Virus record (IMG/VR): IMGVR_UViG_3300034072_001021 | Location: 62,001 to 126,000 of that record | Direction: 5' to 3' (one strand) | DNA: 64,000 nucleotides | In this document: in pieces, positions 1 to 64,000 of the stretch | Layout: each line of letters opens with the position of its first letter | Position numbering within the stretch: position 1 is the stretch's first letter | Made by a program: the position numbers and the translations under genes | Notes under the pieces: generated by a model | The model's input: only the letters and a program-made list of their open reading frames with translations | The model's database searches: none | Told to the model about the DNA's origin: nothing

Positions 1-24
1 TCAAATACAACTGAGGTATCAACG

Positions 25-237
25 ATGTCCGAAGCACACATTGAAGCAATGGAAGTCCTCAAACGTAAGAAGCAAGAGTACCGTGCTACGCGTCAAGGAG
101 TCCATCAATCCTCTGGCAGAACAACGGTGCATAATCCCAATGCAGTGGCCGAGTGTCAGCTCCTGCTTCTGGAGATCACCTATCTGGAAAGTCGGATACT
201 CTCCTTGTCCAACATGGACTTGGACTTCATAGTCTGA
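25..237 (+). CDS. hypothetical protein (70 aa)
   Basis: ATG preceded by GAGGT RBS; followed directly by a terminator hairpin. Confidence 0.6.
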   Translation: MSEAHIEAMEVLKRKKQEYRATRQGVHQSSGRTTVHNPNAVAECQLLLLEITYLESRILSLSNMDLDFIV

Positions 238-244
238 CACGGCA

Positions 245-288
245 TAGAGAGGAGCCCTAGGGCTCCCCTCTAGCTATTTCTTTTTTTG
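245..288 (+). terminator. intrinsic terminator, probably bidirectional between convergent genes
   Basis: TAGAGAGGAGCCC/GGGCTCCCCTCTA stem followed by TTTCTTTTTTT. Confidence 0.75.
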
Positions 289-289
289 T

Positions 290-2467
290 TTAGAACAGCA
301 CGCTTCCTGCAGCTGCCAGCAACTCACCCACTCCAATCACAGCGCCTTTGGCAACCTTGCCAGCAACACTCCCAACGGTCTTGACCGCATCGGTCAATGC
401 ACCCTCCATCCCCTCATCAGCAGAAAGATCCACTGCATCCTCAGGCATCATCTCACGCAACTGATCAATGAACTTCTCACCATCATCCAATGTGGCAGAG
501 GGGTTCTCAATCAGGTTCTCAAGAGATGTCTCCAAATCGTCCGGAGTCTTGACGCCCAGGATTGCAGCGACCTGTTCTTTAGACCATTGCAGAATGTCTT
601 TGGAGCGAGTCGATACGTTGGGCTCTTCGCCTGTATCGAGGAATACGTCAAACACATCGCAGCGATGTACCTGACCTACCCGATCAACACGAGCGATGGT
701 CTGAGTCCGTTCGTAGTCACGGAATGGCGAGTTAGTGAAGACCAGGGTGTTGGCCATCACCAAGGGCATTGCTGTCGACAACGACTTGAAGGTAGCGATC
801 AGGGGGTTGATATCCTCACTCTCACCAAACTTCTTGATGATTGCTGGGAGATCTTTGTTGGTTTCACCATAGACCAGAATCGGCTTGTAGCCTGCTTCAG
901 TCAACAGACGATCCAGTTCCTTGACCACTTCAACGTAGCTGGTGAAGATGACAGTCTTGCTCTTGGCATTGTCAATGATCCGATCCAGCGGAATCTTCGG
1001 CAGCATGTCCAGATGACACTGGATACGCATCTTGCCCAGAACCTGACTCAGCGCTTCGCCCATGACCTTGAGATCGACGTACTTGATGATCGCACGGACA
1101 TTCAAGAACGGTTTCCGGTAACGGTCTGGGAGAGAAGGTACGATGGTCTTCAGCTCGTAGCGATTACAGAACATCACCATATCCTTCATGGTGACTGGAT
1201 CATAACCCTTACGGATCTGCTTGATGTAGCCAGTGTAAAGGTTGAAGTCTTGGACACCTCGACCACTCAGTGACTTGGCATGAAGTTCCATGCAGGTCGC
1301 GTAGAGCTTTTCATACTCCGGCATTCCCTTACGGTAGAACTCCAGACGTTCTTTGATGAACGCCCCCATCTTGTCACGGACGCTGGCCAGCGTGTAGTCC
1401 TTACCATTGGAGATCGAGATCTTCTCCTCGTGGTAATCCACACCGGGTGTTTCGACTTCCTCTTTCAGTACCTTAAAGGAAACGATACCGATACGGTTAG
1501 CCAGAATCTCGTTGGCGCGCTTGGCTTCTTTGCCGAAGATCTTCTTGAACGCCATCTTGACTTCTGGTGTGAAGTCATTACAGATCGTGGTCAGGAGTGT
1601 GATTGCTTCGGAGCCAATGGCCTTGAACGGTGTACCGGAAGCATGGACGGTGTCGCGGGAATTCAGAACCTTGATCAGCTCGATGAGGAACGATGTACGG
1701 CCTGACTCTTCGTTGAAATTGTGCGACTCGTCGATCCCGGTGTACACCTTACCGAAGTTACCCGAATTGCGCTTGGCGAACTCAAGGAATTTCTCGAGGT
1801 AGTCGAAGTGGACAATGTAGTACTTCTTACCTGGAACAGGATCGGTACCACTCAGGCTGTGCCAGTAATCCACAGGACCTGACTTGAACAGGGTGTTGGC
1901 TGTCTTGACCCAGACATCGATGACCGAGTTCTTCGGCACGATGAACACGTTGGTATCTACACCGAGACAATGTCCCAACGCATAGTTGGTGATCGTCTTA
2001 CCACCACCGGCTGCCACGTCCATCAACATCCCTTTAAGGGAGTATTCCCACGTCGTACGGTCGTACAACTGTAAAAATTTAAGTTGATAGGTAAATAATG
2101 TGACATTCAGATCGTCAAGTGCCTTGTAGTTAAGGCGTGGTTTGAAGTCACCGGAGCCGATATTCCGCAACCAAGTGGAACGGAGTAACTCTTCATAGAT
2201 CCTTTGGAGTTGCCGACGGCCCACGTAAGTGCGACGAGACTGCATCAACTGTTCAATGATGTACAGTAGTTCGATGGCAAAGAACTTAGGCACTTTGACA
2301 TGGGAACGACCAACAGCAGTGAACATGTTGTTTGTGATCTTGCTCGTCTTCCAGTGGTTATACACGTCTTTTGCAAACCGCAGACCTGGGATTCCGTTCA
2401 CTATAATGTGAGAATCCGTCTCCTTTACGGAGATCAGTCCCAGCAGACGCGAAAAGTTTGCGTACAT
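290..2467 (-). CDS. superfamily II (SNF2/DEAD-like) helicase, phiKZ-type
   Basis: Walker A AAGGGKT, DESH motif II, SGTP, helicase-C motifs (KTVIFTSY, QTIARVDRVGQ). Start placed at MYANF after AGGAATATAGGA; the longer 4015 start in the track is antisense read-through. Confidence 0.85.
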   Translation of the reverse strand: MYANFSRLLGLISVKETDSHIIVNGIPGLRFAKDVYNHWKTSKITNNMFTAVGRSHVKVPKFFAIELLYIIEQLMQSRRTYVGRRQLQRIYEELLRSTWLRNIGSGDFKPRLNYKALDDLNVTLFTYQLKFLQLYDRTTWEYSLKGMLMDVAAGGGKTITNYALGHCLGVDTNVFIVPKNSVIDVWVKTANTLFKSGPVDYWHSLSGTDPVPGKKYYIVHFDYLEKFLEFAKRNSGNFGKVYTGIDESHNFNEESGRTSFLIELIKVLNSRDTVHASGTPFKAIGSEAITLLTTICNDFTPEVKMAFKKIFGKEAKRANEILANRIGIVSFKVLKEEVETPGVDYHEEKISISNGKDYTLASVRDKMGAFIKERLEFYRKGMPEYEKLYATCMELHAKSLSGRGVQDFNLYTGYIKQIRKGYDPVTMKDMVMFCNRYELKTIVPSLPDRYRKPFLNVRAIIKYVDLKVMGEALSQVLGKMRIQCHLDMLPKIPLDRIIDNAKSKTVIFTSYVEVVKELDRLLTEAGYKPILVYGETNKDLPAIIKKFGESEDINPLIATFKSLSTAMPLVMANTLVFTNSPFRDYERTQTIARVDRVGQVHRCDVFDVFLDTGEEPNVSTRSKDILQWSKEQVAAILGVKTPDDLETSLENLIENPSATLDDGEKFIDQLREMMPEDAVDLSADEGMEGALTDAVKTVGSVAGKVAKGAVIGVGELLAAAGSVLF

Positions 2468-2515
2468 TCCTATATTCCTTGTTACATCAGGGAGTAAAGT
2501 TAAAGAGGTCATAAG

Positions 2516-4093
2516 ATGACACAGAAAACCCAAGGTCAGGTCTCCGTGAAAGTACTGCTGAACGAGACCCAGAACTACCGCGCAAGCCTGGAAAGCCTCA
2601 TGGAACTCGGCCGTAGCCTGCTGAGCGTCCCGAGCCTGGAATCTTCTTCCGCCGACGCTTTCCAGAGCACTGCCGAACACATCCTGGAAGAAGCTGGTCA
2701 TCAAGAAGACCTTCAAGTGGTCGACGGCGTTGCTGAACCGGAAGCTCGTATCGAGCTGATCATGCAGGACGTCCTGGTTCCGCGCCTGACTGAAGTCGAG
2801 CAGATCGAGAAGTCTCTGGCTGAGAAAGCCGAAGACGAGATCCCCACTCCGTTCACCACCCGTGACGCTGAAACTGCAGCGGCCATGGAATCTCTGCAAT
2901 ACCGTACTGACATCCTGGACATCTTCGGCGAAAACATCCGCAACGTGAAGACCATTCTGTCCATGGAAGGTATGCCGGTGGACGTGGTTCGTCCGATGGT
3001 TGTCAGCATCGTCAAGCGAGCTGGTGAAGAAGCTGCTTCGTTCGGCGTCTCGCTGGAAAGCGTTGAGCAGACCCAGGTTCTGGGCGAAATGGCCGATGCT
3101 GTTCAACGTATCGAACAACTCGTCGAGAAAGCTCACGAGACCACCACTGCTCAAGCCGAGCGCATTCGTTCCGAAGCCGAAGCTATCGGCAGTGACGGCC
3201 AGGACAAGATCGGCGATCTGATCGAACGTCATCGCGCCGACAATCCGAGCGGTGCACATCTGGCAGCCGGTACGTCGGTAACCACCGTGGCCAGCGACAA
3301 TGCGTCGTCCGATACTTCGGAAGAAGACAACCAGCTCGATGCTGGTGATGGTACCGATGAAGGTACTGACGATCTCGATGCTGGCGCCGAAGGTGCTGAT
3401 GAGTCGGCTGACGCCAATCTCGATCTGGACAACGCTGAAGGCGGCGATGACCTGGCCGGTCTCGATGATGCCGCTGGTGCTGAAGGTACTGGTGAAGCAG
3501 ACGACACCAGTGGCGATGCCGGTGACGATGTTGACAACGTCGATGATCTGTCCGGTGGTGACGCAAGCGATGACACCGGTAGTGCTGACGATACTTCCGG
3601 CGATGACCTGGGTGGCGATGACACTGGCACTGACGACAATGTCGAAGGTGCTGATGACGTAGCAGGCACGGATGATGTCGACAACGCTGAAGGTACTGAC
3701 GGTACCGAAGGTGGCGATGACACCGATAACCAGGAAGAGGAAGAAGAGGAGTCGGACAATAAGGACGACAACAAAGCTTCTATCGAATCCATGGTTGCTC
3801 CGGTCACCATCGAACAAGCCGACTATCGCATCGGTGACGAAGCTGACCAGATCCGTGGTCATGTCCTGAACCTGCTGGCTCTGCTGAATCAGAACGAAAT
3901 GCTGACCGAAGCTGGTCAAGTGGCCCTGTCCAACATCCAGGCCAACGAAGGTAATAACTTCGTCCTGACTTCCGACATGTTCACCGATCGTGCCGCCGAA
4001 GTCCTGATCCGTCATTACGACACCTGGATCGCTGCTGCATTCCGTGATGGTGAAGCCAACCTGCGTGGCATGAGCATCCTGCTCGATAGCTAA
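2516..4093 (+). CDS. probable internal head protein with acidic low-complexity linker
   Basis: Strong phage codon bias; many S/A-x-E motifs (SLE, AME, SME, SVE, SIE) like phiKZ prohead-protease sites; D/G/A-rich tract. Confidence 0.7.
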   Translation: MTQKTQGQVSVKVLLNETQNYRASLESLMELGRSLLSVPSLESSSADAFQSTAEHILEEAGHQEDLQVVDGVAEPEARIELIMQDVLVPRLTEVEQIEKSLAEKAEDEIPTPFTTRDAETAAAMESLQYRTDILDIFGENIRNVKTILSMEGMPVDVVRPMVVSIVKRAGEEAASFGVSLESVEQTQVLGEMADAVQRIEQLVEKAHETTTAQAERIRSEAEAIGSDGQDKIGDLIERHRADNPSGAHLAAGTSVTTVASDNASSDTSEEDNQLDAGDGTDEGTDDLDAGAEGADESADANLDLDNAEGGDDLAGLDDAAGAEGTGEADDTSGDAGDDVDNVDDLSGGDASDDTGSADDTSGDDLGGDDTGTDDNVEGADDVAGTDDVDNAEGTDGTEGGDDTDNQEEEEEESDNKDDNKASIESMVAPVTIEQADYRIGDEADQIRGHVLNLLALLNQNEMLTEAGQVALSNIQANEGNNFVLTSDMFTDRAAEVLIRHYDTWIAAAFRDGEANLRGMSILLDS

Positions 4094-4109
4094 TGTAGAA
4101 GATGAATCG

Positions 4110-4136
4110 CGAGGGTGGCAACACCCTCGTTGATTT
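4110..4136 (+). terminator. terminator-like hairpin
   Basis: CGAGGGTG-GCAA-CACCCTCG followed by TTGATTT, just after the stop at 4093. Confidence 0.6.
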
Positions 4137-4189
4137 GTAAGGACTTTTGCCCCCTATAGTGTGTAGAGTTCTGCTCTTTTACAATTTAG

Positions 4190-4575
4190 CTACATCAAGA
4201 ATGCGCTTAATTGCGTACTGTTCGGGTTGGATCATCCTCTGACCCTAATGCCACCTCTCGATAGGTTGCAGACTAGGTGAGAGGTAACCCCTCTCACCTC
4301 CCTATTCGTTGCCCCCGATGAACTCGTCGTGATAGTCGGGGTGGTTGCATGTTCCAGCATCCTGCTTAATCTCGCTACCGGTAGGCTCTGTTGGTAAACG
4401 ATGGCCGTTGACGCGTTGCTCCGGCCGCTGCCATAGCGTTCATTTGCATCCGGCTGTGTAAATGAGCGTGACAAGTGTAAGTGCCCGCTCCTCATTTCCA
4501 CTTGTCGTAAAGTGCAGCCTCCAGTGATCTTCTCTTCGCCTAGAGATTAGATCACTGGGGGAAGTACTTTATTAT
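4190..4575 (+). ncRNA. candidate highly structured non-coding RNA
   Basis: Intergenic stretch with at least 7 consecutive helices; non-Watson-Crick pairs are mostly G-U on the + strand; no convincing ORF. Confidence 0.5.
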
Positions 4576-4617
4576 GCCGTCTTCCAATATATGTACGTGT
4601 CATTGAGGAGGGTAATC

Positions 4618-4986
4618 ATGCTTACGCTGTACACGATTGCCATTCCTCAATGGAGGAAGGCTAAAGAAAAGAATATAGAGTTGTTCGACATCACTGTTAA
4701 GTCAGGTTATGAACCGTTTGCCCCGTATAAGGACGTACTGTACGCCTACAAGCGCGGCGAAGTAACTGACGACCAATATACCACCATTTATTTAGACAAG
4801 CTTAGAGCGCATTTTAGAGCCCGTCCAGAGGACTTTCAGAACCTATTGGAAAGAGATGCTCAATTAGCAATTGCTTGTTATTGTACTGCGGGTAAATTCT
4901 GCCATCGTCATTTGTTTATTCAGTTCATTAAGGAGATAGCTGAGGACAACGAGTACGACCTCGTCTATAACGGCGAAATAGTATGA
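4618..4986 (+). CDS. DUF488/YeaO-like protein
   Basis: GAGGAGG RBS before ATG 4618; FAPxxxxL...Y pattern and C-terminal LAIACYC...CHRHL typical of DUF488-like proteins. Confidence 0.55.
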   Translation: MLTLYTIAIPQWRKAKEKNIELFDITVKSGYEPFAPYKDVLYAYKRGEVTDDQYTTIYLDKLRAHFRARPEDFQNLLERDAQLAIACYCTAGKFCHRHLFIQFIKEIAEDNEYDLVYNGEIV

Positions 4987-5021
4987 CCGTTCCTTAAGCA
5001 ACCTCCCTATCTGAGGTCATT

Positions 5022-5576
5022 ATGGCTTGCAAGACTGATGGATTTAAATTTGATCCAGAGAAGACAGCGCTGGAGAATCTCTTTGCACTGATCTACCGGA
5101 CGAACCGTGTAGCACTCAATCCCAGCGTAGTGGACGTTGAGAACGTACGGCCCATGGAAGAAGATGAACACGGTGACAACACCATCATCTTGGTAAAGGC
5201 TAAGGCAGGTGGACGTCTCAAGGGTGAGAAGGATCTCTACTACGCTCGGGCAGATATCGACAACCATTACCCTGTGTTCCAGATCGATGCTGAAGAAACC
5301 ATCGGCATCAATGACAAGGACGCACTCATTGAGTATCTCGACAACAAGTTCAATCTGGTGGACGGTGAGTTCGATATCGACATCAACGAACCATTTGAAT
5401 CCTTGATGGCTCATACGTCGATTGACATTTACGCCAAAGACCAATCACTGATCTACATTGGTCGCAAGACCATTCACATCTTCTGGTCTGGCGGTATCCG
5501 CCGTATCACCGAAGAAGGCCAGCTACGAATTACCGAGGATGGCGAGATTCGCATTACCGGCGATTTGATCGTTTAA
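5022..5576 (+). CDS. putative virion structural protein
   Basis: GAGGT RBS; NTxILV...YxR pattern seen in phiKZ-like tail/baseplate accessory proteins; C-terminal RITExG x3. Confidence 0.6.
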   Translation: MACKTDGFKFDPEKTALENLFALIYRTNRVALNPSVVDVENVRPMEEDEHGDNTIILVKAKAGGRLKGEKDLYYARADIDNHYPVFQIDAEETIGINDKDALIEYLDNKFNLVDGEFDIDINEPFESLMAHTSIDIYAKDQSLIYIGRKTIHIFWSGGIRRITEEGQLRITEDGEIRITGDLIV

Positions 5577-5585
5577 TGACACACG

Positions 5586-5619
5586 GCATAGAGGGAGGGC
5601 TGATGCCCTCCCTCTATGC
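5586..5619. terminator. bidirectional hairpin between convergent genes (GCATAG...CTATGC family)
   Basis: Perfect 15-bp stem GCATAGAGGGAGGGC/GCCCTCCCTCTATGC. Confidence 0.7.
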
Positions 5620-5640
5620 GTTTATGCCGAAGGCATGGAC

Positions 5641-7818
5641 TTACGGAGCAGCCGGGTCCAGGTCTGCAGCAGCAGCGTCGAACGCAGCAGCCATCTGAGT
5701 CATCAGGTCACTGATGGCAGCAGTGTTGGCAGCGATAGCAGCGTCCTGGGCGTTCTGCTTGATCGACAGGGCAGCAGGAGTCACGAACTTGTCGGTAGAA
5801 GTACCGTCGATGACGTCCTGGTTGCTGGCGGTCAGGTCAGCAATGGTGCGACCTTGCAGTTTCGCCGAGTCCACGGCCTGGGCAGTGGCGTCCAGCTTGG
5901 TACCGATCTGGGTCATCAGGGTGTTGATGATGTCCGGATCGTTATTCAGCGCAGCAGCCAGCTCGTTGATGGTGTTCAGAGCTTCCGGTGCAGTGCCAGC
6001 CAGTTCGGCGATGGCAGCATCGATGGCGCCTTTCACGCTCAGCGAGGTGGTGTACTTGACATCGTCAGTACCAGCGATCACTTCAGCAGTGGTAGCTTTC
6101 GCCGCTACGAAGTTGTTGAACGCAGTCTGCAGAGCAGCCAGGTCAGTTGCAGCGCCGCTCTCGGCAGCTTCCACAGCCAGACGCAGCTGTTCCAGAACGG
6201 CGTCCAGAGCCTGCTGAGTCGGAGCCTGGGTGTCAGCATCCGGGAAGGTGACGGTGTTGGTACCGATGGCATCGCCAGCTTCCAGCTTGTCACCGATCTG
6301 GCCTTCCAGAGCAACGACGCGGCCGTCCAGAGCCGAGACAGCAGTATTGGTGCTGGCAATGGCGTTGGCGTTGGCAGTGGCCTGATCCTGCACACCCTGA
6401 ACGCTGGCTTGCAGAGCATCGCGTTCGCTGGTGATGCGGGCATCCAGCGCAGCGTCTTCCTGATCCAGACGCTCGACGATGGTCTTCAGGTTCTGAGCCG
6501 GGTTCTCACCGTCGGTAGCCAGTGCAACCGGGTTCAGACCCAGATCGCTTTCGCCAGCCTGCAGGAAGTTCGAACCTTCACCAACAGCAGCTTCCAGCGC
6601 ATCGATGCGCGCATCGATCGGAGTCAGGGCGGTGGCGATTTCAGCTTGTACCTGGGTCAGGTTCAGCTTGGTGTCGATGACGGTAACCAGAGCTGCAACA
6701 GCGTCTTCCTGGTTGGCCAGAGCGTCAGCCAGTTCCTTCAGGGTATCGAGGGCAGCCGGAGCGCCATCGACCACGCCGTTGATGGCAGCGTCAACCGCAG
6801 CCTTCAGGCCCAGGGCAGTGATGTACTTGGCATCGTCGGTACCGGCAACGGCTTCAGCCGAAGTGGCTTTGGCGGCGATGAAGTCGCTCAGTGCAGTCTG
6901 GACGGCAGTGATGGAATCGGCGTTGGTGCTGTCAGCAGCATTCAGAGCAGCGACCAGAGCGGTCAGAGTCTGACCACCGACGCTGTACTGACCGAAGTCA
7001 TCGGACTTCAGAACGACCTGGCTCAGGTCAACGCCAGCTTGCGCTTCGGCGATGATCTCGGCCTTGGTCTTGCCTTCGAGCTTGGCCGAGTCGGCAGCTT
7101 GTTCCAGCTTGCCGAGCTTGGAAGCCAGGCCAGAAGCCAGATCCGTACGGATAGCCGCTTCGCGACCGTCGGTGTAGGCATTGGCATCGGCTTCAGCAGC
7201 GTCTGCCTTGGCAGTGGCGTCGGTAGCAGCAGCAGCGATAGCAGCAGCCTGAGCAGCGTCGGCCTTGGCGGTGGCATCGTTGGCAGCGGTAACCAGAGCG
7301 GCAGCCAGATCGGTCTGCAGCTGGGCGATGGCAGCCTGGTTGTCACCGGCGATCTGCTGCAGAGCAGTCAGGGCATCGGGGTTGTTCTGCAGGGCAGCAG
7401 CCAGTTCCTGGATGGTGTCCAGGGTTTCCGGAGCGGTACCGACCTTGTCAGCCCAGAAGGCTTGCAGGTTGGCCGGGGTCAGGAACTTGTTGGTCAGCAC
7501 GCCAGCAACAGCTTCGACGTTGGTAGCGGTGCCGAAGTTGTCGACGTTACCCAGGCCGACTTGGGCCTTGGTTACGTTGTGCGGGTTGTCCTGGCGAGCG
7601 ATGAAGGCTTCGAATTCAGCGTTCAGGGCAGCCAGATCAGCAGCAGCGGCATCACCGATCAGAGCTTGTACTTCAGCGAGGGTCTTGCCACCCAGCTTGT
7701 TGGAGTCGAACGCTACGGCGTTGATGTCCAGCTTGCCATCGAGGCGACCACGAATGGCGGCGTTGAAGCTAGCCAGGGCGGTCAACAGATCCGTCAGTTT
7801 TTGAGCATCGAGAGACAT
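5641..7818 (-). CDS. tail-fibre-like virion protein (Ala-rich coiled coil, NPHxVTKAQVGL repeat)
   Basis: DNPHNVTKAQVGLGNVDN motif; repeated ATxxExxAGTDDxKY and APExLxTIxELAAAL units; DSxKLxG motifs. Confidence 0.8.
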   Translation of the reverse strand: MSLDAQKLTDLLTALASFNAAIRGRLDGKLDINAVAFDSNKLGGKTLAEVQALIGDAAAADLAALNAEFEAFIARQDNPHNVTKAQVGLGNVDNFGTATNVEAVAGVLTNKFLTPANLQAFWADKVGTAPETLDTIQELAAALQNNPDALTALQQIAGDNQAAIAQLQTDLAAALVTAANDATAKADAAQAAAIAAAATDATAKADAAEADANAYTDGREAAIRTDLASGLASKLGKLEQAADSAKLEGKTKAEIIAEAQAGVDLSQVVLKSDDFGQYSVGGQTLTALVAALNAADSTNADSITAVQTALSDFIAAKATSAEAVAGTDDAKYITALGLKAAVDAAINGVVDGAPAALDTLKELADALANQEDAVAALVTVIDTKLNLTQVQAEIATALTPIDARIDALEAAVGEGSNFLQAGESDLGLNPVALATDGENPAQNLKTIVERLDQEDAALDARITSERDALQASVQGVQDQATANANAIASTNTAVSALDGRVVALEGQIGDKLEAGDAIGTNTVTFPDADTQAPTQQALDAVLEQLRLAVEAAESGAATDLAALQTAFNNFVAAKATTAEVIAGTDDVKYTTSLSVKGAIDAAIAELAGTAPEALNTINELAAALNNDPDIINTLMTQIGTKLDATAQAVDSAKLQGRTIADLTASNQDVIDGTSTDKFVTPAALSIKQNAQDAAIAANTAAISDLMTQMAAAFDAAAADLDPAAP

Positions 7819-7835
7819 ACGTCACCTTTTTTGTC

Positions 7836-8309
7836 TTAAAGCGTAATGGAGTCGGTCATGTCGTTGATCACCTCAGTGATGTCGACAAGAGCCGTTTCGA
7901 ACTGGTCAACCAAGAGATAATCCGCTGCCGGTTTACCACCAAGGTTGCGCGCATCGTTTACAGTTCCCTGACGCGCTTCCTCGACAATCTCTTGTCGAGT
8001 ATAACCGTCCAATTTCAGGGAGTTGACAGCAATGCCGTCAATACCCAGCTTCTCTTCAAGAAGAGCCTGCACCTGTTCAATGGTGTAGGCGCCTACTTGT
8101 TCGGCAGTTACCTCGTTGGGGTTATCACGCCGAATAGCGTAAATGCTGAGGACATTATTGAGCGTGGTTCTGAACGATTTGCGTTCGAACCCCTCACCAC
8201 CATCGATACGAGTAGCGATCGTGATTTCAATACTGTCCTCACCGGACAACAGCTGCTGTTCAAGTAGAGGAAGCTGAGCAATCGTGGCTGTCAAGCTTTG
8301 ATTACTCAT
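7836..8309 (-). CDS. putative virion structural protein (tail-fibre associated)
   Basis: RDNPNEVTAEQVGAY and NSLKLDG motifs shared with the tail fibres; GAGG RBS. Confidence 0.65.
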   Translation of the reverse strand: MSNQSLTATIAQLPLLEQQLLSGEDSIEITIATRIDGGEGFERKSFRTTLNNVLSIYAIRRDNPNEVTAEQVGAYTIEQVQALLEEKLGIDGIAVNSLKLDGYTRQEIVEEARQGTVNDARNLGGKPAADYLLVDQFETALVDITEVINDMTDSITL

Positions 8310-8330
8310 GGGTTGTCCTCACTACAGCCG

Positions 8331-8909
8331 TTACTGAGGCTGCGGTTCCGAGTCGACGGGGGTCACATCGCCGTAATCAGGCCCGTCCAGCACTGGATTG
8401 ATTACGACATCAGCTAAAGGGAGTTCGGGTGCGCCTGCTTGCTGGATATCCACCATCAGTTCGCCGCGGAAAGCGTAGGAACCTGGCAGGGCGGTCAGCA
8501 TAACCGAAGTGTCTTCGACAACGACGCTGAAGTCGATGTCTTCTTCGGTGAAATCCAGGCCGTAGCGAGCGTTCAGAGCAGCAACGACGTCACCGGTGGT
8601 GGTGTAGGTGCCAGCCGGAACTTCAGGTACTTCGATACCGACGTTCAGGAACATCATGCCGATGTCCAGACGGTCGAAGAACACGACCTGCGGACCGCTG
8701 ATGCGGGTTTCAACGCCGTTGACCGACTTGATGATGCCTTCGGCATTGGCGACAGCCACTTGCACTTCGGCTTCTTTAGCCGGATTGGTGGACACTTCCA
8801 CCGGGCTGAAGGTCAGCTCGCCAGCGGCGAACTCGAAGCCTTGGCCACGAACGGCCTTGTTCACGGCTTCGAGGAAGACACCCCGGCCAGTTTTATCAGC
8901 AATACTCAT
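8331..8909 (-). CDS. putative virion structural protein
   Basis: GAGGA RBS before MSIADK; LNARYGLDFTEEDI and SYAFRGEL pattern of phiKZ-like structural paralogs. Confidence 0.6.
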   Translation of the reverse strand: MSIADKTGRGVFLEAVNKAVRGQGFEFAAGELTFSPVEVSTNPAKEAEVQVAVANAEGIIKSVNGVETRISGPQVVFFDRLDIGMMFLNVGIEVPEVPAGTYTTTGDVVAALNARYGLDFTEEDIDFSVVVEDTSVMLTALPGSYAFRGELMVDIQQAGAPELPLADVVINPVLDGPDYGDVTPVDSEPQPQ

Positions 8910-9006
8910 CTTTTCATCCTCGAGGTAAGATGTAATACAGTTTACATCACTGTACATAGGATGTCGGCATAAACCCCACAGCGCTTTCGCACTGTGGGGA
9001 GTGTGC

Positions 9007-10161
9007 TTAACTCACTACGGGAATCTGGAAGGTTTCCCGAGGGCGACGCATTTCGAACGGGAACTTCCTGCCATGGTCGTTGTGGTGTACGACGTTGACA
9101 CGATACTGACCGTTATCTTGCTCTTGCGGGGATGCTTGAGTAGCAGCCACATCCAGCCACTTGGCCATGTACGGTAGCGGCATGTCCAACGGTGCCTTGA
9201 AGTCAACAGGACGTTCCAGAACGTCCATGGCATCTGCACAGTTGAAGTTGATGTAGGAACCGATCTCATCCCAACCCACGCCAGGTACCTTGGAACCAGA
9301 ATCACGTTGGAAATTACGCCAGCGCATTTCCGATGCACGTACCTCGAGCATCATGTCGTCGATGGTCTCGCGATTGGCTTTCCAGCAGGCCCGACCACGA
9401 GCAGTGGACATCTCGTACTGGATCACGTATTTACCGACGTTCACATGGATCTCGGACTCGTCTTGCGCAATACGCTGAACGGCCTTACAGATCGGCATGT
9501 AATCGCCGGTCATGGCGATGGCACCAGTCACAGCGAACGAGCCCATGAAGTGTACACGCTCGAGCAGGAACAGAGCGACAGTGAACATGAAAGCAGCCGC
9601 GTAGGCTTCTTCCGAGTTACGGTCGATCAGACCCAGCGATACCTTCAGGCCAGTGCGGTACGAATGACCCATGACACGAGCCACGGTTTCCATGCGGGAC
9701 ATGGATTCCTTGATCGCCAGTACCTGGTTAAGTACCTGGTTGGGTGCATCGAAGCTGTAGCGTACGATCTCGGAGTACGTGGTGGCATGCAGGTTCTCAT
9801 TGGCAACGATCTGATCCCACAATACCTTCAGCGCCGGATTGGTCACGAAGTTGTTACCTACAGCCATGATGCTGTTGGCAGCAATTGTGTCACCTTCCCA
9901 TTGCCAACCGAGATTCTGGATCATGGCCTGAGCAATCATGGGATCGCCGGTCTTGAACTCGATCAGACAGGGACTGAAGTCGAACTCGTTGGTATCCCAG
10001 TCAAGGCCACGCAACGAACGCCACATGCTCCATAGCTTGGGATGTGGGTCGTTCACGGTGTCCAGTAGACCACGGGGCTCACCCAGGAACAACCGCGAAT
10101 CGCCATAATCACCTTTATCGGTGTTGAAGATGGCATTGTCGATAACAGCCATTTCCGTCAT
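9007..10161 (-). CDS. nrdB: ribonucleotide reductase class Ia beta subunit
   Basis: Di-iron and tyrosyl-radical motifs ENLHATTY, LERVHFMGSF, DESEIH; adjacent to nrdA. Confidence 0.95.
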   Translation of the reverse strand: MTEMAVIDNAIFNTDKGDYGDSRLFLGEPRGLLDTVNDPHPKLWSMWRSLRGLDWDTNEFDFSPCLIEFKTGDPMIAQAMIQNLGWQWEGDTIAANSIMAVGNNFVTNPALKVLWDQIVANENLHATTYSEIVRYSFDAPNQVLNQVLAIKESMSRMETVARVMGHSYRTGLKVSLGLIDRNSEEAYAAAFMFTVALFLLERVHFMGSFAVTGAIAMTGDYMPICKAVQRIAQDESEIHVNVGKYVIQYEMSTARGRACWKANRETIDDMMLEVRASEMRWRNFQRDSGSKVPGVGWDEIGSYINFNCADAMDVLERPVDFKAPLDMPLPYMAKWLDVAATQASPQEQDNGQYRVNVVHHNDHGRKFPFEMRRPRETFQIPVVS

Positions 10162-10215
10162 ACTTCATATTTCCGAATGAGAGAGTGAAGCGGGCACATT
10201 AGTACCCGCTGTTCG

Positions 10216-12714
10216 TCAGATTGAGCAACCGCCACTGGTACAGGCCGGACCAGAGGTGTCCAGGCCATCATCTTCAGCCACGTCACGACGCACACGCGTC
10301 ATCACAGCTGCCAGCGCCTCACGGTCAGAAGTCTCGGAGTTGGTGTAGTACAGAGACTTACGGCCCATCTGCGCCATGTAGTTGGTCTCTTCGATCAGAT
10401 CGGACGAATCGATCTTTTCGTCGCCTTCAAACGTGGCGTAGTCGTCAGCACTGATGGATTGATCAGCCCACTTCTGGAAGATGGCGTAGGTGTCGGTGTG
10501 TTGCTTCCGAGTACGCTTCCAGGCAATGGAATACCACTCCTTCAGGGTGTCAGCTTCCGGAGCCACCCAGTACATGGTGTTATCACCGTCGGTCTTGATG
10601 ATCGAGATGTAACGCAGGTCCATGAGGCTGTTGGTGCAGGCGCTGTACTTGGACGACGACTCACCCGGCATGTGTGCGATCAGCGAGCTGAAACGACCAC
10701 CGCCTTGTTGAATGAGACGTTGACTTACATCGTGCCAATCGTACTGGTTAACGAACGGTGCCAGCGTGTCCACGTTCTTGTTGTAGGTGGATTGAGGAGT
10801 CCATCCACGTGGCCAGTTGGTCTTGTGAATCCACTCAGCATTGCCACGCTCTTGGCCCAGGCGGATGGAAGCATTGATCAGGTGATAAGCATGACGCTCA
10901 GCCACCCGGTGCAGTTCCATCATCCCTTCTTGAGAGGTGTACGACAGCTTACGCTGCGCCATGTAGTGAGCGATGTCCATCAGACCGACACCCGCATTGC
11001 GGCGCGCTTGAGCAGTGAGCTTCATGTGCGGCAGTGCGTAGTGGTTGTGGTCGATACAGAAATCGATCATGTACAGCGCGTTGTAGGCGGTCTCGGCGTA
11101 CTGTTCTTCGCTGTGGACGTTCGTGGGTATGATCGCTGCAAGTGCGCAAAGAGAAACTTCAGGTTCCTGACGTTTGTCAGTGACCTCAACTACACGTGAC
11201 CACTCATCATCGCCTTCTTTGCGATCTTGAGGAGCACGGCGGAACATGACACCGGGCTTGAGTTCCAGAGCCGCTACACAGCCCGGAATGCCCTTGACTT
11301 CAACCGGCACGTTGGAGTCCAAGAACATGCCCTTCTTGGATTCGGTATCGAACTTGATGTAGCCCAGGAACTTCTCGCTGTAGAGTTCGATCGCATGACC
11401 ATACGGTGCGGTCGGCTGAGTGATCTCGACACACAGGTTCGACGACAGGATCGGGTCACGATGCGGGGTGTGGTAGTTCACCTCATCGATCAGAAGCATG
11501 TAGAAGCGACCGGTCTCGAAACCTTCAGAACGAGCATTGACAACCAGTTGACGAGCAGACATCCACTTCTTCTTGAAGGAATCGTCGTTCTCGTATTTCT
11601 GATATAGTTCAATGAACTCATCGGGATCTTTGCCGTACAGTGCGCGATAGAGATCCGGCGCAGTATAGCAGTTAAAGAGGAAGATCTTCTCATCTGCAGC
11701 CGACTTGGCGAGTAGCCAGCTATTGAGCATCATGGTGTAATCGATGCTGCGATTGCGCTTATTGATTGGAGTGCGCGGGTTCTTGAGAACCATGATGTCG
11801 GCGACTTCCGGATCATAGGCGCTGAAGAACTCGTTCAGGCTACCGCCGCGATTGCCTTGTTTGTTCGACTTGACAATACCGGTCTGTTTGGTGTAGTAGG
11901 GTGTTTTGCCCTGGTGAATAACACGACCGTTATCAATGGGATCGCCCAGCGAACGCACCATCATGTTCTCACCGAGGCCGGCGGACATATAGGTCATCAC
12001 TTCAGCGATGTTGGTAGATGCGTTGATCGAATCACGATCATCAGAGCATGTGAACAGACAGCAGGAGAAGAAGCCGTTGTGACCAGTACCGAAGTTGTTG
12101 TGGTTCGGTGTGGGTGCGGACAGACGCTCGCTGTACAGATCCTCGTAGATCGACTTCAGACGAGCCATACGAGTGGTTTTCTCGTGAGGCTCACACATGA
12201 CCATAGCTACACGTGCCAACGCGTGCTGACGGGTCTCGTAGACCTTGCCAGTGATACGGTTACGCATCGCGTACTTGTCACGACCTTGCTTCAGCTGATA
12301 GTGAGCGCAGTGGAAGTCACGCTCATGATCCACCCACTTCTCGATCTCGTCGTATTCTTCGTCGGTGTAGTCAAGACGAACCATCACACCGGCATCGATC
12401 ATGGCAGTGTGGACTTCTTTCAGGGGACGACGCTTCTTACCACCGAACACTTCTTTGTGGATCTGCGCTGCGTAGATACGGCCAGCCATGAGCTGACCAG
12501 CCCAGGTGTCTTCATTCAGTGCATTCTGGATCAGGCCGTCATTGAAGTCCTTGGCATGGCAACGCTCGGGCATCTGGGCCACGGTGGTGACGACGATGCT
12601 TTGCCAGTCAATGTACTTCTTGAAACCACGTGCGCCCCACTCACCCCAACCGAGGGCTTTGCTGGCTTGGAATGGCACGATGCGACCGTCGCGTTTGATG
12701 AATTCTTTGATCAT
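10216..12714 (-). CDS. nrdA: ribonucleotide reductase class Ia alpha subunit
   Basis: N-terminal IKRDG ATP-cone-like start, FSCC, SNLCVEI active site, RRNAGVG, SLYY tyrosine pair, C-terminal CTSGGC redox pair. Confidence 0.95.
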   Translation of the reverse strand: MIKEFIKRDGRIVPFQASKALGWGEWGARGFKKYIDWQSIVVTTVAQMPERCHAKDFNDGLIQNALNEDTWAGQLMAGRIYAAQIHKEVFGGKKRRPLKEVHTAMIDAGVMVRLDYTDEEYDEIEKWVDHERDFHCAHYQLKQGRDKYAMRNRITGKVYETRQHALARVAMVMCEPHEKTTRMARLKSIYEDLYSERLSAPTPNHNNFGTGHNGFFSCCLFTCSDDRDSINASTNIAEVMTYMSAGLGENMMVRSLGDPIDNGRVIHQGKTPYYTKQTGIVKSNKQGNRGGSLNEFFSAYDPEVADIMVLKNPRTPINKRNRSIDYTMMLNSWLLAKSAADEKIFLFNCYTAPDLYRALYGKDPDEFIELYQKYENDDSFKKKWMSARQLVVNARSEGFETGRFYMLLIDEVNYHTPHRDPILSSNLCVEITQPTAPYGHAIELYSEKFLGYIKFDTESKKGMFLDSNVPVEVKGIPGCVAALELKPGVMFRRAPQDRKEGDDEWSRVVEVTDKRQEPEVSLCALAAIIPTNVHSEEQYAETAYNALYMIDFCIDHNHYALPHMKLTAQARRNAGVGLMDIAHYMAQRKLSYTSQEGMMELHRVAERHAYHLINASIRLGQERGNAEWIHKTNWPRGWTPQSTYNKNVDTLAPFVNQYDWHDVSQRLIQQGGGRFSSLIAHMPGESSSKYSACTNSLMDLRYISIIKTDGDNTMYWVAPEADTLKEWYSIAWKRTRKQHTDTYAIFQKWADQSISADDYATFEGDEKIDSSDLIEETNYMAQMGRKSLYYTNSETSDREALAAVMTRVRRDVAEDDGLDTSGPACTSGGCSI

Positions 12715-12822
12715 TGATGGATGCCTTACCAGGTAATTTCGAGACTAAGAATCTGGATGTTTTAGCCCTCTGTGCATAAAGTATCAGGGGTCAATTATTT
12801 TTGTAAATTGAACTCTTATTTA

Positions 12823-12831
12823 ACAATACAT
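12823..12831 (+). promoter_or_regulatory. ACAATACAT promoter-like element
   Basis: Same core recurs in intergenic DNA at 24462, 42060 and 43230. Confidence 0.45.
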
Positions 12832-12906
12832 AATGACGTTGATACCACGTTAAATAAAACCAAAGTATCCAAAACTATGGTGTCTAAGATAGACTAAGGG
12901 GGCAAT

Positions 12907-13275
12907 ATGGAAGGTATTACGGTTCACAAACTCAACGAGAAACTGGTAGTCAGCTTGTATGAGCTGCCTGGGTTCAAGCGTATGGGTGGTTGTGTGATCC
13001 GTGGTGAGGACGGTATGCGTACAGGCAATGTGAATGTCTACTATGCTGGGTCGTTCTTCCAATCTAAGTTGCAACCGGGGGATCGCGATAAAGCGATTAA
13101 AGCAGCCATGCGGTTGGCTCAGAACTTTGCTGTAAAGCAAGGCATCGGTCGCTACGCAACTCGACTCAATCTAACGTCAGAGTTGCGCAAAGACCCACAT
13201 CGAATTCCAGGTGTTAAGAAGGGGCAAGTTAATGTTCAAGACAAAGGCGCAGAAGCGGCGACTTGCTCAACTTGA
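12907..13275 (+). CDS. hypothetical protein
   Basis: AAGGGGG RBS; first gene of a divergent + strand cluster. Confidence 0.65.
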   Translation: MEGITVHKLNEKLVVSLYELPGFKRMGGCVIRGEDGMRTGNVNVYYAGSFFQSKLQPGDRDKAIKAAMRLAQNFAVKQGIGRYATRLNLTSELRKDPHRIPGVKKGQVNVQDKGAEAATCST

Positions 13276-13555
13276 TGAGCTAGTTGATCTGGTCATCAAA
13301 ATCACCGATGGGATCAAGGAGCATCGGTTCGAGACGGCTAGTGATGAAGAGTTCATGAGTCTTCATGGCGAATACACGTCCAAGCTCGATATATTAGCTG
13401 ACGAGATAATTCGGATGAATCCGATCAAGGCGTGGTTCTACACCGACTCTATGATCTCCCAGTTGATGAAAATCAAGGCATACAACCACATCATCGTCAT
13501 TTGGACGGGAGATGATTTCCAGAAACGTCTCCTGGTCAACCTTAACCAACAGTGA
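13232..13555 (+). CDS. hypothetical protein
   Basis: AAGGGG RBS before ATG 13232; overlaps the previous gene and ends just before dcd. Confidence 0.6.
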   Translation: MFKTKAQKRRLAQLDELVDLVIKITDGIKEHRFETASDEEFMSLHGEYTSKLDILADEIIRMNPIKAWFYTDSMISQLMKIKAYNHIIVIWTGDDFQKRLLVNLNQQ

Positions 13556-13562
13556 GTAAATC

Positions 13563-14384
13563 ATGGCAGTTAAAAGCGATCGCTGGATCATTCATCAGTG
13601 CACCAAACCTACCCACCAGATCTATGATCGCATGGGGATGCCTCAGGGATTGATCTCTCCACCGTACAGTAAGGAAGAACAAGAACTCATCAACAACTGG
13701 TGTGATGAGAACCAGCGTGACATTTACGGCAACAAACCGTACGCCGTGCCATTGCCGGAAGATGCCCTTCCTGACTGGAAGCCAATGATTGAAGGTTTCT
13801 TCGATCGTCCTGTACGGTACGTCGAGAAGACCAACGGTCTGCCAATAGATCTCCACGACGGTGTAGACCCGACCGGTGTTCTGCGCAAGGTCATCTCGTA
13901 CGGCACGTCGTCGTACGGATACGATGTTCGTCTGGCTGCTGATCCAACCCACATCAAAGTCTTCACCAACGTACATGAGCCGGAGATCGATCCGAAGCGC
14001 ATGAAGGAAACCAACTTCGGCACTCCCGCCATCCATGTGGATGAAGACGGCGCTCGATTCGTTTGGATTCCAGCCCACAGCTACATCCAGGGCCCGACGG
14101 TCGAGTACTTCCGTATCCCGCGTGACATCCTCGTGATCGTCCTCGGCAAGAGCACGTACGCACGTTCTGCTCTGATCTGTAATGTCACTCCCATCGAGCC
14201 AGAGTTCGAAGGTCATGTAGTGATAGAAGTCGCTAACGTGACCAGCAGTCCTGTACGGTGTTACTTAGACGAGGGCATTGCCCAATTCGTCTTCTTCCAA
14301 GGGGATGAAGAGTGCTTGCGTTCGTACAAAGACAAAGGCGGCAAGTACATGTACCAAACAGGCTTAACTCTTGCGAGGGTGTGA
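13563..14384 (+). CDS. dcd: dCTP deaminase
   Basis: SDRWI start, ISYGTSSYGYDVRL, VEYFRIP, GKSTYARS, NVTPIEPEFEG, EGIAQFVF motifs. Confidence 0.92.
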   Translation: MAVKSDRWIIHQCTKPTHQIYDRMGMPQGLISPPYSKEEQELINNWCDENQRDIYGNKPYAVPLPEDALPDWKPMIEGFFDRPVRYVEKTNGLPIDLHDGVDPTGVLRKVISYGTSSYGYDVRLAADPTHIKVFTNVHEPEIDPKRMKETNFGTPAIHVDEDGARFVWIPAHSYIQGPTVEYFRIPRDILVIVLGKSTYARSALICNVTPIEPEFEGHVVIEVANVTSSPVRCYLDEGIAQFVFFQGDEECLRSYKDKGGKYMYQTGLTLARV

Positions 14385-15094
14385 TGGGAGAAAAGACAGA
14401 CGTCCAAATGACCGGCTTTGTCCCGGTCAAAGGAGAGCCCCTCTGCGGGGCGTATGAGCTTAGACATACCGCGTCTGGTAAGGTCTACTACGGATCGACT
14501 GGAGACATCGAGCGTCGTCGTAGAGAACATCTCAATAGCTTGCGGCGAGGAGATCACCACAATCATGCTCTTCAAGGTTTGGTCAACGAAAATCCCGAGA
14601 TTGAATTGGTGTTCCATCGGACAGATTCCATAGAGTCGGCCAGAGCGATCGAGCAAGGTCATATTGGCTCGGAGGCTGGCCTTAACGTGGCTATAGATGC
14701 CGTAACTAGCGTCAATGGACTCATGGCAATCCCAGATGTTGTCAAGCGTCATTCTGAAAAGCTAATAGGCAACACTAACGCAAAAGGATCTAAGCACTCT
14801 GAAGAATGGAAGGCTAAGAAATCCGAATCCATGAAGGGCAATACTAACTTGCTCGGTCATAGGCACAGCGAGGAGACACGCCGCCAATACTCAGAGGTCA
14901 GGAAGGGTCGTGTCAATGATCCTGACCATGTCGCCAGATCTGCTGAAGGGCGTACCAGAGAAAGAGTAGTTATCGATGGCGAAACCTACCAAAATGCGGC
15001 TGCCGCAGGTAAAGCTGTAGGAATGACCGCCGGCGGTGTTAAGAAACGCTGTCGATCCGATAAATTTCCAAATTGGAGTCTTGTTCCGAAATGA
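14384..15094 (+). mobile_element. free-standing GIY-YIG homing endonuclease with NUMOD3 repeats and C-terminal HTH
   Basis: GAY...YYGST variant of GIY-YIG, RRREH, catalytic E (AIEQ), GLN; HSEEWKAKKSES and HSEETRRQYSE repeats; TGATG-coupled to dcd; flanked by a duplicated dcd 3' end. Confidence 0.85.
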
Positions 15095-15255
15095 TCGAAG
15101 TAGCCAACGTGACGAACAGTCCGGTGCGCTGCTACTTGGATGAGGGTATTGCTCAATTCGTCTTCCTGCAGGGTGACGAAGAGTGCCTGCGCTCCTACAA
15201 GGACAAGATGGGCAAATATCAAGGCCAACGCGGTCTCACACTGGCAAAGGTGTAA
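15091..15255 (+). pseudogene. dcd: orphaned second copy of the dcd 3' end (54 codons)
   Basis: 46/54 aa identical to the dcd C-terminus at 14220-14384; both copies are 165 nt; keeps the KYQGQ motif. Confidence 0.85.
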
Positions 15256-15257
15256 TC

Positions 15258-15467
15258 ATGCGTAAATCGTCACAGTACCCTGGCCTGCATCACGCAGACC
15301 AACTGATTGCCGAAGGTAATGACAATCAGCGGCAGGTAATGATCGAGGGTAAGCCGCGCTGGGTTGCGTGTCGGCCAGAAGGTTATCCATCGTTGCGTAA
15401 TCGTTTCCGCATGGCCTGGAAAGTTTTCACTGGAAAAGCGGATGCGCTTGTATGGGAGCAGCAATGA
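15258..15467 (+). CDS. conserved small phage hypothetical protein
   Basis: AAAGGTG RBS; W..CRP...RF..AWKVFTGKADAL pattern; ATGA-coupled to the next gene. Confidence 0.65.
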   Translation: MRKSSQYPGLHHADQLIAEGNDNQRQVMIEGKPRWVACRPEGYPSLRNRFRMAWKVFTGKADALVWEQQ

Positions 15468-15883
15468 GCAAACAACGTAAGAAGCAATCAGTACAAGCTA
15501 CTGTGTGCCTGAGTCACAACCTGCACGCCTCCGGGCGGGTTTATCCAGAGGTCTTTCAGAAGCTTGCCGAGAAGGCCGCTAAAGAAGGTCTTCTGGTCGA
15601 GTTTGGTACGCCTCGGCTTCCCGAGACTGCTCATGCCAACGAGCGTCTCGATCGTTACCGTCATGTCGATAGAAGTCGCGTGTGCGCACGCATTACCGAC
15701 ATCTGGACTGAAGGCGATCAGGTCGTGATGGGCAAGATTCAGACCGAAGGCCCGATGGCTCAGTTCGTTGAGAACGCCATCAATAGCAACGGCGGCGATA
15801 ACCTTCGTTTCAGTGTCCGCAGTATGGTCAAGGGTAACAACGAGATCGAGCTGTTCACGTACGACCTCGTCAATTACGGTTGA
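15464..15883 (+). CDS. prohead-protease-fold protein (T4 gp21/phiKZ gp175-like), probably inactive
   Basis: GRVYP, VEFGTP, RVCARI, EGP, FSVRS and TYDLV appear in the order of the prohead protease motifs. Confidence 0.6.
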   Translation: MSKQRKKQSVQATVCLSHNLHASGRVYPEVFQKLAEKAAKEGLLVEFGTPRLPETAHANERLDRYRHVDRSRVCARITDIWTEGDQVVMGKIQTEGPMAQFVENAINSNGGDNLRFSVRSMVKGNNEIELFTYDLVNYG

Positions 15884-15888
15884 TCGTG

Positions 15889-16131
15889 ATGGACGGCTAT
15901 TTCGTCTTCATGAACGTAATGGCATGTGTCCTTGCGGCGTCCATCGTCGCAAGGCATCACGTCAGTGAGTACAAGGAGATCCACGCTAGGTGTCCTGTGT
16001 TTACTCGAGGCGAATACGTCTACGACTCAGTCGATGGATTTATAATCCAGACGTTAGCCTTAGCGATCCTATTCTGCATCAGCCTGTCTCTTCTCAGGCT
16101 GGCAATCCCCATCTATCTGTTCGGAGAGTGA
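15889..16131 (+). CDS. small membrane protein
   Basis: Two hydrophobic segments; operonic position. Confidence 0.55.
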   Translation: MDGYFVFMNVMACVLAASIVARHHVSEYKEIHARCPVFTRGEYVYDSVDGFIIQTLALAILFCISLSLLRLAIPIYLFGE

Positions 16132-16132
16132 T

Positions 16133-17074
16133 GTGAGCAAACATTCCATGGCTGTGGTCTATCACGGCAATTGCAATGATGGTACAGCTTCTGCATGGGC
16201 GGCATGGAAGATACTCGGTCCTGAAGCCGAGTACATTGCATGGCGTTACGGTGATCCAGTTCCACAAGTCGATGGGATGGTTGTTTTCGTTGTCGACATC
16301 TCTCCCAAACCCGAAGAAGTCGAACAACTCCGTGCATCGGCTAAGGCAGTGGTCATCGTAGATCACCATGATTCTAGCCTGCGCAAGATCAGTGATCTGC
16401 CTCGGGTAGACAAGTACTCGGACTTCATGAAGATCGTCGACAAGTATGACGGAATCGAGGCTCCGGTATACCTGATGATGGACATCGAGCGATCAGGCGC
16501 CATTCTGTCGTGGTTGTTCTTCAATGATCATGGTCTGGAATACACAGGTCCTGTCCCTACAGCGCTGACACTGATCGACGACTACGATCGCTTCACCAAG
16601 AAGTATCCCGAGACTGCTGCGTTCAACGCCTGGCTGGCTGGCTCCGGACGTTACATCGATAACTTCGATCGTCACGTCAACGAAGACGGCACACCCAAAT
16701 ACACAGCACTGTCGGCTGGCAAGTTGCTAGTCAAACAACTGCAACGGCAAGTGAATGACATCATTCGCAACTACGTACGTCGGGTGGAATGGCGTGGTTA
16801 TAAGGTTGCTCTTGTAAACGCACCGTTCACCATTCGAAATGAAGTGGCGGATGAACTGAACCAAACCACCGATGTCGACTTTGTGCTGGTTTACAGCATC
16901 CGGTCTGACAAAGTGGTGTTCAGTGCACGTGGCAAGGACAAAAAGATCAATCTCAGTATCCTCGCTGAAGAGTTTGGTGGTGGTGGTCACGAAGACGCTG
17001 CTGCATTCTCCATTCCGCTGGATAACCTGTCCCTGATGTTTGCGTTGGGGATTGCTAAAACAACAACTTTCTAA
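16133..17074 (+). CDS. DHH/DHHA1 phosphoesterase (NrnB/nanoRNase-like)
   Basis: YHGNCNDG, VDIS, IVDHH, SGAILSW, DDYD and GGGGHEDAAAF motifs. Confidence 0.88.
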   Translation: MSKHSMAVVYHGNCNDGTASAWAAWKILGPEAEYIAWRYGDPVPQVDGMVVFVVDISPKPEEVEQLRASAKAVVIVDHHDSSLRKISDLPRVDKYSDFMKIVDKYDGIEAPVYLMMDIERSGAILSWLFFNDHGLEYTGPVPTALTLIDDYDRFTKKYPETAAFNAWLAGSGRYIDNFDRHVNEDGTPKYTALSAGKLLVKQLQRQVNDIIRNYVRRVEWRGYKVALVNAPFTIRNEVADELNQTTDVDFVLVYSIRSDKVVFSARGKDKKINLSILAEEFGGGGHEDAAAFSIPLDNLSLMFALGIAKTTTF

Positions 17075-17080
17075 ATAAAC

Positions 17081-17104
17081 GAGAGACTGCGCAAGCAGTC
17101 TCTC
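17081..17104. terminator. terminator-like hairpin
   Basis: GAGAGACTGC-GCAA-GCAGTCTCTC. Confidence 0.55.
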
Positions 17105-17116
17105 TATGGGGGCGCT

Positions 17117-17326
17117 ATGACCGATAACCATTTGTTGATAGTGGCAGCAATTGTGATGGCAGCAGTAGCGGAGTTCATCGCTCCGTTTGTACTGGTGGCG
17201 GTTGGTTGGCATAACCGCATCCCCAGTCCGTTTGTGCGCTTGTTCGTCACCTGGCCATTGGGTTCGCTTGTTCTGTACGCGATTCTTTATATTGCGTACT
17301 CTATGTTCTTCCACAAATCCCCGTAA
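17117..17326 (+). CDS. small membrane protein
   Basis: Two long hydrophobic stretches. Confidence 0.55.
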   Translation: MTDNHLLIVAAIVMAAVAEFIAPFVLVAVGWHNRIPSPFVRLFVTWPLGSLVLYAILYIAYSMFFHKSP

Positions 17327-17380
17327 TTAAATACGACAGGGCACATGCCCTGTCGCCTATGTCCGCTGTGAGGAAATAAC

Positions 17381-18190
17381 ATGAAAAAGATTATCTGTTC
17401 CATCCTGCTCTCTCTGGCTGCTGTTTTCCAAATGTCGGCCATGGCACTCCAGTACGATCGGGGATCTTTCCCTGACGAACTGAGCATGGAAGGTCTGCCC
17501 GAAGCCATCCCTTGCAAGATGAACAAGGTGGCCGTCACCGGCGGGCCCGATGTAGACGTGCTGCTGTGTACCTGGATGGCCATGCCGCGCCAAATCACGG
17601 AATGGATACCAGACGAAGGTCGTCACGTAACCTACTTTAACCGCAGGCAGGCTGTATGTCGTAAAGGTGTATGTCGAGTGAAAGGGAAAGAGGTCGGCAC
17701 TCATCCGGAAGATGTAACTCTTCTGCTGTCGCTCTGGTACTACATCGGGCAGAGCACCGATGGCAAGCCCGTAGCCTATCGTTTCGGCGCAGGCCCGAAT
17801 GCAGGCATGAATGCAGTCAGCTACGTCCAGGCCGGACAGATGCTAGTGGAATTCTACGAGAACTCCGGTATCGACCATGAATTGGCCATTATGAACGAGC
17901 TGGAATTGCACTACATCGGTGGTAGCAAGCAGTTCCAAGCGGATCTTGCTGGTGGTCAGCCTGCAGCTCAGGTTGCCAGCTTCGGCGAGATCAAGGAAGC
18001 CTGGTGCAATCCTCGTCTGGACGATTCCTGCTCTATCAATGGTAATCCGGTACCGAAAGCAGATCTGCCCAAGTACCTGCCGCTGCTCGATCCGTCTGTA
18101 GTCGAAAGCAACGGTGGTTCGTGCGAATACCCGATCTGCTACGATAGTAACTACAAGCCGATCGGCGTTAGCAAACTCAGCTACAAGTAA
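17381..18190 (+). CDS. secreted Cys-rich protein
   Basis: GAGGA RBS; MKKIICSILLSLAAVFQMSAMA Sec signal peptide; several probable disulfide Cys. Confidence 0.7.
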   Translation: MKKIICSILLSLAAVFQMSAMALQYDRGSFPDELSMEGLPEAIPCKMNKVAVTGGPDVDVLLCTWMAMPRQITEWIPDEGRHVTYFNRRQAVCRKGVCRVKGKEVGTHPEDVTLLLSLWYYIGQSTDGKPVAYRFGAGPNAGMNAVSYVQAGQMLVEFYENSGIDHELAIMNELELHYIGGSKQFQADLAGGQPAAQVASFGEIKEAWCNPRLDDSCSINGNPVPKADLPKYLPLLDPSVVESNGGSCEYPICYDSNYKPIGVSKLSYK

Positions 18191-18200
18191 GGGGGTGTGG

Positions 18201-18719
18201 ATGTCTGTAATATCGATGCGAACCCATTACTTCATTGATGGGCTTGGGTTAGTTCCTCGCGTCAAATCTCTCAACCGGTATCAGGGTCGGGAGTGCTGGC
18301 GCATCACACCCACTAACGACAACGAGCACTACAGCGAGTGTTTCTTCGATTCTGATTATGGCAGTGCAGCTGAAGGTTACAAGGCAGCAATGCGTACGAT
18401 CAAGAAGATCTCAGCGATCATGAAACCGAAGTTCAGAACTATCGTGATGGAGCGTAAAGACAAACGCGTTCCTCTCGGTATGCCTGGACTGATTCTGGTT
18501 ACTCGGAAATCGCTGCACACCGTGAAGTATTACTTCAGGGTCACCAATCCTCTCACTGGCGACTACGATGAGATCTTGATTGGTGATGAGGTGAAAGTAA
18601 TGGCCCATTGGGACATCGCTATCTCTCGTGCTAAAGCACTTCGCCGTAGCATCCTTTACCGCAAGCGTAAACGCGCTAAGTTGGATAAGGGCGACGAGCA
18701 GTACGTCATGTCACTCTGA
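18201..18719 (+). CDS. basic putative DNA-binding protein, tandem AP2-like modules
   Basis: GGGGGTG RBS; two beta-strand-rich units each closing in a helix (YGSAAEGYKAAM; IG...AISRAKALR); very K/R-rich. Confidence 0.5.
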   Translation: MSVISMRTHYFIDGLGLVPRVKSLNRYQGRECWRITPTNDNEHYSECFFDSDYGSAAEGYKAAMRTIKKISAIMKPKFRTIVMERKDKRVPLGMPGLILVTRKSLHTVKYYFRVTNPLTGDYDEILIGDEVKVMAHWDIAISRAKALRRSILYRKRKRAKLDKGDEQYVMSL

Positions 18720-18754
18720 TAGATACGGGAGGGTTCGCCCTCCCGTGATATCCT

Positions 18755-19135
18755 ATGACAAACCTTTTTATTTTGTCATCTGAGGTAACAACAACTATGG
18801 AACTCTGGGTGTTGTTTGTCGACATAGCCATCATCCTGGTGACGGCTGCGTTGGTCATACTGCTTCACCGGATTCTCATATCGACTAAGCAAGTACGCAT
18901 TACCAAAGCTGCTCAGAAAGCATCTCTTGGTGTCACTGTGATGCTTGCCATCGTCCTTTCAACTAGCACTGCCATTGCTGTATTTTCCTACGAATTCAGC
19001 AGCGGCGACCCAATGACTCGAGTGGTCTTCCCTGCCACTGTAGCCATCATCAATTTCATCTTTCAGATTTGCGTGGCTGTGAATTCTGATGCAATCTATA
19101 AGTTCATCCGTAATTTCCCGTACAACGGGAAATAA
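18755..19135 (+). CDS. membrane protein (3 TM)
   Basis: Three hydrophobic segments. Confidence 0.6.
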   Translation: MTNLFILSSEVTTTMELWVLFVDIAIILVTAALVILLHRILISTKQVRITKAAQKASLGVTVMLAIVLSTSTAIAVFSYEFSSGDPMTRVVFPATVAIINFIFQICVAVNSDAIYKFIRNFPYNGK

Positions 19136-19204
19136 AGAGGGAGGGTTCGCCCTCCCTCTATGTCCGTCTATCATGTGATGAATACTTAACCCTTCGAGGC
19201 CACC

Positions 19205-19837
19205 ATGAGTCGTCTGACCCCACCGATGGGTATCTCGGGTTCGTTTATACTGCGCGCGCCCTTTACAGTAGATGCCAACAAGATTTACACCGTAGTTGCT
19301 CTACGGACGTTCTCCGAACTGGTAGCACGTAAACAAGACCCAATGAAACTGGTCTATGAACCAGTCGGTCTCACGGCTACTGCCTACAGCGAAGACCAGC
19401 TCGACGGTGCTCTGGTTGTCTGTCTGCGTGACAAGACTGGTGCACTCACTTACGTCCCGGACACATACATCGAACGCTACCCCAACATGGGTAGCATCAA
19501 GTACAGTCGTTTGGTGCTCGGTGTGTCGATGGGTATGTGGCCTGACTCCCGCGATATCACAGATGTCAAACAAGCCATCATCGAGTCTGTCAACTCCAAG
19601 ATTGGTGTGACTCCTCAGATTTTCGTTGGCAAAGCACTGACCAGTGATTTTGTGTCTGAGCAACAACATGCCCAGTTGACCCAGGCTCGCATGAACGCAG
19701 TCACCAACCGTGAGACGAGTACAGCGACCATCATCCGCCTGTCGGACACGATTGCTCAACGTGATGCAACTATCGCTGAACAAGAACTCATGATTGAAGC
19801 TCTGATCCAAGAGAACAATCAGTTGCGCGGTAACTGA
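19205..19837 (+). CDS. putative virion structural protein
   Basis: GAGG RBS; conserved phiKZ-like gene next to DnaB; C-terminal coiled coil. Confidence 0.65.
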   Translation: MSRLTPPMGISGSFILRAPFTVDANKIYTVVALRTFSELVARKQDPMKLVYEPVGLTATAYSEDQLDGALVVCLRDKTGALTYVPDTYIERYPNMGSIKYSRLVLGVSMGMWPDSRDITDVKQAIIESVNSKIGVTPQIFVGKALTSDFVSEQQHAQLTQARMNAVTNRETSTATIIRLSDTIAQRDATIAEQELMIEALIQENNQLRGN

Positions 19838-19870
19838 GACGGCATAGAGGAGGGGCGGTGCCCCTCCTCG

Positions 19871-21436
19871 TTATGCGGCTGCGTTCATTTCATCAATGTC
19901 ATCCCAATGCAGGCCACCGCCAGCACTGTTAGGCTTACCACCGACTACTTTGTAGCTCAGGTCGTCATCCAGATCGAAGTCGTAACGGATACCGTACATC
20001 GGATGATCCGAGAACTTCATGACGAAGTACTTGTGAGCTTCCGGAGTAGGCTCTACTACGCCGCGGTGTTTGCCCCAGAGGTATTCTAGGTAAGCACCAT
20101 CGTTGACGGTCTGTTTGTTGACATAGAACTCCCAATCCACTTCGGTATCCAGCTTCTTACAGCCCTGATAGTAACCGCCACCAGGTAGCATGCGGATGAA
20201 CTTGGTAGGTTCGACCCGCTTTTCTTCTTTTGCCTGTGTAGACAACTGATGCGCTGTAATCTGAAGGATCTTCTCAGCTGACGTATATTCACGAACTCGT
20301 TTGTAGAGGTCTTGAAGATCATCGCCAGTCGCACCTTGCACACAACCGTCTTTGCTGTACATGGCCAAGTAGTCAATGATGGATACACAGACTTCGTAGC
20401 CTTTGGCTTTGTACTGCTCTAGGTGACGGATGTACTTGGCGTAAGTGAACTCGGAACCTTTAATACGATGGAGTTCGACTTCCCAACCGCGTGCCCGTAG
20501 TTTGGACATCACGTATTCGGTCGCTTCAATCGGATCAAGACCCTTGACCGATACCGCATGACCCAGTTCAAGCTGCTTGAGGATCACGTAGATCTTCTGG
20601 ATGATGATTGGGACATCGTCCTCGGTACTGTAGAACAATACCAGCGGCTTCTTGCTGGGGTCGAACAGGAACGGGTCGTTGTAGATGCACGTACCAATGA
20701 ACAGGTCGAGGAGAGTACCTGACTTGTTGTTGTGTGGTAGAGCGTTCACAAGACCGAATTCGCCACGACGTGCACCACCCTGCACACCCATCATCCGGTT
20801 CAATCCCTTGAAGGGGAACTTGATGATGCCCTCGGTACTCAAGGACTTGTTCATGTCCTCAAACGCTGCGGCTACCGACTTAGCACAACTGAAGTCTACC
20901 GAGGTGATAAAGGCTGGGTCAACACGCTCTTCAGTCTCCATATCAACAGACAGGAGATCTTGAGCAGTTTGCAGAACGAAGGTATCCCAGTCTTCTACTT
21001 CTGCTTCCCGGAAGGAGAGTGTATAGGATGCCTTCTTGATGATGTCGTGAAGTTTGTCACGGCTTTTATAACGACGGATCTCTCGAGAAATGTCGTTGAT
21101 GTGTCTCCGGATGACCGACTCATCGGGATAACGACGGATGATTTTCTCGAAGGCTTTATAGGTGGTATCGTCGTGCTGAGTGTTGAGGCGCAGACGCTGC
21201 AACAACGAATCTGCGTCATATCTCTGTGAAGCACCTTCGTTGAGCATCCACAACACGGTGGTACGCAGGTTGGCAAGCGTATTCCTGCCGTCTCCGAGTT
21301 CACCGATGGTTTCCGGAAGCTTGATTTGGCTGAGTATGTCTCGAATCATTTTCGGATTGCCGGACGAATATCCTTCAATCTGACTTTCGAGATACAACAG
21401 CGACACGGATTTAACTAGAAAAAGTTTGACGTCCAT
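19871..21436 (-). CDS. dnaB: DnaB-like replicative helicase (phiKZ gp118-like)
   Basis: GLNRMMG..GG.RRGE, variant Walker A ALPHNNKSG, IIDYL Walker B, ITAHQLS, KHRG; synteny with the major capsid gene. Confidence 0.88.
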   Translation of the reverse strand: MDVKLFLVKSVSLLYLESQIEGYSSGNPKMIRDILSQIKLPETIGELGDGRNTLANLRTTVLWMLNEGASQRYDADSLLQRLRLNTQHDDTTYKAFEKIIRRYPDESVIRRHINDISREIRRYKSRDKLHDIIKKASYTLSFREAEVEDWDTFVLQTAQDLLSVDMETEERVDPAFITSVDFSCAKSVAAAFEDMNKSLSTEGIIKFPFKGLNRMMGVQGGARRGEFGLVNALPHNNKSGTLLDLFIGTCIYNDPFLFDPSKKPLVLFYSTEDDVPIIIQKIYVILKQLELGHAVSVKGLDPIEATEYVMSKLRARGWEVELHRIKGSEFTYAKYIRHLEQYKAKGYEVCVSIIDYLAMYSKDGCVQGATGDDLQDLYKRVREYTSAEKILQITAHQLSTQAKEEKRVEPTKFIRMLPGGGYYQGCKKLDTEVDWEFYVNKQTVNDGAYLEYLWGKHRGVVEPTPEAHKYFVMKFSDHPMYGIRYDFDLDDDLSYKVVGGKPNSAGGGLHWDDIDEMNAAA

Positions 21437-21475
21437 TTACACCCGACCCAAACAGCTCGTAAGAGGTAAGTTCTG

Positions 21476-22009
21476 ATGAGCAACATCAACATGGTCATCG
21501 TGCCCGTCTGGCTCAACCTCATTCAGAAGGAGCTGGGCATCGCCGATGCTGATTTTGCAAACTATGAAAAGATTTCTGGCATACTATCGCCTCGAGATCT
21601 TTTGATTTACAAGATGGCCAACTTCCAAGCTGAAGATATCCTCGGCTGGGTAGGTGGTTATCAGAAGGCAGGTAAGGTTCACTTCGATTTTGGTTCGGTA
21701 GTTCCGTCTCCGACTCTCGAAGAACTTGCCAGTATGGCCAACGCCTCGGTTGAGACTTTGGCTATCGGTGCGACCTCTGCTGAAGTAGATGCGCCGTACG
21801 TCAGTGTCGAACTCGCCGACACCGAACTACTGGTGATTCGTCTATGGCCGGCGCATTCTGCTCCGGATAGTGTGAAACAAAGCGAAGGTTGCGTCGCTAC
21901 CAAGATGGTGAAGGCTCTTCATGGCCGGATCGATCTGAGTAAGCTCGCAAACACGGTTGCTTTCAGACGGTACGTGGATCACGTACAAAATAACTCGGTA
22001 TTCTATTGA
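21476..22009 (+). CDS. hypothetical protein upstream of the major capsid gene
   Basis: AGAGGT RBS; fills the gap between dnaB and MCP. Confidence 0.65.
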   Translation: MSNINMVIVPVWLNLIQKELGIADADFANYEKISGILSPRDLLIYKMANFQAEDILGWVGGYQKAGKVHFDFGSVVPSPTLEELASMANASVETLAIGATSAEVDAPYVSVELADTELLVIRLWPAHSAPDSVKQSEGCVATKMVKALHGRIDLSKLANTVAFRRYVDHVQNNSVFY

Positions 22010-22032
22010 CAGACTGTCAAAGTCTGCAATGG

Positions 22033-22038
22033 TATGCA
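22033..22038 (+). promoter_or_regulatory. TATG-type late promoter candidate for the capsid gene
   Basis: TATGCA about 95 nt upstream of MCP; phiKZ late promoters carry TATG at the start site. Confidence 0.35.
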
Positions 22039-22129
22039 GAACGTACGTTATACTGGGGTAACGGAGATGGAAACCTCGGTATTTCGTGCTAACCGCAGCT
22101 AAGCTGCACTTTTCCCCGCGGAGAAAACA

Positions 22130-24364
22130 ATGAGTGTAATCGGCAAGCAGGCCCGTACTGCCCAGCAAGCGCTGGCGGACCAGGCCAAGACTCTTCAACA
22201 GATGTACAAGCAGGGCGCCATCAGCGGCAACGTCGGTGTGGCCTCGATGGAATCTCTGAACGAGATCGATCGTGAGAACCTGATCACCTCCATGGAAAGT
22301 ATCGGCCAGCAGCTGACCGCTTCCCTGGAAAGCCACGGCGAGCAGCTGACCCAGGCCCAGATCGACGCCACTGCCGTGATCGGTATGGCTTCGCAAGATC
22401 CGGCCAAGTACGCCTCCGCCGCTCTGGCCATCTCCGACATGAGCGCTCCGCGCGTCGGTTCCGTGGTTTCCGTCGAGTCCATGGGCGACTTCGACTTCCA
22501 CGAGAAAGCCGTTCCGTCGATGGAAGCCTTCGACAACAGCAACCTGACCGACTTCATCGGTCTGTCCATGGTGTACAACCAGAAAGCGGCCAAGCAAGGC
22601 GAGTTCGCTGAAGGTTTCTACCGCACCGTGATCCTGACCCCCGAGCAGGGCGGTGCCGACGTAACCATCCGTTCGCACCTGGTTCTGAACCACTTCCTGC
22701 ACAACACCCGTGGCGACCACGCTGACTTCAAGCAGAAGCGCCTGCTCGAAGCTGCCATCAACTACAAGATCCTGGCTGACCACAGCACCGATCTGGTTCC
22801 CGAGCGTCATGCCGGTAACGAAGATCTGTTCGTCGGCGCTGGCGTAGTTGAGCCGCGTTCCGTCGACCTGGGCAACCGTACCGTCGTTACCGCTCCGCTG
22901 CTCGTCGGCAAGCGCGTCAACCTGGTAGGTCTGGCTCAGAACACCCTCGTGAAGATCGCCGGTCAGGCCAACCAGACCGATGCTCTGGATCGCTCCGTTG
23001 GCGTCAAGACCCTGTACGTCCGTAAGGGCGACACCGACGTCCTGGCCTTCGACATCCAGAACATGCCGCGTGCGCACTTCATCAAGGGCAACCAGGGTCT
23101 GGCCCGCGAACTGGAACTGAATTTCCGTACCAGCTCGCTGCAGATCAACGCCAAGTCCGTGAACTACAAGGGCGAAGCTCTGACCAACCCGATCCTGCAG
23201 CAGATCGTCTCGGGCGGCTACACCGTCACCCTGAACGTGATCGCTACCGGTAACGTCGATACCGAGAAAGCCAACGCCATCGTGCAGGCTGCTCCGATCA
23301 ACGTCGAGAAGGTCGTCAACGCCGCTGGTGAAGTTCTGTCCCTGACCGAAGCCGGTCCGGGCCGTGACATCGCTCAAGGTCTGGCTGATCTGGCCGTCAT
23401 CGGCTGGGAACCGAACGCTCGTCTGTCCAACGCCAACCGCCGTCTGCGCGGTCTGCAGCTGAACAGCTCCGAGTACACCGAGCGCTACCCGGTATACCTG
23501 GGCAGCCCGCTGTCGATCCCGAGCCCGCTGGCCGAACAACGCGGCATGGCCGACATCGACCTGCTGGTCACCGCAGCTCGTCTGCGTAACGACAACAACG
23601 CCATCACCACTCTGCTGCGTTTCGCAGACGGCCTGGCTCGTTGGAAGTTCCTGACCGGTTCCGTCGACGCCGACGACCTGCTGCCGGAAGTGGAAGGCAT
23701 CGCTCGCTTCCTGGTCCGTCCGTGGTTCCGTGAACGCACCATCGACCTCCGCACTCTGGTACGCAGCCTGCGTTCCTACGAGCGCGTGCAGGACATCCAA
23801 GCTGCACTGGGCAACGTGCTGCGTAGCGACATCCAGGACGCCGTTCTGGAAACCAACTACCGCACCGCTCTGGATGCCTACACCGGCTACACCGGCGAGC
23901 AGATCAACGTGCTGATCGGTTCCGATCCGAAGACCGCTTCGTTCATCCTGAAGGACGGCGACAGCCGCACCCTGGGCGACGACATCACCTTCGAGAAGGT
24001 GACCACTGTCGACCAGCGCGTCCGTCACACCATCTTCTGGACCTTCAAGCGCAAGTCGGAAGGCCTGGACCCGCTGAACTGCGGTACCCACCTCTGGATT
24101 CCGGAGCTGATCTCCCACGTGAACGTTTCGCGTGACGAGACCCAGATCCGCGAGGCCATGGTACAGCCGCGCAACCGTCACATCAACCACCTGCCGATCC
24201 TCGGCAAGATCAACGTGGTCGGTCTGAACGAAGTACTGTCGGAGGGCTGGACCATCCCGGTCCAGACATTTCCCGGTAACGGCTCCGACGCCGACGCCGG
24301 TGCCGGCGGTGACACTGGCGGCGCTGATGCCGGCGGTGATACCGGCGCTGGAACTCAGCCCTAA
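22130..24364 (+). CDS. major capsid protein (phiKZ gp120-like)
   Basis: 744 aa; extreme high-expression codon bias; propeptide with repeated S-x-E sites ending PSME|AFD; QGEFAEGFYRTVILTP; HLWIPEL, QPRNRHINHLP; strong terminator after it. Confidence 0.92.
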   Translation: MSVIGKQARTAQQALADQAKTLQQMYKQGAISGNVGVASMESLNEIDRENLITSMESIGQQLTASLESHGEQLTQAQIDATAVIGMASQDPAKYASAALAISDMSAPRVGSVVSVESMGDFDFHEKAVPSMEAFDNSNLTDFIGLSMVYNQKAAKQGEFAEGFYRTVILTPEQGGADVTIRSHLVLNHFLHNTRGDHADFKQKRLLEAAINYKILADHSTDLVPERHAGNEDLFVGAGVVEPRSVDLGNRTVVTAPLLVGKRVNLVGLAQNTLVKIAGQANQTDALDRSVGVKTLYVRKGDTDVLAFDIQNMPRAHFIKGNQGLARELELNFRTSSLQINAKSVNYKGEALTNPILQQIVSGGYTVTLNVIATGNVDTEKANAIVQAAPINVEKVVNAAGEVLSLTEAGPGRDIAQGLADLAVIGWEPNARLSNANRRLRGLQLNSSEYTERYPVYLGSPLSIPSPLAEQRGMADIDLLVTAARLRNDNNAITTLLRFADGLARWKFLTGSVDADDLLPEVEGIARFLVRPWFRERTIDLRTLVRSLRSYERVQDIQAALGNVLRSDIQDAVLETNYRTALDAYTGYTGEQINVLIGSDPKTASFILKDGDSRTLGDDITFEKVTTVDQRVRHTIFWTFKRKSEGLDPLNCGTHLWIPELISHVNVSRDETQIREAMVQPRNRHINHLPILGKINVVGLNEVLSEGWTIPVQTFPGNGSDADAGAGGDTGGADAGGDTGAGTQP

Positions 24365-24391
24365 TCCGTAAGGGTTAGCTGAGGTCAAATT

Positions 24392-24437
24392 AGAGCAGGG
24401 GACCGAAGTCCCCTGCTCTTTTATTTATTTCTTTTTT
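24392..24437 (+). terminator. intrinsic terminator after MCP
   Basis: AGAGCAGGGGAC-CGAA-GTCCCCTGCTCT plus a long T tract. Confidence 0.85.
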
Positions 24438-24441
24438 ACCG

Positions 24442-24470
24442 TTCGACTCAAGCTCATTCTGACAATACAT
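24442..24470 (+). promoter_or_regulatory. bipartite promoter-like motif TTCGACT-N14-CAATACAT
   Basis: Same spacing as the copies at 42040-42068 and 43210-43238. Confidence 0.5.
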
Positions 24471-24541
24471 TATAAATCTGCAAACAGACATGAAGCATTA
24501 GCATAAATGCCATGTTAAAATTTAAATAAGGGACATTCCCT

Positions 24542-25660
24542 ATGCATGAGTTTTCACGAGTCGATAATCACGCCCACCTCAGCGGTAAAAGCGGTTACAA
24601 CAGCGGCAAGGCTATCCTGCCTTTCCAAACCAAGAATGCTACCCGGATTCGGGGAGCGAGTCGTTTGCATGAAAACGGCATAAAGGGTACTCCGGTAGTT
24701 ACAGCTCAGTACTATAACTACACGGATCGTGATTTAGTCGTTACTACTCGTGACGGCACTTCTGTCATGATCCCTCCTGTGGGGGATTATTCGGCAGACG
24801 AGTTCATTGTGTGTGTTACCCACTCGATGACTCGGCAAGCGATGGAACGCGCATTGGACACCCTTCGTAGTAAAACCAACCAGGACGACCGCGAGGTCAT
24901 GTGCTGGATACGGGCCTACGAGATCTCCCTGTTTAACAACACCCACCAGATGCTGGCTGCCAGTGTCGAATACATTGTCTACAGTCGTGACTTGTGTGAC
25001 GCCGCTGGGCGTTGCTATATGCCCGATGTCGACTTGTTGGTGGAGTGGTTAGCTGACCATGGTTCGACGCACCCCTTTGATAAGTCCAAACGTGATGAGG
25101 CAACTCTTCAGCATCTGACTCCAGGTGCTGGCGAGAATACGTTTGTGTTCATGATCAAGGCGGTGGATAACGCAAGTCAAGTGCAACGTGCGACTCGCTA
25201 TGTCAACTTTGGTGGTCAGATTTTCATGGTACCGATTGAGCGCGATCCGTGCTACCCAACCGGTGTACATGTCATCTCCAGGGCGCCCATCAGGGACGGT
25301 ACTCACGTGTCTGACATCATCAGCAAAACCTATACGTTCGAGGAGGCCGATAAGCGGTTCGGTCTTCACATGAGCGTAGAGGAAGCTGAAATTGGCGGAC
25401 CCTTCCACGACATGGCCAAGATCATTGTTGAGCGCGAGTCAGTCGAGAAGCGAGTCGAAGAAGCCAGAATAAGGACAGAGCAGCTGGGGGCTGACATCAT
25501 CGTTCAACGACTGAAGAACGAAGGTGCCATCTCGAAAGCCATCCAGGACAAGGATGCAGCCGATCGGCGTAACTACGTCGAGTGGGCTAAGACAGCTGCA
25601 GCATTGCTAGGGGCGGCAGTAACCATTTACGGGATTCTGTCGAGTTTGACATCTAAGTGA
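24542..25660 (+). CDS. conserved phiKZ-like hypothetical protein with C-terminal coiled coil and hydrophobic tail
   Basis: AAGGGA RBS; lies between MCP and the RNAP subunit as in phiKZ-like genomes. Confidence 0.7.
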   Translation: MHEFSRVDNHAHLSGKSGYNSGKAILPFQTKNATRIRGASRLHENGIKGTPVVTAQYYNYTDRDLVVTTRDGTSVMIPPVGDYSADEFIVCVTHSMTRQAMERALDTLRSKTNQDDREVMCWIRAYEISLFNNTHQMLAASVEYIVYSRDLCDAAGRCYMPDVDLLVEWLADHGSTHPFDKSKRDEATLQHLTPGAGENTFVFMIKAVDNASQVQRATRYVNFGGQIFMVPIERDPCYPTGVHVISRAPIRDGTHVSDIISKTYTFEEADKRFGLHMSVEEAEIGGPFHDMAKIIVERESVEKRVEEARIRTEQLGADIIVQRLKNEGAISKAIQDKDAADRRNYVEWAKTAAALLGAAVTIYGILSSLTSK

Positions 25661-25669
25661 AGGTTAACC

Positions 25670-27313
25670 ATGGACGCTTCTCTATTCGAGTTTTCCCATC
25701 GCAAACGGGCACCGGTCTTTAACCAGGATGTCGTTAAAGGCATTGCCGTCAAAGACGTGCCTTTCTCGAAGTCGTATATCGACAACATCATTCGCTGCGG
25801 TGAGGACCAGTATCCGGATGGTTTCGAATACATCGGAAGTGAAGTGTGTGACCCCCTGACGGAATACAACACCATTACCCGTGTGCGCGCCGGTAGCAAC
25901 CGCGTGTACGACATTGCGCGTAGTGACGTGCGTCTGGTGAAATACCGCTTTAGCCTTCATGGCAAAGAGCTGGCACCGATGTTCATGTACATTCCGTTTG
26001 TCCGTCAGGCAGGCATGCTTTACGTCTCGGGCAAGCAGTTCGCTGTGGCACCCGTCATGGGTGACATTGCGTTCGAGATCGAAGAAAACAGCGTCTTCAT
26101 CCGTATTCCTCGCGCACCTATCTCGTTCAACCGAGAGAACCACACCATCGTGGTCGACGGTATCCGTACCAAGGACTACGTCGTCCATTCGCTGCTCCAC
26201 AACAAGGGCGGCAAGAAATCGCGCAGTAAGTCGGATCTGATCCGCATGGGCAAGGTGTACAGTTCGATGCCGCATTACTTGTTCTGCAAGTTCGGCGTCA
26301 CGGGTGCGTTTGAGAAATACTGCGGTACACGTCCAGTGATCACGACAGAATCGGAATACGATCCGGTGAAGTTTCCGCCTGAGCACTGGGTGAAGGTCTC
26401 CTCTCTGAAGAAAGCGCCCGACGGCATCAACCCACGCCGTCACTACGCATCGATCGCCACAGATGTGGTGTTGTTGATAGATCGTGGTGCATGGACCGAT
26501 ATGGCGAAGAGCTTTGCAACAGGCTTCTTCTACGTGTTGGACCATTTCCCTGAGTATGCCGAAAAGACCGAGGAGCTTTACGATCCTTGGTGGTGGTGTG
26601 TATTCATGGGTTTCATTCTGTGGAGTGAAGCCAACAAACATGGCAAGCTGGTAGACGAAGTAGAAACACACTTGCGATCTCTTGACGCGTATGTTGACCA
26701 GGAAACGGTCAAGACGCTCGAAGAGGTACAGGTGGAGTGTCATGATTTCTATGACTTGATGGCCTACATCATGCGCGAAATGCAGAACATGCTCGACAGC
26801 AAACGCGGTCGTGAAGCATGTCTGTACAACAAGCGTCTTGAAGTACTGCGCTATCTGCTCCGCAACATCAACAACAGCATGTTCGAGTTTCTGTTCCGTA
26901 TCACTGGCAACAACAAAAAGGAAATGGCGGCAAAAGACTACGAAGAACTCCTCAGGAAGTACTTCCGTCCGTGGCTGATTCATGGCATCAGCTCAGCAGC
27001 AGAGCACCCTGAAGTCTCCTCGGTATCCAACCCGAGTGACAACTACTTCTTCAAGATCACCTCTGTGATTGTTCAGCAGAACGACACACATGGTCGCGGG
27101 AAGAGTCAGGACGCCAAGCCGATTGGCCCGACGATGTATCTCCATTCCTCGTTTGCAGCCGTCACCGGTTTCGGTGTGCTGCCGAAGTCAACACCGATTG
27201 GTAACAACCGGTTCAATCCTTGCGTTAAGCTCGACGAGAAACACACCACTGTGGAGCCCGAAGAGCATAAAGAATCGCTTGACGGTGTACAACGTCTGAT
27301 TCAACGCACCTAA
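25670..27313 (+). CDS. non-virion RNA polymerase beta-subunit fragment (phiKZ gp123-like)
   Basis: Size about 547 aa; position downstream of MCP; N-terminal FNxDVVKG and C-terminal LHSSFA.V...PKSTPIG..RFNP resembling the RNAP beta N-half. Confidence 0.75.
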   Translation: MDASLFEFSHRKRAPVFNQDVVKGIAVKDVPFSKSYIDNIIRCGEDQYPDGFEYIGSEVCDPLTEYNTITRVRAGSNRVYDIARSDVRLVKYRFSLHGKELAPMFMYIPFVRQAGMLYVSGKQFAVAPVMGDIAFEIEENSVFIRIPRAPISFNRENHTIVVDGIRTKDYVVHSLLHNKGGKKSRSKSDLIRMGKVYSSMPHYLFCKFGVTGAFEKYCGTRPVITTESEYDPVKFPPEHWVKVSSLKKAPDGINPRRHYASIATDVVLLIDRGAWTDMAKSFATGFFYVLDHFPEYAEKTEELYDPWWWCVFMGFILWSEANKHGKLVDEVETHLRSLDAYVDQETVKTLEEVQVECHDFYDLMAYIMREMQNMLDSKRGREACLYNKRLEVLRYLLRNINNSMFEFLFRITGNNKKEMAAKDYEELLRKYFRPWLIHGISSAAEHPEVSSVSNPSDNYFFKITSVIVQQNDTHGRGKSQDAKPIGPTMYLHSSFAAVTGFGVLPKSTPIGNNRFNPCVKLDEKHTTVEPEEHKESLDGVQRLIQRT

Positions 27314-27329
27314 TCCAGCTGGAGTAAAC

Positions 27330-29210
27330 ATGAGCAGTCTCACCAACTACGTGTACGAACGCACGGTCGACTACATCCGCAACTCTGCGCGACAAAACGG
27401 CCTGCGTGACGAATACGACCGTTACATGGGCGCACAGAACTACAACAACAACGAGATGCAGAAGCTCGTTGATGTGATTGTCATCTTGGCCGAAGATGCT
27501 CTCCGTGGTTCGCGCACCGAAGCCGAAGACCGTGCCATCATCGCGGACACCATCGAGGCGGTTGTTATCGCCAACGTAGCGGCATTCGCCATGAGTGATC
27601 GCCGTATCAGTGACGCTCTGCCCGACGACATCTTCCGTGATGTTCAGCGTGCAGAGTCCGATTGGCGCCGTGCCTGCGAGAAGGCAGTCGCCATCTCTCG
27701 TGGCGGTTCTGCTCGTCCGGCGGGTTATCAGTCGAGCCAAGCTCGCAGTGCGTTGTTCGGTAACGTTCAGCGTGACAACACCAGTGTCTTCGGTAGCCGC
27801 AGCAATTCGCTGTTCGATCGCCAAGAGCAAGCCGCGCCGGCGCGCTCGAGCAGTATCTGGGACACCCCGAATACCCGCGCTACTCAACAACAGGCAGCTG
27901 CACCGGCAGGGCAGTCCGAATGGCCTGCTCGCTCGCGTGAAGAACCGGCCCGTCAGGCTCCGGTTCAACAGCCTGCGGAAGAAGTGCGTCAAAACGGTCC
28001 GGACATGTCCAAAGAGCGTCCGTACGATGACTTCTGGCTGGACGGTGAGCATTGGCAGCTTGCCCACAAGTCTAACTGGCAGTGGTCGTTCTCCCCCAAA
28101 CAACAAACTCGCCGCACCTATGACCCGGACAATGAAGTCTGCTTCCTGGTCAAGGACAAGACCGGCCATGTCCGTGAGGAGTTCCTTCCCGTGGTTGACG
28201 ATCTCGAAGAAGCATCGCATGAAATCCGCGTCTCCAATCGCCCGAACTCCCGTCTGGTGAGTGAGCGTGAAGAAGGTGATGCTTTCGTAGTGGGCAATGA
28301 CATCGATGCTGTCGATCTCGACGTCCTGGCGAACACTGCCGCGTACGTGCGCAAACAGCACATCGCTGAACTGGAAGTGGACAAGCCGGCGATCATCGAC
28401 ACCCCGCAGACCATCAGCACTGTGCGTGAAGCTGCTGTCCGCGTAGCCGGTGAAGCCGTTCGTAATGAAGCCGATGTGGTTGCCGTCAACAACTACATCC
28501 CGGTACCGATGGTGGCCGACGCCAAGACCCTGACGGCGCTGGAAACCATCACCGCGATCAGCGGTAGTGACTCCGACCTGGCCATCCTGGCCAAGCGCCT
28601 GCGTTCCCTGCGCGGTGTCATGGCGGAAAACGTCATGGACTTCATCGACGAGCACTTCACCAACGAAGTCAACGCTGCCCTGCGTGATCAGTTCGGTCTG
28701 ACTGTCAGCATCGACAGTTTCGTCAGTGACTTCGACGACCTGCTGGAATGCGGTACCTTCAAGCGCCTCGGTTCCGGAGCTGTGGCACAGTTCCTGTCGC
28801 GCACCCGTGCACTGCTGGCAACGCTGCAGTACGTCAACGATGCCGATTCCCGCGAAGAGCTGGTCGACGCCATGGATATCCTGCCACGTGCTGAAGACAG
28901 CACCGAACAGGCCTCTCAGGCGTTCGAAGACTTCCGTAAGACTGTTGCCATCATGTTCAAGCCGATGTCGGTTCTGCACGTGAAGATCGATTCCGACAAG
29001 TTCGGTATGGTCGGCAAAGAAGTACGCACCCCGCCCCGTCAAGGGCAACACGCAGACGTACCGCTGGCAACGGCGTTGACGTCCCTGTATCACATCGGTC
29101 GCAAGACCAGTGGTGCCGGTCATGTGTACGTGGTGACGGCTGACAACATCATGTTCGAGCTGGTTCCGATCAGCGGCGCGCGTGACGTCGTCGGCATTCG
29201 CCTGGCGTAA
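27330..29210 (+). CDS. conserved phiKZ-like hypothetical protein
   Basis: GGAG RBS; strong codon bias; Q/P/A-rich linker between two folded regions. Confidence 0.7.
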   Translation: MSSLTNYVYERTVDYIRNSARQNGLRDEYDRYMGAQNYNNNEMQKLVDVIVILAEDALRGSRTEAEDRAIIADTIEAVVIANVAAFAMSDRRISDALPDDIFRDVQRAESDWRRACEKAVAISRGGSARPAGYQSSQARSALFGNVQRDNTSVFGSRSNSLFDRQEQAAPARSSSIWDTPNTRATQQQAAAPAGQSEWPARSREEPARQAPVQQPAEEVRQNGPDMSKERPYDDFWLDGEHWQLAHKSNWQWSFSPKQQTRRTYDPDNEVCFLVKDKTGHVREEFLPVVDDLEEASHEIRVSNRPNSRLVSEREEGDAFVVGNDIDAVDLDVLANTAAYVRKQHIAELEVDKPAIIDTPQTISTVREAAVRVAGEAVRNEADVVAVNNYIPVPMVADAKTLTALETITAISGSDSDLAILAKRLRSLRGVMAENVMDFIDEHFTNEVNAALRDQFGLTVSIDSFVSDFDDLLECGTFKRLGSGAVAQFLSRTRALLATLQYVNDADSREELVDAMDILPRAEDSTEQASQAFEDFRKTVAIMFKPMSVLHVKIDSDKFGMVGKEVRTPPRQGQHADVPLATALTSLYHIGRKTSGAGHVYVVTADNIMFELVPISGARDVVGIRLA

Positions 29211-29213
29211 TAC

Positions 29214-29237
29214 GATGGGGGCCTTCGGGCCCCCATC
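29214..29237 (+). terminator. terminator-like hairpin with UUCG loop
   Basis: GATGGGGGCC-TTCG-GGCCCCCATC. Confidence 0.6.
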
Positions 29238-29283
29238 TATTATGAAAGCGTCTTCTTATTTTTTCTTTTATGGAAAACAGGCC

Positions 29284-30087
29284 ATGCTGAACAAAATCCT
29301 CAGGAATGCGTTCCTGCCAGAAGCGGTTACGTCTCTGGAATCTCTCATCCCTTCTCTGGAAGGTGAGGGTGGTGACGGTAGTACCGTTATCGAGCGGGAA
29401 TACGAGATCTACGGTCGTGTAGACGATCTGTCGGTACTCAAAGAAAAGGCTGAGCGCACTGAATACCAAGAGCAATGGGGTCTCCCTTGCAACGCGGGTA
29501 GCGAAGCTGGCATCAACGGTAACATCCGTGTTCGCATGACTCGTGAAGGCGATGATGGCGAACAGAAGTACACCATGACCATCAAGGTCAAGGGCAAGGA
29601 TAGCAACAAAGAGAACGAGATGGACATCACTGAGGATACGTTCAATATCTTCAGCAGCCTCGTTCCCAACGGTCTGATCAAGACTCGTTACATCTTCCCG
29701 GTGCGTGACACTGAGTTCGAACTCGAAGTCGACGTGTTCCATGATGCCGACGGTAATGAGTGCAACATCGTCAAGATCGATCTGGAAGTTCCGGAAGGCA
29801 CTGACGTTAATGCGATCACCATGCCGTTCAAGCTGGAAGAGCCTCGTCTGATCAAGCCGGGTCAGAAGTCTCAGGAAGATCTGGACTACGTGCGCAAGCT
29901 GTTCAGCGAGCAATACGAGGTCAAGAATCCCCTCCATACTCCCAAGGAAGAGAGTGGCGAAGACGATCTGGGTGAAGAAGACGATACCTCCGCTGAAGAA
30001 GCAGATGACGTGAATGACGGCGCTGCTGAAGATGGTGAAGATGGTACTTCCGAGCCCGAACAAGACAACGCAGCATCGATCTCCTAA
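29284..30087 (+). CDS. CYTH-like (triphosphate tunnel) protein with S-x-E propeptide and acidic tail
   Basis: IEREYE, IRVR, YTMTIK, ENEMDI, KTRY, ELEVDVF and KIDLEV match the CYTH motif order; TSLE and PSLE at the N-terminus. Confidence 0.65.
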   Translation: MLNKILRNAFLPEAVTSLESLIPSLEGEGGDGSTVIEREYEIYGRVDDLSVLKEKAERTEYQEQWGLPCNAGSEAGINGNIRVRMTREGDDGEQKYTMTIKVKGKDSNKENEMDITEDTFNIFSSLVPNGLIKTRYIFPVRDTEFELEVDVFHDADGNECNIVKIDLEVPEGTDVNAITMPFKLEEPRLIKPGQKSQEDLDYVRKLFSEQYEVKNPLHTPKEESGEDDLGEEDDTSAEEADDVNDGAAEDGEDGTSEPEQDNAASIS

Positions 30088-30147
30088 GAGATACCGCATA
30101 GAACCTCCTACGACGCCGTTTAAAGCGTCGTAGGAGGCAATATGCTG

Positions 30148-30393
30148 TCATGCATCGTCACTGGATGAAACTAGCTTAAACAGGGTATCCAGGACGTTCT
30201 GGAGCAACTCTGTGTTTATCGGTTCACCCCGATAGACTTTGACGCCAGTGTCTGCAACGAATGCAAGAATGGCTACGCCGGCAATCGCGATCAAGAACCA
30301 GGATTTGAGGCCCAGTTTCTTTTCTGATTGTGGTGCTTGAGCGGCAGGAGTCTCCGCACCATTCTGTTCTTGAATCTCTTGATTATCACTCAT
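30148..30393 (-). CDS. small membrane protein
   Basis: Single TM (SWFLIAIAGVAILAFVA). Confidence 0.6.
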   Translation of the reverse strand: MSDNQEIQEQNGAETPAAQAPQSEKKLGLKSWFLIAIAGVAILAFVADTGVKVYRGEPINTELLQNVLDTLFKLVSSSDDA

Positions 30394-30399
30394 CTTGGT

Positions 30400-30858
30400 C
30401 TACTCTTTCTCTTCGCTGGATACTTCGATGATGGCATCTATAAGAGCCTGCCAACTTAAGTCGTCATGAGCTGAGAGTCGAAAGACCATGTTCAGTGCAA
30501 CGACGACAATGACACAAACAATCGTCGTCACTACAACGAACTTGGGTGACAACATAGCACGCCACAATTGAACAGTCGGATCGTCATGGTATTCATCGGT
30601 GTGTTTGACCACCATACCACCACCAACCGGCTGAGTAACACTGCAACGCGAGGGGTCGATCGTGGCTTTCAGGACGAGGTCTTTCACCTCATGTCCTAGA
30701 GAATCCAATGACCTCAATACATCATTGCCAGTCGAGTTCTCATTCAGACGAAACTCATTCTTGGCAAACAGGTTGATGGTATCCTTGACCACATTCCCCC
30801 AGGGAAACTCCTTGAGAGAAGATTCCCCAACAACTTTTATTACGTCAGACATTTGCAT
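30400..30858 (-). CDS. membrane protein
   Basis: C-terminal TM (FVVVTTIVCVIVVVALNMVF); operonic position. Confidence 0.6.
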   Translation of the reverse strand: MQMSDVIKVVGESSLKEFPWGNVVKDTINLFAKNEFRLNENSTGNDVLRSLDSLGHEVKDLVLKATIDPSRCSVTQPVGGGMVVKHTDEYHDDPTVQLWRAMLSPKFVVVTTIVCVIVVVALNMVFRLSAHDDLSWQALIDAIIEVSSEEKE

Positions 30859-30877
30859 GACGTGTCCTCACTAGGTG

Positions 30878-31462
30878 TCATCTGACGAACCCAGTTGCCT
30901 TCCTTATCGCCTCTCCGTGGGCTCTGGCTACTGCGATGGCATCGTACTCGTGTTCTGTCAGATTGCCTTTTTGAATGCCCTCTTTCCAAATCAGATTATT
31001 CAGATTAAGGACGCAATCCTTGATCGCATCCTTCTTCATGGTGAACTTCTCGGTTTGGACAGCTCGCTTCGCCTCCCCAGGCGAAACGCCATAGATGTCA
31101 TTACCCGAGTAGTCGTAAACTGCTTGGCGTATGAAGATCATCATTTCTGTCAGTGTCTCAAAACTCTGGACACGTCTAGGCATGAAGAACGGAGTCTCAA
31201 CGGCTACGTTGTGAGGATTATGGAACCATAGCTCTTTGCCGAGTTCTTCCTTGAGGATGTTCTGGCGCTCCCAGCGGCTGCCATGCGATGCAGTACTGAT
31301 ACGCCTTTCCCGTAGAAGCTTCTCGGCAATGAGTGTCCTCGTGTACAGGACAGTGTATTCGCCACCTCTAAGGTCAAGCTCCAGTACAGCTATCCCCAGA
31401 TTCGAGGAACCGTTGTCGATACCCATGATTCTGTAGATGAACGATGCATCTGTGAACTGCAT
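30878..31462 (-). CDS. ruvC: RuvC-like Holliday junction resolvase
   Basis: RIMGIDNG (D), VAVETPFF (E), VSPGEAKRAV and HEYDAIAV catalytic motifs. Confidence 0.85.
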   Translation of the reverse strand: MQFTDASFIYRIMGIDNGSSNLGIAVLELDLRGGEYTVLYTRTLIAEKLLRERRISTASHGSRWERQNILKEELGKELWFHNPHNVAVETPFFMPRRVQSFETLTEMMIFIRQAVYDYSGNDIYGVSPGEAKRAVQTEKFTMKKDAIKDCVLNLNNLIWKEGIQKGNLTEHEYDAIAVARAHGEAIRKATGFVR

Positions 31463-31488
31463 AAAGCCTGCCTTAGACAGCGAATGCC

Positions 31489-32361
31489 TTAGCCCAGTAA
31501 GGACATGGTCATGGTCGGGATTTGGTTGGTGGCCAGCAGCGGCTGGACGGCACCCACCTCGAGGTTGAAGTCGAAGCCCTTGCTGTTGTAGATCATCTCG
31601 TAGTGACCACTGATGATGGTCGCGATCTGAGCACAGATGGTTTCCTTGAAGGTCACTGCGCCAGCCGGGGTGTTGATCGAGACGTCTGCATCGACAGCGG
31701 TGCAGAAACCGAACTCGGAGATCACAGCCATGCGACGATCACCGAAGAGGATCTCTGCGACGTTGTACAGTTCTGCGACATCGGCTTCAGTGAACGGCAT
31801 CGGAATAACAGCACTGGTGGCCAGGTATTCGTTGCTGGTGGTCACTGCGCCAGTGTTCGGGATTTCCGGCGGGGTCGGACTCAGGTTGGCTTCGGTGTAT
31901 ACGTACTCTTCGATGACGGTTTGGTCGTCGACGATGGTACGTTTGGTCATCTTCGGAATGACGCCGGTCATGTTCAGACGCTTACCGTAGTAGGCGACGT
32001 AATTGGTGCCATCGACTTCGATGATCTTGCGCAGGCAGTAGCGGCTACGCTCACCGGCGGTCAGGTCATCGTTGATCGGACGGAGTACGAACGGCAGGTG
32101 ACGGTACAGACCGGCATCACCAGAGCTGTGGTCAATGACCTGGCTCAGCGGAATGCTGTTCGGGCCCATGGTGTAACCGTGGCCACCGATACCGATGGTG
32201 TAGAACTTCAGGGCTGGACGAGAACCAGGTGGCAACAGAGCGCCAGCCTGGATATCGAATTTCTGGTTCAGCGTGGTGTCTTCGAATTGCTGGAAGGGAG
32301 TGTCCAGGAAGGAACTCACCTGCAGGTAGTTCGACAGCTGAGTCGGAACGATCTTTTGCAT
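31489..32361 (-). CDS. virion structural protein (baseplate region, phiKZ-like)
   Basis: YTIGIGGH, HLPFVLRP..DL..ER.RYCLR, YVAYYGK pattern of phiKZ-like structural proteins. Confidence 0.7.
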   Translation of the reverse strand: MQKIVPTQLSNYLQVSSFLDTPFQQFEDTTLNQKFDIQAGALLPPGSRPALKFYTIGIGGHGYTMGPNSIPLSQVIDHSSGDAGLYRHLPFVLRPINDDLTAGERSRYCLRKIIEVDGTNYVAYYGKRLNMTGVIPKMTKRTIVDDQTVIEEYVYTEANLSPTPPEIPNTGAVTTSNEYLATSAVIPMPFTEADVAELYNVAEILFGDRRMAVISEFGFCTAVDADVSINTPAGAVTFKETICAQIATIISGHYEMIYNSKGFDFNLEVGAVQPLLATNQIPTMTMSLLG

Positions 32362-32411
32362 GGTGATGATGGCCTTTTGAGGTCAGAAGTAAATACGGTA
32401 CATACGATGGG

Positions 32412-33428
32412 TCACTGGTCCTGGATAGGCAGGTTATCGATCCGTACGCGTCTTAGCCATGTCTCACGGTTGTAATAACCGATGATCCACTGGCCTGCAA
32501 TGTTGGTGCAGTGGGTGTCAGAGAACTGGACGATCAGCAGGTTGGTGACCTTGGGATCGTTGATGTAAACATCGCCAGTATTCAGACCATTGTAGACCAC
32601 GCGGGCACCGTAAAGGTTGAACGGATTGGAGTTCTGAGTGAACACCCAAGCATCTGGGGAGATGGCTTTTGCCGACTCTACAATCCACTCACCGACCAGG
32701 TCACCCACCTTCAGGTTCTTCATGAGATGGTCATGATCGACGAACCGGTTGTTAGGCAGGATCATCTCAGCGGGCATTTTGGCGTGGTCGCCAGGGCCGA
32801 GATAACGCTTCACTTCCAGAGTGGTCTTGATGTTGCGGTCCAGGAACCGTACGGCTTCACGGATGTAGACATGGATCTCACCCATGTAGATCGGGTGTTC
32901 GGGCTTCATCCGGATGATTGCATCGTACGCAATCGGAGGAACGTAATCTGCACAGACGTCAGTTTCCAGAATACTGCCCATGTGATCTTGGAAGAGGACT
33001 TCGTTCAGATCTACCTGCTGTATTTCGACATCCACCAAATGAGCATCGAGAAACAAAGCATACTGTTTATTAAGTTCTTCCAAAATAACCGCTGGGGTGT
33101 ACTCGGTCGCATAGATCACGAACGGGACACTGGCAAACTTATCTTGGATAACTTCGCGCCGATAGGTCAACGTCATCGGGTCAGTCCATCCTGATTCAGG
33201 AGTGGGTCTGACTTCGATGGCAGTCAGTGTATTGGCCGGAGGGCGCTGCAGATTGTAGTCGTTCATGTGGTTGGGAACGATCTGCGGTTTGACCTCCGGT
33301 ACCGGCGAAGGTTCACCAAAGGTAATTTGCCACGACTCTACTGCAGTCTTGTTGGTCAGATTGAAGATATCCAACAGCAACTGAGCAGCAGGTACGGAGT
33401 AGCGCAGGGGGCGTACGTACATACTCAC
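32412..33428 (-). CDS. virion structural protein
   Basis: Operonic with baseplate genes; TAIEV...LTYRR and HPIYMGE paralog motifs. Confidence 0.65.
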   Translation of the reverse strand: MSMYVRPLRYSVPAAQLLLDIFNLTNKTAVESWQITFGEPSPVPEVKPQIVPNHMNDYNLQRPPANTLTAIEVRPTPESGWTDPMTLTYRREVIQDKFASVPFVIYATEYTPAVILEELNKQYALFLDAHLVDVEIQQVDLNEVLFQDHMGSILETDVCADYVPPIAYDAIIRMKPEHPIYMGEIHVYIREAVRFLDRNIKTTLEVKRYLGPGDHAKMPAEMILPNNRFVDHDHLMKNLKVGDLVGEWIVESAKAISPDAWVFTQNSNPFNLYGARVVYNGLNTGDVYINDPKVTNLLIVQFSDTHCTNIAGQWIIGYYNRETWLRRVRIDNLPIQDQ

Positions 33429-33429
33429 C

Positions 33430-34008
33430 TCAAAGTGGTCTTTCCAAGGACGGGAGGTCGCTCTGCAGTACTTGCGACAATGTCATCGTCGGGATGTTTG
33501 CAGTGCACTCCAGTACTGGAATATTTGAACTCAAAATACCGGCCAACGGGACGGGGTCTAACTGTCCAGCGTATTTGATCTCGATCTCACCGTACCATCG
33601 TAGTGATGTCGGTGCTGCTTTCAGGCGATTGTTGGAGAGATTGATAACCTCATCAACAAAGTCACGACGATCAAAGACGATGCCAGTCACTTTGGTTATC
33701 GCGTTAGCGACGTCATGACTGACAACCTCTCCCGGATAGTCCAAGTAAAACGGTTCATTGAACAAATCGCTCAGGTTGAGCCTGTCGACAGTGATTGTCC
33801 CTTCGGAGAAGAACTTCTTCTCCTCTACGTTGGGGAGATCTTTGCGTGCTTTCAACTTAACCTGAAGCGAACGTCCTACAGCAGAGGGTACACCGTCGAT
33901 CTCTACGTAACGCGGATTCAGCGTCGTCCCATGGACACCGTTAAACGCAATCAGCATCGCCTCGAAAGGTGGATACTTGAGCAACTGAACCAATGAAAAA
34001 TTAGGCAT
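33430..34008 (-). CDS. virion structural protein
   Basis: Operonic; DRLNL...SLRWYGE paralog motif. Confidence 0.6.
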   Translation of the reverse strand: MPNFSLVQLLKYPPFEAMLIAFNGVHGTTLNPRYVEIDGVPSAVGRSLQVKLKARKDLPNVEEKKFFSEGTITVDRLNLSDLFNEPFYLDYPGEVVSHDVANAITKVTGIVFDRRDFVDEVINLSNNRLKAAPTSLRWYGEIEIKYAGQLDPVPLAGILSSNIPVLECTANIPTMTLSQVLQSDLPSLERPL

Positions 34009-34009
34009 C

Positions 34010-34996
34010 TTACACCGCCCTATAGTCGATGGTCAGTTCGCCCGCATAACGGGTCGATTCTGGGTTGAAGTAGATTGTCAGTGTCTCCAATTCACCGGAC
34101 TGGATCGCTGAGTACGTCTCGACAATCACATCGGTGATCTTGATCTGAAATCCAGTCAACTCGGTGACCTTATCGATCATGTACTGTGTCGTAGGTACAG
34201 ACGGTCCTTCAACATAATGCTGATTACCGCCAGTAGACCACGCAAAGTCATGACGTGTATAAATGATCTCGATCTCGCCGATATGTACGCCGTCACCACG
34301 AGCGGTCAGGACAACCGACGTGTTATTGCGAGCGTAGCCACTGATGTTGACAGGCGTGTCGAACGAAAGGTTCTCGTACTCCAGCGGGTAACGCAGATCT
34401 GGGTTGGCTGCTGACAGCTGATCCAGAAGGAATACGCGATCGTCAACACTCTGCATGTCTGCAGCAACACGGAAGCCATCGATCGTTGTGGTCTGGAGCA
34501 CCTCAGTCAACTGTCGTTGGAACGGTTTGACAATGAAGGAAGTCGAGCCCTCAATGAATGCCATCCCTGGTATTGCACTGACTTCATAGACACCCAAGTC
34601 ATCGACATTACCATCGATAACCTGATCAGAACGATCATGAAGACCCAGTCGGCTAAAGTACACAGCCATCATTTCTTTTATGGTGGTCGGGAAATCGACC
34701 CGAATGGTGTTGCCGAAATAGTTAGCCACTTCGGACAACTTCACTCGTTTGTAACTGATTGCCAGCGAGTCCGTGTACGGCCAGAGACTGATGTCAGCTT
34801 TGGCACGAGACACGGATACCGGCGTTGTGACTTTGTTTGGATCTGACGGATCAGGCGTGACAGCACCGTGGACGAAACTCTTCGGATCGATTCCGGGCTT
34901 AAGCATGATAGAAAGGAGGCTTTGGAAAGCCTCCTCATCAGATCCCCTTACGACCCCTAGCCACAACTGGCCGGGATTAAGGAGCGGTGAAGTCAT
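34010..34996 (-). CDS. virion structural protein
   Basis: Operonic; two internal repeats ending YKR/YTR and FIEG/RYAGE. Confidence 0.6.
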   Translation of the reverse strand: MTSPLLNPGQLWLGVVRGSDEEAFQSLLSIMLKPGIDPKSFVHGAVTPDPSDPNKVTTPVSVSRAKADISLWPYTDSLAISYKRVKLSEVANYFGNTIRVDFPTTIKEMMAVYFSRLGLHDRSDQVIDGNVDDLGVYEVSAIPGMAFIEGSTSFIVKPFQRQLTEVLQTTTIDGFRVAADMQSVDDRVFLLDQLSAANPDLRYPLEYENLSFDTPVNISGYARNNTSVVLTARGDGVHIGEIEIIYTRHDFAWSTGGNQHYVEGPSVPTTQYMIDKVTELTGFQIKITDVIVETYSAIQSGELETLTIYFNPESTRYAGELTIDYRAV

Positions 34997-37166
34997 TAGT
35001 GGTTATCCTTTCGAACAGATCACTGATCGGTTTCGTCTCAAGCTGGGGGATTGCCACTACAGCACCATTCAGACTGGAAAGATCCTTAGACGGTTCAGTA
35101 ATGACTGCCATGGTGGCACCCAGCACTACACCGTTGCGGATGTATTGGTTCAGGCCAGACATCCCAAACTCGAGACCGATCTGAACTTCCATATCGTGCT
35201 TAGAACTGTGGTCGAACGAATGCAGTGAGATATTCGAGGCATCAATCACTGCTTTCAATTTGGCTTTGGCCCCCAGATCCTCGACTACTGCCTGAGTCAC
35301 TGGAAGACGAATGTCGTGTCCGACTTTACCACCCAAGTAGTGCCAACGAAGGTGAGGCCAATCAAACATGGTGATGGCAGCTTCGTTGATCTGCTGAATA
35401 TAGTGCACGCTGTAACTAGACAGTTGCGACATGATGTTCAGCATGGCACGCTGGATATCTTTCAGGCTCTGCGAAGTACGCAGCTCCAGACCAGTTGCCT
35501 GGTTAAGGACATCGAGCATAATGCCATCGAGTTCGGCTGGTGTGAATCCCTCGAAGTTCAAACCACGATCACGCAACCACTGGGAGTAGTTCTGACCATG
35601 ATCCAGATCAACAGGGATGTCGGCGTAGAACCGATCCGTCATTAACTTTATTTCAGCGTACTGGTGGAGATCCTCACGGAACACGTAAAGGTCTCTATGC
35701 AGTAACATCCGTTTTTGGATAGCTCGACACGCATTAAGGAACGAATCCACCGACACGTAGTTAGTGATGGTGACGTTGTCCCGAAGTGCTTCACGAATGA
35801 ACGCATCCGACGTGACTGCGCGAGTCGTCATCGACCGCAGTTCTTCAAACGTCGGTAGTGCCAGTCGTCTGACTCGTTTTGCCATGAGTCGAGGAATCTC
35901 GACCATATCCACACCTAGACGCAGCATGTAGAGGTACTGGTAAACGATGTACGCTTCCTTCATGGTCAGCTTGAAGATGTCGCTGCCATTAGGGAGTTGC
36001 AGAGTCAGTACGGTTTCGTAGAGCCCTTGGTCTGCCAGATAGATCCATTGGTTAAGCAGGATCTCAGACAGCGTGTAAGGTTCCGATTCCTTCAGGTCAA
36101 GGACGTTGGATTCCAAGACCTTAGTCGTAGCCTGAGCATTGAGGTTACGAGACATCATTGCAGGGATGTACTGCTCAGCCTCGATGATCTCACTCGGGTT
36201 AGACCGTGCCAGCGTGCGCTGCAGTTGCAGCATAGCGGGCGTATCCTTGATGTCCTCACCCAGTGCAGACGGAATGCCATTGAGGCTCTTACGTTCGTAC
36301 TGGGTGACTGGATCAAAGTTGACCGTGATGTCGCCGTCATTCTGTTGAATCGTGTAATCTGCCAGAGGGAAATTACGACGAGTCATGACGTTTTTGATGA
36401 GTTCCTGGAACGTCTCATCCTTACCGTTGTTCCGGATGATGTACCGGATGTTGCGGTAGAAATAAAGACGCTGGAATTCATTCATCTGGTCGTAGTACTG
36501 ATCCAGAGGACCAAACGACGCCAGATAACGACGGATATGGTAGCTGTGTGCCATGTTGGTTTTGGCATTCTCCAGCCGGATCGACTTGATCTGAGACGGA
36601 GTACCCATGCCAATGATGGCCAGACGCGCAGCAATAAAGAGACTGTTGTTAATCCGATAGTCTTCGTTAGCCCACCGGATGAACTGACCATTTATCCAGT
36701 CCTGAAGTTTGGGAATCAGGTTAGTCTCACGGCTTTCAACCAGAGTTCGGTCATAATACAGAATACTATGATCCGGCGCAGCGATTGCTGTGTCAACGTT
36801 TACTGGATTCAAGATACCGAGAATCAGCATCTTCTGATCAGGATACTTGGTGATGAGTTCTTTATAGTACCGTGAACCGTATTGGTACTCGCGCCACGTA
36901 GCGCGGTGGATGTCCATGTTCTCGACAGTGAATTCGATCTCTTCCTGGGTGTCCATGGAAGTGACGGTCATCATCTTGTCAGACGCATGATACTTGCCAG
37001 CTAGGTTCAGGTAGTATTTCCACGTCTCGGGTCGACCCTCATCAATCGAATAGCCGAAGTACGAGAGTCGATTATTGATGTGATTGCACGTGGCCTCATC
37101 TTTTACCACGAGCGTGGCAGCAAGCCTGACCACAGACTCATGGTAGATCTGATAACGAGTGCTCAT
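34977..37166 (-). CDS. baseplate wedge-like virion protein (phiKZ gp128-like)
   Basis: WKYYLNLAGKYH, IRLENAKT..AHSYHI, LYFYRNIRYI..NNGK motifs; divergent from the portal gene. Confidence 0.7.
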   Translation of the reverse strand: MSTRYQIYHESVVRLAATLVVKDEATCNHINNRLSYFGYSIDEGRPETWKYYLNLAGKYHASDKMMTVTSMDTQEEIEFTVENMDIHRATWREYQYGSRYYKELITKYPDQKMLILGILNPVNVDTAIAAPDHSILYYDRTLVESRETNLIPKLQDWINGQFIRWANEDYRINNSLFIAARLAIIGMGTPSQIKSIRLENAKTNMAHSYHIRRYLASFGPLDQYYDQMNEFQRLYFYRNIRYIIRNNGKDETFQELIKNVMTRRNFPLADYTIQQNDGDITVNFDPVTQYERKSLNGIPSALGEDIKDTPAMLQLQRTLARSNPSEIIEAEQYIPAMMSRNLNAQATTKVLESNVLDLKESEPYTLSEILLNQWIYLADQGLYETVLTLQLPNGSDIFKLTMKEAYIVYQYLYMLRLGVDMVEIPRLMAKRVRRLALPTFEELRSMTTRAVTSDAFIREALRDNVTITNYVSVDSFLNACRAIQKRMLLHRDLYVFREDLHQYAEIKLMTDRFYADIPVDLDHGQNYSQWLRDRGLNFEGFTPAELDGIMLDVLNQATGLELRTSQSLKDIQRAMLNIMSQLSSYSVHYIQQINEAAITMFDWPHLRWHYLGGKVGHDIRLPVTQAVVEDLGAKAKLKAVIDASNISLHSFDHSSKHDMEVQIGLEFGMSGLNQYIRNGVVLGATMAVITEPSKDLSSLNGAVVAIPQLETKPISDLFERITTNDFTAP

Positions 37167-37196
37167 TATTAAGGTTCCAAAGACAAGAGGTAGAAC

Positions 37197-40163
37197 ATGT
37201 CTACTGAATCAACTGTCCGGCGGTTTCAGAAATTCGCATCTGCAAGAACTATTCCAACAGAAGTAAAAGCGGCGATTTCTAAACTGGGCGCTGACCCACA
37301 TGGCAATTCTGGAAGTCGCAATAACATCAGGTTGCCCGATGGTCGTGTGATGGCACATATTGCCAACCAGACCATCGGTAACATTCAGGATGCTCGGAAC
37401 CTGTTCCAAGTCCTTCCTGACATGGATTATGCGCGGCAGCTGCTTATTTCTGCGACGCTATCTCCTGGTGATCTTACGGACACTAAAGTTCTGTACAGTA
37501 TCGAAGACCGGGCGGTGGATAGCAACCTTGCAGGGCCGCTTCTTCGCAACGTCCAGGAGTTCTTCGATAACTCCTATAGAATTAGGTCGCTTCTTCACCC
37601 GATCCTGAACGACACGATGTTCGAGACAGGGTCATACCCAATTCTGGTTATGCCCGAGTCCTCGATTGACCGAATCATCAATTCGGACAACTACAACGGG
37701 ATCTCGATGGAGTCGGCTATTCAGCAACTCGATGGTCACATCAATGCTGAAACCGATCGCGATGGCAACTACTTGCCTTGGGGTGTGCTGGGTAACCCAG
37801 CTACAGCGCCGGCAACTGCCAACTCCTACTCTGGGGTGAGCTTCGAAAGCCTGAAGATCGACAACTATCAGCGTGACGTCAAGCTCAATGATCTCAATGT
37901 GAGCTTCGAGTCGATGATCTCCAATGTCAAGGGCACCTACCCTGACGAAGAGATCGGTAAGTTGAAGACGTCTCTGGAATCACTGTCCAAGACAGCCCAG
38001 AAGATGATCACCGAGAAAGGTTCCACCATCCAAGTCACTGACAACATGAACGTGTTGAAACGACCGATGATCGTGGAAACCCGTCGTCGACTGGCTGTGC
38101 GTCGTATTTACGGCGGCCGCCTGCACGCTAAGGCTTCTCTGGAATCCAAGGCTAAAGCAGGTGATCAAGACGCCATGCGTAACTTGGCTGCAGTGGAGAA
38201 ATCTCTGTACACCAAGCGCAATTACAAGCACATCCCTGTTCAACCTGTGATGACTCATAAGCAGACCAAGACAGAAACCTACGGCCATCCGTTGGTTCTG
38301 CATCTTCCGTCTGAGTCTGTCATCCCAATTCACGTCCCAGGCAACCCTGCTGAGCACGTGGGCTACTACGTCCTTCTGGACATCGATGGTAACCCTATCT
38401 CGATTGCTGACATGACGTCCTACATGGACGACATTCGCAACCAGATGAACAGTGCCGACAGTTATAGCAGCCAGATCATCAATCAGGCTCGCCGTGGCTT
38501 TGAAGGCATGGGTGGGATTCAGAACGAAATCATCAATGAGATGTCTCGTGTGCACTCTGAAGCGGTAGAGGCCGATCTTCTGTCTCGTCTGCGTGCAGGT
38601 GCATTGTCTGGTAACTACGAACTGGGTAAAACCGAGAACATCAACCGCATCATGTTGGCCCGTCACCTAAAGGGTCAGAAAACCATGATGTTGTTCGTCC
38701 CGGCTGAGATGATGATCTACATCGCATTCGATTACAACGAGTACGGTGTCGGTAAGTCGATTCTGGAAGACGGCAAGATCCTCGGTTCGATCCGTGCTGC
38801 GCTGATGCTGTCCAACACCCTGGCCACCATCAACAATGCCGTAGGTGGCAAGACCATCAACATCGAGCTTGATCCTGATGACGAAGATCCGGTAAGTACG
38901 GTGGAGTTCTTGCTCTCCGAACACGCCAAGGTCAACGCCCAAGGGTTCAGCCGTATTGTTGGGTCGACTCACCCACTGGGTCTGGCTGACCAGATTCAGA
39001 ACCACGGCGTGAACGTAGTGGTCACTGGTAACTCGCGTTATCCTGAAACCAAGTACGACGTGAACCAACGTGAGGGCACTGCCCGACCGATTGACGTCGA
39101 CATGGAGAAGATGATGCGTGATCGTCACATCCAGATGTTCGGGCTGAGTCCGGAGATGATGGAGGGCGTGAACCAGTCGGACTTCGCTACTACAGTCGTT
39201 CAAAACAACCTGATGCTTCTCAAGCGTGTGATCCACAACCAAGAGAAATTTGAGCCATTCCTGACAGACTTCGTCCGTCGTTATGTGCTTAACTCAGGCG
39301 TCTTCATTGACGAGATGCGGCAGATCATCAAGGACAACATCAAGTACCTTCCAGATGACCTGCGCGATGACAAGACCATGGACGAAGCCACTAAGGTGGA
39401 TGAATTCATGTACCGGTTCATCAGCTCCCTGACTGCCACACTGCCGTCACCTGAAGTAGGTGACATCAAGAAAGCAATGGAGCAGTTCCAGGATTACACC
39501 GATGCGCTGGATAAGGTCATCGATGCATACCTCAGTGAAGAAATGTTCGCTACCGACACCACTATTGGCATGGAGGAAGTCCTCCCGAATGTCAAAGTCG
39601 TGGTCAAGGCAGAGTTCCAGCGTCGTTGGCTACGTAAGTACAACATCATGCCGGAACTGGACGTCTTCAACACCGTAGATGAGGAAGGCGATGATACGCC
39701 TGCGTTCAGTTTGCTGGAAGCCAGTGCAGATCACCTCGACGGCCTGAACAACTCGATTGCCGAGTACATTCAGAAAGTCATTGAGGCGGCTAACCTCCGT
39801 GCCAAGAAACTGAAGCCCATCAATGAAGCTAAAGAAGCACTGACTACTGCGAAAGATGAAGCAGGTGGCACGCTCTCTGGTGGAGGTGGTGACAACTTCG
39901 GTGGAGATGACACCGGCGGTGGTGATGATCTAGGTGGCGGTGACGACCTGGGTGGTGAGGGTCTTGATGGCCTTGACGATACAGGTGGTGACGATCTTCC
40001 TGCGGATGATCTTGAAGCAGGTGATGAAGCCGGCGATGAGACTAACGCTGAAGAAGAGGAAGGTACCGAAGGTACTGACGAAGGTGGTGAGAACACCGAT
40101 ACTCCTGCGGATGATGAAGCAGGTGGTGACGGTCTCGACATCCCTGAAGCGCCTAAGGTGTAA
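37197..40163 (+). CDS. probable portal protein (phiKZ gp129-like) with acidic disordered C-tail
   Basis: 988 aa; LFQVLPD...Q.LIS..LSP, LPSESVIP.H.PG.P..H.GY, Y.AFDYN..G.GKS motifs; synteny after the gp128-like gene. Confidence 0.75.
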   Translation: MSTESTVRRFQKFASARTIPTEVKAAISKLGADPHGNSGSRNNIRLPDGRVMAHIANQTIGNIQDARNLFQVLPDMDYARQLLISATLSPGDLTDTKVLYSIEDRAVDSNLAGPLLRNVQEFFDNSYRIRSLLHPILNDTMFETGSYPILVMPESSIDRIINSDNYNGISMESAIQQLDGHINAETDRDGNYLPWGVLGNPATAPATANSYSGVSFESLKIDNYQRDVKLNDLNVSFESMISNVKGTYPDEEIGKLKTSLESLSKTAQKMITEKGSTIQVTDNMNVLKRPMIVETRRRLAVRRIYGGRLHAKASLESKAKAGDQDAMRNLAAVEKSLYTKRNYKHIPVQPVMTHKQTKTETYGHPLVLHLPSESVIPIHVPGNPAEHVGYYVLLDIDGNPISIADMTSYMDDIRNQMNSADSYSSQIINQARRGFEGMGGIQNEIINEMSRVHSEAVEADLLSRLRAGALSGNYELGKTENINRIMLARHLKGQKTMMLFVPAEMMIYIAFDYNEYGVGKSILEDGKILGSIRAALMLSNTLATINNAVGGKTINIELDPDDEDPVSTVEFLLSEHAKVNAQGFSRIVGSTHPLGLADQIQNHGVNVVVTGNSRYPETKYDVNQREGTARPIDVDMEKMMRDRHIQMFGLSPEMMEGVNQSDFATTVVQNNLMLLKRVIHNQEKFEPFLTDFVRRYVLNSGVFIDEMRQIIKDNIKYLPDDLRDDKTMDEATKVDEFMYRFISSLTATLPSPEVGDIKKAMEQFQDYTDALDKVIDAYLSEEMFATDTTIGMEEVLPNVKVVVKAEFQRRWLRKYNIMPELDVFNTVDEEGDDTPAFSLLEASADHLDGLNNSIAEYIQKVIEAANLRAKKLKPINEAKEALTTAKDEAGGTLSGGGGDNFGGDDTGGGDDLGGGDDLGGEGLDGLDDTGGDDLPADDLEAGDEAGDETNAEEEEGTEGTDEGGENTDTPADDEAGGDGLDIPEAPKV

Positions 40164-40164
40164 C

Positions 40165-40199
40165 GCATATGGAGGAGGCCCTAGGGCCTCCTCCTATGT
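40165..40199. terminator. bidirectional hairpin between convergent genes
   Basis: GGAGGAGGCCC/GGGCCTCCTCC stem flanked by GCATA and TATGT. Confidence 0.65.
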
Positions 40200-40205
40200 C
40201 GTCTG

Positions 40206-40925
40206 TCAGAAACTGCTTGGTGCTTGGAATGAGCTACCGCTATAGATGGCAGCGTGGGTAAACCGGAAGCCAATCAACTTGCCGATGAAACGCCACCATA
40301 CGTCGCCAGCATTACCACCTCGACGACTCATGATCCGGAATGGACCGTTGACGTCGCCTTTAAGGTCAGCTGGGTATGCTGCCGTGTGAACCAATACACC
40401 GTTACGGTAAATGTATCCTACACCGTTTTTACGCTGGAACGCAAAGTGATTAACGATGTTGAGGTCAATTGCACTCAGTGCTGATTTAATCAGGAAACTG
40501 TTACCAGACGGCTGATAGATGCCTACTTGCAGCCCGGTGTTGAGATGGTTGTACAGTGCATCCAGTTGCATGGTTTGGCCTGGGGCGCCCCACGTACCCC
40601 ACATGCAGAATGGGATCAACTGGCTGTTGTCTGCCGGGTTATTATGGATGCCATCGGCGTCGAGGATAACTTCTAGTGTGAAGTCGCCAGTACGCGCTGC
40701 AAACGCTGGGTTATGTGCTAGCTGGATACCACCAATGACACTGGAAGTGAACACAGCTACGTTCTTACCGTTGAGAGTACTGTACGTCATCCCCGACGGA
40801 ATCACTGCTTGCTCTCCAGTGACCTTATTGACTACTCGGTTAGATTGAATGTCGAGATCGATCTTGACGTGTCTACGCCAATCACCTAAACGACGACCTG
40901 ATGCTGCCATCAATGCTGTTTTCAT
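40206..40925 (-). CDS. ConA-like lectin/LamG domain protein (putative tail receptor-binding accessory)
   Basis: DFTLE, NHFAFQRKNG..YIYRNG, PFRI, FIGKL..FRFT..AIY LamG pattern; AGAGGT RBS. Confidence 0.75.
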   Translation of the reverse strand: MKTALMAASGRRLGDWRRHVKIDLDIQSNRVVNKVTGEQAVIPSGMTYSTLNGKNVAVFTSSVIGGIQLAHNPAFAARTGDFTLEVILDADGIHNNPADNSQLIPFCMWGTWGAPGQTMQLDALYNHLNTGLQVGIYQPSGNSFLIKSALSAIDLNIVNHFAFQRKNGVGYIYRNGVLVHTAAYPADLKGDVNGPFRIMSRRGGNAGDVWWRFIGKLIGFRFTHAAIYSGSSFQAPSSF

Positions 40926-41169
40926 GGTTTTCTCAAATAAAGAGGTTAACTACATAAAATTCGGTAATTAAATACAGTCTTGGATTATTCTCTGAATAAA
41001 TTCAGAATGCTATAAAAAGCATTGCTGGAGGGTACGGAAGCAATGCGCTAGCGGAGGAGCGGAGCGACGACTTCTTCTATTCTTTTCTGTAGCTTTGGCT
41101 TTCCGATTTTATTCTGACGATATATTGTTGACACATACCTGTGACGATAACCACAGCAGGATAAGAATA

Positions 41170-41442
41170 ATGAAACAAGCGATCTACTTTGAGGATCTCC
41201 AGAAGACTACCTTTATCATCAAGGTGATTGATGGTGATGAGATGTATCTGGAAAAACGTGAATGGTACAAGAACGACTACGAGTACACTCCTGCAGATGC
41301 ATTCGACATGTTCTGCAAGTCTGGCGACTTTGATGGCGTCACTAAGTACAAGTGGATCGCTGAGAGGTCCTCGTTGGTCGCTGTGTCCCCTGATACGCCC
41401 AAGTGGACTGATCGGGAATGGACCAAGATGAATGGGTTCTGA
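41170..41442 (+). CDS. hypothetical protein
   Basis: AGGA RBS; ends at a hairpin. Confidence 0.6.
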   Translation: MKQAIYFEDLQKTTFIIKVIDGDEMYLEKREWYKNDYEYTPADAFDMFCKSGDFDGVTKYKWIAERSSLVAVSPDTPKWTDREWTKMNGF

Positions 41443-41515
41443 ATAGACGGGGGAGGCATGTGCCTCCCTCTATGCCAGAAGTATCGTATGTAACTATACA
41501 CATATCGAGGACACC

Positions 41516-42004
41516 ATGTCTGTACGCACGATACTCTCAGCAGCAACCCGTCGTAAACGTGTAGTGGGAAGGACGGCATACCCACTTGATTTTATAAGCG
41601 CTGAAAAAGTAATTCCATGGAGGGTCAATACTCAGCATCCTTATCCGACGTTCCTTGGCTTCGGTGAATATAACGGCCATAAGACTGTGAAGGTAAGGTT
41701 TACTACAGGGGGCAACATTCAGCGCGTTTACATCGAGCTCCCTGTCGATCATCGAATCGCACAACTGATGTATAAGCGAGACAAACCGCAATATAGTGAA
41801 GCACTCGGTTATGTTTCACTTCAGGAAAGCACCTCGATTGGCGGCAATGCCAATAGCCTGGGTAACGCAGCCGCCAACGTATGGTATCTACGATCGCTTT
41901 CAGTCAAGCGCGTAGGTAAATACTTTGCTGTCGGCATTAACAACACCACTACCTACCCAGTCATTATGGAGTTTTATCTTGTAGACGACTTGGCGACTAT
42001 CTGA
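41516..42004 (+). CDS. hypothetical, possibly tail-accessory protein
   Basis: GAGGA RBS; TATGTA upstream; N-terminus (ILSAATRR) resembles that of the LamG protein (LMAASGRR). Confidence 0.6.
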   Translation: MSVRTILSAATRRKRVVGRTAYPLDFISAEKVIPWRVNTQHPYPTFLGFGEYNGHKTVKVRFTTGGNIQRVYIELPVDHRIAQLMYKRDKPQYSEALGYVSLQESTSIGGNANSLGNAAANVWYLRSLSVKRVGKYFAVGINNTTTYPVIMEFYLVDDLATI

Positions 42005-42132
42005 TTCTAGAGGGAGGCGCGCGCCTCCCTCTATTCCGATTCGATTGAAAAGAGTTATAGCAATACATGACTTATCGTGATAACGATCGTTGTCTGGTTT
42101 GTTTAGACAGTATAACTCAACTAAGGGGAATC

Positions 42133-42324
42133 ATGATGGAATTGTTTGCCGATATCAGCACCGCTCTAGCACTCGCTGTCCTGACAGTCGTTGCGATTGT
42201 CTTGTGTAGTCATATCAAACAACTCAAATATAACAGCATTTACACCTACGCTCTGGTGCTACGTACTGCTCTGTCTGTACTGTGTGCAGCATTCTGGTTT
42301 AAGGCGATTATCCAGATCTGGTAA
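42133..42324 (+). CDS. small 2-TM membrane protein
   Basis: AAGGGGA RBS; two hydrophobic helices. Confidence 0.6.
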   Translation: MMELFADISTALALAVLTVVAIVLCSHIKQLKYNSIYTYALVLRTALSVLCAAFWFKAIIQIW

Positions 42325-42455
42325 ATAAAAACAAATCTGACACATGCTTTAGGAGATAGGTACCACGGGTCTCCGTAGGCATGCCGGTGCAGCTGAAGCA
42401 GTCGTGCTCAGCTCCCGGATGCCTTCTATGCCGATTTATTAACAGGAGTGTAATC

Positions 42456-43163
42456 ATGTCCTATCCAGAAATTCTTTTCACGCTGCATAAACCGTTTAAG
42501 AAACAACCCAAACGATTCATGGACAAACTTGACTTTAATTTACCGATCTGGTCGGTATTTGTCAATTACATGTTTGGTGACTATGAAGTTAAGCTGTATG
42601 GTTACGTCAAGCAAGGGGTTGATATCGAGGATGAAAATAATAATGATGCCGCAGAAATCGTCATCACGCGCAACTTGACCATAAACACTAAAACAGACAT
42701 AAAGATCGATCATCGACTTGTAGATGATCCTGTATTAGATCGTGTCTACGAACAGAGCCCTATCACCTACGGATTCCTGAAATCTACATTGAATACAGCC
42801 GACGACGATATCGGTTTTACTAATGATAACGGCGCAGGTCATCGTCCTGAAGATTTTGATGACGATAACCCAGATCATCGATTCATGTTTGATATATTCG
42901 TCGATGCAGTAATGCGCATGAGTAGTTGCCAGGCCTGGGGTATGATCGCTTACCTTAATGAAGGTGGCTTCAATAAATTCCGCATTTGGGGATCTGATAT
43001 TCGATCTCGAGGTCATATGACCAAAAGCGTAATAGGCAGCATCGTTGATAAAGTAAATAATCGCCAGGTGGAAATGGAAATTGGTGATTATACATACGGG
43101 ATTGTTCGTCTTTACAACGGTGAACGTGATATTGAATTACGGTTCCCGAGTTTCCTTATATGA
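42456..43163 (+). CDS. hypothetical protein (AT-rich gene)
   Basis: AGGAG RBS; followed by the terminator at 43168-43199. Confidence 0.65.
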   Translation: MSYPEILFTLHKPFKKQPKRFMDKLDFNLPIWSVFVNYMFGDYEVKLYGYVKQGVDIEDENNNDAAEIVITRNLTINTKTDIKIDHRLVDDPVLDRVYEQSPITYGFLKSTLNTADDDIGFTNDNGAGHRPEDFDDDNPDHRFMFDIFVDAVMRMSSCQAWGMIAYLNEGGFNKFRIWGSDIRSRGHMTKSVIGSIVDKVNNRQVEMEIGDYTYGIVRLYNGERDIELRFPSFLI

Positions 43164-43167
43164 ACAC

Positions 43168-43199
43168 AAGGGTAGGGACTTCCCTACCCTTTCTTTTTT
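43168..43199 (+). terminator. intrinsic terminator
   Basis: AAGGGTAGGGA/TCCCTACCCTT plus T tract. Confidence 0.75.
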
Positions 43200-43209
43200 G
43201 CCGTTTTGA

Positions 43210-43238
43210 TTCGATTCCAATTTATTTCAACAATACAT
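43210..43238 (+). promoter_or_regulatory. bipartite promoter-like motif TTCGATT-N14-CAATACAT
   Basis: Same elements and spacing at 42040-42068; heads a cluster of small genes. Confidence 0.5.
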
Positions 43239-43293
43239 AGTGCTGGTGATAAGGAAGAATGATCTTCCATTAACCTAAGTAAGGAGCATCCAC

Positions 43294-43434
43294 ATGAGCA
43301 ACTTCCTGAGCCTGATGCTTGTTCTGTGCTTTGCTGTTGCCCTTGTGGGCTGCAAGCACGAAGAAGTAAAGATCCCGGCAGACGCCACTGCTGAACAAAT
43401 CATCGCCATGCAAGTGGCAAAGAAACAACCCTAG
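43294..43434 (+). CDS. 46-aa lipoprotein (not in ORF track)
   Basis: TAAGGAG RBS; MSNFLSLMLVLCFAVALVGC lipobox then KHEEVKIPADATAEQIIAMQVAKKQP. Confidence 0.7.
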   Translation: MSNFLSLMLVLCFAVALVGCKHEEVKIPADATAEQIIAMQVAKKQP

Positions 43435-43444
43435 GAGAAGCACC

Positions 43445-43555
43445 ATGAAAGAAGTAATTTCCACCATTGCTGTCTTTGCCGGCATTTACATCGGCATCGA
43501 TCAGTACAACCGCTACATGGCCCGCAAGGACCGTGCAGCCCTCAAACGCGGCTAA
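43445..43555 (+). CDS. 36-aa single-TM microprotein A (not in ORF track)
   Basis: TAGGAG RBS; MKEVISTIAVFAGIYIGIDQYNRYMARKDRAALKRG. Confidence 0.7.
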   Translation: MKEVISTIAVFAGIYIGIDQYNRYMARKDRAALKRG

Positions 43556-43566
43556 GGAGAAGAACC

Positions 43567-43677
43567 ATGGGTTCTGTATTCAAAACCATTGCAATCGTTG
43601 TAGGTTGCTACATCGTCATCGACCAATACGGTCGGTTCTGCAAGCGCCAGGATGCGAAAGCATCTAAAGAAGGCTGA
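43567..43677 (+). CDS. 36-aa single-TM microprotein B, paralog of A (not in ORF track)
   Basis: TAAGGAG RBS; MGSVFKTIAIVVGCYIVIDQYGRFCKRQDAKASKEG. Confidence 0.7.
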   Translation: MGSVFKTIAIVVGCYIVIDQYGRFCKRQDAKASKEG

Positions 43678-43745
43678 GTCTCTCAGAGGGGTTCGCAAGA
43701 GCCCCTCTCGGAGAAACACCCTAACCAGTTCTTAAGGAGAACACC

Positions 43746-44150
43746 ATGAGCATCACTTACACTCACATCGTCACTGCCAAAGAAAAAGAAATCGCTGCTG
43801 GCGCTACCACTGGCCTGATCGGCGTGATCAAATGGGGCAATGACGTCAAGGTAGATTACTACCGTAAAGAAAATGGTTTCCATATCTGCAAAGTAGACGC
43901 CGGTATGATTGGTGAATACGCTGTACCGGCTAATGCCGAATGGAAACATCTTTCCGAAGGCGAGCAGACTGCAGTAGTCTGTGCAATGGTGGCTATCAGT
44001 GCACCGCGTTTTCAATACGGCAAGGACCATGTGGTTCTGGTCGACGTCAAACAACCTGAGAAGAAACCGGTCTCTAAGAAGAAGATCGCTTTCTGGGCTG
44101 GCGCTGCCGCGCTGGTCGTTGGCGGCATCTACGCTGCTACTCGTAACTAA
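43746..44150 (+). CDS. tail-anchored membrane protein
   Basis: TAAGGAG RBS; C-terminal KKKIAFWAGAAALVVGGIYAATRN. Confidence 0.7.
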   Translation: MSITYTHIVTAKEKEIAAGATTGLIGVIKWGNDVKVDYYRKENGFHICKVDAGMIGEYAVPANAEWKHLSEGEQTAVVCAMVAISAPRFQYGKDHVVLVDVKQPEKKPVSKKKIAFWAGAAALVVGGIYAATRN

Positions 44151-44166
44151 TTCCGAGGATATAACC

Positions 44167-44691
44167 ATGAAACTGATCAACCACGTTTACAATGCCACTT
44201 CCATCTCCGTTGCCCGTGCTGCTACCGTCAAGAGCAACCGCGTTGAGTGGGACAACAGCACCTATGTCGAATACGCCCTCCAGGGTAACATGGTGGCCAT
44301 CAAGTCCATCCACACCGGCATCGGCGAATGGGAAACCATTTACTTCAGCGACTCCTTCAACAAACTGAAGGATCGTTATAAGGATTTGGTAGCTGCCGCA
44401 ATGGTAGCACTGAATCAAAGTACCGCCAAGGTAGGCGAATCGTTGGTAACCTTCATCTACAACCCTTCCGTGGTGATTGTGGAAGAAGAACGTCGTAAGC
44501 CGGAAGCGCTGACTGATCAACCGTATGCCATCAGTGGCCATCGGATTGAGAAAGATCCGCGTCGTGAAGAAACCCGCGTCAACATCAACATCCCATCGAT
44601 CGAAGTCAAAGGCAAGGGCGGTTGGCTCCTTGGCGTTGGCATCGGTCTTGCCGTAGTAGCTGGCATCGCAGTCGCAGCCAGCCGTAATTAA
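44167..44691 (+). CDS. tail-anchored membrane protein
   Basis: GAGGA RBS; C-terminal GWLLGVGIGLAVVAGIAVAASRN. Confidence 0.7.
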   Translation: MKLINHVYNATSISVARAATVKSNRVEWDNSTYVEYALQGNMVAIKSIHTGIGEWETIYFSDSFNKLKDRYKDLVAAAMVALNQSTAKVGESLVTFIYNPSVVIVEEERRKPEALTDQPYAISGHRIEKDPRREETRVNINIPSIEVKGKGGWLLGVGIGLAVVAGIAVAASRN

Positions 44692-44738
44692 ACCACACCC
44701 ACATACACCACATTACCCAAGATCCAAGGAGATCCACC

Positions 44739-45152
44739 ATGAACAAGCAACAATACCTGGCTCAACCCACTCCGGTTCTGACCGAAGCGAATGCCAAAAT
44801 CATCGAGGCTGTGAAAGCCTCTAACTTCATCCTGAAGGACGAACACGATCCTAAGGGCGAGCGTGAGCTGCGCCTGTCGGGTGTCGTGGTTTATCAGAAC
44901 GGCGATCGTCAGAACGTAGTGGCGCTGTTCGACAAGAACTTCTCCAGCTACTACTGCCTGAACCGCATCGCTGTACGTGACGGCAAACCGGTAGTCACCC
45001 GTGACAACTGCGCTGGCATCGTCTCTGTTGCCAGCAACGACCCGGTGGCCGACATCAACGCCATCATTGATGGTATTGCATGGGATCGCGTCGAGCAGTA
45101 TCCGGTTCTCTGTCCAGGTCAGTACTTCAACATCGTGTTGAAGACTGCTTAA
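44739..45152 (+). CDS. hypothetical protein
   Basis: AAGGAG RBS; strong codon bias; hairpin after the stop. Confidence 0.7.
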   Translation: MNKQQYLAQPTPVLTEANAKIIEAVKASNFILKDEHDPKGERELRLSGVVVYQNGDRQNVVALFDKNFSSYYCLNRIAVRDGKPVVTRDNCAGIVSVASNDPVADINAIIDGIAWDRVEQYPVLCPGQYFNIVLKTA

Positions 45153-45162
45153 ACATAAACAA

Positions 45163-45198
45163 AGTGAGGGCGGTACCGCCCTCACTAACTATTTTTTA
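45163..45198 (+). terminator. intrinsic terminator
   Basis: AGTGAGGGCGG/CCGCCCTCACT plus a T-rich tail. Confidence 0.65.
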
Positions 45199-45216
45199 CT
45201 TTACCCGAGGTGACAT

Positions 45217-45873
45217 ATGTTTCGTTATGATTCTCTTTTCTGCATCACTGCTGATCACGATACCTATCATACCCTGTTCGGTATTACTGCTGACGGAATT
45301 ATTATTAACGGTGCCGAATGTATCACTTCATTGGCATATATGGTCTGCGATGAAAGCGGTAAAAAGTTTTATGCCGTCCCTGACGGTGAAGAAGAAAGCC
45401 ACGAAATAGAGTTTATTGATGGACAATATGTTTCAGTGAGGGTTGCTGAAGACATGTTCAAGCTTGATCGCCGTAGTGATTTTATCGTCTGGGCTGAAAC
45501 ATTGCTCAACAGCGGTCTCATCAATGCGTTCGGTGCAGAATACATTTATGACAAAACCGATAAACCAGAATGTGTTTATCCATCTGGCTCGTTTGTAATC
45601 AACGAACCGAGTGAATATAACCTTTACGCGTTCGATCCGACATTCAGCTCTGAACTTTTCACGACACCTGAAAACGATGTTGAATCTGATTGTCCGGAAA
45701 TATCCCCATTTGAAGATAAAAATCCACTTTACCTATCTGAATTTATGGAGGGGGATGTACTTTACTTCGATGTCGACACAGATTCTTTCTATGAACTCAA
45801 GATCTTAAACAATTATCCACTGGTGGCAGTCCGATTCAGGAAAGATTTCCGACGCTACATTGCTTCTATTTGA
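45217..45873 (+). CDS. acidic hypothetical protein (AT-rich gene)
   Basis: GAGGTG RBS; 42 D/E versus 16 K/R by manual count. Confidence 0.65.
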   Translation: MFRYDSLFCITADHDTYHTLFGITADGIIINGAECITSLAYMVCDESGKKFYAVPDGEEESHEIEFIDGQYVSVRVAEDMFKLDRRSDFIVWAETLLNSGLINAFGAEYIYDKTDKPECVYPSGSFVINEPSEYNLYAFDPTFSSELFTTPENDVESDCPEISPFEDKNPLYLSEFMEGDVLYFDVDTDSFYELKILNNYPLVAVRFRKDFRRYIASI

Positions 45874-45888
45874 AATACGGAATAAGAA

Positions 45889-45923
45889 GGAGGGGCATTG
45901 CCCCTCCCTTTTATTTTTTTCTT
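45889..45923. terminator. intrinsic terminator between convergent genes
   Basis: GGAGGGGCA/TGCCCCTCC plus a long T tract. Confidence 0.7.
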
Positions 45924-45926
45924 TTG

Positions 45927-46640
45927 TTACGCCACGCGCAGGTTGTTCGGGTGCAGACCCTCGACCAACTTCTGCATCACCTTGGCAGCGGCTTCAGACT
46001 TGGTGATCTTGCCGTTCTTGTCGATATCCAGGCCTTTGTTCTGTACGTACGCTTTCGACTTGGTGTTCATCTTGTCGAAGAGCACGTAGTCGGAAGGCTT
46101 ACCAACAGCAGCAGGCCAGAGTATCCTCATATAGACGTCGGACAGATCCTTCAGCTTGCCTTTGTACGGCTTGAAGAAATTGTAGACGTACTGAAGCTGT
46201 TGTACGTTGGTCATCTTCAGCAGCTGAGCGATAGTGGTACCGGCGTCCTTGGCAGCAGCAGCGCCGAACTGAATGATGCCGTAGTACGGAGCGCCAGCGC
46301 CGTTCTGGATGGTCGGAGAGAACGTACCACCAGTCTCGAACGCCATGCATGCCAGCAGTTCATCGGTGCCTTGGAACGTCATGCCGAGATCTTTGGCAAT
46401 GCGCTTGGTCTCGGCGATGAACTCATCAGAGACCCTGGCGGACCAGGCATGGGCTTTGCAGTACTTGAACAGCAGTTCACTGAAGCCAGCCGGAGGAGTT
46501 ACCGAGTTGGTACCTGCCATACGACGAGCATTGAGGAAAGCACCATGGCTAAGTTGACCCCAGGCACCATCGATGGCACCTGCATAGATACCAAGTGCTT
46601 TCATGTCACGTTGCAGATCTTTCAGCAGAGCGGTAGACAT
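45927..46640 (-). CDS. modular endolysin: PG-binding domain plus lysozyme/lytic-transglycosylase-like domain
   Basis: LQRDMKALGIYAGAIDGAWG peptidoglycan-binding motif; MAFETG catalytic Glu; GIIQF; NKGLD..KNGKIT. Confidence 0.85.
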   Translation of the reverse strand: MSTALLKDLQRDMKALGIYAGAIDGAWGQLSHGAFLNARRMAGTNSVTPPAGFSELLFKYCKAHAWSARVSDEFIAETKRIAKDLGMTFQGTDELLACMAFETGGTFSPTIQNGAGAPYYGIIQFGAAAAKDAGTTIAQLLKMTNVQQLQYVYNFFKPYKGKLKDLSDVYMRILWPAAVGKPSDYVLFDKMNTKSKAYVQNKGLDIDKNGKITKSEAAAKVMQKLVEGLHPNNLRVA

Positions 46641-46641
46641 C

Positions 46642-47280
46642 TCACATCTCCTTGCTTTCGAGGTATTCTTTCAGCTTGTCGTAGCAGTCACGCTCACGAG
46701 TGAAAGGATAGTTGTCGATGGATTCGTTGACATGTTCTTCTTCAGAACCCGTCATCTTCCAGTCCAGACGAATGCCTTCACCCACAACAGCCAGCGGTGT
46801 GCTAACAGTTGTCTCGTAACGAGTGATGTGTACTGCGTTACGGTACGAGAACGGAGTCAACGGCAGTTCACGCCAGATGACCGCACTGGCGACTTGCTCA
46901 GCAGCTTCTTGGGTGTAGCTGTTGAGTTTCATCGGGTCGGCCAGCACTTTTGTCGACAGGAAGTCGTTGATGATGGCGTCTTCCAGATAGAGCATCTTCG
47001 GTACATTTGAAGACTTCATCCGGAAGTACATCTTCGTAGCATTCGGACGACCACGCGGAGCGTAGATCTTGGCCTGGCCGCCTTCATGTGGCGGCTTGTC
47101 GAATTCAGGCCACCATTCGACGGTATACCCTACGATGGTGTAGTGAAGGTCGCTCAGGTACGTGAAACACGCAGCGTCTTTGATGCGGCAGTTAACACGC
47201 AGTTTCACACCAGTGTCATCTGTCAGACGCATTACACGGAAGTGACCACGATCTGGGCCAGTATAAAGTTCATCGGGCAT
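46642..47280 (-). CDS. hypothetical protein
   Basis: Tightly packed between the oxygenase and endolysin genes. Confidence 0.6.
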   Translation of the reverse strand: MPDELYTGPDRGHFRVMRLTDDTGVKLRVNCRIKDAACFTYLSDLHYTIVGYTVEWWPEFDKPPHEGGQAKIYAPRGRPNATKMYFRMKSSNVPKMLYLEDAIINDFLSTKVLADPMKLNSYTQEAAEQVASAVIWRELPLTPFSYRNAVHITRYETTVSTPLAVVGEGIRLDWKMTGSEEEHVNESIDNYPFTRERDCYDKLKEYLESKEM

Positions 47281-47288
47281 GGACGCAC

Positions 47289-47846
47289 CTAAAGGAGTTT
47301 AGTGACGTAGTACTCATGCAACAGAGACAAACGAATGTCTTCGGTCACATGACTGACACTGTGGTTGATGTAACTCGGGAAAATGTAGATGTCGCCTTTC
47401 TTCGGCGAGATCCGCAGATTAGCGAAGTGATGATTACGCATCGGCTTGGGATAACCACGAGCAGCATTACACCGAGGGTCGAACATGTTCAATGCATTCT
47501 CTGAATCCGACGGATAACAGATAGCGGAGATCACAGACCCAGGATGCAGGTGTGGGAATAGCCCTTCACCCGGAGGAATCCACTTGCCGTTTGTCTCGAC
47601 ATAGAATTCGTCCATTTCGTAATTGAAGCTGTGCTTCGAAAACTCCATGACAGCCGGGGTGATAATCTTGTCACGCATTTCAATGATGACAGGATAGTGT
47701 TCAGCCAAGACTTTTACCTGACTGTCATCTTCACCGCCCGTCATTGAATAGAGCGTGAACACCTCATTCGCAAACAAATCCATATCAAACTGATCGGCTA
47801 CGTTGAAGTGTGCGATCTCAGTGATCCATGGCTGCAAGTATTTCAT
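47289..47846 (-). CDS. Fe(II)/2-oxoglutarate oxygenase (TIGR02466-like)
   Basis: GGAGG RBS; PHLHPGSVISAICYP, FDPR, PKKGDIYIFPSYINHSV, IRLSL. Confidence 0.85.
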   Translation of the reverse strand: MKYLQPWITEIAHFNVADQFDMDLFANEVFTLYSMTGGEDDSQVKVLAEHYPVIIEMRDKIITPAVMEFSKHSFNYEMDEFYVETNGKWIPPGEGLFPHLHPGSVISAICYPSDSENALNMFDPRCNAARGYPKPMRNHHFANLRISPKKGDIYIFPSYINHSVSHVTEDIRLSLLHEYYVTKLL

Positions 47847-47847
47847 C

Positions 47848-48279
47848 TTAACCTCCCATGACAGAGCTAAGACCTTCCTCCGTGCACTCGAGTAGACAGT
47901 ACTTGACTGTCTGAGGTGCCCAGCCAGACTCCAACCAGTTTGGCATCGTCTTAAGACGCTCAATGATCTGGTCGTAAGTGGTGGGGTCTTTATCGTAAGT
48001 GACGAAGTAATGGTCGTGACCTAGGAACAGGTCTTCATCACGCAGGGTTTCGTAAATATCAATGCCATAGATCTCTTTAAGCTTGAACGCGTAAATGATC
48101 GCTACAGCATACGACTTGGCCGGATAGATCAATGGGAACGTTGCTTCCTTGAAATAGTGCAAGGCGTTCTCTACCAGCTCTTCTTCTTCGATAATCTCCA
48201 TGTTCTGGAAATCATCGGGATGATTCACTACCAGCTCTTCGTAGAGAAGCTGGTATTCCTTATACGGTTTGGAATTCAT
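47848..48279 (-). CDS. acidic hypothetical protein in the radical SAM cluster
   Basis: Coupled to both neighbours; YPAKSYAVAIIYA motif. Confidence 0.65.
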   Translation of the reverse strand: MNSKPYKEYQLLYEELVVNHPDDFQNMEIIEEEELVENALHYFKEATFPLIYPAKSYAVAIIYAFKLKEIYGIDIYETLRDEDLFLGHDHYFVTYDKDPTTYDQIIERLKTMPNWLESGWAPQTVKYCLLECTEEGLSSVMGG

Positions 48280-48703
48280 AATTGCTCACAAATGTGACCC
48301 GTAATTCAGGTTCGGGAGACGGTCTGACGTAATGAATCCAGCTGGCAGGGAATATGATCATTTTACCTTCTTCAGGGATAATCACGTTCTCACTACCGTC
48401 TGGCATGTTCATTACCAACTCACCCAATGAGTCAGTCAGGAATACCACTGAGGTGAATTCGTGAGGCAGGTGATCATGCGGCTTCACACCGACATCACCA
48501 ATGTGCACATGGTTAGCGCACAACCACAGGTCTTCACGTCCAGTGACCAACTGAGCCACAGGAAGAATGTGATCAATCGCCCATTGATTGAGTTTGCTCG
48601 AAGCAATGACGCCCAGATTGGGTTCAGCCAATAACTCAGCCAAAAGCCAATCTGGGACATCTACGCTAGAACATCCCATTTGTTTCGCATTCTCACCAGA
48701 CAT
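48260..48703 (-). CDS. Fe(II)/2-oxoglutarate oxygenase
   Basis: PHDH...TSVVFL, PEEGKMIIFPASWIHYV, RVTF (HxH...H...R); start uncertain (48703 or 48679). Confidence 0.8.
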   Translation of the reverse strand: MSGENAKQMGCSSVDVPDWLLAELLAEPNLGVIASSKLNQWAIDHILPVAQLVTGREDLWLCANHVHIGDVGVKPHDHLPHEFTSVVFLTDSLGELVMNMPDGSENVIIPEEGKMIIFPASWIHYVRPSPEPELRVTFVSNYEFQTV

Positions 48704-49686
48704 TCGTCTACCCCTAAGTGCGACATGACCGAGTGTATATCGCCGCGTGCACACCGATTGACGTGCATGCATTTACTACACAGGTCGCTAGTGCTCCACT
48801 TGATCAACTCAGTCAGATAAATTGATTCGTAGAACTCTTCGATAGACTCTGGTGTCCACGGTTGTTCAAGAGCAAACGCTTGATCGAAGATAGGGAACTT
48901 TTCAATCAGCGTAGGTGTATAGAACAACTCACCTTGCCGATAGGTCAGCTCTAAGCTATCTGTGGGAGGCTTGATCAGATAACGGTTGTACGGCGTATCG
49001 CGACACTCTTGAATGACATCGCAAAACTTACCAAACTCGTTCAAGAATAGTTGCCGATTGATCAGGTCATCAAACCCTCGGCGAACATGAGGGAAGACAT
49101 ACTCAACAAGCCTTCTCACACCAAAGTTCAATTCATGAAGATCTTGGTTGGCCTTCGGAGTAAAGTCACGTACAGAGTCACCAGTCATATTCACCGTCAA
49201 GTAAAGCAATTCGAACTTTACATCGGGTAGATGACTGATTACAAAGTCCACTCGACGTTTTACCAGATCTTGGTGTTTCTGGTTGTATGTGCTTTTGAGT
49301 GGAAACGGAGTTGCCAGTGTGAACGACTTACCTGCCATCAGTACATTCACTTTAGCACAGAGTTCTTCTAAACCATCATCGGACAATAACGCCAGCGGTA
49401 GCACGATACTTTCGTAACGTTCTGCTAGATCCTTGACCAACGGATGATCGAGAATATCAATCCCTGCCTTAGACGCAATCACGTCCACTGGCCCCACTGT
49501 GAACTCACGCAGCCGATAACCCCCTTGAGCCATCTGGTCAACCAATGTAATCAAACGCTCACGGTCATTATCGAAAGGACCGGGATCAAAGTCCCGGTCA
49601 ACCATGCAACCGACACACTGGTACTTACAACCCTGCAATATCTCAAGCGTCAGGTTAAACGCCTGGTTTGGAATTATTGCTGACAT
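48661..49686 (-). CDS. divergent radical SAM-like protein
   Basis: GCKYQCVGC (CxxxCxxC); GPVD where GGE is expected; C-terminal CSKC..VNRC...C cluster. Confidence 0.75.
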   Translation of the reverse strand: MSAIIPNQAFNLTLEILQGCKYQCVGCMVDRDFDPGPFDNDRERLITLVDQMAQGGYRLREFTVGPVDVIASKAGIDILDHPLVKDLAERYESIVLPLALLSDDGLEELCAKVNVLMAGKSFTLATPFPLKSTYNQKHQDLVKRRVDFVISHLPDVKFELLYLTVNMTGDSVRDFTPKANQDLHELNFGVRRLVEYVFPHVRRGFDDLINRQLFLNEFGKFCDVIQECRDTPYNRYLIKPPTDSLELTYRQGELFYTPTLIEKFPIFDQAFALEQPWTPESIEEFYESIYLTELIKWSTSDLCSKCMHVNRCARGDIHSVMSHLGVDECLVRMRNKWDVLA

Positions 49687-50707
49687 GACTAAGCCCCACT
49701 AGACAGTCACGGATCTTCATGCGCTCCATGATGTTGATGATCCCCTTCTCACTGCAGCTACTCATGTAGACGCACGTCATGCAGGGAGTGTCAGCCAAGT
49801 ACTCCATAGCTTTGTTCATGGCCTTCTGACGGGTATCGAGAAGATTCTCCATTGTCCAGGGCTTGGGGATGGTGAACTCGTCTTCAATAAACGGACAGTC
49901 GTCTTTGAGGAAGGGCACCCAGTACAATTTACCGCCGGTGTACAGCAAGTTCACCATAGTGCCTGTATGGTAGCACAGATCGGGATTACGGCGACGCTCA
50001 TCTTCACCAGACAACCCAGAATAGAACTGAGTGATGCGGTGTGACATGCGCTTGATATTCTCGCCAACAATCAGATCCTTGTTCGGTAAACGACCGTACG
50101 GGATATTCAAGATGTCATCTTTGTCCACAGGGAACTCGACATCAAATCCGTTCATCATCATTTCGTCAAAGTCTTCACCCACAGTCTCGTGAGTGCAGTT
50201 CACCACAAACCCAGCTTCGTTCAGATAAGCATCTTTAAGATGCTCTTTTACGAAGTTCAGTTTGGAGACGATCATGTCAGAGAACTTATTCGACTTGAAA
50301 AAGTGCGGAGCAGCAGGCATCAGGAAACGGACTGCTTTGCCAGGGATCGCGCGATCGATCTCTTCACACATCACCGCGTACTTGTCCATGTCTTTCTCAA
50401 GGAACGCAGCGTTGAAGGTCACCTGATGGAACTCTTGCGCCATCTCACGGAACACTGGGTGCTCCATGACTTCATTGACGTTATCGGCAGACATGTAGTC
50501 AGTAGGGCCAATACCGAGATCGAATGCAACGTAACCGTTGTCAACCATCTCATTGATCAATGCACTCAATTCAGGGATGTCATTAACATCCCCGCCCAGC
50601 GTACGATCGATCATGCAGCCAGAACAGCTGTGTTGACATCCACGGAAGATGTCAAGGGTGATTTCAAGACGTTGCCGGTGTTGAACCGACCCGTATGCCA
50701 TTTTCAT
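49655..50707 (-). CDS. divergent radical SAM-like protein, paralog of the 48661 gene
   Basis: GCQHSCSGC; GPTD; C-terminal CMTC..MSSC...C cluster. Confidence 0.75.
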   Translation of the reverse strand: MKMAYGSVQHRQRLEITLDIFRGCQHSCSGCMIDRTLGGDVNDIPELSALINEMVDNGYVAFDLGIGPTDYMSADNVNEVMEHPVFREMAQEFHQVTFNAAFLEKDMDKYAVMCEEIDRAIPGKAVRFLMPAAPHFFKSNKFSDMIVSKLNFVKEHLKDAYLNEAGFVVNCTHETVGEDFDEMMMNGFDVEFPVDKDDILNIPYGRLPNKDLIVGENIKRMSHRITQFYSGLSGEDERRRNPDLCYHTGTMVNLLYTGGKLYWVPFLKDDCPFIEDEFTIPKPWTMENLLDTRQKAMNKAMEYLADTPCMTCVYMSSCSEKGIINIMERMKIRDCLVGLSHVSNNSKPGV

Positions 50708-51626
50708 GTGAACCCCATTTATCGATTAGTCCGCGGAACCCATTGCAGGAGTTCTCCAAGGATTTGACATCACGTAAGTGCTCAGAGAGACAGTGACCGT
50801 TATACGGACAAGTCGAGCAGATAGGATTGCTATTGACTCGAGACTTCTCCAACTCACACCATTGCCGATATGCATCAAGGCTATCGAGCGTCAAGAAAAA
50901 CTCATTGTCGTTCTCATCGAACTCCAGTACAGCATAGTCGCCAGTCGGAGTGATGTAGACATGGTCATCACTGTACGCGTTACGAGTCTTCTCAAACGCT
51001 TCTTTGACCTGCGTCTCGTTTTCGAAGTAGAAGGTTCGTTCAGGATGTTCGATAACTGCCCAGACGAACTCTTCAAACTCCTTGTACGTCACATTTTGCT
51101 GGTTTGCCTGATTCGAGCTGTAAGGCTTGATCTCAGCGCTTTTCAGGTTACCCAGGAGGTTCATCGTCTGAACGTACAAGTCGGGCGTGACGGTGTCCAG
51201 AAAGGCCCTAGAAGCCAATGTCAGCACATTGAACGGCTGAGTCATCAGTAACATGTTCTGCAACACGTTCTCGTTACGCTCACGTGCACCGAAATCGTAA
51301 GACACTGAGAACTCGTAACACTGATCATGGACAATGTCAGGCATGAACGACAAGTTGGTCTGTATCACGATGTCATCGATACCACGTGCGTAGAGGATAT
51401 CGAGGATAGTGTACAGATACTCTTCCTTGAGTAGTAGAACTTCGCCACCATAGAGGTCAACGTGCCCGATGGTATAATGTTCCATGATCTCGTCAATCAT
51501 AGCCGCTACACGATCAGGACTGATGCACGTAACATCAGACAATTGCGTTGGTGTTAGGTAGCAGAAATCACACCGGAAGTTGCAGTAGTACCATGGATTC
51601 AGTGACACATTTAGATGCGTTTTCAT
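50664..51626 (-). CDS. radical SAM protein with SPASM/twitch-like C-terminus
   Basis: YCNFRCDFC, LYGGE, QTNLS, YITPTG, CSTCPYNGHC..EH...CNG. Confidence 0.9.
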   Translation of the reverse strand: MKTHLNVSLNPWYYCNFRCDFCYLTPTQLSDVTCISPDRVAAMIDEIMEHYTIGHVDLYGGEVLLLKEEYLYTILDILYARGIDDIVIQTNLSFMPDIVHDQCYEFSVSYDFGARERNENVLQNMLLMTQPFNVLTLASRAFLDTVTPDLYVQTMNLLGNLKSAEIKPYSSNQANQQNVTYKEFEEFVWAVIEHPERTFYFENETQVKEAFEKTRNAYSDDHVYITPTGDYAVLEFDENDNEFFLTLDSLDAYRQWCELEKSRVNSNPICSTCPYNGHCLSEHLRDVKSLENSCNGFRGLIDKWGSHENGIRVGSTPATS

Positions 51627-51754
51627 TTAGCTGCTCGTATGATCATGGTAATGGTCGACAGCTTAAACAAGTCCTCAACTAACCAGATGAACAGTGGTTC
51701 TTTTTCGACATACAGGTTCTTGAGATGATAATCGATGAATTCTTCTGTTCTCAT
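51623..51754 (-). CDS. 43-aa peptide (not in ORF track)
   Basis: MRTEEFIDYHLKNLYVEKEPLFIWLVEDLFKLSTITMIIRAAK; starts 2 nt after the upstream stop; its TGA overlaps the next ATG; AAGGG RBS. Confidence 0.6.
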   Translation of the reverse strand: MRTEEFIDYHLKNLYVEKEPLFIWLVEDLFKLSTITMIIRAAK

Positions 51755-51756
51755 GA

Positions 51757-52845
51757 TTAGCCCTTAGCAATGAGCTGTACGGATTCGTCCACGTAAGGCG
51801 TAGGGGTCATGTATTCTGACATCCCGTTGATCTCGATGATACGTGGAGCCAATGTCTTCATCTTCTTGCAGTGGTGTTCTACCAGCCCCATCTTTTTGGT
51901 ATCTGCAATGGTCTTCTTGCAACCATTGCAGATGCTGAACATAGGACAGACATAGCACGACTGCTTCATGGTCTGAATATCGTCAGCCTCTTGAAGAGGT
52001 GTGAAGAATTCGCCAGCCATTTCTTTTTCGAAGTCGACGGGATATGCGCCATCATCACCAAACGCACCACACGTGAAGTACCCACCGCCTGGCTGCATGG
52101 CACGGATACCTTCATCGCAGTTTCTGGCTAGTGGGCAAGTGGTGTTGGCAGACTTCAATCGCCGAGCCATCTGTTTGGTATTGTACTCCCACTCCATTAG
52201 GCCTGCATCGTAGATCTGAATGTAGTGTTCGTACATATCCGCTTGAGTGAAGAAATTATCCTCACTGCCCATGACGATGCCACGATTATTGATCTTGGGA
52301 CCAGAAGCCATGACGTAATTGATCTTGGCTTCTACACCGAGTTCCTTAGCCAACCTGACAGTATCAAGAACGGAGTGACGATTGTCTTCATCAATGACCG
52401 CAATGAAGTCAAGGCTGTATCCGATCATCTCTGTAAACAGTGCGTTTACATTCCTGAAGTCTTCTTCAGTGAAGACCGTGCCATCGCCCTTGATGCGTTT
52501 GTCACCATATTGGAATGATGTGGTGATGCCTAGACGTGGATGACGGAACAATTCTGTCCACAGCTCAGGCTTCTTGTAGAACGGCCAAAGGTTACTGGTG
52601 AAACTGATACTTGCCTCAGAACCCAGACGATCCAGCATCGCAATCATCTCCCAGTAATACTCAGGAGGCATCATGAGCGGATCACCACCATTCACAATGA
52701 TGGTCCGTGTCTCTGGATAACGAGTGATGAAACGTTCGATGTCAGCAATGGTGACAATGTCATCACGGTTATCTGACAGGTGAGTACTTGAGCAGAACGT
52801 GCACCTGAAGTTACAGGCTACCGTCGGCTTAACGATAAGATCCAT
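51757..52845 (-). CDS. radical SAM/SPASM protein
   Basis: ACNFRCTFC, NGGDP, FTSNL, CPLARNC, TCG, CYVCPMFSICNGC...HC. Confidence 0.92.
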   Translation of the reverse strand: MDLIVKPTVACNFRCTFCSSTHLSDNRDDIVTIADIERFITRYPETRTIIVNGGDPLMMPPEYYWEMIAMLDRLGSEASISFTSNLWPFYKKPELWTELFRHPRLGITTSFQYGDKRIKGDGTVFTEEDFRNVNALFTEMIGYSLDFIAVIDEDNRHSVLDTVRLAKELGVEAKINYVMASGPKINNRGIVMGSEDNFFTQADMYEHYIQIYDAGLMEWEYNTKQMARRLKSANTTCPLARNCDEGIRAMQPGGGYFTCGAFGDDGAYPVDFEKEMAGEFFTPLQEADDIQTMKQSCYVCPMFSICNGCKKTIADTKKMGLVEHHCKKMKTLAPRIIEINGMSEYMTPTPYVDESVQLIAKG

Positions 52846-52849
52846 TGCG

Positions 52850-53086
52850 TCACCGATTGTGCGGAAATGGTTTTTGTTTCATCAGTTCTGTCGCTTTGGC
52901 TGAGAATGGTTCTGAACCATCTTCCCTTGCAGACAACACATAAGCGAATTCTTTACCTGGACGATGTTCTAGCACGTAGAGTTTATCGCCGTGACGAGCA
53001 TGTAGAAACGCAGGATGATCACCGCATGCATCGGTTTGAATAACACATCCGGCGTACGCAACATCACCAACCTTGAAAAGAGCCAT
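52850..53086 (-). CDS. small hypothetical protein (SH3-like FKVGD start)
   Basis: GGAG RBS before MALFKVGD; ends 4 nt before the radical SAM gene. Confidence 0.6.
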   Translation of the reverse strand: MALFKVGDVAYAGCVIQTDACGDHPAFLHARHGDKLYVLEHRPGKEFAYVLSAREDGSEPFSAKATELMKQKPFPHNR

Positions 53087-53169
53087 GGTCAACTCCATTA
53101 AAATTATCATACCGATTAGCCTGTTATGTTTTAAATACTCGGTATTTTCTATAGACCATAACAGGAGCC

Positions 53170-54186
53170 ATGGAAATGGACAAAGTACACATTGTTGTTA
53201 GCCGTCTGATGAACAACTTCGGTATCCTTCCTCAGGGTATTGTGATCGGTGGAAAACGCGTGTTCTTCCATAACGACCCGCGCATGTCGGCTGATGGAGA
53301 CACCGTCCACTTTAACTTCGATTACATGATCACCGACGGTACCATCAAGATCGACAGTGACGTAGATGCAGAGAGTATTGTTCCTGCGCACATGTTGTCG
53401 ATCACCAAGCGGTATAACAAGTTCGAGCAAATGACCCGCCTTCGCAACTTTGCTACCGAGCAAGCAAAGAAGGGCAAGTTCGACATCGACAACTTCGTTG
53501 TGCCGGGTGTCTGGTACAACAAACAACAATCCGGTCTGTCTAACCTGGTCATTCCAGATGAAGAGACGGTCATTGTCAAACCGGCCGATGGTGCTCGTGG
53601 TATCGGTCAGTTCATGGTGAAACTGGATAAGATCCCATTCGTGGTATTTGTCGAGACACTCGATCGGTACCGCTTAGGGAAAATAACTGAAGAGCAGTTT
53701 TGGTTAGGACTCAATAAGTTCTCAGGTTGCTATGTCTATTCCACGGCTGGCGAACATTACGAGAACGAAGGTCTTCTTTCCCTGAAGAACCAAGGCTACG
53801 TAGTTCAGGGTTTTGTTAAAGACGTCTGCTCTGAATACCGACTCTTGACCGATCTTGATGGTAAGATCGCTTACTGTCAAATGCGAGGTATCCGCGATAA
53901 AGATCAGTCTGAATTCCCTCAGGCTACTGGGTCGGACACCAACAGCATCGAGGGCAGTGATATCGTCCCTATCGATGAAGTCGTTAATAAACGCACTCTC
54001 AGAGATCTGAATGCGGTTGCATCAAAAGTCGTTGGGCCTCTCAGTTCTATCGATCTCTTCTTAACCGAAGATGGTCGTTGGGGGATCTTCGAGTACTGCA
54101 ACCAGTTCGGCATCAAGGGCGTTCCAATGGAGACGACGTTCAAACTCCATTACGACTTTATTGAACGACTCATTGGAGATAAGTGA
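53170..54186 (+). CDS. ATP-grasp family ligase (RimK-like)
   Basis: VIVKPADGARGIG, YVVQGFV, EYRLL, SIDLFL...GIFEYCNQFG in ATP-grasp order; AGGAG RBS. Confidence 0.7.
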   Translation: MEMDKVHIVVSRLMNNFGILPQGIVIGGKRVFFHNDPRMSADGDTVHFNFDYMITDGTIKIDSDVDAESIVPAHMLSITKRYNKFEQMTRLRNFATEQAKKGKFDIDNFVVPGVWYNKQQSGLSNLVIPDEETVIVKPADGARGIGQFMVKLDKIPFVVFVETLDRYRLGKITEEQFWLGLNKFSGCYVYSTAGEHYENEGLLSLKNQGYVVQGFVKDVCSEYRLLTDLDGKIAYCQMRGIRDKDQSEFPQATGSDTNSIEGSDIVPIDEVVNKRTLRDLNAVASKVVGPLSSIDLFLTEDGRWGIFEYCNQFGIKGVPMETTFKLHYDFIERLIGDK

Positions 54187-54187
54187 C

Positions 54188-54376
54188 ATGTCTCAAGATT
54201 CAGTTGAAATGAAGTACGATCCAGCTGATGGCGGCATGGCCCCGTCCCCGAACATTGCCAGTCATTGGCGTACGTTCAATGGCGACACCGCATGGATGTA
54301 CAATCCGTGGACAGGTGAGCTGCGGGATGCACGCGATGTGGGTTCCGATCCACAAGGCATACTGATCACTCCGTAA
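54188..54376 (+). CDS. small conserved phage protein (62 aa)
   Basis: GGAG RBS; YDPA.G...HWR...AWMYNPWTG..RD..DVGSDP.G pattern. Confidence 0.65.
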   Translation: MSQDSVEMKYDPADGGMAPSPNIASHWRTFNGDTAWMYNPWTGELRDARDVGSDPQGILITP

Positions 54377-54383
54377 TAGCGGA

Positions 54384-54412
54384 CATAGGGGAGGGCTGAG
54401 CCCTCCCCTATG
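54384..54412. terminator. bidirectional hairpin between convergent genes
   Basis: Perfect 13-bp stem CATAGGGGAGGGC/GCCCTCCCCTATG. Confidence 0.7.
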
Positions 54413-54415
54413 CCG

Positions 54416-55411
54416 TTACTTCAGGATAACGTCGTACATCGCCTTAATGCGGCAACTATCATCCAGACCATCCTCGATAAATGAATGATGGAGGAAGCAG
54501 CGCATACCACAGCGGGAGTAATACTCACACGCAAAGCAGTTGTACTTCTCAACGAAACGAAGCTCGGCCTCGTCCTTTGCCATCAGTCCCTCTTTCTCAT
54601 CGAGAATAGAGTTCTTCCCGGCTTCACTCCAGCAGGTCGTCACCACATTGTCTTTGTTGACAATCTTGGTGGAACGACAGGTGGTCTCGTTGAACTTGTT
54701 TTCCTTCCAGTCCTTGATCGGATAGGAATTCGGGTACCGTTCATTGAGATGGATGTAGAGCTTACTGATCAGATCCTCGTCGGGCTGAAGATGCTCGTAC
54801 ATGTGACTCGGGATGTAATGGTCAAAGTAGACATTGAAGTTCTCACAGAGCCAGTCCACCTCGGCACCCTCTTTACCTTCTAGGAATGACTCGATGTTCT
54901 GCTTAGTGATCACGACATTGACTGTCTTGACGTAATCCTTGACTTTCACCAGGTTCTCGAAGAACTTCTTACGGTCTTCTGGGTTGAAACGCCCCGCAGG
55001 ATCGTAGGAGGTTGCAACGATACAGTTACCGTGCTTACGAAGGCGCTCAACAAGCGCTATAAGTCGATTTACGTGATAGTAGACAAGGTTGGTACCCAAG
55101 ACCAAGATAGCGTCGTCATAGTACTCCAGAACCCGTTTACCGGCTTCGTAGAATGCGTCGAACAACGAATCAGGATATTGGTCAAGGAACAACTCACCGC
55201 CAGTGAAATTGACGACGTACTGATCAGTTGGACTGGTATTGGCCAGCAACTGATCTACCTTGCCATGAATGTCAGTCATTCCGACAATAGAATCGTGATC
55301 TTGGTGGCAGAATGAACATCTCAGATTACAGTACTCAAAGAAAATAAGATGAGCCTCCTTTCGGAGGCCCTTCTTTTCCCTGAGTATGTCTACGACAGGG
55401 ATCAACTCCAT
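54416..55411 (-). CDS. radical SAM/SPASM-like protein
   Basis: YCNLRCSFC, FTGGE, LGTNL, TSYDP.GRF, TCRS, CW, CFACEYYSRCGMRC...C. Confidence 0.9.
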   Translation of the reverse strand: MELIPVVDILREKKGLRKEAHLIFFEYCNLRCSFCHQDHDSIVGMTDIHGKVDQLLANTSPTDQYVVNFTGGELFLDQYPDSLFDAFYEAGKRVLEYYDDAILVLGTNLVYYHVNRLIALVERLRKHGNCIVATSYDPAGRFNPEDRKKFFENLVKVKDYVKTVNVVITKQNIESFLEGKEGAEVDWLCENFNVYFDHYIPSHMYEHLQPDEDLISKLYIHLNERYPNSYPIKDWKENKFNETTCRSTKIVNKDNVVTTCWSEAGKNSILDEKEGLMAKDEAELRFVEKYNCFACEYYSRCGMRCFLHHSFIEDGLDDSCRIKAMYDVILK

Positions 55412-56466
55412 TACCAGTTGGCTCCTACGAGGGCCTCATTGAGCACAGAGAGATCCGCATTCAGAATGAACCGAATCAGGTTCTCATCGTACTTACCAGT
55501 ATCACGGAAAGCCATAGCAATGCGGTGTTCACCATTGAAGATGGCGTTGACACGCTCCATGCAGACTGCTGGGTCACCCGGATTCTCGACTGCCGACAGC
55601 AGCGAGAGGATCATGGACGCACGCTTGGCAGACGACTCGTCTTCCAGTACGTTCATCAGCGTGATGGCTTCTTTCAGCATGTTCTTCAGCCATGCATCAT
55701 TCGGCTTGAAGTCGTACAGGCCAGGACGCAGCAGTTGCTGGCTAGCCAGATGAGGCATGTTCACGCAGGCCTCGAACACCGTCGGTGCAGTCAGCAGACT
55801 ATCCAGATCACAACCACCTACTTCCCAGAACTTCTCACGAGTCAGGTGACGACCCCAAACTTCCAGCGCATCATGGGCGTTGCTGAGCGCAATGCGACGC
55901 AGGATGTTCTTGATGGTTTTCGGGATCTTGCCAACACGCTGCTCGGTACGCAGACGGATCAGACGCCATTCCAGCGACAAGGCATCCGGATCATCATTGA
56001 CCAGATCGACCATGGCTTCTTGGAAAGCTTCAGTGCGCTTGTAGACTTCTTCCACTTTAGCCGCAGTGAACGTGACAGAGCCGAGTACGTCTACACGAGG
56101 TTCGCCACCGGCACAGATGACAGTGTTGAACGTGGCTTTCTTGCACACCATGATCCAGCGGAAAGTGTCCAGGTCGATCGACGGCATGAGGGCCTTGATC
56201 AACGACGCGTACAGGCGCAGATAGGTGTCGCCATCGCAATAGATCATGGTCTTGTTTTCAGAAGCATGAGCTTCCTTCATTGCAGCCAGGAACTTCTCGA
56301 CGTCTACCGTATCCAGAGAAGTAGCCCAATACAGCTGCTTGCCGACTTCTTCGTGGGCAGCGGGGAAGTACTCATGGCCATGCTCGGGGGAGATGGTGAT
56401 GACATTGTGAGATCGGTCGATCCGACGCTCCGAGTCGACATACGTCGAATTAAACAGATGGTACAT
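55411..56466 (-). CDS. hypothetical protein in the radical SAM cluster
   Basis: Strong codon bias; overlaps both neighbours. Confidence 0.7.
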   Translation of the reverse strand: MYHLFNSTYVDSERRIDRSHNVITISPEHGHEYFPAAHEEVGKQLYWATSLDTVDVEKFLAAMKEAHASENKTMIYCDGDTYLRLYASLIKALMPSIDLDTFRWIMVCKKATFNTVICAGGEPRVDVLGSVTFTAAKVEEVYKRTEAFQEAMVDLVNDDPDALSLEWRLIRLRTEQRVGKIPKTIKNILRRIALSNAHDALEVWGRHLTREKFWEVGGCDLDSLLTAPTVFEACVNMPHLASQQLLRPGLYDFKPNDAWLKNMLKEAITLMNVLEDESSAKRASMILSLLSAVENPGDPAVCMERVNAIFNGEHRIAMAFRDTGKYDENLIRFILNADLSVLNEALVGANW

Positions 56467-57205
56467 GTTCGATCCCTTTCAAGAGTTCTTGACATTCCAG
56501 CATGGAGCTGCGGGCAGCAGCTTCAAGCTTAGCCACACCGTCCGGCTCTGCAATGGCAAGCAGACCAACGAACAGCGGATTGCGCTTGCTGGCGAAGTGA
56601 TGGAAGAGGTTCTTACCGGCAAAACAATACTTGTCGAACAGCATGGGGTTCCACGACAGTTCTTGTTGCTCTACCGAATTGAAGAAATTGGGGAACAGTT
56701 CATGATCGATCAGTTGGACGAAGTTGATACCGCGCAGGTCTTCACTTTCGTCTTTCTCAAACTGCTCGACCATCGATTTGGTATTCGGTGCAGTGTGCAG
56801 AGCAAACACCATGAGCGACAGAATGCGTTTGAGCCACTGTTCGATGATCTCTTCGTTTTCAGCGATGAAGTTGGCCGGATCGAAGTCCAGGAAATTCATC
56901 TCGCCCCGACAAAGCAGTAGGAGGTTGATCGCAAGATCTTCCATCTCACTGAATTTGACCAACAGCGCACTGTTGAGATACGACTTCAGCAACTCGAGTT
57001 TAGATTCTTGAGTGCTGAACGTAACCCGACAGTTGAGGTTCAAGTTGGTAAGGTACGTGAGGAACGTATCACCTTTGAACGCACTCTTGTCGTAGTCTAC
57101 GACGAATTGCACGTTCTCCTTAAACTTACGTTTCAGGTCATTGATCGGGATTGGGGCAGCGGTTTCGATGATTACCAACTCGCCCTTGTCTTGATTCTCG
57201 CTCAT
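56450..57205 (-). CDS. hypothetical protein in the radical SAM cluster
   Basis: TAGGAG RBS; operonic, directly after the Cys/His-tail gene. Confidence 0.7.
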   Translation of the reverse strand: MSENQDKGELVIIETAAPIPINDLKRKFKENVQFVVDYDKSAFKGDTFLTYLTNLNLNCRVTFSTQESKLELLKSYLNSALLVKFSEMEDLAINLLLLCRGEMNFLDFDPANFIAENEEIIEQWLKRILSLMVFALHTAPNTKSMVEQFEKDESEDLRGINFVQLIDHELFPNFFNSVEQQELSWNPMLFDKYCFAGKNLFHHFASKRNPLFVGLLAIAEPDGVAKLEAAARSSMLECQELLKGIEHVPSV

Positions 57206-57217
57206 GGTCGCTCCTAA

Positions 57218-57757
57218 TTACCGGCGGCCACGGTTACTGTGGCAGCTGCTGTGACAACTGGTGTGGCAGATGGTGTTGGTCAGGGTCAGGGTGGTGAAGC
57301 GGGTATTGAGCGCATATGCGACCCAGAGATCTTCACATGCCTGATTGAAGTCTGCCAAATTCATCTCGTTACCGTTTGCAAACGGCATGGCCACATTATT
57401 GGCAAATGCTGGAACAAACGCAACTACGTTAGCAACTGCTGTTTGATCACTGACTACCGTGGCACCAACTGAGTAGTGCGACATGTAGATCACGATACGA
57501 GTATTACGTACACCACCAAACAGATTGGTCACGTATTTGAGTGCGTTGATGACATTGGTGGCGTTGGTTTTATCCTGATCGCCCCAGCTGTCATTAGTCC
57601 ACGCAGCACCCGGTCCAGCTGTGGTTCCAGCAAACCATTCTGGAAGTGAGTACGCCGGATAGTTGTTGGTGCCCCATGCAATACCGGAAATGGCCCGGTT
57701 TCGAATCAGTGAGTTAGCGTTTGCAGTCATTCGACTGCGGCGCAGTTCTTCAGTCAT
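57218..57757 (-). CDS. Cys/His-repeat-tailed protein, putative substrate/precursor of the radical SAM cluster
   Basis: C-terminus ICHTSCHSSCHSNRGRR; starts 1 nt after the SPASM enzyme stop. Confidence 0.75.
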   Translation of the reverse strand: MTEELRRSRMTANANSLIRNRAISGIAWGTNNYPAYSLPEWFAGTTAGPGAAWTNDSWGDQDKTNATNVINALKYVTNLFGGVRNTRIVIYMSHYSVGATVVSDQTAVANVVAFVPAFANNVAMPFANGNEMNLADFNQACEDLWVAYALNTRFTTLTLTNTICHTSCHSSCHSNRGRR

Positions 57758-57758
57758 G

Positions 57759-58793
57759 TCACACCTTCAATATCAGGTTTGAATGTTGGTTTCTACCGGA
57801 AAGGTAACGGAGTGTGTTCTTCAAGCCACCGCATCGACCGTTCTGCCAAGGGAGTCTGTGACAATCACCTCCACATAGATCGAACACGTCGCAGCCTAAA
57901 CAACCCGGCTCCCATGTAAGCTCTTTTACAATTTCATTGACTCGACCGTCTGACGTCAAGAACGTCTCTATCGAATCGGTGATTTTGGCGTGGTGTTTTT
58001 GAGTGGCTGCATTAGGGCAGCCGGACAACGTACCATTGGAATTGATTGTGACCAGATTCTGTTCACAGTTCCGACAGTTAGTGTCTACCTTCACCACGTT
58101 CTTCTGGATCTTCTCTTCAAGAATATCCAAGGTCTTTATCCTGACCCGAGGAGAGCGTTCTTTATAACGTTTGAATAGCGCCAGATACCAATTGTCTTGC
58201 TCTTCGTTATTAGGGAAGATGTCAAGGTTCTCAGTAGCGCTGCCATCCAGCGTCAGTCGTTCGAGTGAACACTCTTGAATAGGGAGTGACTCCAGATGGT
58301 CCAAGAACCAATCTGGGGTCTTCTGTATCAGATCTTTACTGACCGATACCTTAACAGCAATACCAATGCCTTCATCGGACAACACTTGAAGGTTGTGCTT
58401 CCAGAGGTCGTATTGTTTCTGGTTGGACCACCTGATCCAATTGTCCCAGCTTGTCCCTATCCAGCTGCCGAAGTAATCCTTGATGAATGCGATCTGCTCA
58501 TCACTCATCTTGAACGTGAGATTACTGTTGGCGCACATGGTTACATTTTCCATGTGTTTGAATCTGTCTGCAAACCGCTTGAGCTTTTCAACAGGAACGA
58601 GGAAAGGCTCACCACCATGAAACTCGAAATGGTACTGTGTATCGTCAGGATATTGCTGGATGAACTGTTCTACCCAGTCGGCGGTTGCTTCTGGATCAAA
58701 CTGTGTTTTGTCGCCATTCTTGCCGTTGGTGAAACAGTGCTGGCAATTCAGGTTACAGGTTCCAGTCGTCTTGACGTAGATGACTTTATTCAT
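57759..58793 (-). CDS. radical SAM/SPASM peptide-maturase-like enzyme
   Basis: TCNLNCQHC, FHGGEP, NSNL, NCRNC..NLVTINSNGTLSGCP, CLGC..FDLCGGDC...C. Confidence 0.93.
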   Translation of the reverse strand: MNKVIYVKTTGTCNLNCQHCFTNGKNGDKTQFDPEATADWVEQFIQQYPDDTQYHFEFHGGEPFLVPVEKLKRFADRFKHMENVTMCANSNLTFKMSDEQIAFIKDYFGSWIGTSWDNWIRWSNQKQYDLWKHNLQVLSDEGIGIAVKVSVSKDLIQKTPDWFLDHLESLPIQECSLERLTLDGSATENLDIFPNNEEQDNWYLALFKRYKERSPRVRIKTLDILEEKIQKNVVKVDTNCRNCEQNLVTINSNGTLSGCPNAATQKHHAKITDSIETFLTSDGRVNEIVKELTWEPGCLGCDVFDLCGGDCHRLPWQNGRCGGLKNTLRYLSGRNQHSNLILKV

Positions 58794-58795
58794 GG

Positions 58796-59314
58796 TTAGA
58801 GCTTCTGTTCGATAAACAACTCGAGACCAAAACTGAGCATCACGGATTGTTCATGGTTGATGGCCTGGTGTTTGACACCACGCGGAATGTAAAGCATCTG
58901 TCCTTCTTCGAGCATGAAGTTACCACACTCGGTCAGGAACTCTTTTCGACCTTCCACCATGTAGATCACGACATCATCGAGATCGATGTGCATGGGAAAG
59001 CTCAAGGAATCTTTGGGTGACAGAAAGAGATGAGCAGATACGTAACCATAATGTCCATAGTGCTTGGCTAGTGCCGCAGCTACCTTGAACATAGTTTCGT
59101 TGAACCGCTCATAACCCTCGATCTTGACTGGACAGCAATCGACTTCCATCGCCTCCAGAACATCGGTAGGACCGTTCGCTAAAACAGACCCACCGTGTTT
59201 GATATATTTGACCAGTTGCTGGAGATAAGGATAGGGGCTTGCAAGAAGATCATCAATGCGAAGATCTTCCTTCTTAAGTCCGATCAAACCAAACTCAGAA
59301 ATTCGATGGACCAT
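58796..59314 (-). CDS. JmjC/Cupin_4 (ROX-like) Fe(II)/2OG hydroxylase
   Basis: AGGAGG RBS; SAHLFLSP...SFPMHIDLDDV...EGRK, LEEGQMLYIPRGVKHQA (HxD...K...H). Confidence 0.85.
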   Translation of the reverse strand: MVHRISEFGLIGLKKEDLRIDDLLASPYPYLQQLVKYIKHGGSVLANGPTDVLEAMEVDCCPVKIEGYERFNETMFKVAAALAKHYGHYGYVSAHLFLSPKDSLSFPMHIDLDDVVIYMVEGRKEFLTECGNFMLEEGQMLYIPRGVKHQAINHEQSVMLSFGLELFIEQKL

Positions 59315-59331
59315 TACAAGCCCCTCCTTTA

Positions 59332-60906
59332 TCAGTTCATCCAGTACGCCGGCCAGACTTGACGCCACGTGCCGTCTACAGTCGCATACAGTCGACCACC
59401 TGCATTGAGCAGTTGGATTTCCTGCGTGTTACCGAGAACGGGTTCGTTAGCACCTTCCGCCACATGGCCACTCCAAGTGGCAGGCCAGAGTTGTTTCCAC
59501 TGGCCGCTGATGTAACCCTGGAGCTTACCATTCACCACACGAAGGCTGGTATTGGTAGCAGTGTTCAGGCGGACATAACGGTTGTCATGGTCACCCGAGT
59601 TGATGTGGTCGAACATGGCCCCAGCTAACAGCAGAGTCGAATCGCTGTTGAGGTTTCGTGCACGAGTCACAGCGTTGGGGATGTTACTCAGACCAACCTG
59701 TGCTTTAGTGGTTTGGTGCGGGTTGTTGGTGTCCGAAATGTGGGCGTTCAGCAAATTGCCCGCAATGAACATGATCGCTTCTTTAGTCCGTTGTGGGGTC
59801 ATGAAGCGGTTGCTTGCAGATCCCAGTTCGGCTTCGGCTTTGGTAGCCGTTTGGAAGTTATCAACCAGACCTAGACCCACCTGAGCTTTGGTGGTAGCGT
59901 GCGGGTTGTTGGTGTCAGCTGCGTGCGCATTGAACGCGTTGCCAACATGGAACATGATTGCCTGGTAAGTACGCAGGGGTGTCATGAATTTGTTGTTGAC
60001 AGTTTGTGACTCAGCCTCTGCCCGCATGGCCGTAGCAAAGTTATCCACCATGTCGAGACCAACTTGCGCCTTGGTCACTTCATGGGGGTTATCTTTACGA
60101 GCCTCATGGATCATGGTGATTTCGGTTGCCACACGAGTCGACAGAAGGTTACTGCCGTACGGTGTCATGAACCGATCCATCAGTACACCAGCGCTAGCCT
60201 CAGCATCACTGGCAGTCAGGAAGTTATCGACGTTGCCGAGACCTACCTGCGCCTTAGTGGTACGGTGTGGATTATTGAAGTCGTCAATGTGGTTGTCCAC
60301 TTTGGTATCGACTGCAACAATCTGAGCTTCCAGCTGATCACGAATGTACTGCATCTGTGCACGCAGTTCATCATGAGACGCCTCGTCACCTACCAGGATC
60401 GCATTGGTAATGCGCTCCAGCTGCCAGGTCACGTACTCCCAGCCGTAGGTGTCACCGATATCATGGATGTGGGGTGCCGGTGGATAAGCCGTCGGACGAC
60501 CAAGAACAGAACCCCACTTGATGGGACGTTCATCCAGATCCAGTTCTTCGATCAGAGCAGCCAGCGCGCCGAGGTTCCACGAATACTCACCACCGATCAC
60601 ACGGTAGTTCATCGTGATACGAATCGGAGCATTGACTTTCAGAACGACAGCACACTGGACGTCTTTACCACTACGAAGACTAGCTTGCTGGAACGGCTGC
60701 ACCAGCAGATAGTCGTCGACCGGGCGCAGAGGTTCGAGGGTGTTGGCGTCGAAGATCTCGAACGATTCGGTGAAGAAAGGGCCTGCCATAGGAACGAACA
60801 CACGTGCCGTGTTCGTTGTGATATCTCGGACCTCACCGACGATTTCGTTCGTCGGCGAAGTACCATTCAGATCCAGCGGATACTGAATGATCGGTGGTAG
60901 ACTCAT
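59332..60906 (-). CDS. tail-fibre-like virion protein
   Basis: YPLDLNGTSPTNEI N-terminus; four NPHxxTKAQVGL repeats; duplicated W.Q.WPA.W C-terminal module. Confidence 0.85.
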   Translation of the reverse strand: MSLPPIIQYPLDLNGTSPTNEIVGEVRDITTNTARVFVPMAGPFFTESFEIFDANTLEPLRPVDDYLLVQPFQQASLRSGKDVQCAVVLKVNAPIRITMNYRVIGGEYSWNLGALAALIEELDLDERPIKWGSVLGRPTAYPPAPHIHDIGDTYGWEYVTWQLERITNAILVGDEASHDELRAQMQYIRDQLEAQIVAVDTKVDNHIDDFNNPHRTTKAQVGLGNVDNFLTASDAEASAGVLMDRFMTPYGSNLLSTRVATEITMIHEARKDNPHEVTKAQVGLDMVDNFATAMRAEAESQTVNNKFMTPLRTYQAIMFHVGNAFNAHAADTNNPHATTKAQVGLGLVDNFQTATKAEAELGSASNRFMTPQRTKEAIMFIAGNLLNAHISDTNNPHQTTKAQVGLSNIPNAVTRARNLNSDSTLLLAGAMFDHINSGDHDNRYVRLNTATNTSLRVVNGKLQGYISGQWKQLWPATWSGHVAEGANEPVLGNTQEIQLLNAGGRLYATVDGTWRQVWPAYWMN

Positions 60907-60938
60907 GGAGTTACTCCACTGGTAAATGATTCATTGAG

Positions 60939-60960
60939 GATGGGGTGTTTCCACCCCATC
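60939..60960. terminator. hairpin between the two fibre genes
   Basis: GATGGGGTG-TTTC-CACCCCATC. Confidence 0.5.
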
Positions 60961-60965
60961 TCTGT

Positions 60966-63359
60966 TTACGCGAAGTAATTCGCAAGCGCGTCGTCAATAA
61001 CAACGCCCAGCTCGTCGCATAGCGCATCGATGGAAGTTTCCACCTTAGCAGCGGTGCTCGCCGGTGTCATGAACCGATCGGTAGCAGTGCCTGCAATCGC
61101 TTCTGCGTTAGACGCATCCGGATAGTTGCTGACGCTGCCAAGACCAACTTGAGCTTTGGTAACCTGGTGAGGGTTATCTGTGCGCTGACTGAATGAGATC
61201 AGTTGATCGATCTCGGCGCTGCCTTCTTTGAGATGAGGGCAGTACACGATATTCGCTGGCTCGACAGTGATCAGCTCAGACATCTGAGTCGGGGCATCCA
61301 TCGGATTATGGATGAAGCGACGGTTCGACAGCTCAGTGATGTTCAGTCGGTTACGGCACCCGCTGGACTTCAACCAGATCTCCAATTCGGAGGTCAGGTT
61401 AGTACCCACTTGCCGTACACCAATCTCGAAAGGATTGCTTACCGGGGTGAGTTCTTTCAGGAGCAGGCTCTTGATGACCATGACCAGGTCACCCTGACCA
61501 TCGATGGTATCGCGCACAGTACTGATCTCAACCAGCACCGTGTGGTGTTTGAATTCACCTTGCGAGTTATCGTCACGACCACCAGTGATCAAGAGGGTGG
61601 TGTCTGCCTGGAGGTTATCCGGAGTCGCAGCCACTTTACCGATCCGCATCCAGTGTTCACCAGGAACAACCAACTCACCGAAATCATCTTCCAGCTCAGT
61701 GATCTCCGGCACGATGAACTGGATCGATCCACCATCAACTACCTGAGAGATCTCAGCCAACACTTCGTTGTAAGTCTTACCGTCCAGTTTGGCACTGTCG
61801 GCTGCTTTGCCGGTCAGGATATCGTTTTTGGCTTCCTCGAAGGTTTTGCCGCCGAACTTAGTCGAATCACCAGCGAGGATGGTAGAGATCCAGCCCTGCA
61901 GTGCTTCTTGATCCAGGCCGAATACCAACGCCGAGTCAGCAGCCACACCGTTGTCATCGAGCTTGTTGGCTAGCAATCCATCCATGATCTCGATGCTATA
62001 TGCACCTACTTGAGCAGCCGTCACTTGGTGAGGGTTGTCAAGATCGGACACGTGAGCGTTCGACATATCGCCAACAAGGGCGTTGATGGTACGGCGAGTA
62101 GCCAGCGGAGTCATGTAACGGTTATCCAGTGTTGCATCTTCGGCTTCTGCCTGACTTGCAACCGGATAGTTCATTACGAACTCGAGACCTACCTGAGCTT
62201 TGGTGGTGCCGTGTGGGTTCTGATCGTTGGCAATGTGGTCTGCCACACCATCGCCCAGCGTTTCGGTCATAACCAAAGCCAACAGTCGTGGCGTGATAAT
62301 GCCGTTGTCGCCGACACCAGCGATCGCATCTTCGTCAGAAGCAATACCGATGTTTGGTACGTTACCCAAACCTACCTGTGCACGAGTCACGTTGTGCGGG
62401 TTCGATGTATTCGCGGCGTGAGCCTGGAATGCGGTTTGCACAATGGCGACGATCGCTTCACGGGTACGAGCAGGTGTCATGAACCGAGCGTTGGATGCAC
62501 CAGCTTCCGCTTCCGCTTGGCTAGCAACAGCATAGTTCTGGACGTTGCTCAACCCTACCTGAGCCTTGGTGGTCTGGTGAGGATTGTTGGTGTCGTCTTT
62601 GTGCGCGTTCAGTGCATTGATCGCAATTGCTTCGATCGCCTGACGGGTGCGCAGCGGGGTCATGAACCGAGTGTTCAGAGTGCCTGACTCGGCTTCCGCA
62701 GGAGCAGCTGTGGCGTAGTTATCAACCAAACCAAGACCCACTTGAAACTTGTTGACTTCGTGTGGGTTGTTCTTGTTGTTGACGTGATCGGTCATGCCAC
62801 CTTCATTCTTCTGAATGATGGCACGTTCGATATCGCCCAGGCGATCCTCGACTTCCGACATACCGACGAAATCGTCGATATTGAAGTCATGGTTCACCAC
62901 CGGGAACTGGTGAGGCAACTCAACCATTTGTTCCCAGGTAGCAATGCGTGGGTTCTGCGTGACGTTAGCCAGCAGCTCGGTCATTGCTTGGTGATCGAGG
63001 ACCCACTCGCCACCCAGAGTCTGGTACTCCATGCGGAGCTGACCAGCCAGAGCACGATCGTAGAACGAAATCGCACCGTAGACCGGCTTTCCAATGGTAT
63101 GCGAGGCGTGAGCGAAGTGATAACCGAAGTTAAAATGCTCGCCCTCTACCAAGAGGGTACCGCCCAGAGGATTGTTTACGTTCGCACCGGCCGGATAGAG
63201 GCGCAGACGAACGCTCTCTGCATAAAACGGACCGCTACGCGGAACGATGTAGTAGTGGTCAAACATCCCACGCGATTGGATCGCTTGGGTCTCCGTAACC
63301 TTGTTGGTCACCGCGACACCCGTCGGGTCAAAAGGGTACTGCGGAATAGTTGTACTCAT
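60966..63359 (-). CDS. tail-fibre-like virion protein
   Basis: GGAG RBS before MSTTIPQYPFDPTG; six NPH...QVG repeats; DSxKxxGKT motifs; N-terminal domain paralogous to the 59332 gene. Confidence 0.85.
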   Translation of the reverse strand: MSTTIPQYPFDPTGVAVTNKVTETQAIQSRGMFDHYYIVPRSGPFYAESVRLRLYPAGANVNNPLGGTLLVEGEHFNFGYHFAHASHTIGKPVYGAISFYDRALAGQLRMEYQTLGGEWVLDHQAMTELLANVTQNPRIATWEQMVELPHQFPVVNHDFNIDDFVGMSEVEDRLGDIERAIIQKNEGGMTDHVNNKNNPHEVNKFQVGLGLVDNYATAAPAEAESGTLNTRFMTPLRTRQAIEAIAINALNAHKDDTNNPHQTTKAQVGLSNVQNYAVASQAEAEAGASNARFMTPARTREAIVAIVQTAFQAHAANTSNPHNVTRAQVGLGNVPNIGIASDEDAIAGVGDNGIITPRLLALVMTETLGDGVADHIANDQNPHGTTKAQVGLEFVMNYPVASQAEAEDATLDNRYMTPLATRRTINALVGDMSNAHVSDLDNPHQVTAAQVGAYSIEIMDGLLANKLDDNGVAADSALVFGLDQEALQGWISTILAGDSTKFGGKTFEEAKNDILTGKAADSAKLDGKTYNEVLAEISQVVDGGSIQFIVPEITELEDDFGELVVPGEHWMRIGKVAATPDNLQADTTLLITGGRDDNSQGEFKHHTVLVEISTVRDTIDGQGDLVMVIKSLLLKELTPVSNPFEIGVRQVGTNLTSELEIWLKSSGCRNRLNITELSNRRFIHNPMDAPTQMSELITVEPANIVYCPHLKEGSAEIDQLISFSQRTDNPHQVTKAQVGLGSVSNYPDASNAEAIAGTATDRFMTPASTAAKVETSIDALCDELGVVIDDALANYFA

Positions 63360-63500
63360 TTCTCTTTCTCCGTTGGGATCTCCATCGATCTGAAGACCGA
63401 TTAACGGGGATCTTGGTGTACGGCACTTTTCTAAAAACAGACTGTGTCTAATATGGAATATCAAACAACTGGCATACCATTATCGTGGGAGACGCGTTAA

Positions 63501-64000
63501 ATGTACCAATATGAAAGTGCTCTCGTGAAGCACCGCCTTCCAAACGTCCGTTTCGAGGAAAAAGATATCCGTGGCGTTTCCGTAAAGTCACTGATCAGCC
63601 TCTATGCCGAAGTGTATCTGGTACTGAGTCATCCATCGATCACTGGCAAAGTAACTCTGGTTCTTTCTGAAGCAGAAAACGAAACCACTGCTCTGGAAGA
63701 ATCGGTCACGGTTGCGCAATGGCTCACCGCAAACGGCAACAACACACTCCTGACCCATCCAGGCATCCCCAAGGTCAAGGAATCTGTTGCGCTCAGTCGA
63801 GATGCTTGGCAGGCCGGCTATACCGTAGATATCTGCGTGCCGTCAGGGTCACCGCACAACGATGCATCCGACTACGACAAGACCGATATCTGGTTGACGC
63901 GCAAAGATACCAACTACGCCGATGTCATGCATCACTGTCTTGGCACAGTCAACGGCATCGTGCATCGTCTGGACGCTGACGGTGACGGCATCTACATCAA
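63501..64000 (+). CDS. virion structural protein, partial (runs off the window)
   Basis: GGGAG RBS; open frame MYQYESALVKH...DIWLTRKD.NY...CLGTVNGIVH to the window end; phiKZ-like structural pattern. Confidence 0.7.
   Translation, partial: MYQYESALVKHRLPNVRFEEKDIRGVSVKSLISLYAEVYLVLSHPSITGKVTLVLSEAENETTALEESVTVAQWLTANGNNTLLTHPGIPKVKESVALSRDAWQAGYTVDICVPSGSPHNDASDYDKTDIWLTRKDTNYADVMHHCLGTVNGIVHRLDADGDGIYI

What the first reader, a model, noticed from the sequence alone, without database searches (positions are those of the whole stretch)
48661..50707. Tandem paralogous non-canonical radical SAM-like proteins with GPxD replacing GGE
Seen: both proteins keep GCxxxCxGC but have GPVD or GPTD where the other four have GGE/GGD. 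They align along their length (LTLEILQGCKYQCVGCMVDR vs ITLDIFRGCQHSCSGCMIDR; ELTYRQGELFYTP...PWTPE vs NLLYTGGKLYWVP...PWTME; CSKC..C...ECLV vs CMTC..C...DCLV). Known: GGE binds the methionine amino group of SAM. Inference: Fe-S proteins with altered or lost SAM cleavage, possibly a heterodimeric scaffold, electron carrier or new chemistry.
Basis: partly seen in the sequence, partly recalled or inferred. Interest (0 to 1): 0.6.

Follow-up and report, generated by a model that had tools for sequence, protein, structure and literature searches.

The report
Phage-only divergent radical-SAM-like Fe-S enzyme pair
Two neighbouring genes of a giant (259 kb) phage encode diverged copies of an undescribed, phage-restricted branch of the radical SAM enzyme superfamily. 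They sit in a conserved enzyme cluster that probably modifies the cysteine/histidine-rich tail of a phage protein, and the unusual GPxD motif alone does not show they have lost normal SAM chemistry.

Summary
ORFs 48661-49686 (A, 341 aa) and 49655-50707 (B, 350 aa) are paralogues (23% identity, E 1e-34). Both keep CxxxCxxC, have GP[VT]D where four neighbouring radical SAM/SPASM genes have GGE/GGD, and end in CxxCx5C...C.

They belong to a coherent family with no Pfam, NCBIfam or named PHROG match. It has about 195 clusters at 50% identity and is found essentially only in jumbo phages. Its signature is GCx3CxGCxV, GPTD, a later Asn and Arg, and a SPASM-like tail keeping only the four second-half cysteines.

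AlphaFold models (pLDDT 91) match the anaerobic sulfatase maturase and RiPP maturases over about 300 residues (Z 15).

The genes lie in a fixed 12-kb module seen in more than 30 phages. It holds a JmjC oxygenase, four canonical rSAM/SPASM enzymes, 2OG oxygenases and a 179-aa protein whose only conserved part is a C-terminal CHxSCHxxCHxxRGRR.

The inference of lost SAM cleavage is weak. GGE varies among solved enzymes and NifB has a cis Gly-Pro at that site. An acidic residue is near-invariant in GPTD. All cluster cysteines survive repeated duplication. Other SAM-motif deviations keep altered chemistry open. The heterodimer test gave no verdict.

The parts
48661..49686 (-). Gene A, 341 aa: the faster-evolving GPTD-family radical-SAM-like paralogue (GPVD here)
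   Evidence: ORF. 26 homologues. AF2 pLDDT 90.9. anSME Z 14.9 over 297 residues. The A clade is monophyletic with long branches.
49655..50707 (-). Gene B, 350 aa: the slower-evolving GPTD-family paralogue; its start overlaps gene C by 44 nt and its end overlaps gene A by 32 nt
   Evidence: ORF. 100 homologues. AF2 pLDDT 91.3. anSME Z 15.4 over 300 residues.
49606..49629 (-). A: CxxxCxGC cluster motif (C20, C24, C27) with Gly instead of an aromatic before the third Cys
49483..49494 (-). A: GPVD at the C-terminal end of predicted strand beta2, the place where GGE normally sits
48700..48780 (-). A: CxxCx5C...C, the four cysteines of the second half of the SPASM motif (one auxiliary cluster)
   Evidence: motif definition from PMC6231123
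50615..50638 (-). B: CxxxCxGC cluster motif (C24, C28, C31)
50498..50509 (-). B: GPTD directly after predicted strand beta2
49703..49783 (-). B: CxxCx5C...C auxiliary-cluster cysteines (C309, C312, C318, C335)
50664..51626 (-). Gene C: canonical radical SAM (GGE, aromatic in the Cys loop); like A and B it has only the CxxCx5C...C half of SPASM
   Evidence: PF04055 hit; sequence; hhalign to the GPTD family, probability 91%
51757..52845 (-). Gene D: canonical radical SAM/SPASM (GGD)
54416..55411 (-). Gene E: canonical radical SAM/SPASM (GGE)
   Evidence: hhalign to the GPTD family, probability 93%
57759..58793 (-). Gene F: canonical radical SAM/SPASM. Best NCBIfam matches are anaerobic sulfatase maturase and PapB-type ranthipeptide maturase, both far below the curated cut-offs
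57218..57757 (-). 179-aa protein with an invariant C-terminal CHxSCHxxCHxxRGRR-stop; candidate substrate of the module
   Evidence: The tail is conserved in 31 unique sequences while the rest of the protein is not. The gene always follows gene F.
58796..59368 (-). JmjC/cupin oxygenase at the head of the module (ORF as listed; the true start may be internal)
   Evidence: PF08007 JmjC_2, E 1e-12; synteny
55411..57205 (-). Two conserved module proteins of unknown function (351 aa at 55411-56466; 251 aa at 56450-57205)
   Evidence: No family hits; conserved synteny
47289..48772 (-). Downstream module genes: 2OG-Fe(II) oxygenase (47289-47963), conserved 143-aa protein (47848-48279) and a second 2OG-like protein (48260-48772). 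ORFs as listed; starts are probably internal
   Evidence: PF13759 hits; PHROG 81; synteny

Best explanation
A and B are two anciently duplicated members of a jumbo-phage-specific subfamily of the SPASM-type radical SAM fold, here called the GPTD family.

Cofactors (inferred). Each most likely binds a site-differentiated [4Fe-4S] cluster on CxxxCxGC. Each also most likely binds one fully Cys-ligated auxiliary cluster on CxxCx5C...C, the 'Aux II' half of SPASM. The Aux I half is gone.

Role (inferred). I think they are still catalytic. They work beside four canonical rSAM/SPASM paralogues, a JmjC oxygenase and 2OG oxygenases in one co-directional, partly overlapping gene array. The array probably modifies a protein substrate post-translationally. 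The best candidate is the C-terminal CHxSCHxxCHxxRGRR tail of the 179-aa protein encoded in the module.

Mechanism (inferred).
- SAM still chelates the unique iron.
- The Gly-Pro peptide, which forms cis peptides easily, replaces the cis Gly-Gly of GGE, as seen in NifB.
- The near-invariant Asp takes the place of the Glu/Asp of GGE.
- 5'-deoxyadenosyl radical abstracts a hydrogen from the tail, leading for example to a thioether or other cross-link, or to Cys oxidation.
- The remaining auxiliary cluster acts as an electron conduit.

Shown: paralogy, fold, motif conservation, family range and synteny. Inferred: cluster binding, SAM use, the substrate and the reaction.
For: - Paralogy: E 1e-34.
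- Fold: confident models (pLDDT 90.9 and 91.3). They match anSME at Z 14.9-15.4 over 297-300 residues, followed by ChlB, SuiB, CteB, SkfB, TigE and viperin.
- Homology to the canonical neighbours: hhalign gives probability 93% to family E and 91% to family C.
- Cysteines: all seven are present in every full-length family member that was aligned. They are also kept in every paralogue after repeated duplications, 1 to 5 copies per phage.
- GPTD: the Asp is present in 132/134 rows and the motif lies right after strand beta2. The alignment to family E puts P-T-D on G-G-E.
- Literature: GGE identity varies and acts through the backbone. [quoted passage not shown] 22 of 48 solved enzymes lack GG. 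NifB has a cis Gly-Pro peptide at this site.
- Cys loop: the residue after the third Cys is often aromatic family-wide (F 27, Y 25, H 14). In SkfB that neighbouring residue also packs on adenine.
- Module: synteny is fixed in more than 30 jumbo-phage loci.
- Substrate candidate: the Cys/His tail is invariant in 31 unique sequences.
- Protein-directed chemistry: the JmjC_2 domain and the peptide-maturase-like best matches of genes D and F point to a protein substrate.
Against: - No Pfam Radical_SAM hit, even at E 0.1, and no PDB hit by sequence profile.
- Three SAM-contact motifs deviate together: no aromatic before the third Cys, no GG, and Ser to Pro in the ribose motif.
- The ribose-motif acid is kept in 86/129 of the wider family but is lost in exactly the A and B clades.
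- The alignment to family C places GGE on S-A-x rather than on P-T-D, so the Asp/Glu equivalence is not settled.
- Aux I is absent. It is the cluster nearest the active site, and SkfB needs it for the late steps of thioether formation.
- A evolves 2-3 times faster than B.
- No experiment exists for any family member. The substrate link rests on synteny and conservation only.
Confidence: 0.5

Rival explanations
1. A and B keep their Fe-S clusters but no longer cleave SAM. They serve the canonical paralogues as non-catalytic partners, for example by holding the substrate tail or relaying electrons, possibly as a heterodimer.
For: Three SAM motifs deviate and the ribose-motif acid is lost specifically in the A and B clades. 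There is no Pfam hit. The family almost always co-occurs with canonical rSAMs C-F. The A and B genes overlap and are always adjacent. A evolves fast.
Against: A site-differentiated three-Cys motif is kept in every copy through many duplications. Copy number runs from 1 (RSL2) to 5 (L042), so an obligate A-B pair is not general. A lone family member occurs in a T4-like giant phage with no other rSAM within 10 kb. The complex prediction gave no support, though it is no evidence against either. Many polar residues are strictly conserved in B, which looks like an active site.
Confidence: 0.22
2. A and B are catalytic but use the radical SAM fold for non-canonical chemistry. Possibilities are a carboxylate (the Asp of GPTD) or a substrate Cys/His ligating the unique iron as in TsrM, an alternative SAM bond cleavage, or another co-substrate.
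For: In TsrM the acid of the GGE-site motif ligates the unique iron and blocks radical chemistry. The GPTD family has a near-invariant Asp at that site and a Gly that enlarges the pocket next to the cluster. The candidate substrate offers three Cys-His pairs that could bind iron. B's N-terminus gave weak, non-significant hits to ArsL-type and CUAEP-tail rSAM families (E 0.03-0.05).
Against: There is no positive evidence. No cobalamin or other cofactor domain is present, and the weak hits are at chance level. NifB shows that a Gly-Pro at this site is compatible with an ordinary SAM-binding radical SAM core.
Confidence: 0.18
3. The module, including A and B, does not act on the CH-tail protein. 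It acts on another target, such as the adjacent tail-fibre proteins, DNA or nucleotides (hypermodification), or a small molecule.
For: The module always lies next to tail-fibre-like genes. RSL2 has a dihydrofolate reductase inside the module. Some neighbours match MoaA, viperin and QueE families weakly. [quoted passage not shown]
Against: The best structural and family matches are peptide/protein maturases. The JmjC_2 domain family consists of protein oxygenases (function from general knowledge). The invariant 16-residue tail on an otherwise variable protein encoded inside the module is hard to explain otherwise.
Confidence: 0.15

Closest known systems
Anaerobic sulfatase-maturating enzyme anSME (PDB 4K36-4K39), prototype rSAM/SPASM enzyme
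   Same: Best structural match for both models: Z 14.9-15.4 over 297-300 aligned residues, covering the barrel and the C-terminal domain. Like anSME, A and B have no N-terminal RRE domain; their Cys motif starts at residue 20-24. It acts on a Cys/Ser in a short protein motif.
   Different: Only 9-12% identity, and no hit to TIGR03942. A and B have no GG pair, no aromatic in the Cys loop, an altered ribose motif, and only 4 of the 7 SPASM cysteines, so one auxiliary cluster instead of two.
Twitch-domain radical SAM enzymes (BtrN, SkfB, MoaA)
   Same: Radical SAM core plus a truncated SPASM-like domain with a single auxiliary cluster. SkfB is among the top structural matches (Z 12).
   Different: Twitch is the first half of SPASM and binds Aux I. 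A and B keep the second-half cysteines (CxxCx5C...C) and the hairpin Gly, but lack the first-half cysteines. This is the opposite truncation. Assigning these four Cys to Aux II rests on my recollection of the anSME structure.
NifB (radical SAM carbide synthase)
   Same: A cis Gly-Pro peptide occupies the GGE region, shifted by one residue (PMC10267522). From memory, the motif there reads G-P-G-D, i.e. GPxD; I could not verify this with the tools.
   Different: Only a weak structural match (Z 9.1). The architecture and cluster complement differ and it is not a SPASM-type protein.
TsrM (cobalamin-dependent rSAM methylase that does no radical chemistry)
   Same: A radical SAM fold in which the acidic residue of the GGE-site motif has a new role: it ligates the unique iron. 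This is the precedent for the 'altered chemistry' rival.
   Different: TsrM has a cobalamin domain and a D-S-E motif. No cobalamin domain is present in A or B.
SCIFF/ranthipeptide and sactipeptide systems (CteA/CteB, PapA/PapB)
   Same: rSAM/SPASM maturases act on a Cys-rich C-terminal region to form Cys thioethers. CteB is a top structural match (Z about 12). Gene F hits the PapB family at E 2e-14, far below the curated cut-off. The tail has regularly spaced Cys (Cx3Cx3C).
   Different: The candidate substrate is a 179-aa protein rather than a ~45-aa peptide. Each Cys is followed by His. Six rSAM-type genes plus oxygenases are present instead of one maturase. No RRE and no leader peptidase or exporter were seen. 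No chemistry has been demonstrated.
Paralogue C of the same module (50664-51626)
   Same: Shares the reduced C-terminal Cys set (CxxCx5C...C only). hhalign probability 91% over the full length.
   Different: C keeps GGE, the aromatic residue in the Cys loop and a PF04055 hit.

Membership tests
Radical SAM superfamily (PF04055 / CX3CXphiC enzymes) | Three-cysteine CX3CX2C motif for a site-differentiated [4Fe-4S] cluster | tested here: met
   Present in A, B and every full-length relative (131/131 aligned rows)
Radical SAM superfamily (PF04055 / CX3CXphiC enzymes) | Aromatic residue (phi) before the third Cys | tested here: not met
   Gly in 120 rows, Asp in 9, never aromatic. Neighbours C-F have F, F, F and H.
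Radical SAM superfamily (PF04055 / CX3CXphiC enzymes) | Partial (beta/alpha)6 TIM-barrel core | tested here: met
   The AF2 models show six beta-alpha units. Structural matches to solved rSAM enzymes reach Z 15.
Radical SAM superfamily (PF04055 / CX3CXphiC enzymes) | GGE motif at the end of beta2 | tested here: inconclusive
   The sequence is GP[TV]D, with no GG pair. The position is right. Equivalence of P-T-D to G-G-E is supported by one profile alignment and contradicted by another. The motif is known to vary.
Radical SAM superfamily (PF04055 / CX3CXphiC enzymes) | Ribose motif (polar Ser/Asp at the end of beta4) | tested here: not met
   T-S-x-D of the paralogues aligns to T-P-F-P (A) and M-P-A-A (B). 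The wider family keeps an acid at the last position in 86/129 rows.
Radical SAM superfamily (PF04055 / CX3CXphiC enzymes) | Score above the Pfam gathering threshold | tested here: not met
   No Pfam family at E <= 0.1 for A or B. NCBIfam gave only chance-level hits.
Radical SAM superfamily (PF04055 / CX3CXphiC enzymes) | Reductive cleavage of SAM to 5'-deoxyadenosyl radical | not testable with these tools
   Needs anaerobic biochemistry
SPASM domain (seven-Cys motif CX9-15GX4C-gap-CX2CX5CX3C-gap-C) | All seven cysteines, giving two auxiliary clusters | tested here: not met
   Only CX2CX5C...C (4 Cys) and the hairpin Gly are conserved. Motif definition.
Twitch domain | Truncated SPASM keeping the first-half (Aux I) ligands | tested here: not met
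   The first-half cysteines are absent and the second-half cysteines are present
Anaerobic sulfatase maturase (TIGR03942) | Score above the curated cut-off | tested here: not met
   No hit for A or B. F scores 57.5 bits against a cut-off of 349.
Ranthipeptide/SCIFF-type RiPP system | Short Cys-rich precursor next to its rSAM/SPASM maturase, with thioether product | tested here: inconclusive
   A Cys-rich invariant tail is encoded next to F, but on a 179-aa protein. No SCIFF or maturase model scores above its cut-off. The product is unknown.

The most novel reading that the evidence does not exclude
The GPTD family is a phage-born branch of the radical SAM fold that has given up 5'-deoxyadenosyl radical chemistry. 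It would use its open-site [4Fe-4S] cluster, plus a lone Aux II-type cluster, for something else. One example is binding a Cys-His pair of the substrate tail directly, or binding the motif's Asp, to do redox or sulfur chemistry. This would happen within a previously unknown multi-enzyme protein modification pathway of nucleus-forming-type jumbo phages.
Probability: 0.2. Interest if true: 0.8.

Novelty: new variant of a known kind. Interest (0 to 1): 0.55.

Why it matters
Radical SAM enzymes are usually recognised by CX3CXphiC, GGE and Pfam PF04055. This family escapes all standard family models, and gene callers often cut off its cluster motif. Yet it is strictly conserved in a 12-kb, six-rSAM module of many 220-280 kb phages. 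These include phages of Pseudomonas aeruginosa, Ralstonia and Burkholderia that are being studied for therapy and biocontrol.

If the module modifies the invariant Cys/His tail, it would be a new phage-encoded post-translational modification, and an 'Aux II-only' relative of the SPASM and Twitch domains. The family also offers a natural test of how far the SAM-binding motifs can drift (Gly-Pro for Gly-Gly, no aromatic, no ribose Ser/Asp) before radical chemistry is lost.

Tried and rejected
- **Heterodimer test.** Complex prediction on A plus B, each with its alignment, scored 0.38, 0.00 and 0.01. The verdict was 'no answer', so it counts neither for nor against binding.
- **PDB sequence-profile searches.** Searches with the A and B family alignments found nothing significant. 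phmmer of paralogue F against the PDB found nothing either. I therefore could not map SAM contacts residue by residue through a solved structure.
- **Model coordinates.** They are not available in the Python box, so no pocket analysis or superposition was possible.
- **First hhalign run.** A small canonical alignment gave only an N-terminal match at probability 82%. Deeper family profiles gave full-length alignments, but those disagree on the GGE equivalence.
- **NifB motif.** I tried to fetch a NifB sequence to verify G-P-G-D. The family search returned no loci, so that detail stays a recollection. The cis Gly-Pro statement itself is from PMC10267522.
- **RP12/RP31 cluster.** The radical SAM cluster of phages RP12 and RP31 is a different cluster (B12-rSAM, MoaA-like, MgoB) and says nothing about this module.
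- **ATP-grasp idea.** I dropped an early guess that the plus-strand gene at 53170-54186 is an ATP-grasp protein. It has no family hit and is present in only some loci.
- **SPASM/Twitch review.** PMC4326806 is not held.
Full report
**What the window is.** The window is part of a complete 259,140-bp virus record with terminal repeats. Its closest cultured relative is the phiKZ-like Pseudomonas phage pPa_SNUABM_DT01, at 74% nucleotide identity over the finding. Distant relatives of the two proteins occur in the Ralstonia/Burkholderia jumbo phages RSL2, RSF1, FLC6 and FLC8, where they are annotated only as hypothetical proteins.

**The observation.** ORFs 48661-49686 (A, 341 aa) and 49655-50707 (B, 350 aa) lie head to tail on the minus strand. 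They overlap each other by 32 nt, and B overlaps the upstream radical SAM gene by 44 nt. BLASTP of A against B gives 23% identity along the whole length, E 1e-34. Both have CxxxCxxC near the N-terminus, GPVD or GPTD, and a C-terminal CxxCx5C...C. The four other radical SAM genes of the region (C 50664-51626, D 51757-52845, E 54416-55411, F 57759-58793) have GGE, GGD, GGE and GGE. They hit Pfam PF04055 and SPASM-type NCBIfam models. A and B hit no Pfam family even at E 0.1. They have no significant NCBIfam family and no named PHROG.

**Conservation and family.**
- Word-based searches found 26 relatives of A and 100 of B. All come from metagenomes, and many from contigs of 220-290 kb.
- Every full-length relative keeps the Cys motif, the GPxD-type motif and the C-terminal cysteines.
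- An exhaustive profile search with a joint A+B alignment found 195 clusters (50% identity level) at E <= 0.001 and 175 at E <= 1e-10 among 1.84 billion representatives. Almost all are 330-390 aa and match end to end.
- Across about 135 full-length rows the signature is G-C-x3-C-x-G-C-x-V, then [I/L]-G-P-T-D, an Asn six residues later (128/135), an Arg near strand 6 (119/133), a YxxGxxYxxP hairpin, and four C-terminal cysteines present in every row aligned there.
- The residue before the third Cys is Gly in 120 rows, Asp in 9, and never aromatic.
- In the GPTD motif, D occurs in 132/134 rows, P in 124 and T in 122.
- GPVD is thus a local variant of a family-wide GPTD. The least variable element is the Asp, not the Pro: B-type relatives with G-A-T-D exist, and RSL2 has Q-P-T-D.
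- Many database gene models, including the one for this window's B, start at the Met right after the Cys motif and so hide it. Most relatives have no Met there, yet the N-terminal 25-30 residues are conserved. The long ORFs are therefore the real proteins.

**Fold.** AlphaFold2 models built on the family alignments are confident (pLDDT 90.9 and 91.3, pTM 0.89).
- They show six beta-alpha units, then a beta-hairpin and a helical Cys-rich tail.
- The best structural matches for both are anSME (Z 14.9-15.4, 297-300 aligned residues, 9-12% identity). After it come ChlB, SuiB, CteB, SkfB, TigE, viperins, EpeE and MoaA.
- In the ESM Atlas and BFVD, the nearest shapes are unnamed viral clusters. Bacterial rSAM/SPASM proteins follow.
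- Sequence profiles of the family find nothing in the PDB.
- Profile-profile comparison links the family over its full length to the module's canonical paralogue families E (probability 93%) and C (91%).
- A and B are therefore very divergent members of the SPASM-type radical SAM fold.

**The SAM motifs, one by one.**
1. *Cys loop.* The three Cys are kept and the aromatic is lost. However, the residue after the third Cys is often aromatic in the family. In SkfB that neighbouring residue also contacts adenine.
2. *GGE site.*
   - GPTD follows predicted strand beta2 directly, which is where GGE sits.
   - MAFFT aligns G-P-x on G-G-E. hhalign against family E aligns P-T-D on G-G-E, acid on acid. 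hhalign against family C aligns GPTD on C's own G-H-V-D, and S-A-x on G-G-E. The exact equivalence is unresolved.
The motif's 'residue identity varies' and it acts through a backbone hydrogen bond. [quoted passage not shown] In TsrM the Glu instead ligates the unique iron and blocks radical chemistry (PMC9204698).
   - Of 48 solved radical SAM enzymes, 22 lack the GG pair. The SPASM-type enzymes have a cis Gly-Gly peptide. NifB has a cis Gly-Pro peptide shifted by one residue (PMC10267522). A Gly-Pro that readily adopts a cis peptide is thus a plausible functional stand-in for cis Gly-Gly.
3. *Ribose motif.* T-S-x-D in the paralogues aligns to T-P-F-P in A and M-P-A-A in B. The wider family mostly has x-P-x-[E/D], so the acid was lost specifically in the A and B clades.
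4. *Auxiliary clusters.*
   - The SPASM motif is CX9-15GX4C-gap-CX2CX5CX3C-gap-C, and Twitch is its first half binding Aux I (PMC6231123).
   - A and B keep only CX2CX5C...C and the hairpin Gly. From my recollection of the anSME structure, these four Cys are the Aux II ligands. That makes the architecture the reverse of Twitch.
   - Paralogue C shares this reduced set while keeping GGE and the aromatic.

**Genomic context.**
- A survey covered 33 IMG/VR loci, DT01, RSL2 and three metagenomic loci. It shows a nearly invariant order. The genes run: tail-fibre-like, JmjC cupin, F, CH-tail protein, 251-aa protein, 351-aa protein, E, D, C, B, A, then a 2OG-like gene in some loci. After that come the 143-aa protein, one or more 2OG oxygenases, a 212-aa protein and a transglycosylase.
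- Across the same loci B is 59-81% identical to the window's B, whereas A is only 31-68% identical to the window's A.
- In a tree, the B and A clades are each monophyletic and the A branches are about 2-3 times longer.
- RSL2-type phages have one copy. L008 has an independent tandem pair plus a B12-type rSAM. L016, L037 and L035 have three copies. L007 has three or four, and L042 has five. Every full-length copy keeps all seven cysteines.
- One distant member stands alone in a T4-like giant phage, next to an A-type Fe-S carrier gene.
- A pattern-based scan of 185,579 prokaryotic species genomes found only a 2.6-kb contig that also carries C and A, i.e. phage DNA. That scan relies on one peptide pattern, so its sensitivity is limited.

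**Candidate substrate.**
- The 179-aa protein at 57218-57757, always encoded just after F, ends in ...CHTSCHSSCHSNRGRR-stop.
- In 31 unique homologues the body of the protein is poorly conserved, but the last 16 residues fit CHxSCHxxCHxxRGRR in nearly every sequence.
- An invariant tail on a variable protein, inside a module of peptide-maturase-like rSAM/SPASM enzymes, a JmjC_2 oxygenase and 2OG oxygenases, looks like a modification site.
- The regular Cys spacing recalls SCIFF/ranthipeptide precursors, whose Cys form thioethers through rSAM/SPASM enzymes.
- The last Cys followed by x-x-x-Arg loosely recalls the sulfatase Cys-x-Pro-x-Arg site of anSME. Both resemblances are leads from memory, not tests.

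**Most likely function.** A and B are Fe-S enzymes of this module, not decayed copies. The argument rests on three points:
- the seven cysteines are strictly retained in every full-length paralogue through repeated duplications;
- many polar residues are invariant in B;
- copy number varies from 1 to 5.

Whether they still make 5'-deoxyadenosyl radical cannot be decided in silico. I put about 0.5 on ordinary SAM radical chemistry with a re-built binding pocket. I put about 0.2 on a non-catalytic Fe-S partner role and about 0.2 on altered cluster chemistry. The question of the target (tail protein versus something else) is separate. The heterodimer idea remains untested, since the complex prediction gave no verdict.

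**Novelty.** The DT01 paper lists the six genes as radical SAM genes without analysis. Other phage papers list only the canonical ones. I found no description of the GPTD signature, the Aux II-only tail, the conserved module or the Cys/His tail, but my literature searches were few and keyword-based. I rate this a new variant of a known kind. It is of moderate interest as it stands, and of high interest if the chemistry proves non-canonical or the tail modification is new.

Noticed in passing
window 57218-57757 (-); also L001, L002, L007, L008 and about 30 IMG/VR loci: A 179-aa protein whose only conserved part is an invariant C-terminal CHxSCHxxCHxxRGRR-stop. It is always encoded right after rSAM/SPASM gene F and is the likely modification target of the module.
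   Followed up: partly
window 59332-60906 and 60966-63464 (-): Two large proteins with many repeats of the form NNPHxxTKAQVGLxNVxN...AEAExG...RFMTPxRT. They look like tail fibres, always flank the module, have no Pfam hit, and could be an alternative target of the oxygenases.
   Followed up: no
window 49655-50707 and 48661-49686; database proteins such as P0027: Public gene calls for many family members start at the Met immediately after CxxxCxxC, so the Fe-S motif is missing from the deposited proteins (319, 308-312 or 314 aa forms). RSL2 ORF071 is likewise annotated too short.
   Followed up: yes
L006 10001-11008 (metagenomic T4-like giant phage contig): A lone, distant GPTD-family member with no other radical SAM gene within 10 kb. 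It sits next to a PF01521 Fe-S biosynthesis (A-type carrier) gene.
   Followed up: no
L008 13250-14854; L042 and L007: Variant modules: L008 adds a B12-binding radical SAM gene and has its own tandem GPTD pair. L042 carries five GPTD paralogues and L007 three or four, one of them a 523-aa form with an N-terminal extension.
   Followed up: partly
L009 (NZ_JACOQI010000067.1, 2.6 kb contig of a Dysosmobacter segnis assembly): The only hit in the prokaryote genome collection is a short contig carrying C, B and A homologues (B 67% identical). It is almost certainly jumbo-phage DNA in a bacterial assembly.
   Followed up: partly
window 53170-54186 (+): A 338-aa gene on the opposite strand, inserted between E and D. 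It has no family hit and is present in only some related phages (L011, L012, L014, L015), so it looks like an insertion into the module.
   Followed up: no
window 52850-53110 (-): A small 86-aa ORF between D and the inserted gene, conserved in a few loci only (L015, L018, L033, L035). Its function is unknown.
   Followed up: no
window 37197-40163 (+): A 988-aa protein with a long Gly/Asp/Glu-rich acidic C-terminal tail. It was not examined.
   Followed up: no

Follow-up and report, generated by a model that had tools for sequence, protein, structure and literature searches.

A conserved Cys-His tail on a putative phage virion protein encoded beside radical-SAM enzymes

The window analysed here, a 64,000-nt stretch of the IMG/VR virus record IMGVR_UViG_3300034072_001021 (positions 62,001 to 126,000), carries a gene cassette immediately downstream of two tail-fibre-like structural genes. 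In gene order, the fibre genes are followed by a JmjC/cupin oxygenase-like gene, a radical-SAM/SPASM gene (enzyme A), the gene for a protein ending in a periodic Cys-His tail (hereafter the tail gene), two conserved genes of unknown function, radical-SAM enzyme B, an opposite-strand insert, radical-SAM enzymes C, D, E and F, and two 2OG oxygenase-like ORFs flanking a conserved small protein (Table 1). All six radical-SAM paralogues have CX3CX2C near the N-terminus, with full SPASM Cys patterns in A, B and C and partial ones in D, E and F.

Table 1 Features of the cassette, with the frequency of each among 47 complete loci where counted
Coordinates	Strand	Feature	Supporting observations
59332..63464	-	Two tail-fibre-like structural genes (524 aa and about 800 aa)	phrog_2163 virion structural protein and phrog_13857 tail protein, E 1e-125 and 1e-135; same neighbours in relatives
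58796..59368	-	JmjC/cupin oxygenase-like protein (190 aa as listed; start codon uncertain, overlaps the fibre gene)	PF08007 JmjC_2, 48 bits; 41 of 47 loci
57759..58793	-	Radical-SAM/SPASM enzyme A (344 aa)	CX3CX2C at residue 13, so no N-terminal recognition domain; PF04055 32.9 bits (cut-off 29.5); SPASM model TIGR04085 26.7 bits (cut-off 27, borderline); Cys at 240, 243, 259, at 298, 301, 307, 311 (CX2CX5CX3C) and at 321; 42 of 47 loci
57218..57757	-	Tail gene (179 aa, 19.6 kDa): predicted compact alpha/beta body plus C-terminal tail	No Pfam, NCBIfam, PHROG or PADLOC hit
57221..57268	-	The tail: (C-H-x-x)x3 followed by R-G-R-R	Directly after the last predicted beta strand, which ends at C164
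56450..57205	-	Conserved 251-aa partner of unknown function	phrog_20767; model pLDDT 93.2; 42 of 47 loci; Atu_ph07 homologue not detected in virions
55411..56466	-	Conserved 351-aa protein of unknown function	No family hit; 23 of 47 loci by phmmer, with a gene of similar size in the slot elsewhere
54416..55411	-	Radical-SAM/SPASM enzyme B (331 aa)	CX3CX2C at residue 28; seven-Cys SPASM pattern; 46 of 47 loci
51757..52845	-	Radical-SAM/SPASM enzyme C (362 aa), best-conserved gene of the cassette	PF04055 48.3 bits; 57% mean column identity and eight invariant C-terminal Cys in the family alignment; 46 of 47 loci
50664..51626	-	Radical-SAM enzyme D (320 aa)	Partial C-terminal Cys motif; 45 of 47 loci
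49655..50707	-	Radical-SAM-like enzyme E (350 aa)	CX3CX2C at residue 24; hhalign probability 100% against F; 30 of 47 loci
48661..49686	-	Radical-SAM-like enzyme F (341 aa)	CX3CX2C at residue 20
47289..48772	-	Three small ORFs: two 2OG-Fe(II) oxygenase-like (170 aa and 224 aa as listed) flanking a conserved 143-aa protein of unknown function	PF13759 46 bits for the 224-aa ORF, weak hit for the 170-aa ORF; 143-aa family in 41 of 47 loci, including the marine layout

Inspection of the nucleotide sequence confirmed the observation made in the first-pass annotation, which had described three CHxx units followed by RGRR at the end of a gene starting 1 nt after a SPASM enzyme gene. The last 16 codons of the tail gene read C-H-T-S, C-H-S-S, C-H-S-N and R-G-R-R and are followed by a TAA stop. 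The gene of enzyme A ends with TGA at 57759-57761, one base follows, and the ATG of the tail gene lies at 57757, while the next gene starts 12 nt after the tail stop, behind an AGGAG. The first 163 residues are rich in Ala (14.1%), Asn (12.3%), Thr (11.0%) and Trp (3.1%), again as first annotated. At the DNA level, TRF detected a 12-nt period of 3.2 copies at 57238-57276, and no other (CHxx)n run was found in the six-frame translation of the window. A promoter and terminator scan showed no enrichment and no attenuator after the tail gene.

To determine whether the tail could have arisen by chance, we collected homologues of the protein. Megablast of the region against 50,697 phage records found nothing, and only protein-level searches were informative. 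A word-indexed search gave 49 homologues at 31–94% identity, and in the alignment of 50 sequences C164, H165, S167, C168, H169, C172, R176, R178 and R179 were invariant, whereas mean column identity was 45%. Column entropy was 0.18–0.76 bits in the tail against 1.2–2.7 in most of the body. An exhaustive profile search found 559 clusters (50% identity) at E ≤ 1e-3. Among 265 non-redundant family tails, 246 had exactly three C-H-x-x units; Cys and His are present in every unit by the way units were defined, position 3 is free, position 4 is Ser (79%) or Asn (19%), and R-x-R-R follows in about 90% of tails (RGRR in 198), giving the consensus [VI]-(C-H-x-[SN])3-R-x-R-R. Variants include two or four units, loss of RxRR, and tandem expansion of whole modules up to about 15 units. 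Lack of conservation of the tail among homologues had been named beforehand as a result that would refute the first interpretation, and instead the tail proved to be the most conserved part of the family; its pattern is far beyond chance. The family is essentially restricted to phages: a scan of one genome for each of 185,579 prokaryotic species in GTDB gave a single hit, on a 4.3-kb contig that carries the phage cassette and adapter-like ends, which argued against a bacterial origin.

We next asked what kind of protein carries the tail. AlphaFold2 with the family alignment predicted a confident, compact alpha/beta domain (pLDDT 90.6, pTM 0.83), with the first Cys at the end of the last strand and the tail itself poorly ordered and therefore accessible. 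Pfam, NCBIfam, PHROG and PADLOC models gave no hit for three distant relatives either. Foldseek against the PDB gave nothing for the tail protein (best E 0.5) or for the 251-aa partner (best E 0.1, TM 0.21), and PDB sequence searches also gave nothing. BFVD returned only uncharacterised phage proteins, including a 296-aa protein of Agrobacterium phage Atu_ph07 (AUZ94952), which ends in the same tail and sits in the same gene slot. This protein is gp170 of the published Atu_ph07 virion proteome, as its computed mass of 31.89 kDa equals the tabulated value, as do the masses of two neighbours. In purified virions gp170 was found with 8 unique peptides and 35% coverage in gel slices 1–9, and was most abundant in the top slice (slice 1), where proteins of about 87–137 kDa run. 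The samples had been heated at 95 °C in SDS, but the listed buffer contains no reductant, so the high-mass species could simply be disulfide-linked. The adjacent radical-SAM, cupin and 263-aa proteins are not in the virion list. Ralstonia phage RP31 was examined as a second proteome source, but its small ORF070 has no Cys-His tail. The suggestion in the first-pass annotation that the body resembles a virion protein is thus backed by proteome data, for the Atu_ph07 relative only.

Other observations also pointed to the fibre module. In one branch (P0156 of locus L044, 315 aa), the protein continues after four Cys-His units into a Peptidase_S74 intramolecular chaperone domain (residues 206–269, 44.8 bits), a hallmark of trimeric fibres and spikes, and other members carry a glycine-rich domain, PF21722. 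The window protein has no Peptidase_S74 domain. In every lineage the gene follows tail-fibre or baseplate genes, which are phrog_2163-type fibres in the window, collagen-like fibres or giant structural proteins in marine contigs, and PAAR/baseplate genes in others.

To evaluate the linkage between the tail gene and the enzymes, we fetched 80 IMG/VR loci with the tail protein, one of which is identical to the window. Together with loci from other look-ups, all 88 loci carrying the tail held at least one radical-SAM gene with CX3CX2C (1–7, usually 4–7), usually with a JmjC/cupin and 2OG oxygenases and next to tail-fibre genes; the nearest radical-SAM gene lay within 50 bp in most and typically within 0–7 bp. 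Locus GC ranged from 27 to 55%. The layouts were independent, comprising a jumbo, phiKZ-like type resembling the window, the Rak2-like Atu_ph07 and Phosso type, marine contigs of about 150 kb with two tandem tail genes of about 128 aa followed by up to 7 detected radical-SAM genes, and a minimal cassette with only enzymes A and C plus two oxygenases. Three further distant members showed the same cupin, radical-SAM, tail gene, ~235-aa, ~360-aa order. Considering that these loci had been found through the tail gene, we also performed the reverse search with a profile of enzyme C, which found 365 stretches in IMG/VR. Of the 49 best loci with at least 9 kb on both sides, 45 held a complete tail ORF, 3 held one cut by the locus edge, and 1 (L123) held none within 10 kb, enzyme A there being followed directly by the 251-aa gene. 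The association with radical-SAM/SPASM enzymes is therefore much stronger than could be seen from the window alone.

The residues after the Cys-His units also varied with the type of oxygenase. Tails ending in RxRR had the JmjC/cupin within 3.2 kb upstream in 69 of 95 non-identical cases, the rest mostly having the marine layout. In contrast, the three lineages whose tails end in four units plus GD(G/S)PG lack the cupin and carry in exactly that slot a PF13640 2OG oxygenase, from the family that includes prolyl 4-hydroxylases, which was seen in none of the other loci. This co-variation rests on one clade and hence on one evolutionary event, but it supports the earlier idea that the follower is enzyme-related.

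We then compared the cassette with characterised maturation systems. SPASM enzymes are strongly associated with peptide and protein modification (Haft and Basu 2011), and the best, though weak, curated hits of enzymes A, B and C are peptide or protein maturases. No enzyme reached the cut-off of any curated maturase family: the best hits of enzyme A were anaerobic sulfatase maturase (57.5 bits), PapB (53.6), YhhB (49.0) and DarE (48.4), against cut-offs of 340–650. We also considered that the 351-aa, 251-aa or 143-aa neighbours might be degenerate radical-SAM proteins, but hhalign rejected this.

The closest functional analogue is the HXS anti-phage system described in 2026 (PMC13128918), in which HxsA, a full-size protein with five His-x-Ser repeats and rich in basic residues, is matured by the radical-SAM enzymes HxsB and HxsC plus the small helper HxsD, with a +8 Da change on an SHRSS motif; mutating the His or Ser of the modified motif abolishes function. 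The tail likewise contains three tandem His-x-[S/N] triads in a full-size protein. However, HxsA is bacterial and periplasmic, has a peptidoglycan-binding domain and lacks the interleaved Cys, whereas here the protein is phage-encoded, a relative is virion-associated, and every triad is preceded by Cys, which is not described for HxsA. The HxsA model and Pfam gave no hit for the window protein or three distant relatives, HxsB and HxsC models scored 30.7 bits against a cut-off of 370 and 22.7 against 267.9, and no HxsD hit was obtained for the small cassette proteins. SCIFF and other ranthipeptides or sactipeptides (CteA/CteB, PapA/PapB) have Cys at every fourth residue of a C-terminal core next to a SPASM enzyme, a register matched by C164, C168 and C172. 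Their precursors are bacterial peptides of about 45 residues, with six Cys in SCIFF, while this is a 179-aa protein with a predicted folded body, three tail Cys, an invariant His next to each Cys, and no NCBIfam precursor hit at E ≤ 0.01. CrpA/CrpC (PMC13692751) provides a precedent for a SPASM enzyme installing ranthionine cross-links on a large Cys-rich protein encoded next to it, but this pair is archaeal, has no virion role and is unrelated in sequence, and CrpC is reported to have a predicted recognition domain that enzyme A lacks. In triceptides containing His (HaaB on HAA, YhhB on HNR, HtkB on HTK; PMC11499958), His-C2 to C-beta links are made on aromatic-X-X motifs, which the HTS, HSS and HSN triads fit, and H-x-[S/N] occurs in 98% of non-terminal units. 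However, triceptide precursors are short peptides, this chemistry alone does not explain the invariant Cys, and the maturases do not belong to a curated cyclophane-synthase family (XyeB, YhhB, FxsB, GrrM/OscB, AmcB): enzyme A gave weak hits to YhhB (49.0 bits against 445), AmcB (46.7 against 425) and FxsB, and enzyme D gave only 15–21 bits. Trimeric phage fibres and spikes with C-terminal Peptidase_S74 domains or HxH metal sites (endosialidase, T5 pb1, T4 gp37, P2 gpV) share the fibre-module position, the virion location and a periodic motif of metal-ligand type at the C-terminal end, but the motif here is C-H-x-S, with no HxH in the tail, and those fibres are not known to be linked to radical-SAM cassettes. 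The cassette may thus at most work like the HXS, ranthipeptide, CrpA/CrpC and triceptide systems, and is not one of them by any curated model.

These cumulative results led us to favour, with only somewhat better than even confidence, the view that the gene encodes a structural protein of the tail-fibre/baseplate module of a jumbo phage, probably a trimer, whose exposed tail is matured before or during assembly by the co-encoded enzymes. In this view, one or more radical-SAM/SPASM enzymes, foremost enzyme A, whose gene is translationally coupled to the tail gene, would abstract hydrogen atoms and form links on the Cys and/or His residues, likely from Cys-S to a side-chain or backbone carbon, as in ranthi- and sactipeptides, and/or from His-C2 to the beta-carbon of the Ser/Asn two residues on, as in His-containing triceptides, within a chain or between the three chains. 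The JmjC/cupin would then probably hydroxylate the basic follower, and the body would act as a permanent leader that stays in the virion. The product would be a redox-insensitive, protease- and heat-resistant staple at the C-terminus of a virion protein that works outside the cell, and interchain links would also explain the top-of-gel behaviour of gp170. The analysis itself establishes that the gene is real, that its tail is conserved in a phage-restricted family, that the family is linked to the enzymes in both search directions, that a relative is present in virions and that one branch carries a trimer-fibre hallmark, while the identity of the tail as the substrate, every chemical step and the purpose are inferred. 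The favoured view is also consistent with the tail being the only Cys-rich motif in the module and with the tandem expansion of tail modules in some phages, as in multi-core precursors. On the other hand, direct chemical evidence of any kind is lacking, six or more enzymes seem excessive for 12 residues, so some probably act on other substrates such as the fibres, the L123 locus indicates that the enzymes need not depend on the tail gene, and the eight C-terminal Cys of enzyme A may mean fully ligated auxiliary clusters rather than an open site for a substrate thiol. The interpretation in the first-pass annotation is therefore partly supported: its proposals of up to three cross-links and of His as a JmjC target remain guesses, its long leader is probably the wrong picture because the body is predicted to be a folded structural domain that stays in the virion, and its alternative of a trimeric Zn/Fe site gains support from the Peptidase_S74 fusion and cannot be excluded.

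That alternative is the main rival, although we consider it less likely than not by a clear margin. Nine Cys and nine His from three chains could bind Zn, Fe or Cu or form disulfides and so lock the C-terminus of an unmodified trimeric fibre-like protein, as the HxH iron sites do in T4 gp37 and P2 gpV, while the enzymes act on the fibres, another protein or a small molecule. The Peptidase_S74 fusion and the fibre-tip metal sites fit this reading equally well, strict conservation of both Cys and His is what a metal site predicts, and the virion location, the non-reducing gel and L123 are compatible with it. It does not explain the near-obligate two-way linkage and translational coupling to SPASM enzymes across unrelated phage lineages, the conserved Ser/Asn at position 4 or the follower-oxygenase co-variation. 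Alternatively, and improbably, the protein could be an adaptor whose tail recruits the enzymes, for example by ligating an auxiliary cluster or binding an acidic pocket through RxRR, directs them to modify the fibres during assembly and then stays in the virion. Fibre genes always lie beside it, the enzymes outnumber the sites in the tail, and radical-SAM cassettes have been placed in the host-recognition cluster of pelagimyophages (PMC7029224); however, fibre types differ between lineages whereas the tail family is the constant element, and no precedent is known to us. A true RiPP precursor, with the modified tail released as a peptide or cofactor as with PQQ or mycofactocin, is very unlikely. 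The C-terminal core, SPASM enzymes and multi-core expansions would suit it, but no protease or exporter was recognised in the cassette, the body is confidently predicted to fold, the relative is retained in virions at full predicted size or larger, and one branch continues past the tail into a fibre chaperone domain.

A more far-reaching possibility, which remains doubtful, is that the cassette is a virus-encoded, RiPP-like pathway that turns the (C-H-x-S)3 tail into a multiply cross-linked Cys/His knot, possibly joining the three chains covalently in a chainmail-like lock or creating a new metal-binding or redox group on the virion. This would be the first radical-SAM post-translational modification of a virus structural protein, and a phage-side counterpart of the bacterial HxsA defence effector, widespread in jumbo phages and marine myophages.

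Radical-SAM/SPASM maturation is established for short bacterial and archaeal peptides and for a handful of proteins, but we found no report of it for a virus particle in the literature searched, nor any paper on this family. Searching for the motif as text returned only German words, and the longer motif strings occurred in no paper. Papers on the cultured carriers pPa_SNUABM_DT01, RSL2/RSF1, FLC6, SURPRISE13 and Atu_ph07 only list the genes as accessory or metabolic. If the tail is modified, the family would offer a large, diverse and easily testable set of enzyme-substrate pairs; the substrate would be a soluble protein with a confidently predicted fold whose C-terminal tryptic peptide carries the whole motif. 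The finding also touches the HXS defence, where a radical-SAM-matured HxS-repeat protein blocks phage DNA entry. If the tail is modified, phages would be using RiPP chemistry to harden or functionalise their host-recognition apparatus, which would explain the puzzling clusters of 2 to 12 radical-SAM genes reported, without a function, in many jumbo phages, pelagimyophages and perhaps Campylobacter phages.

Several side observations concern the neighbouring ORFs of the cassette in the window and variant cassettes in other loci. Between radical-SAM B and radical-SAM C, the cassette of the window is interrupted by an ORF on the opposite strand that gave no family hit. This ORF was present in only a few relatives (loci L005, L008, L011, L014, and L015), so it looks like a recent insert. 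A small ORF matching phrog_21763, which carries two Cys and several His, was found directly upstream of radical-SAM C and likewise in only a few relatives, and it could encode a second small substrate or a helper. Radical-SAM C itself was unusually conserved, much more so than the structural genes around it, with 57% mean column identity across phages of 27–55% GC and many invariant non-Cys residues in its alignment (A4), and it has 365 relatives in IMG/VR. We also observed that both fibre-like proteins encoded in the window contain many copies of an N-P-H...T-K-A-Q-V-G-L type repeat, and that the longer ORF as listed starts at a TTG well upstream of a more plausible ATG.

Positions of the neighbouring ORFs and variant cassettes
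Sequence	Position	Strand	Feature
Window	53170-54186	+	338-aa ORF
Window	52850-53110	-	86-aa ORF (phrog_21763)
Window	51757-52845	-	Radical-SAM C
Window	59332-63464	-	Two fibre-like proteins
L107	6986-7180		Expanded tail modules
L116	6507-6710		Expanded tail modules
L087	3-362		Expanded tail modules
P0054			Expanded tail modules
L090 (Ralstonia phage RP31)	3173-3550 and 4788-9898		Parallel cassette
L123	2302-5239		Cassette lacking the tail gene
L171	14420-15985		B12-binding radical-SAM enzyme, 521 aa

In some phages (L107, L116, L087, and P0054), the tail modules were tandemly expanded to 10–15 C-H-x-S units, separated by VPV or VV linkers, before the final RGRR. The only bacterial-genome hit was a 4.3-kb contig (L087) whose terminal ORFs begin with MCIRDS or MCIRDR. 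This looks like a sequencing-adapter read-through, indicating that the contig is probably phage contamination of the assembly. In addition, a full jumbo-phage-type cassette was found on a contig of 241,743 bp filed under a Streptomyces sp. genome (L002), which is probably a co-assembled jumbo phage rather than bacterial DNA.

L123 was the one full-flank locus in which the cassette lacked the tail gene; there, enzyme A (383 aa) was followed directly by the 251-aa partner, and the upstream genes were not fibres. In one distant cassette (L171), a B12-binding radical-SAM enzyme was also present, which suggests methylation in addition to the other steps. A parallel cassette was found in Ralstonia phage RP31 (L090), where two fibre genes are accompanied by a 125-aa ORF with H-T-H and Tyr-rich motifs but no Cys-His tail, a 295-aa ORF, and then about four genes that are radical-SAM-like according to the annotation of the record's authors alone. 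This cassette may represent a different substrate family for a similar enzyme battery.
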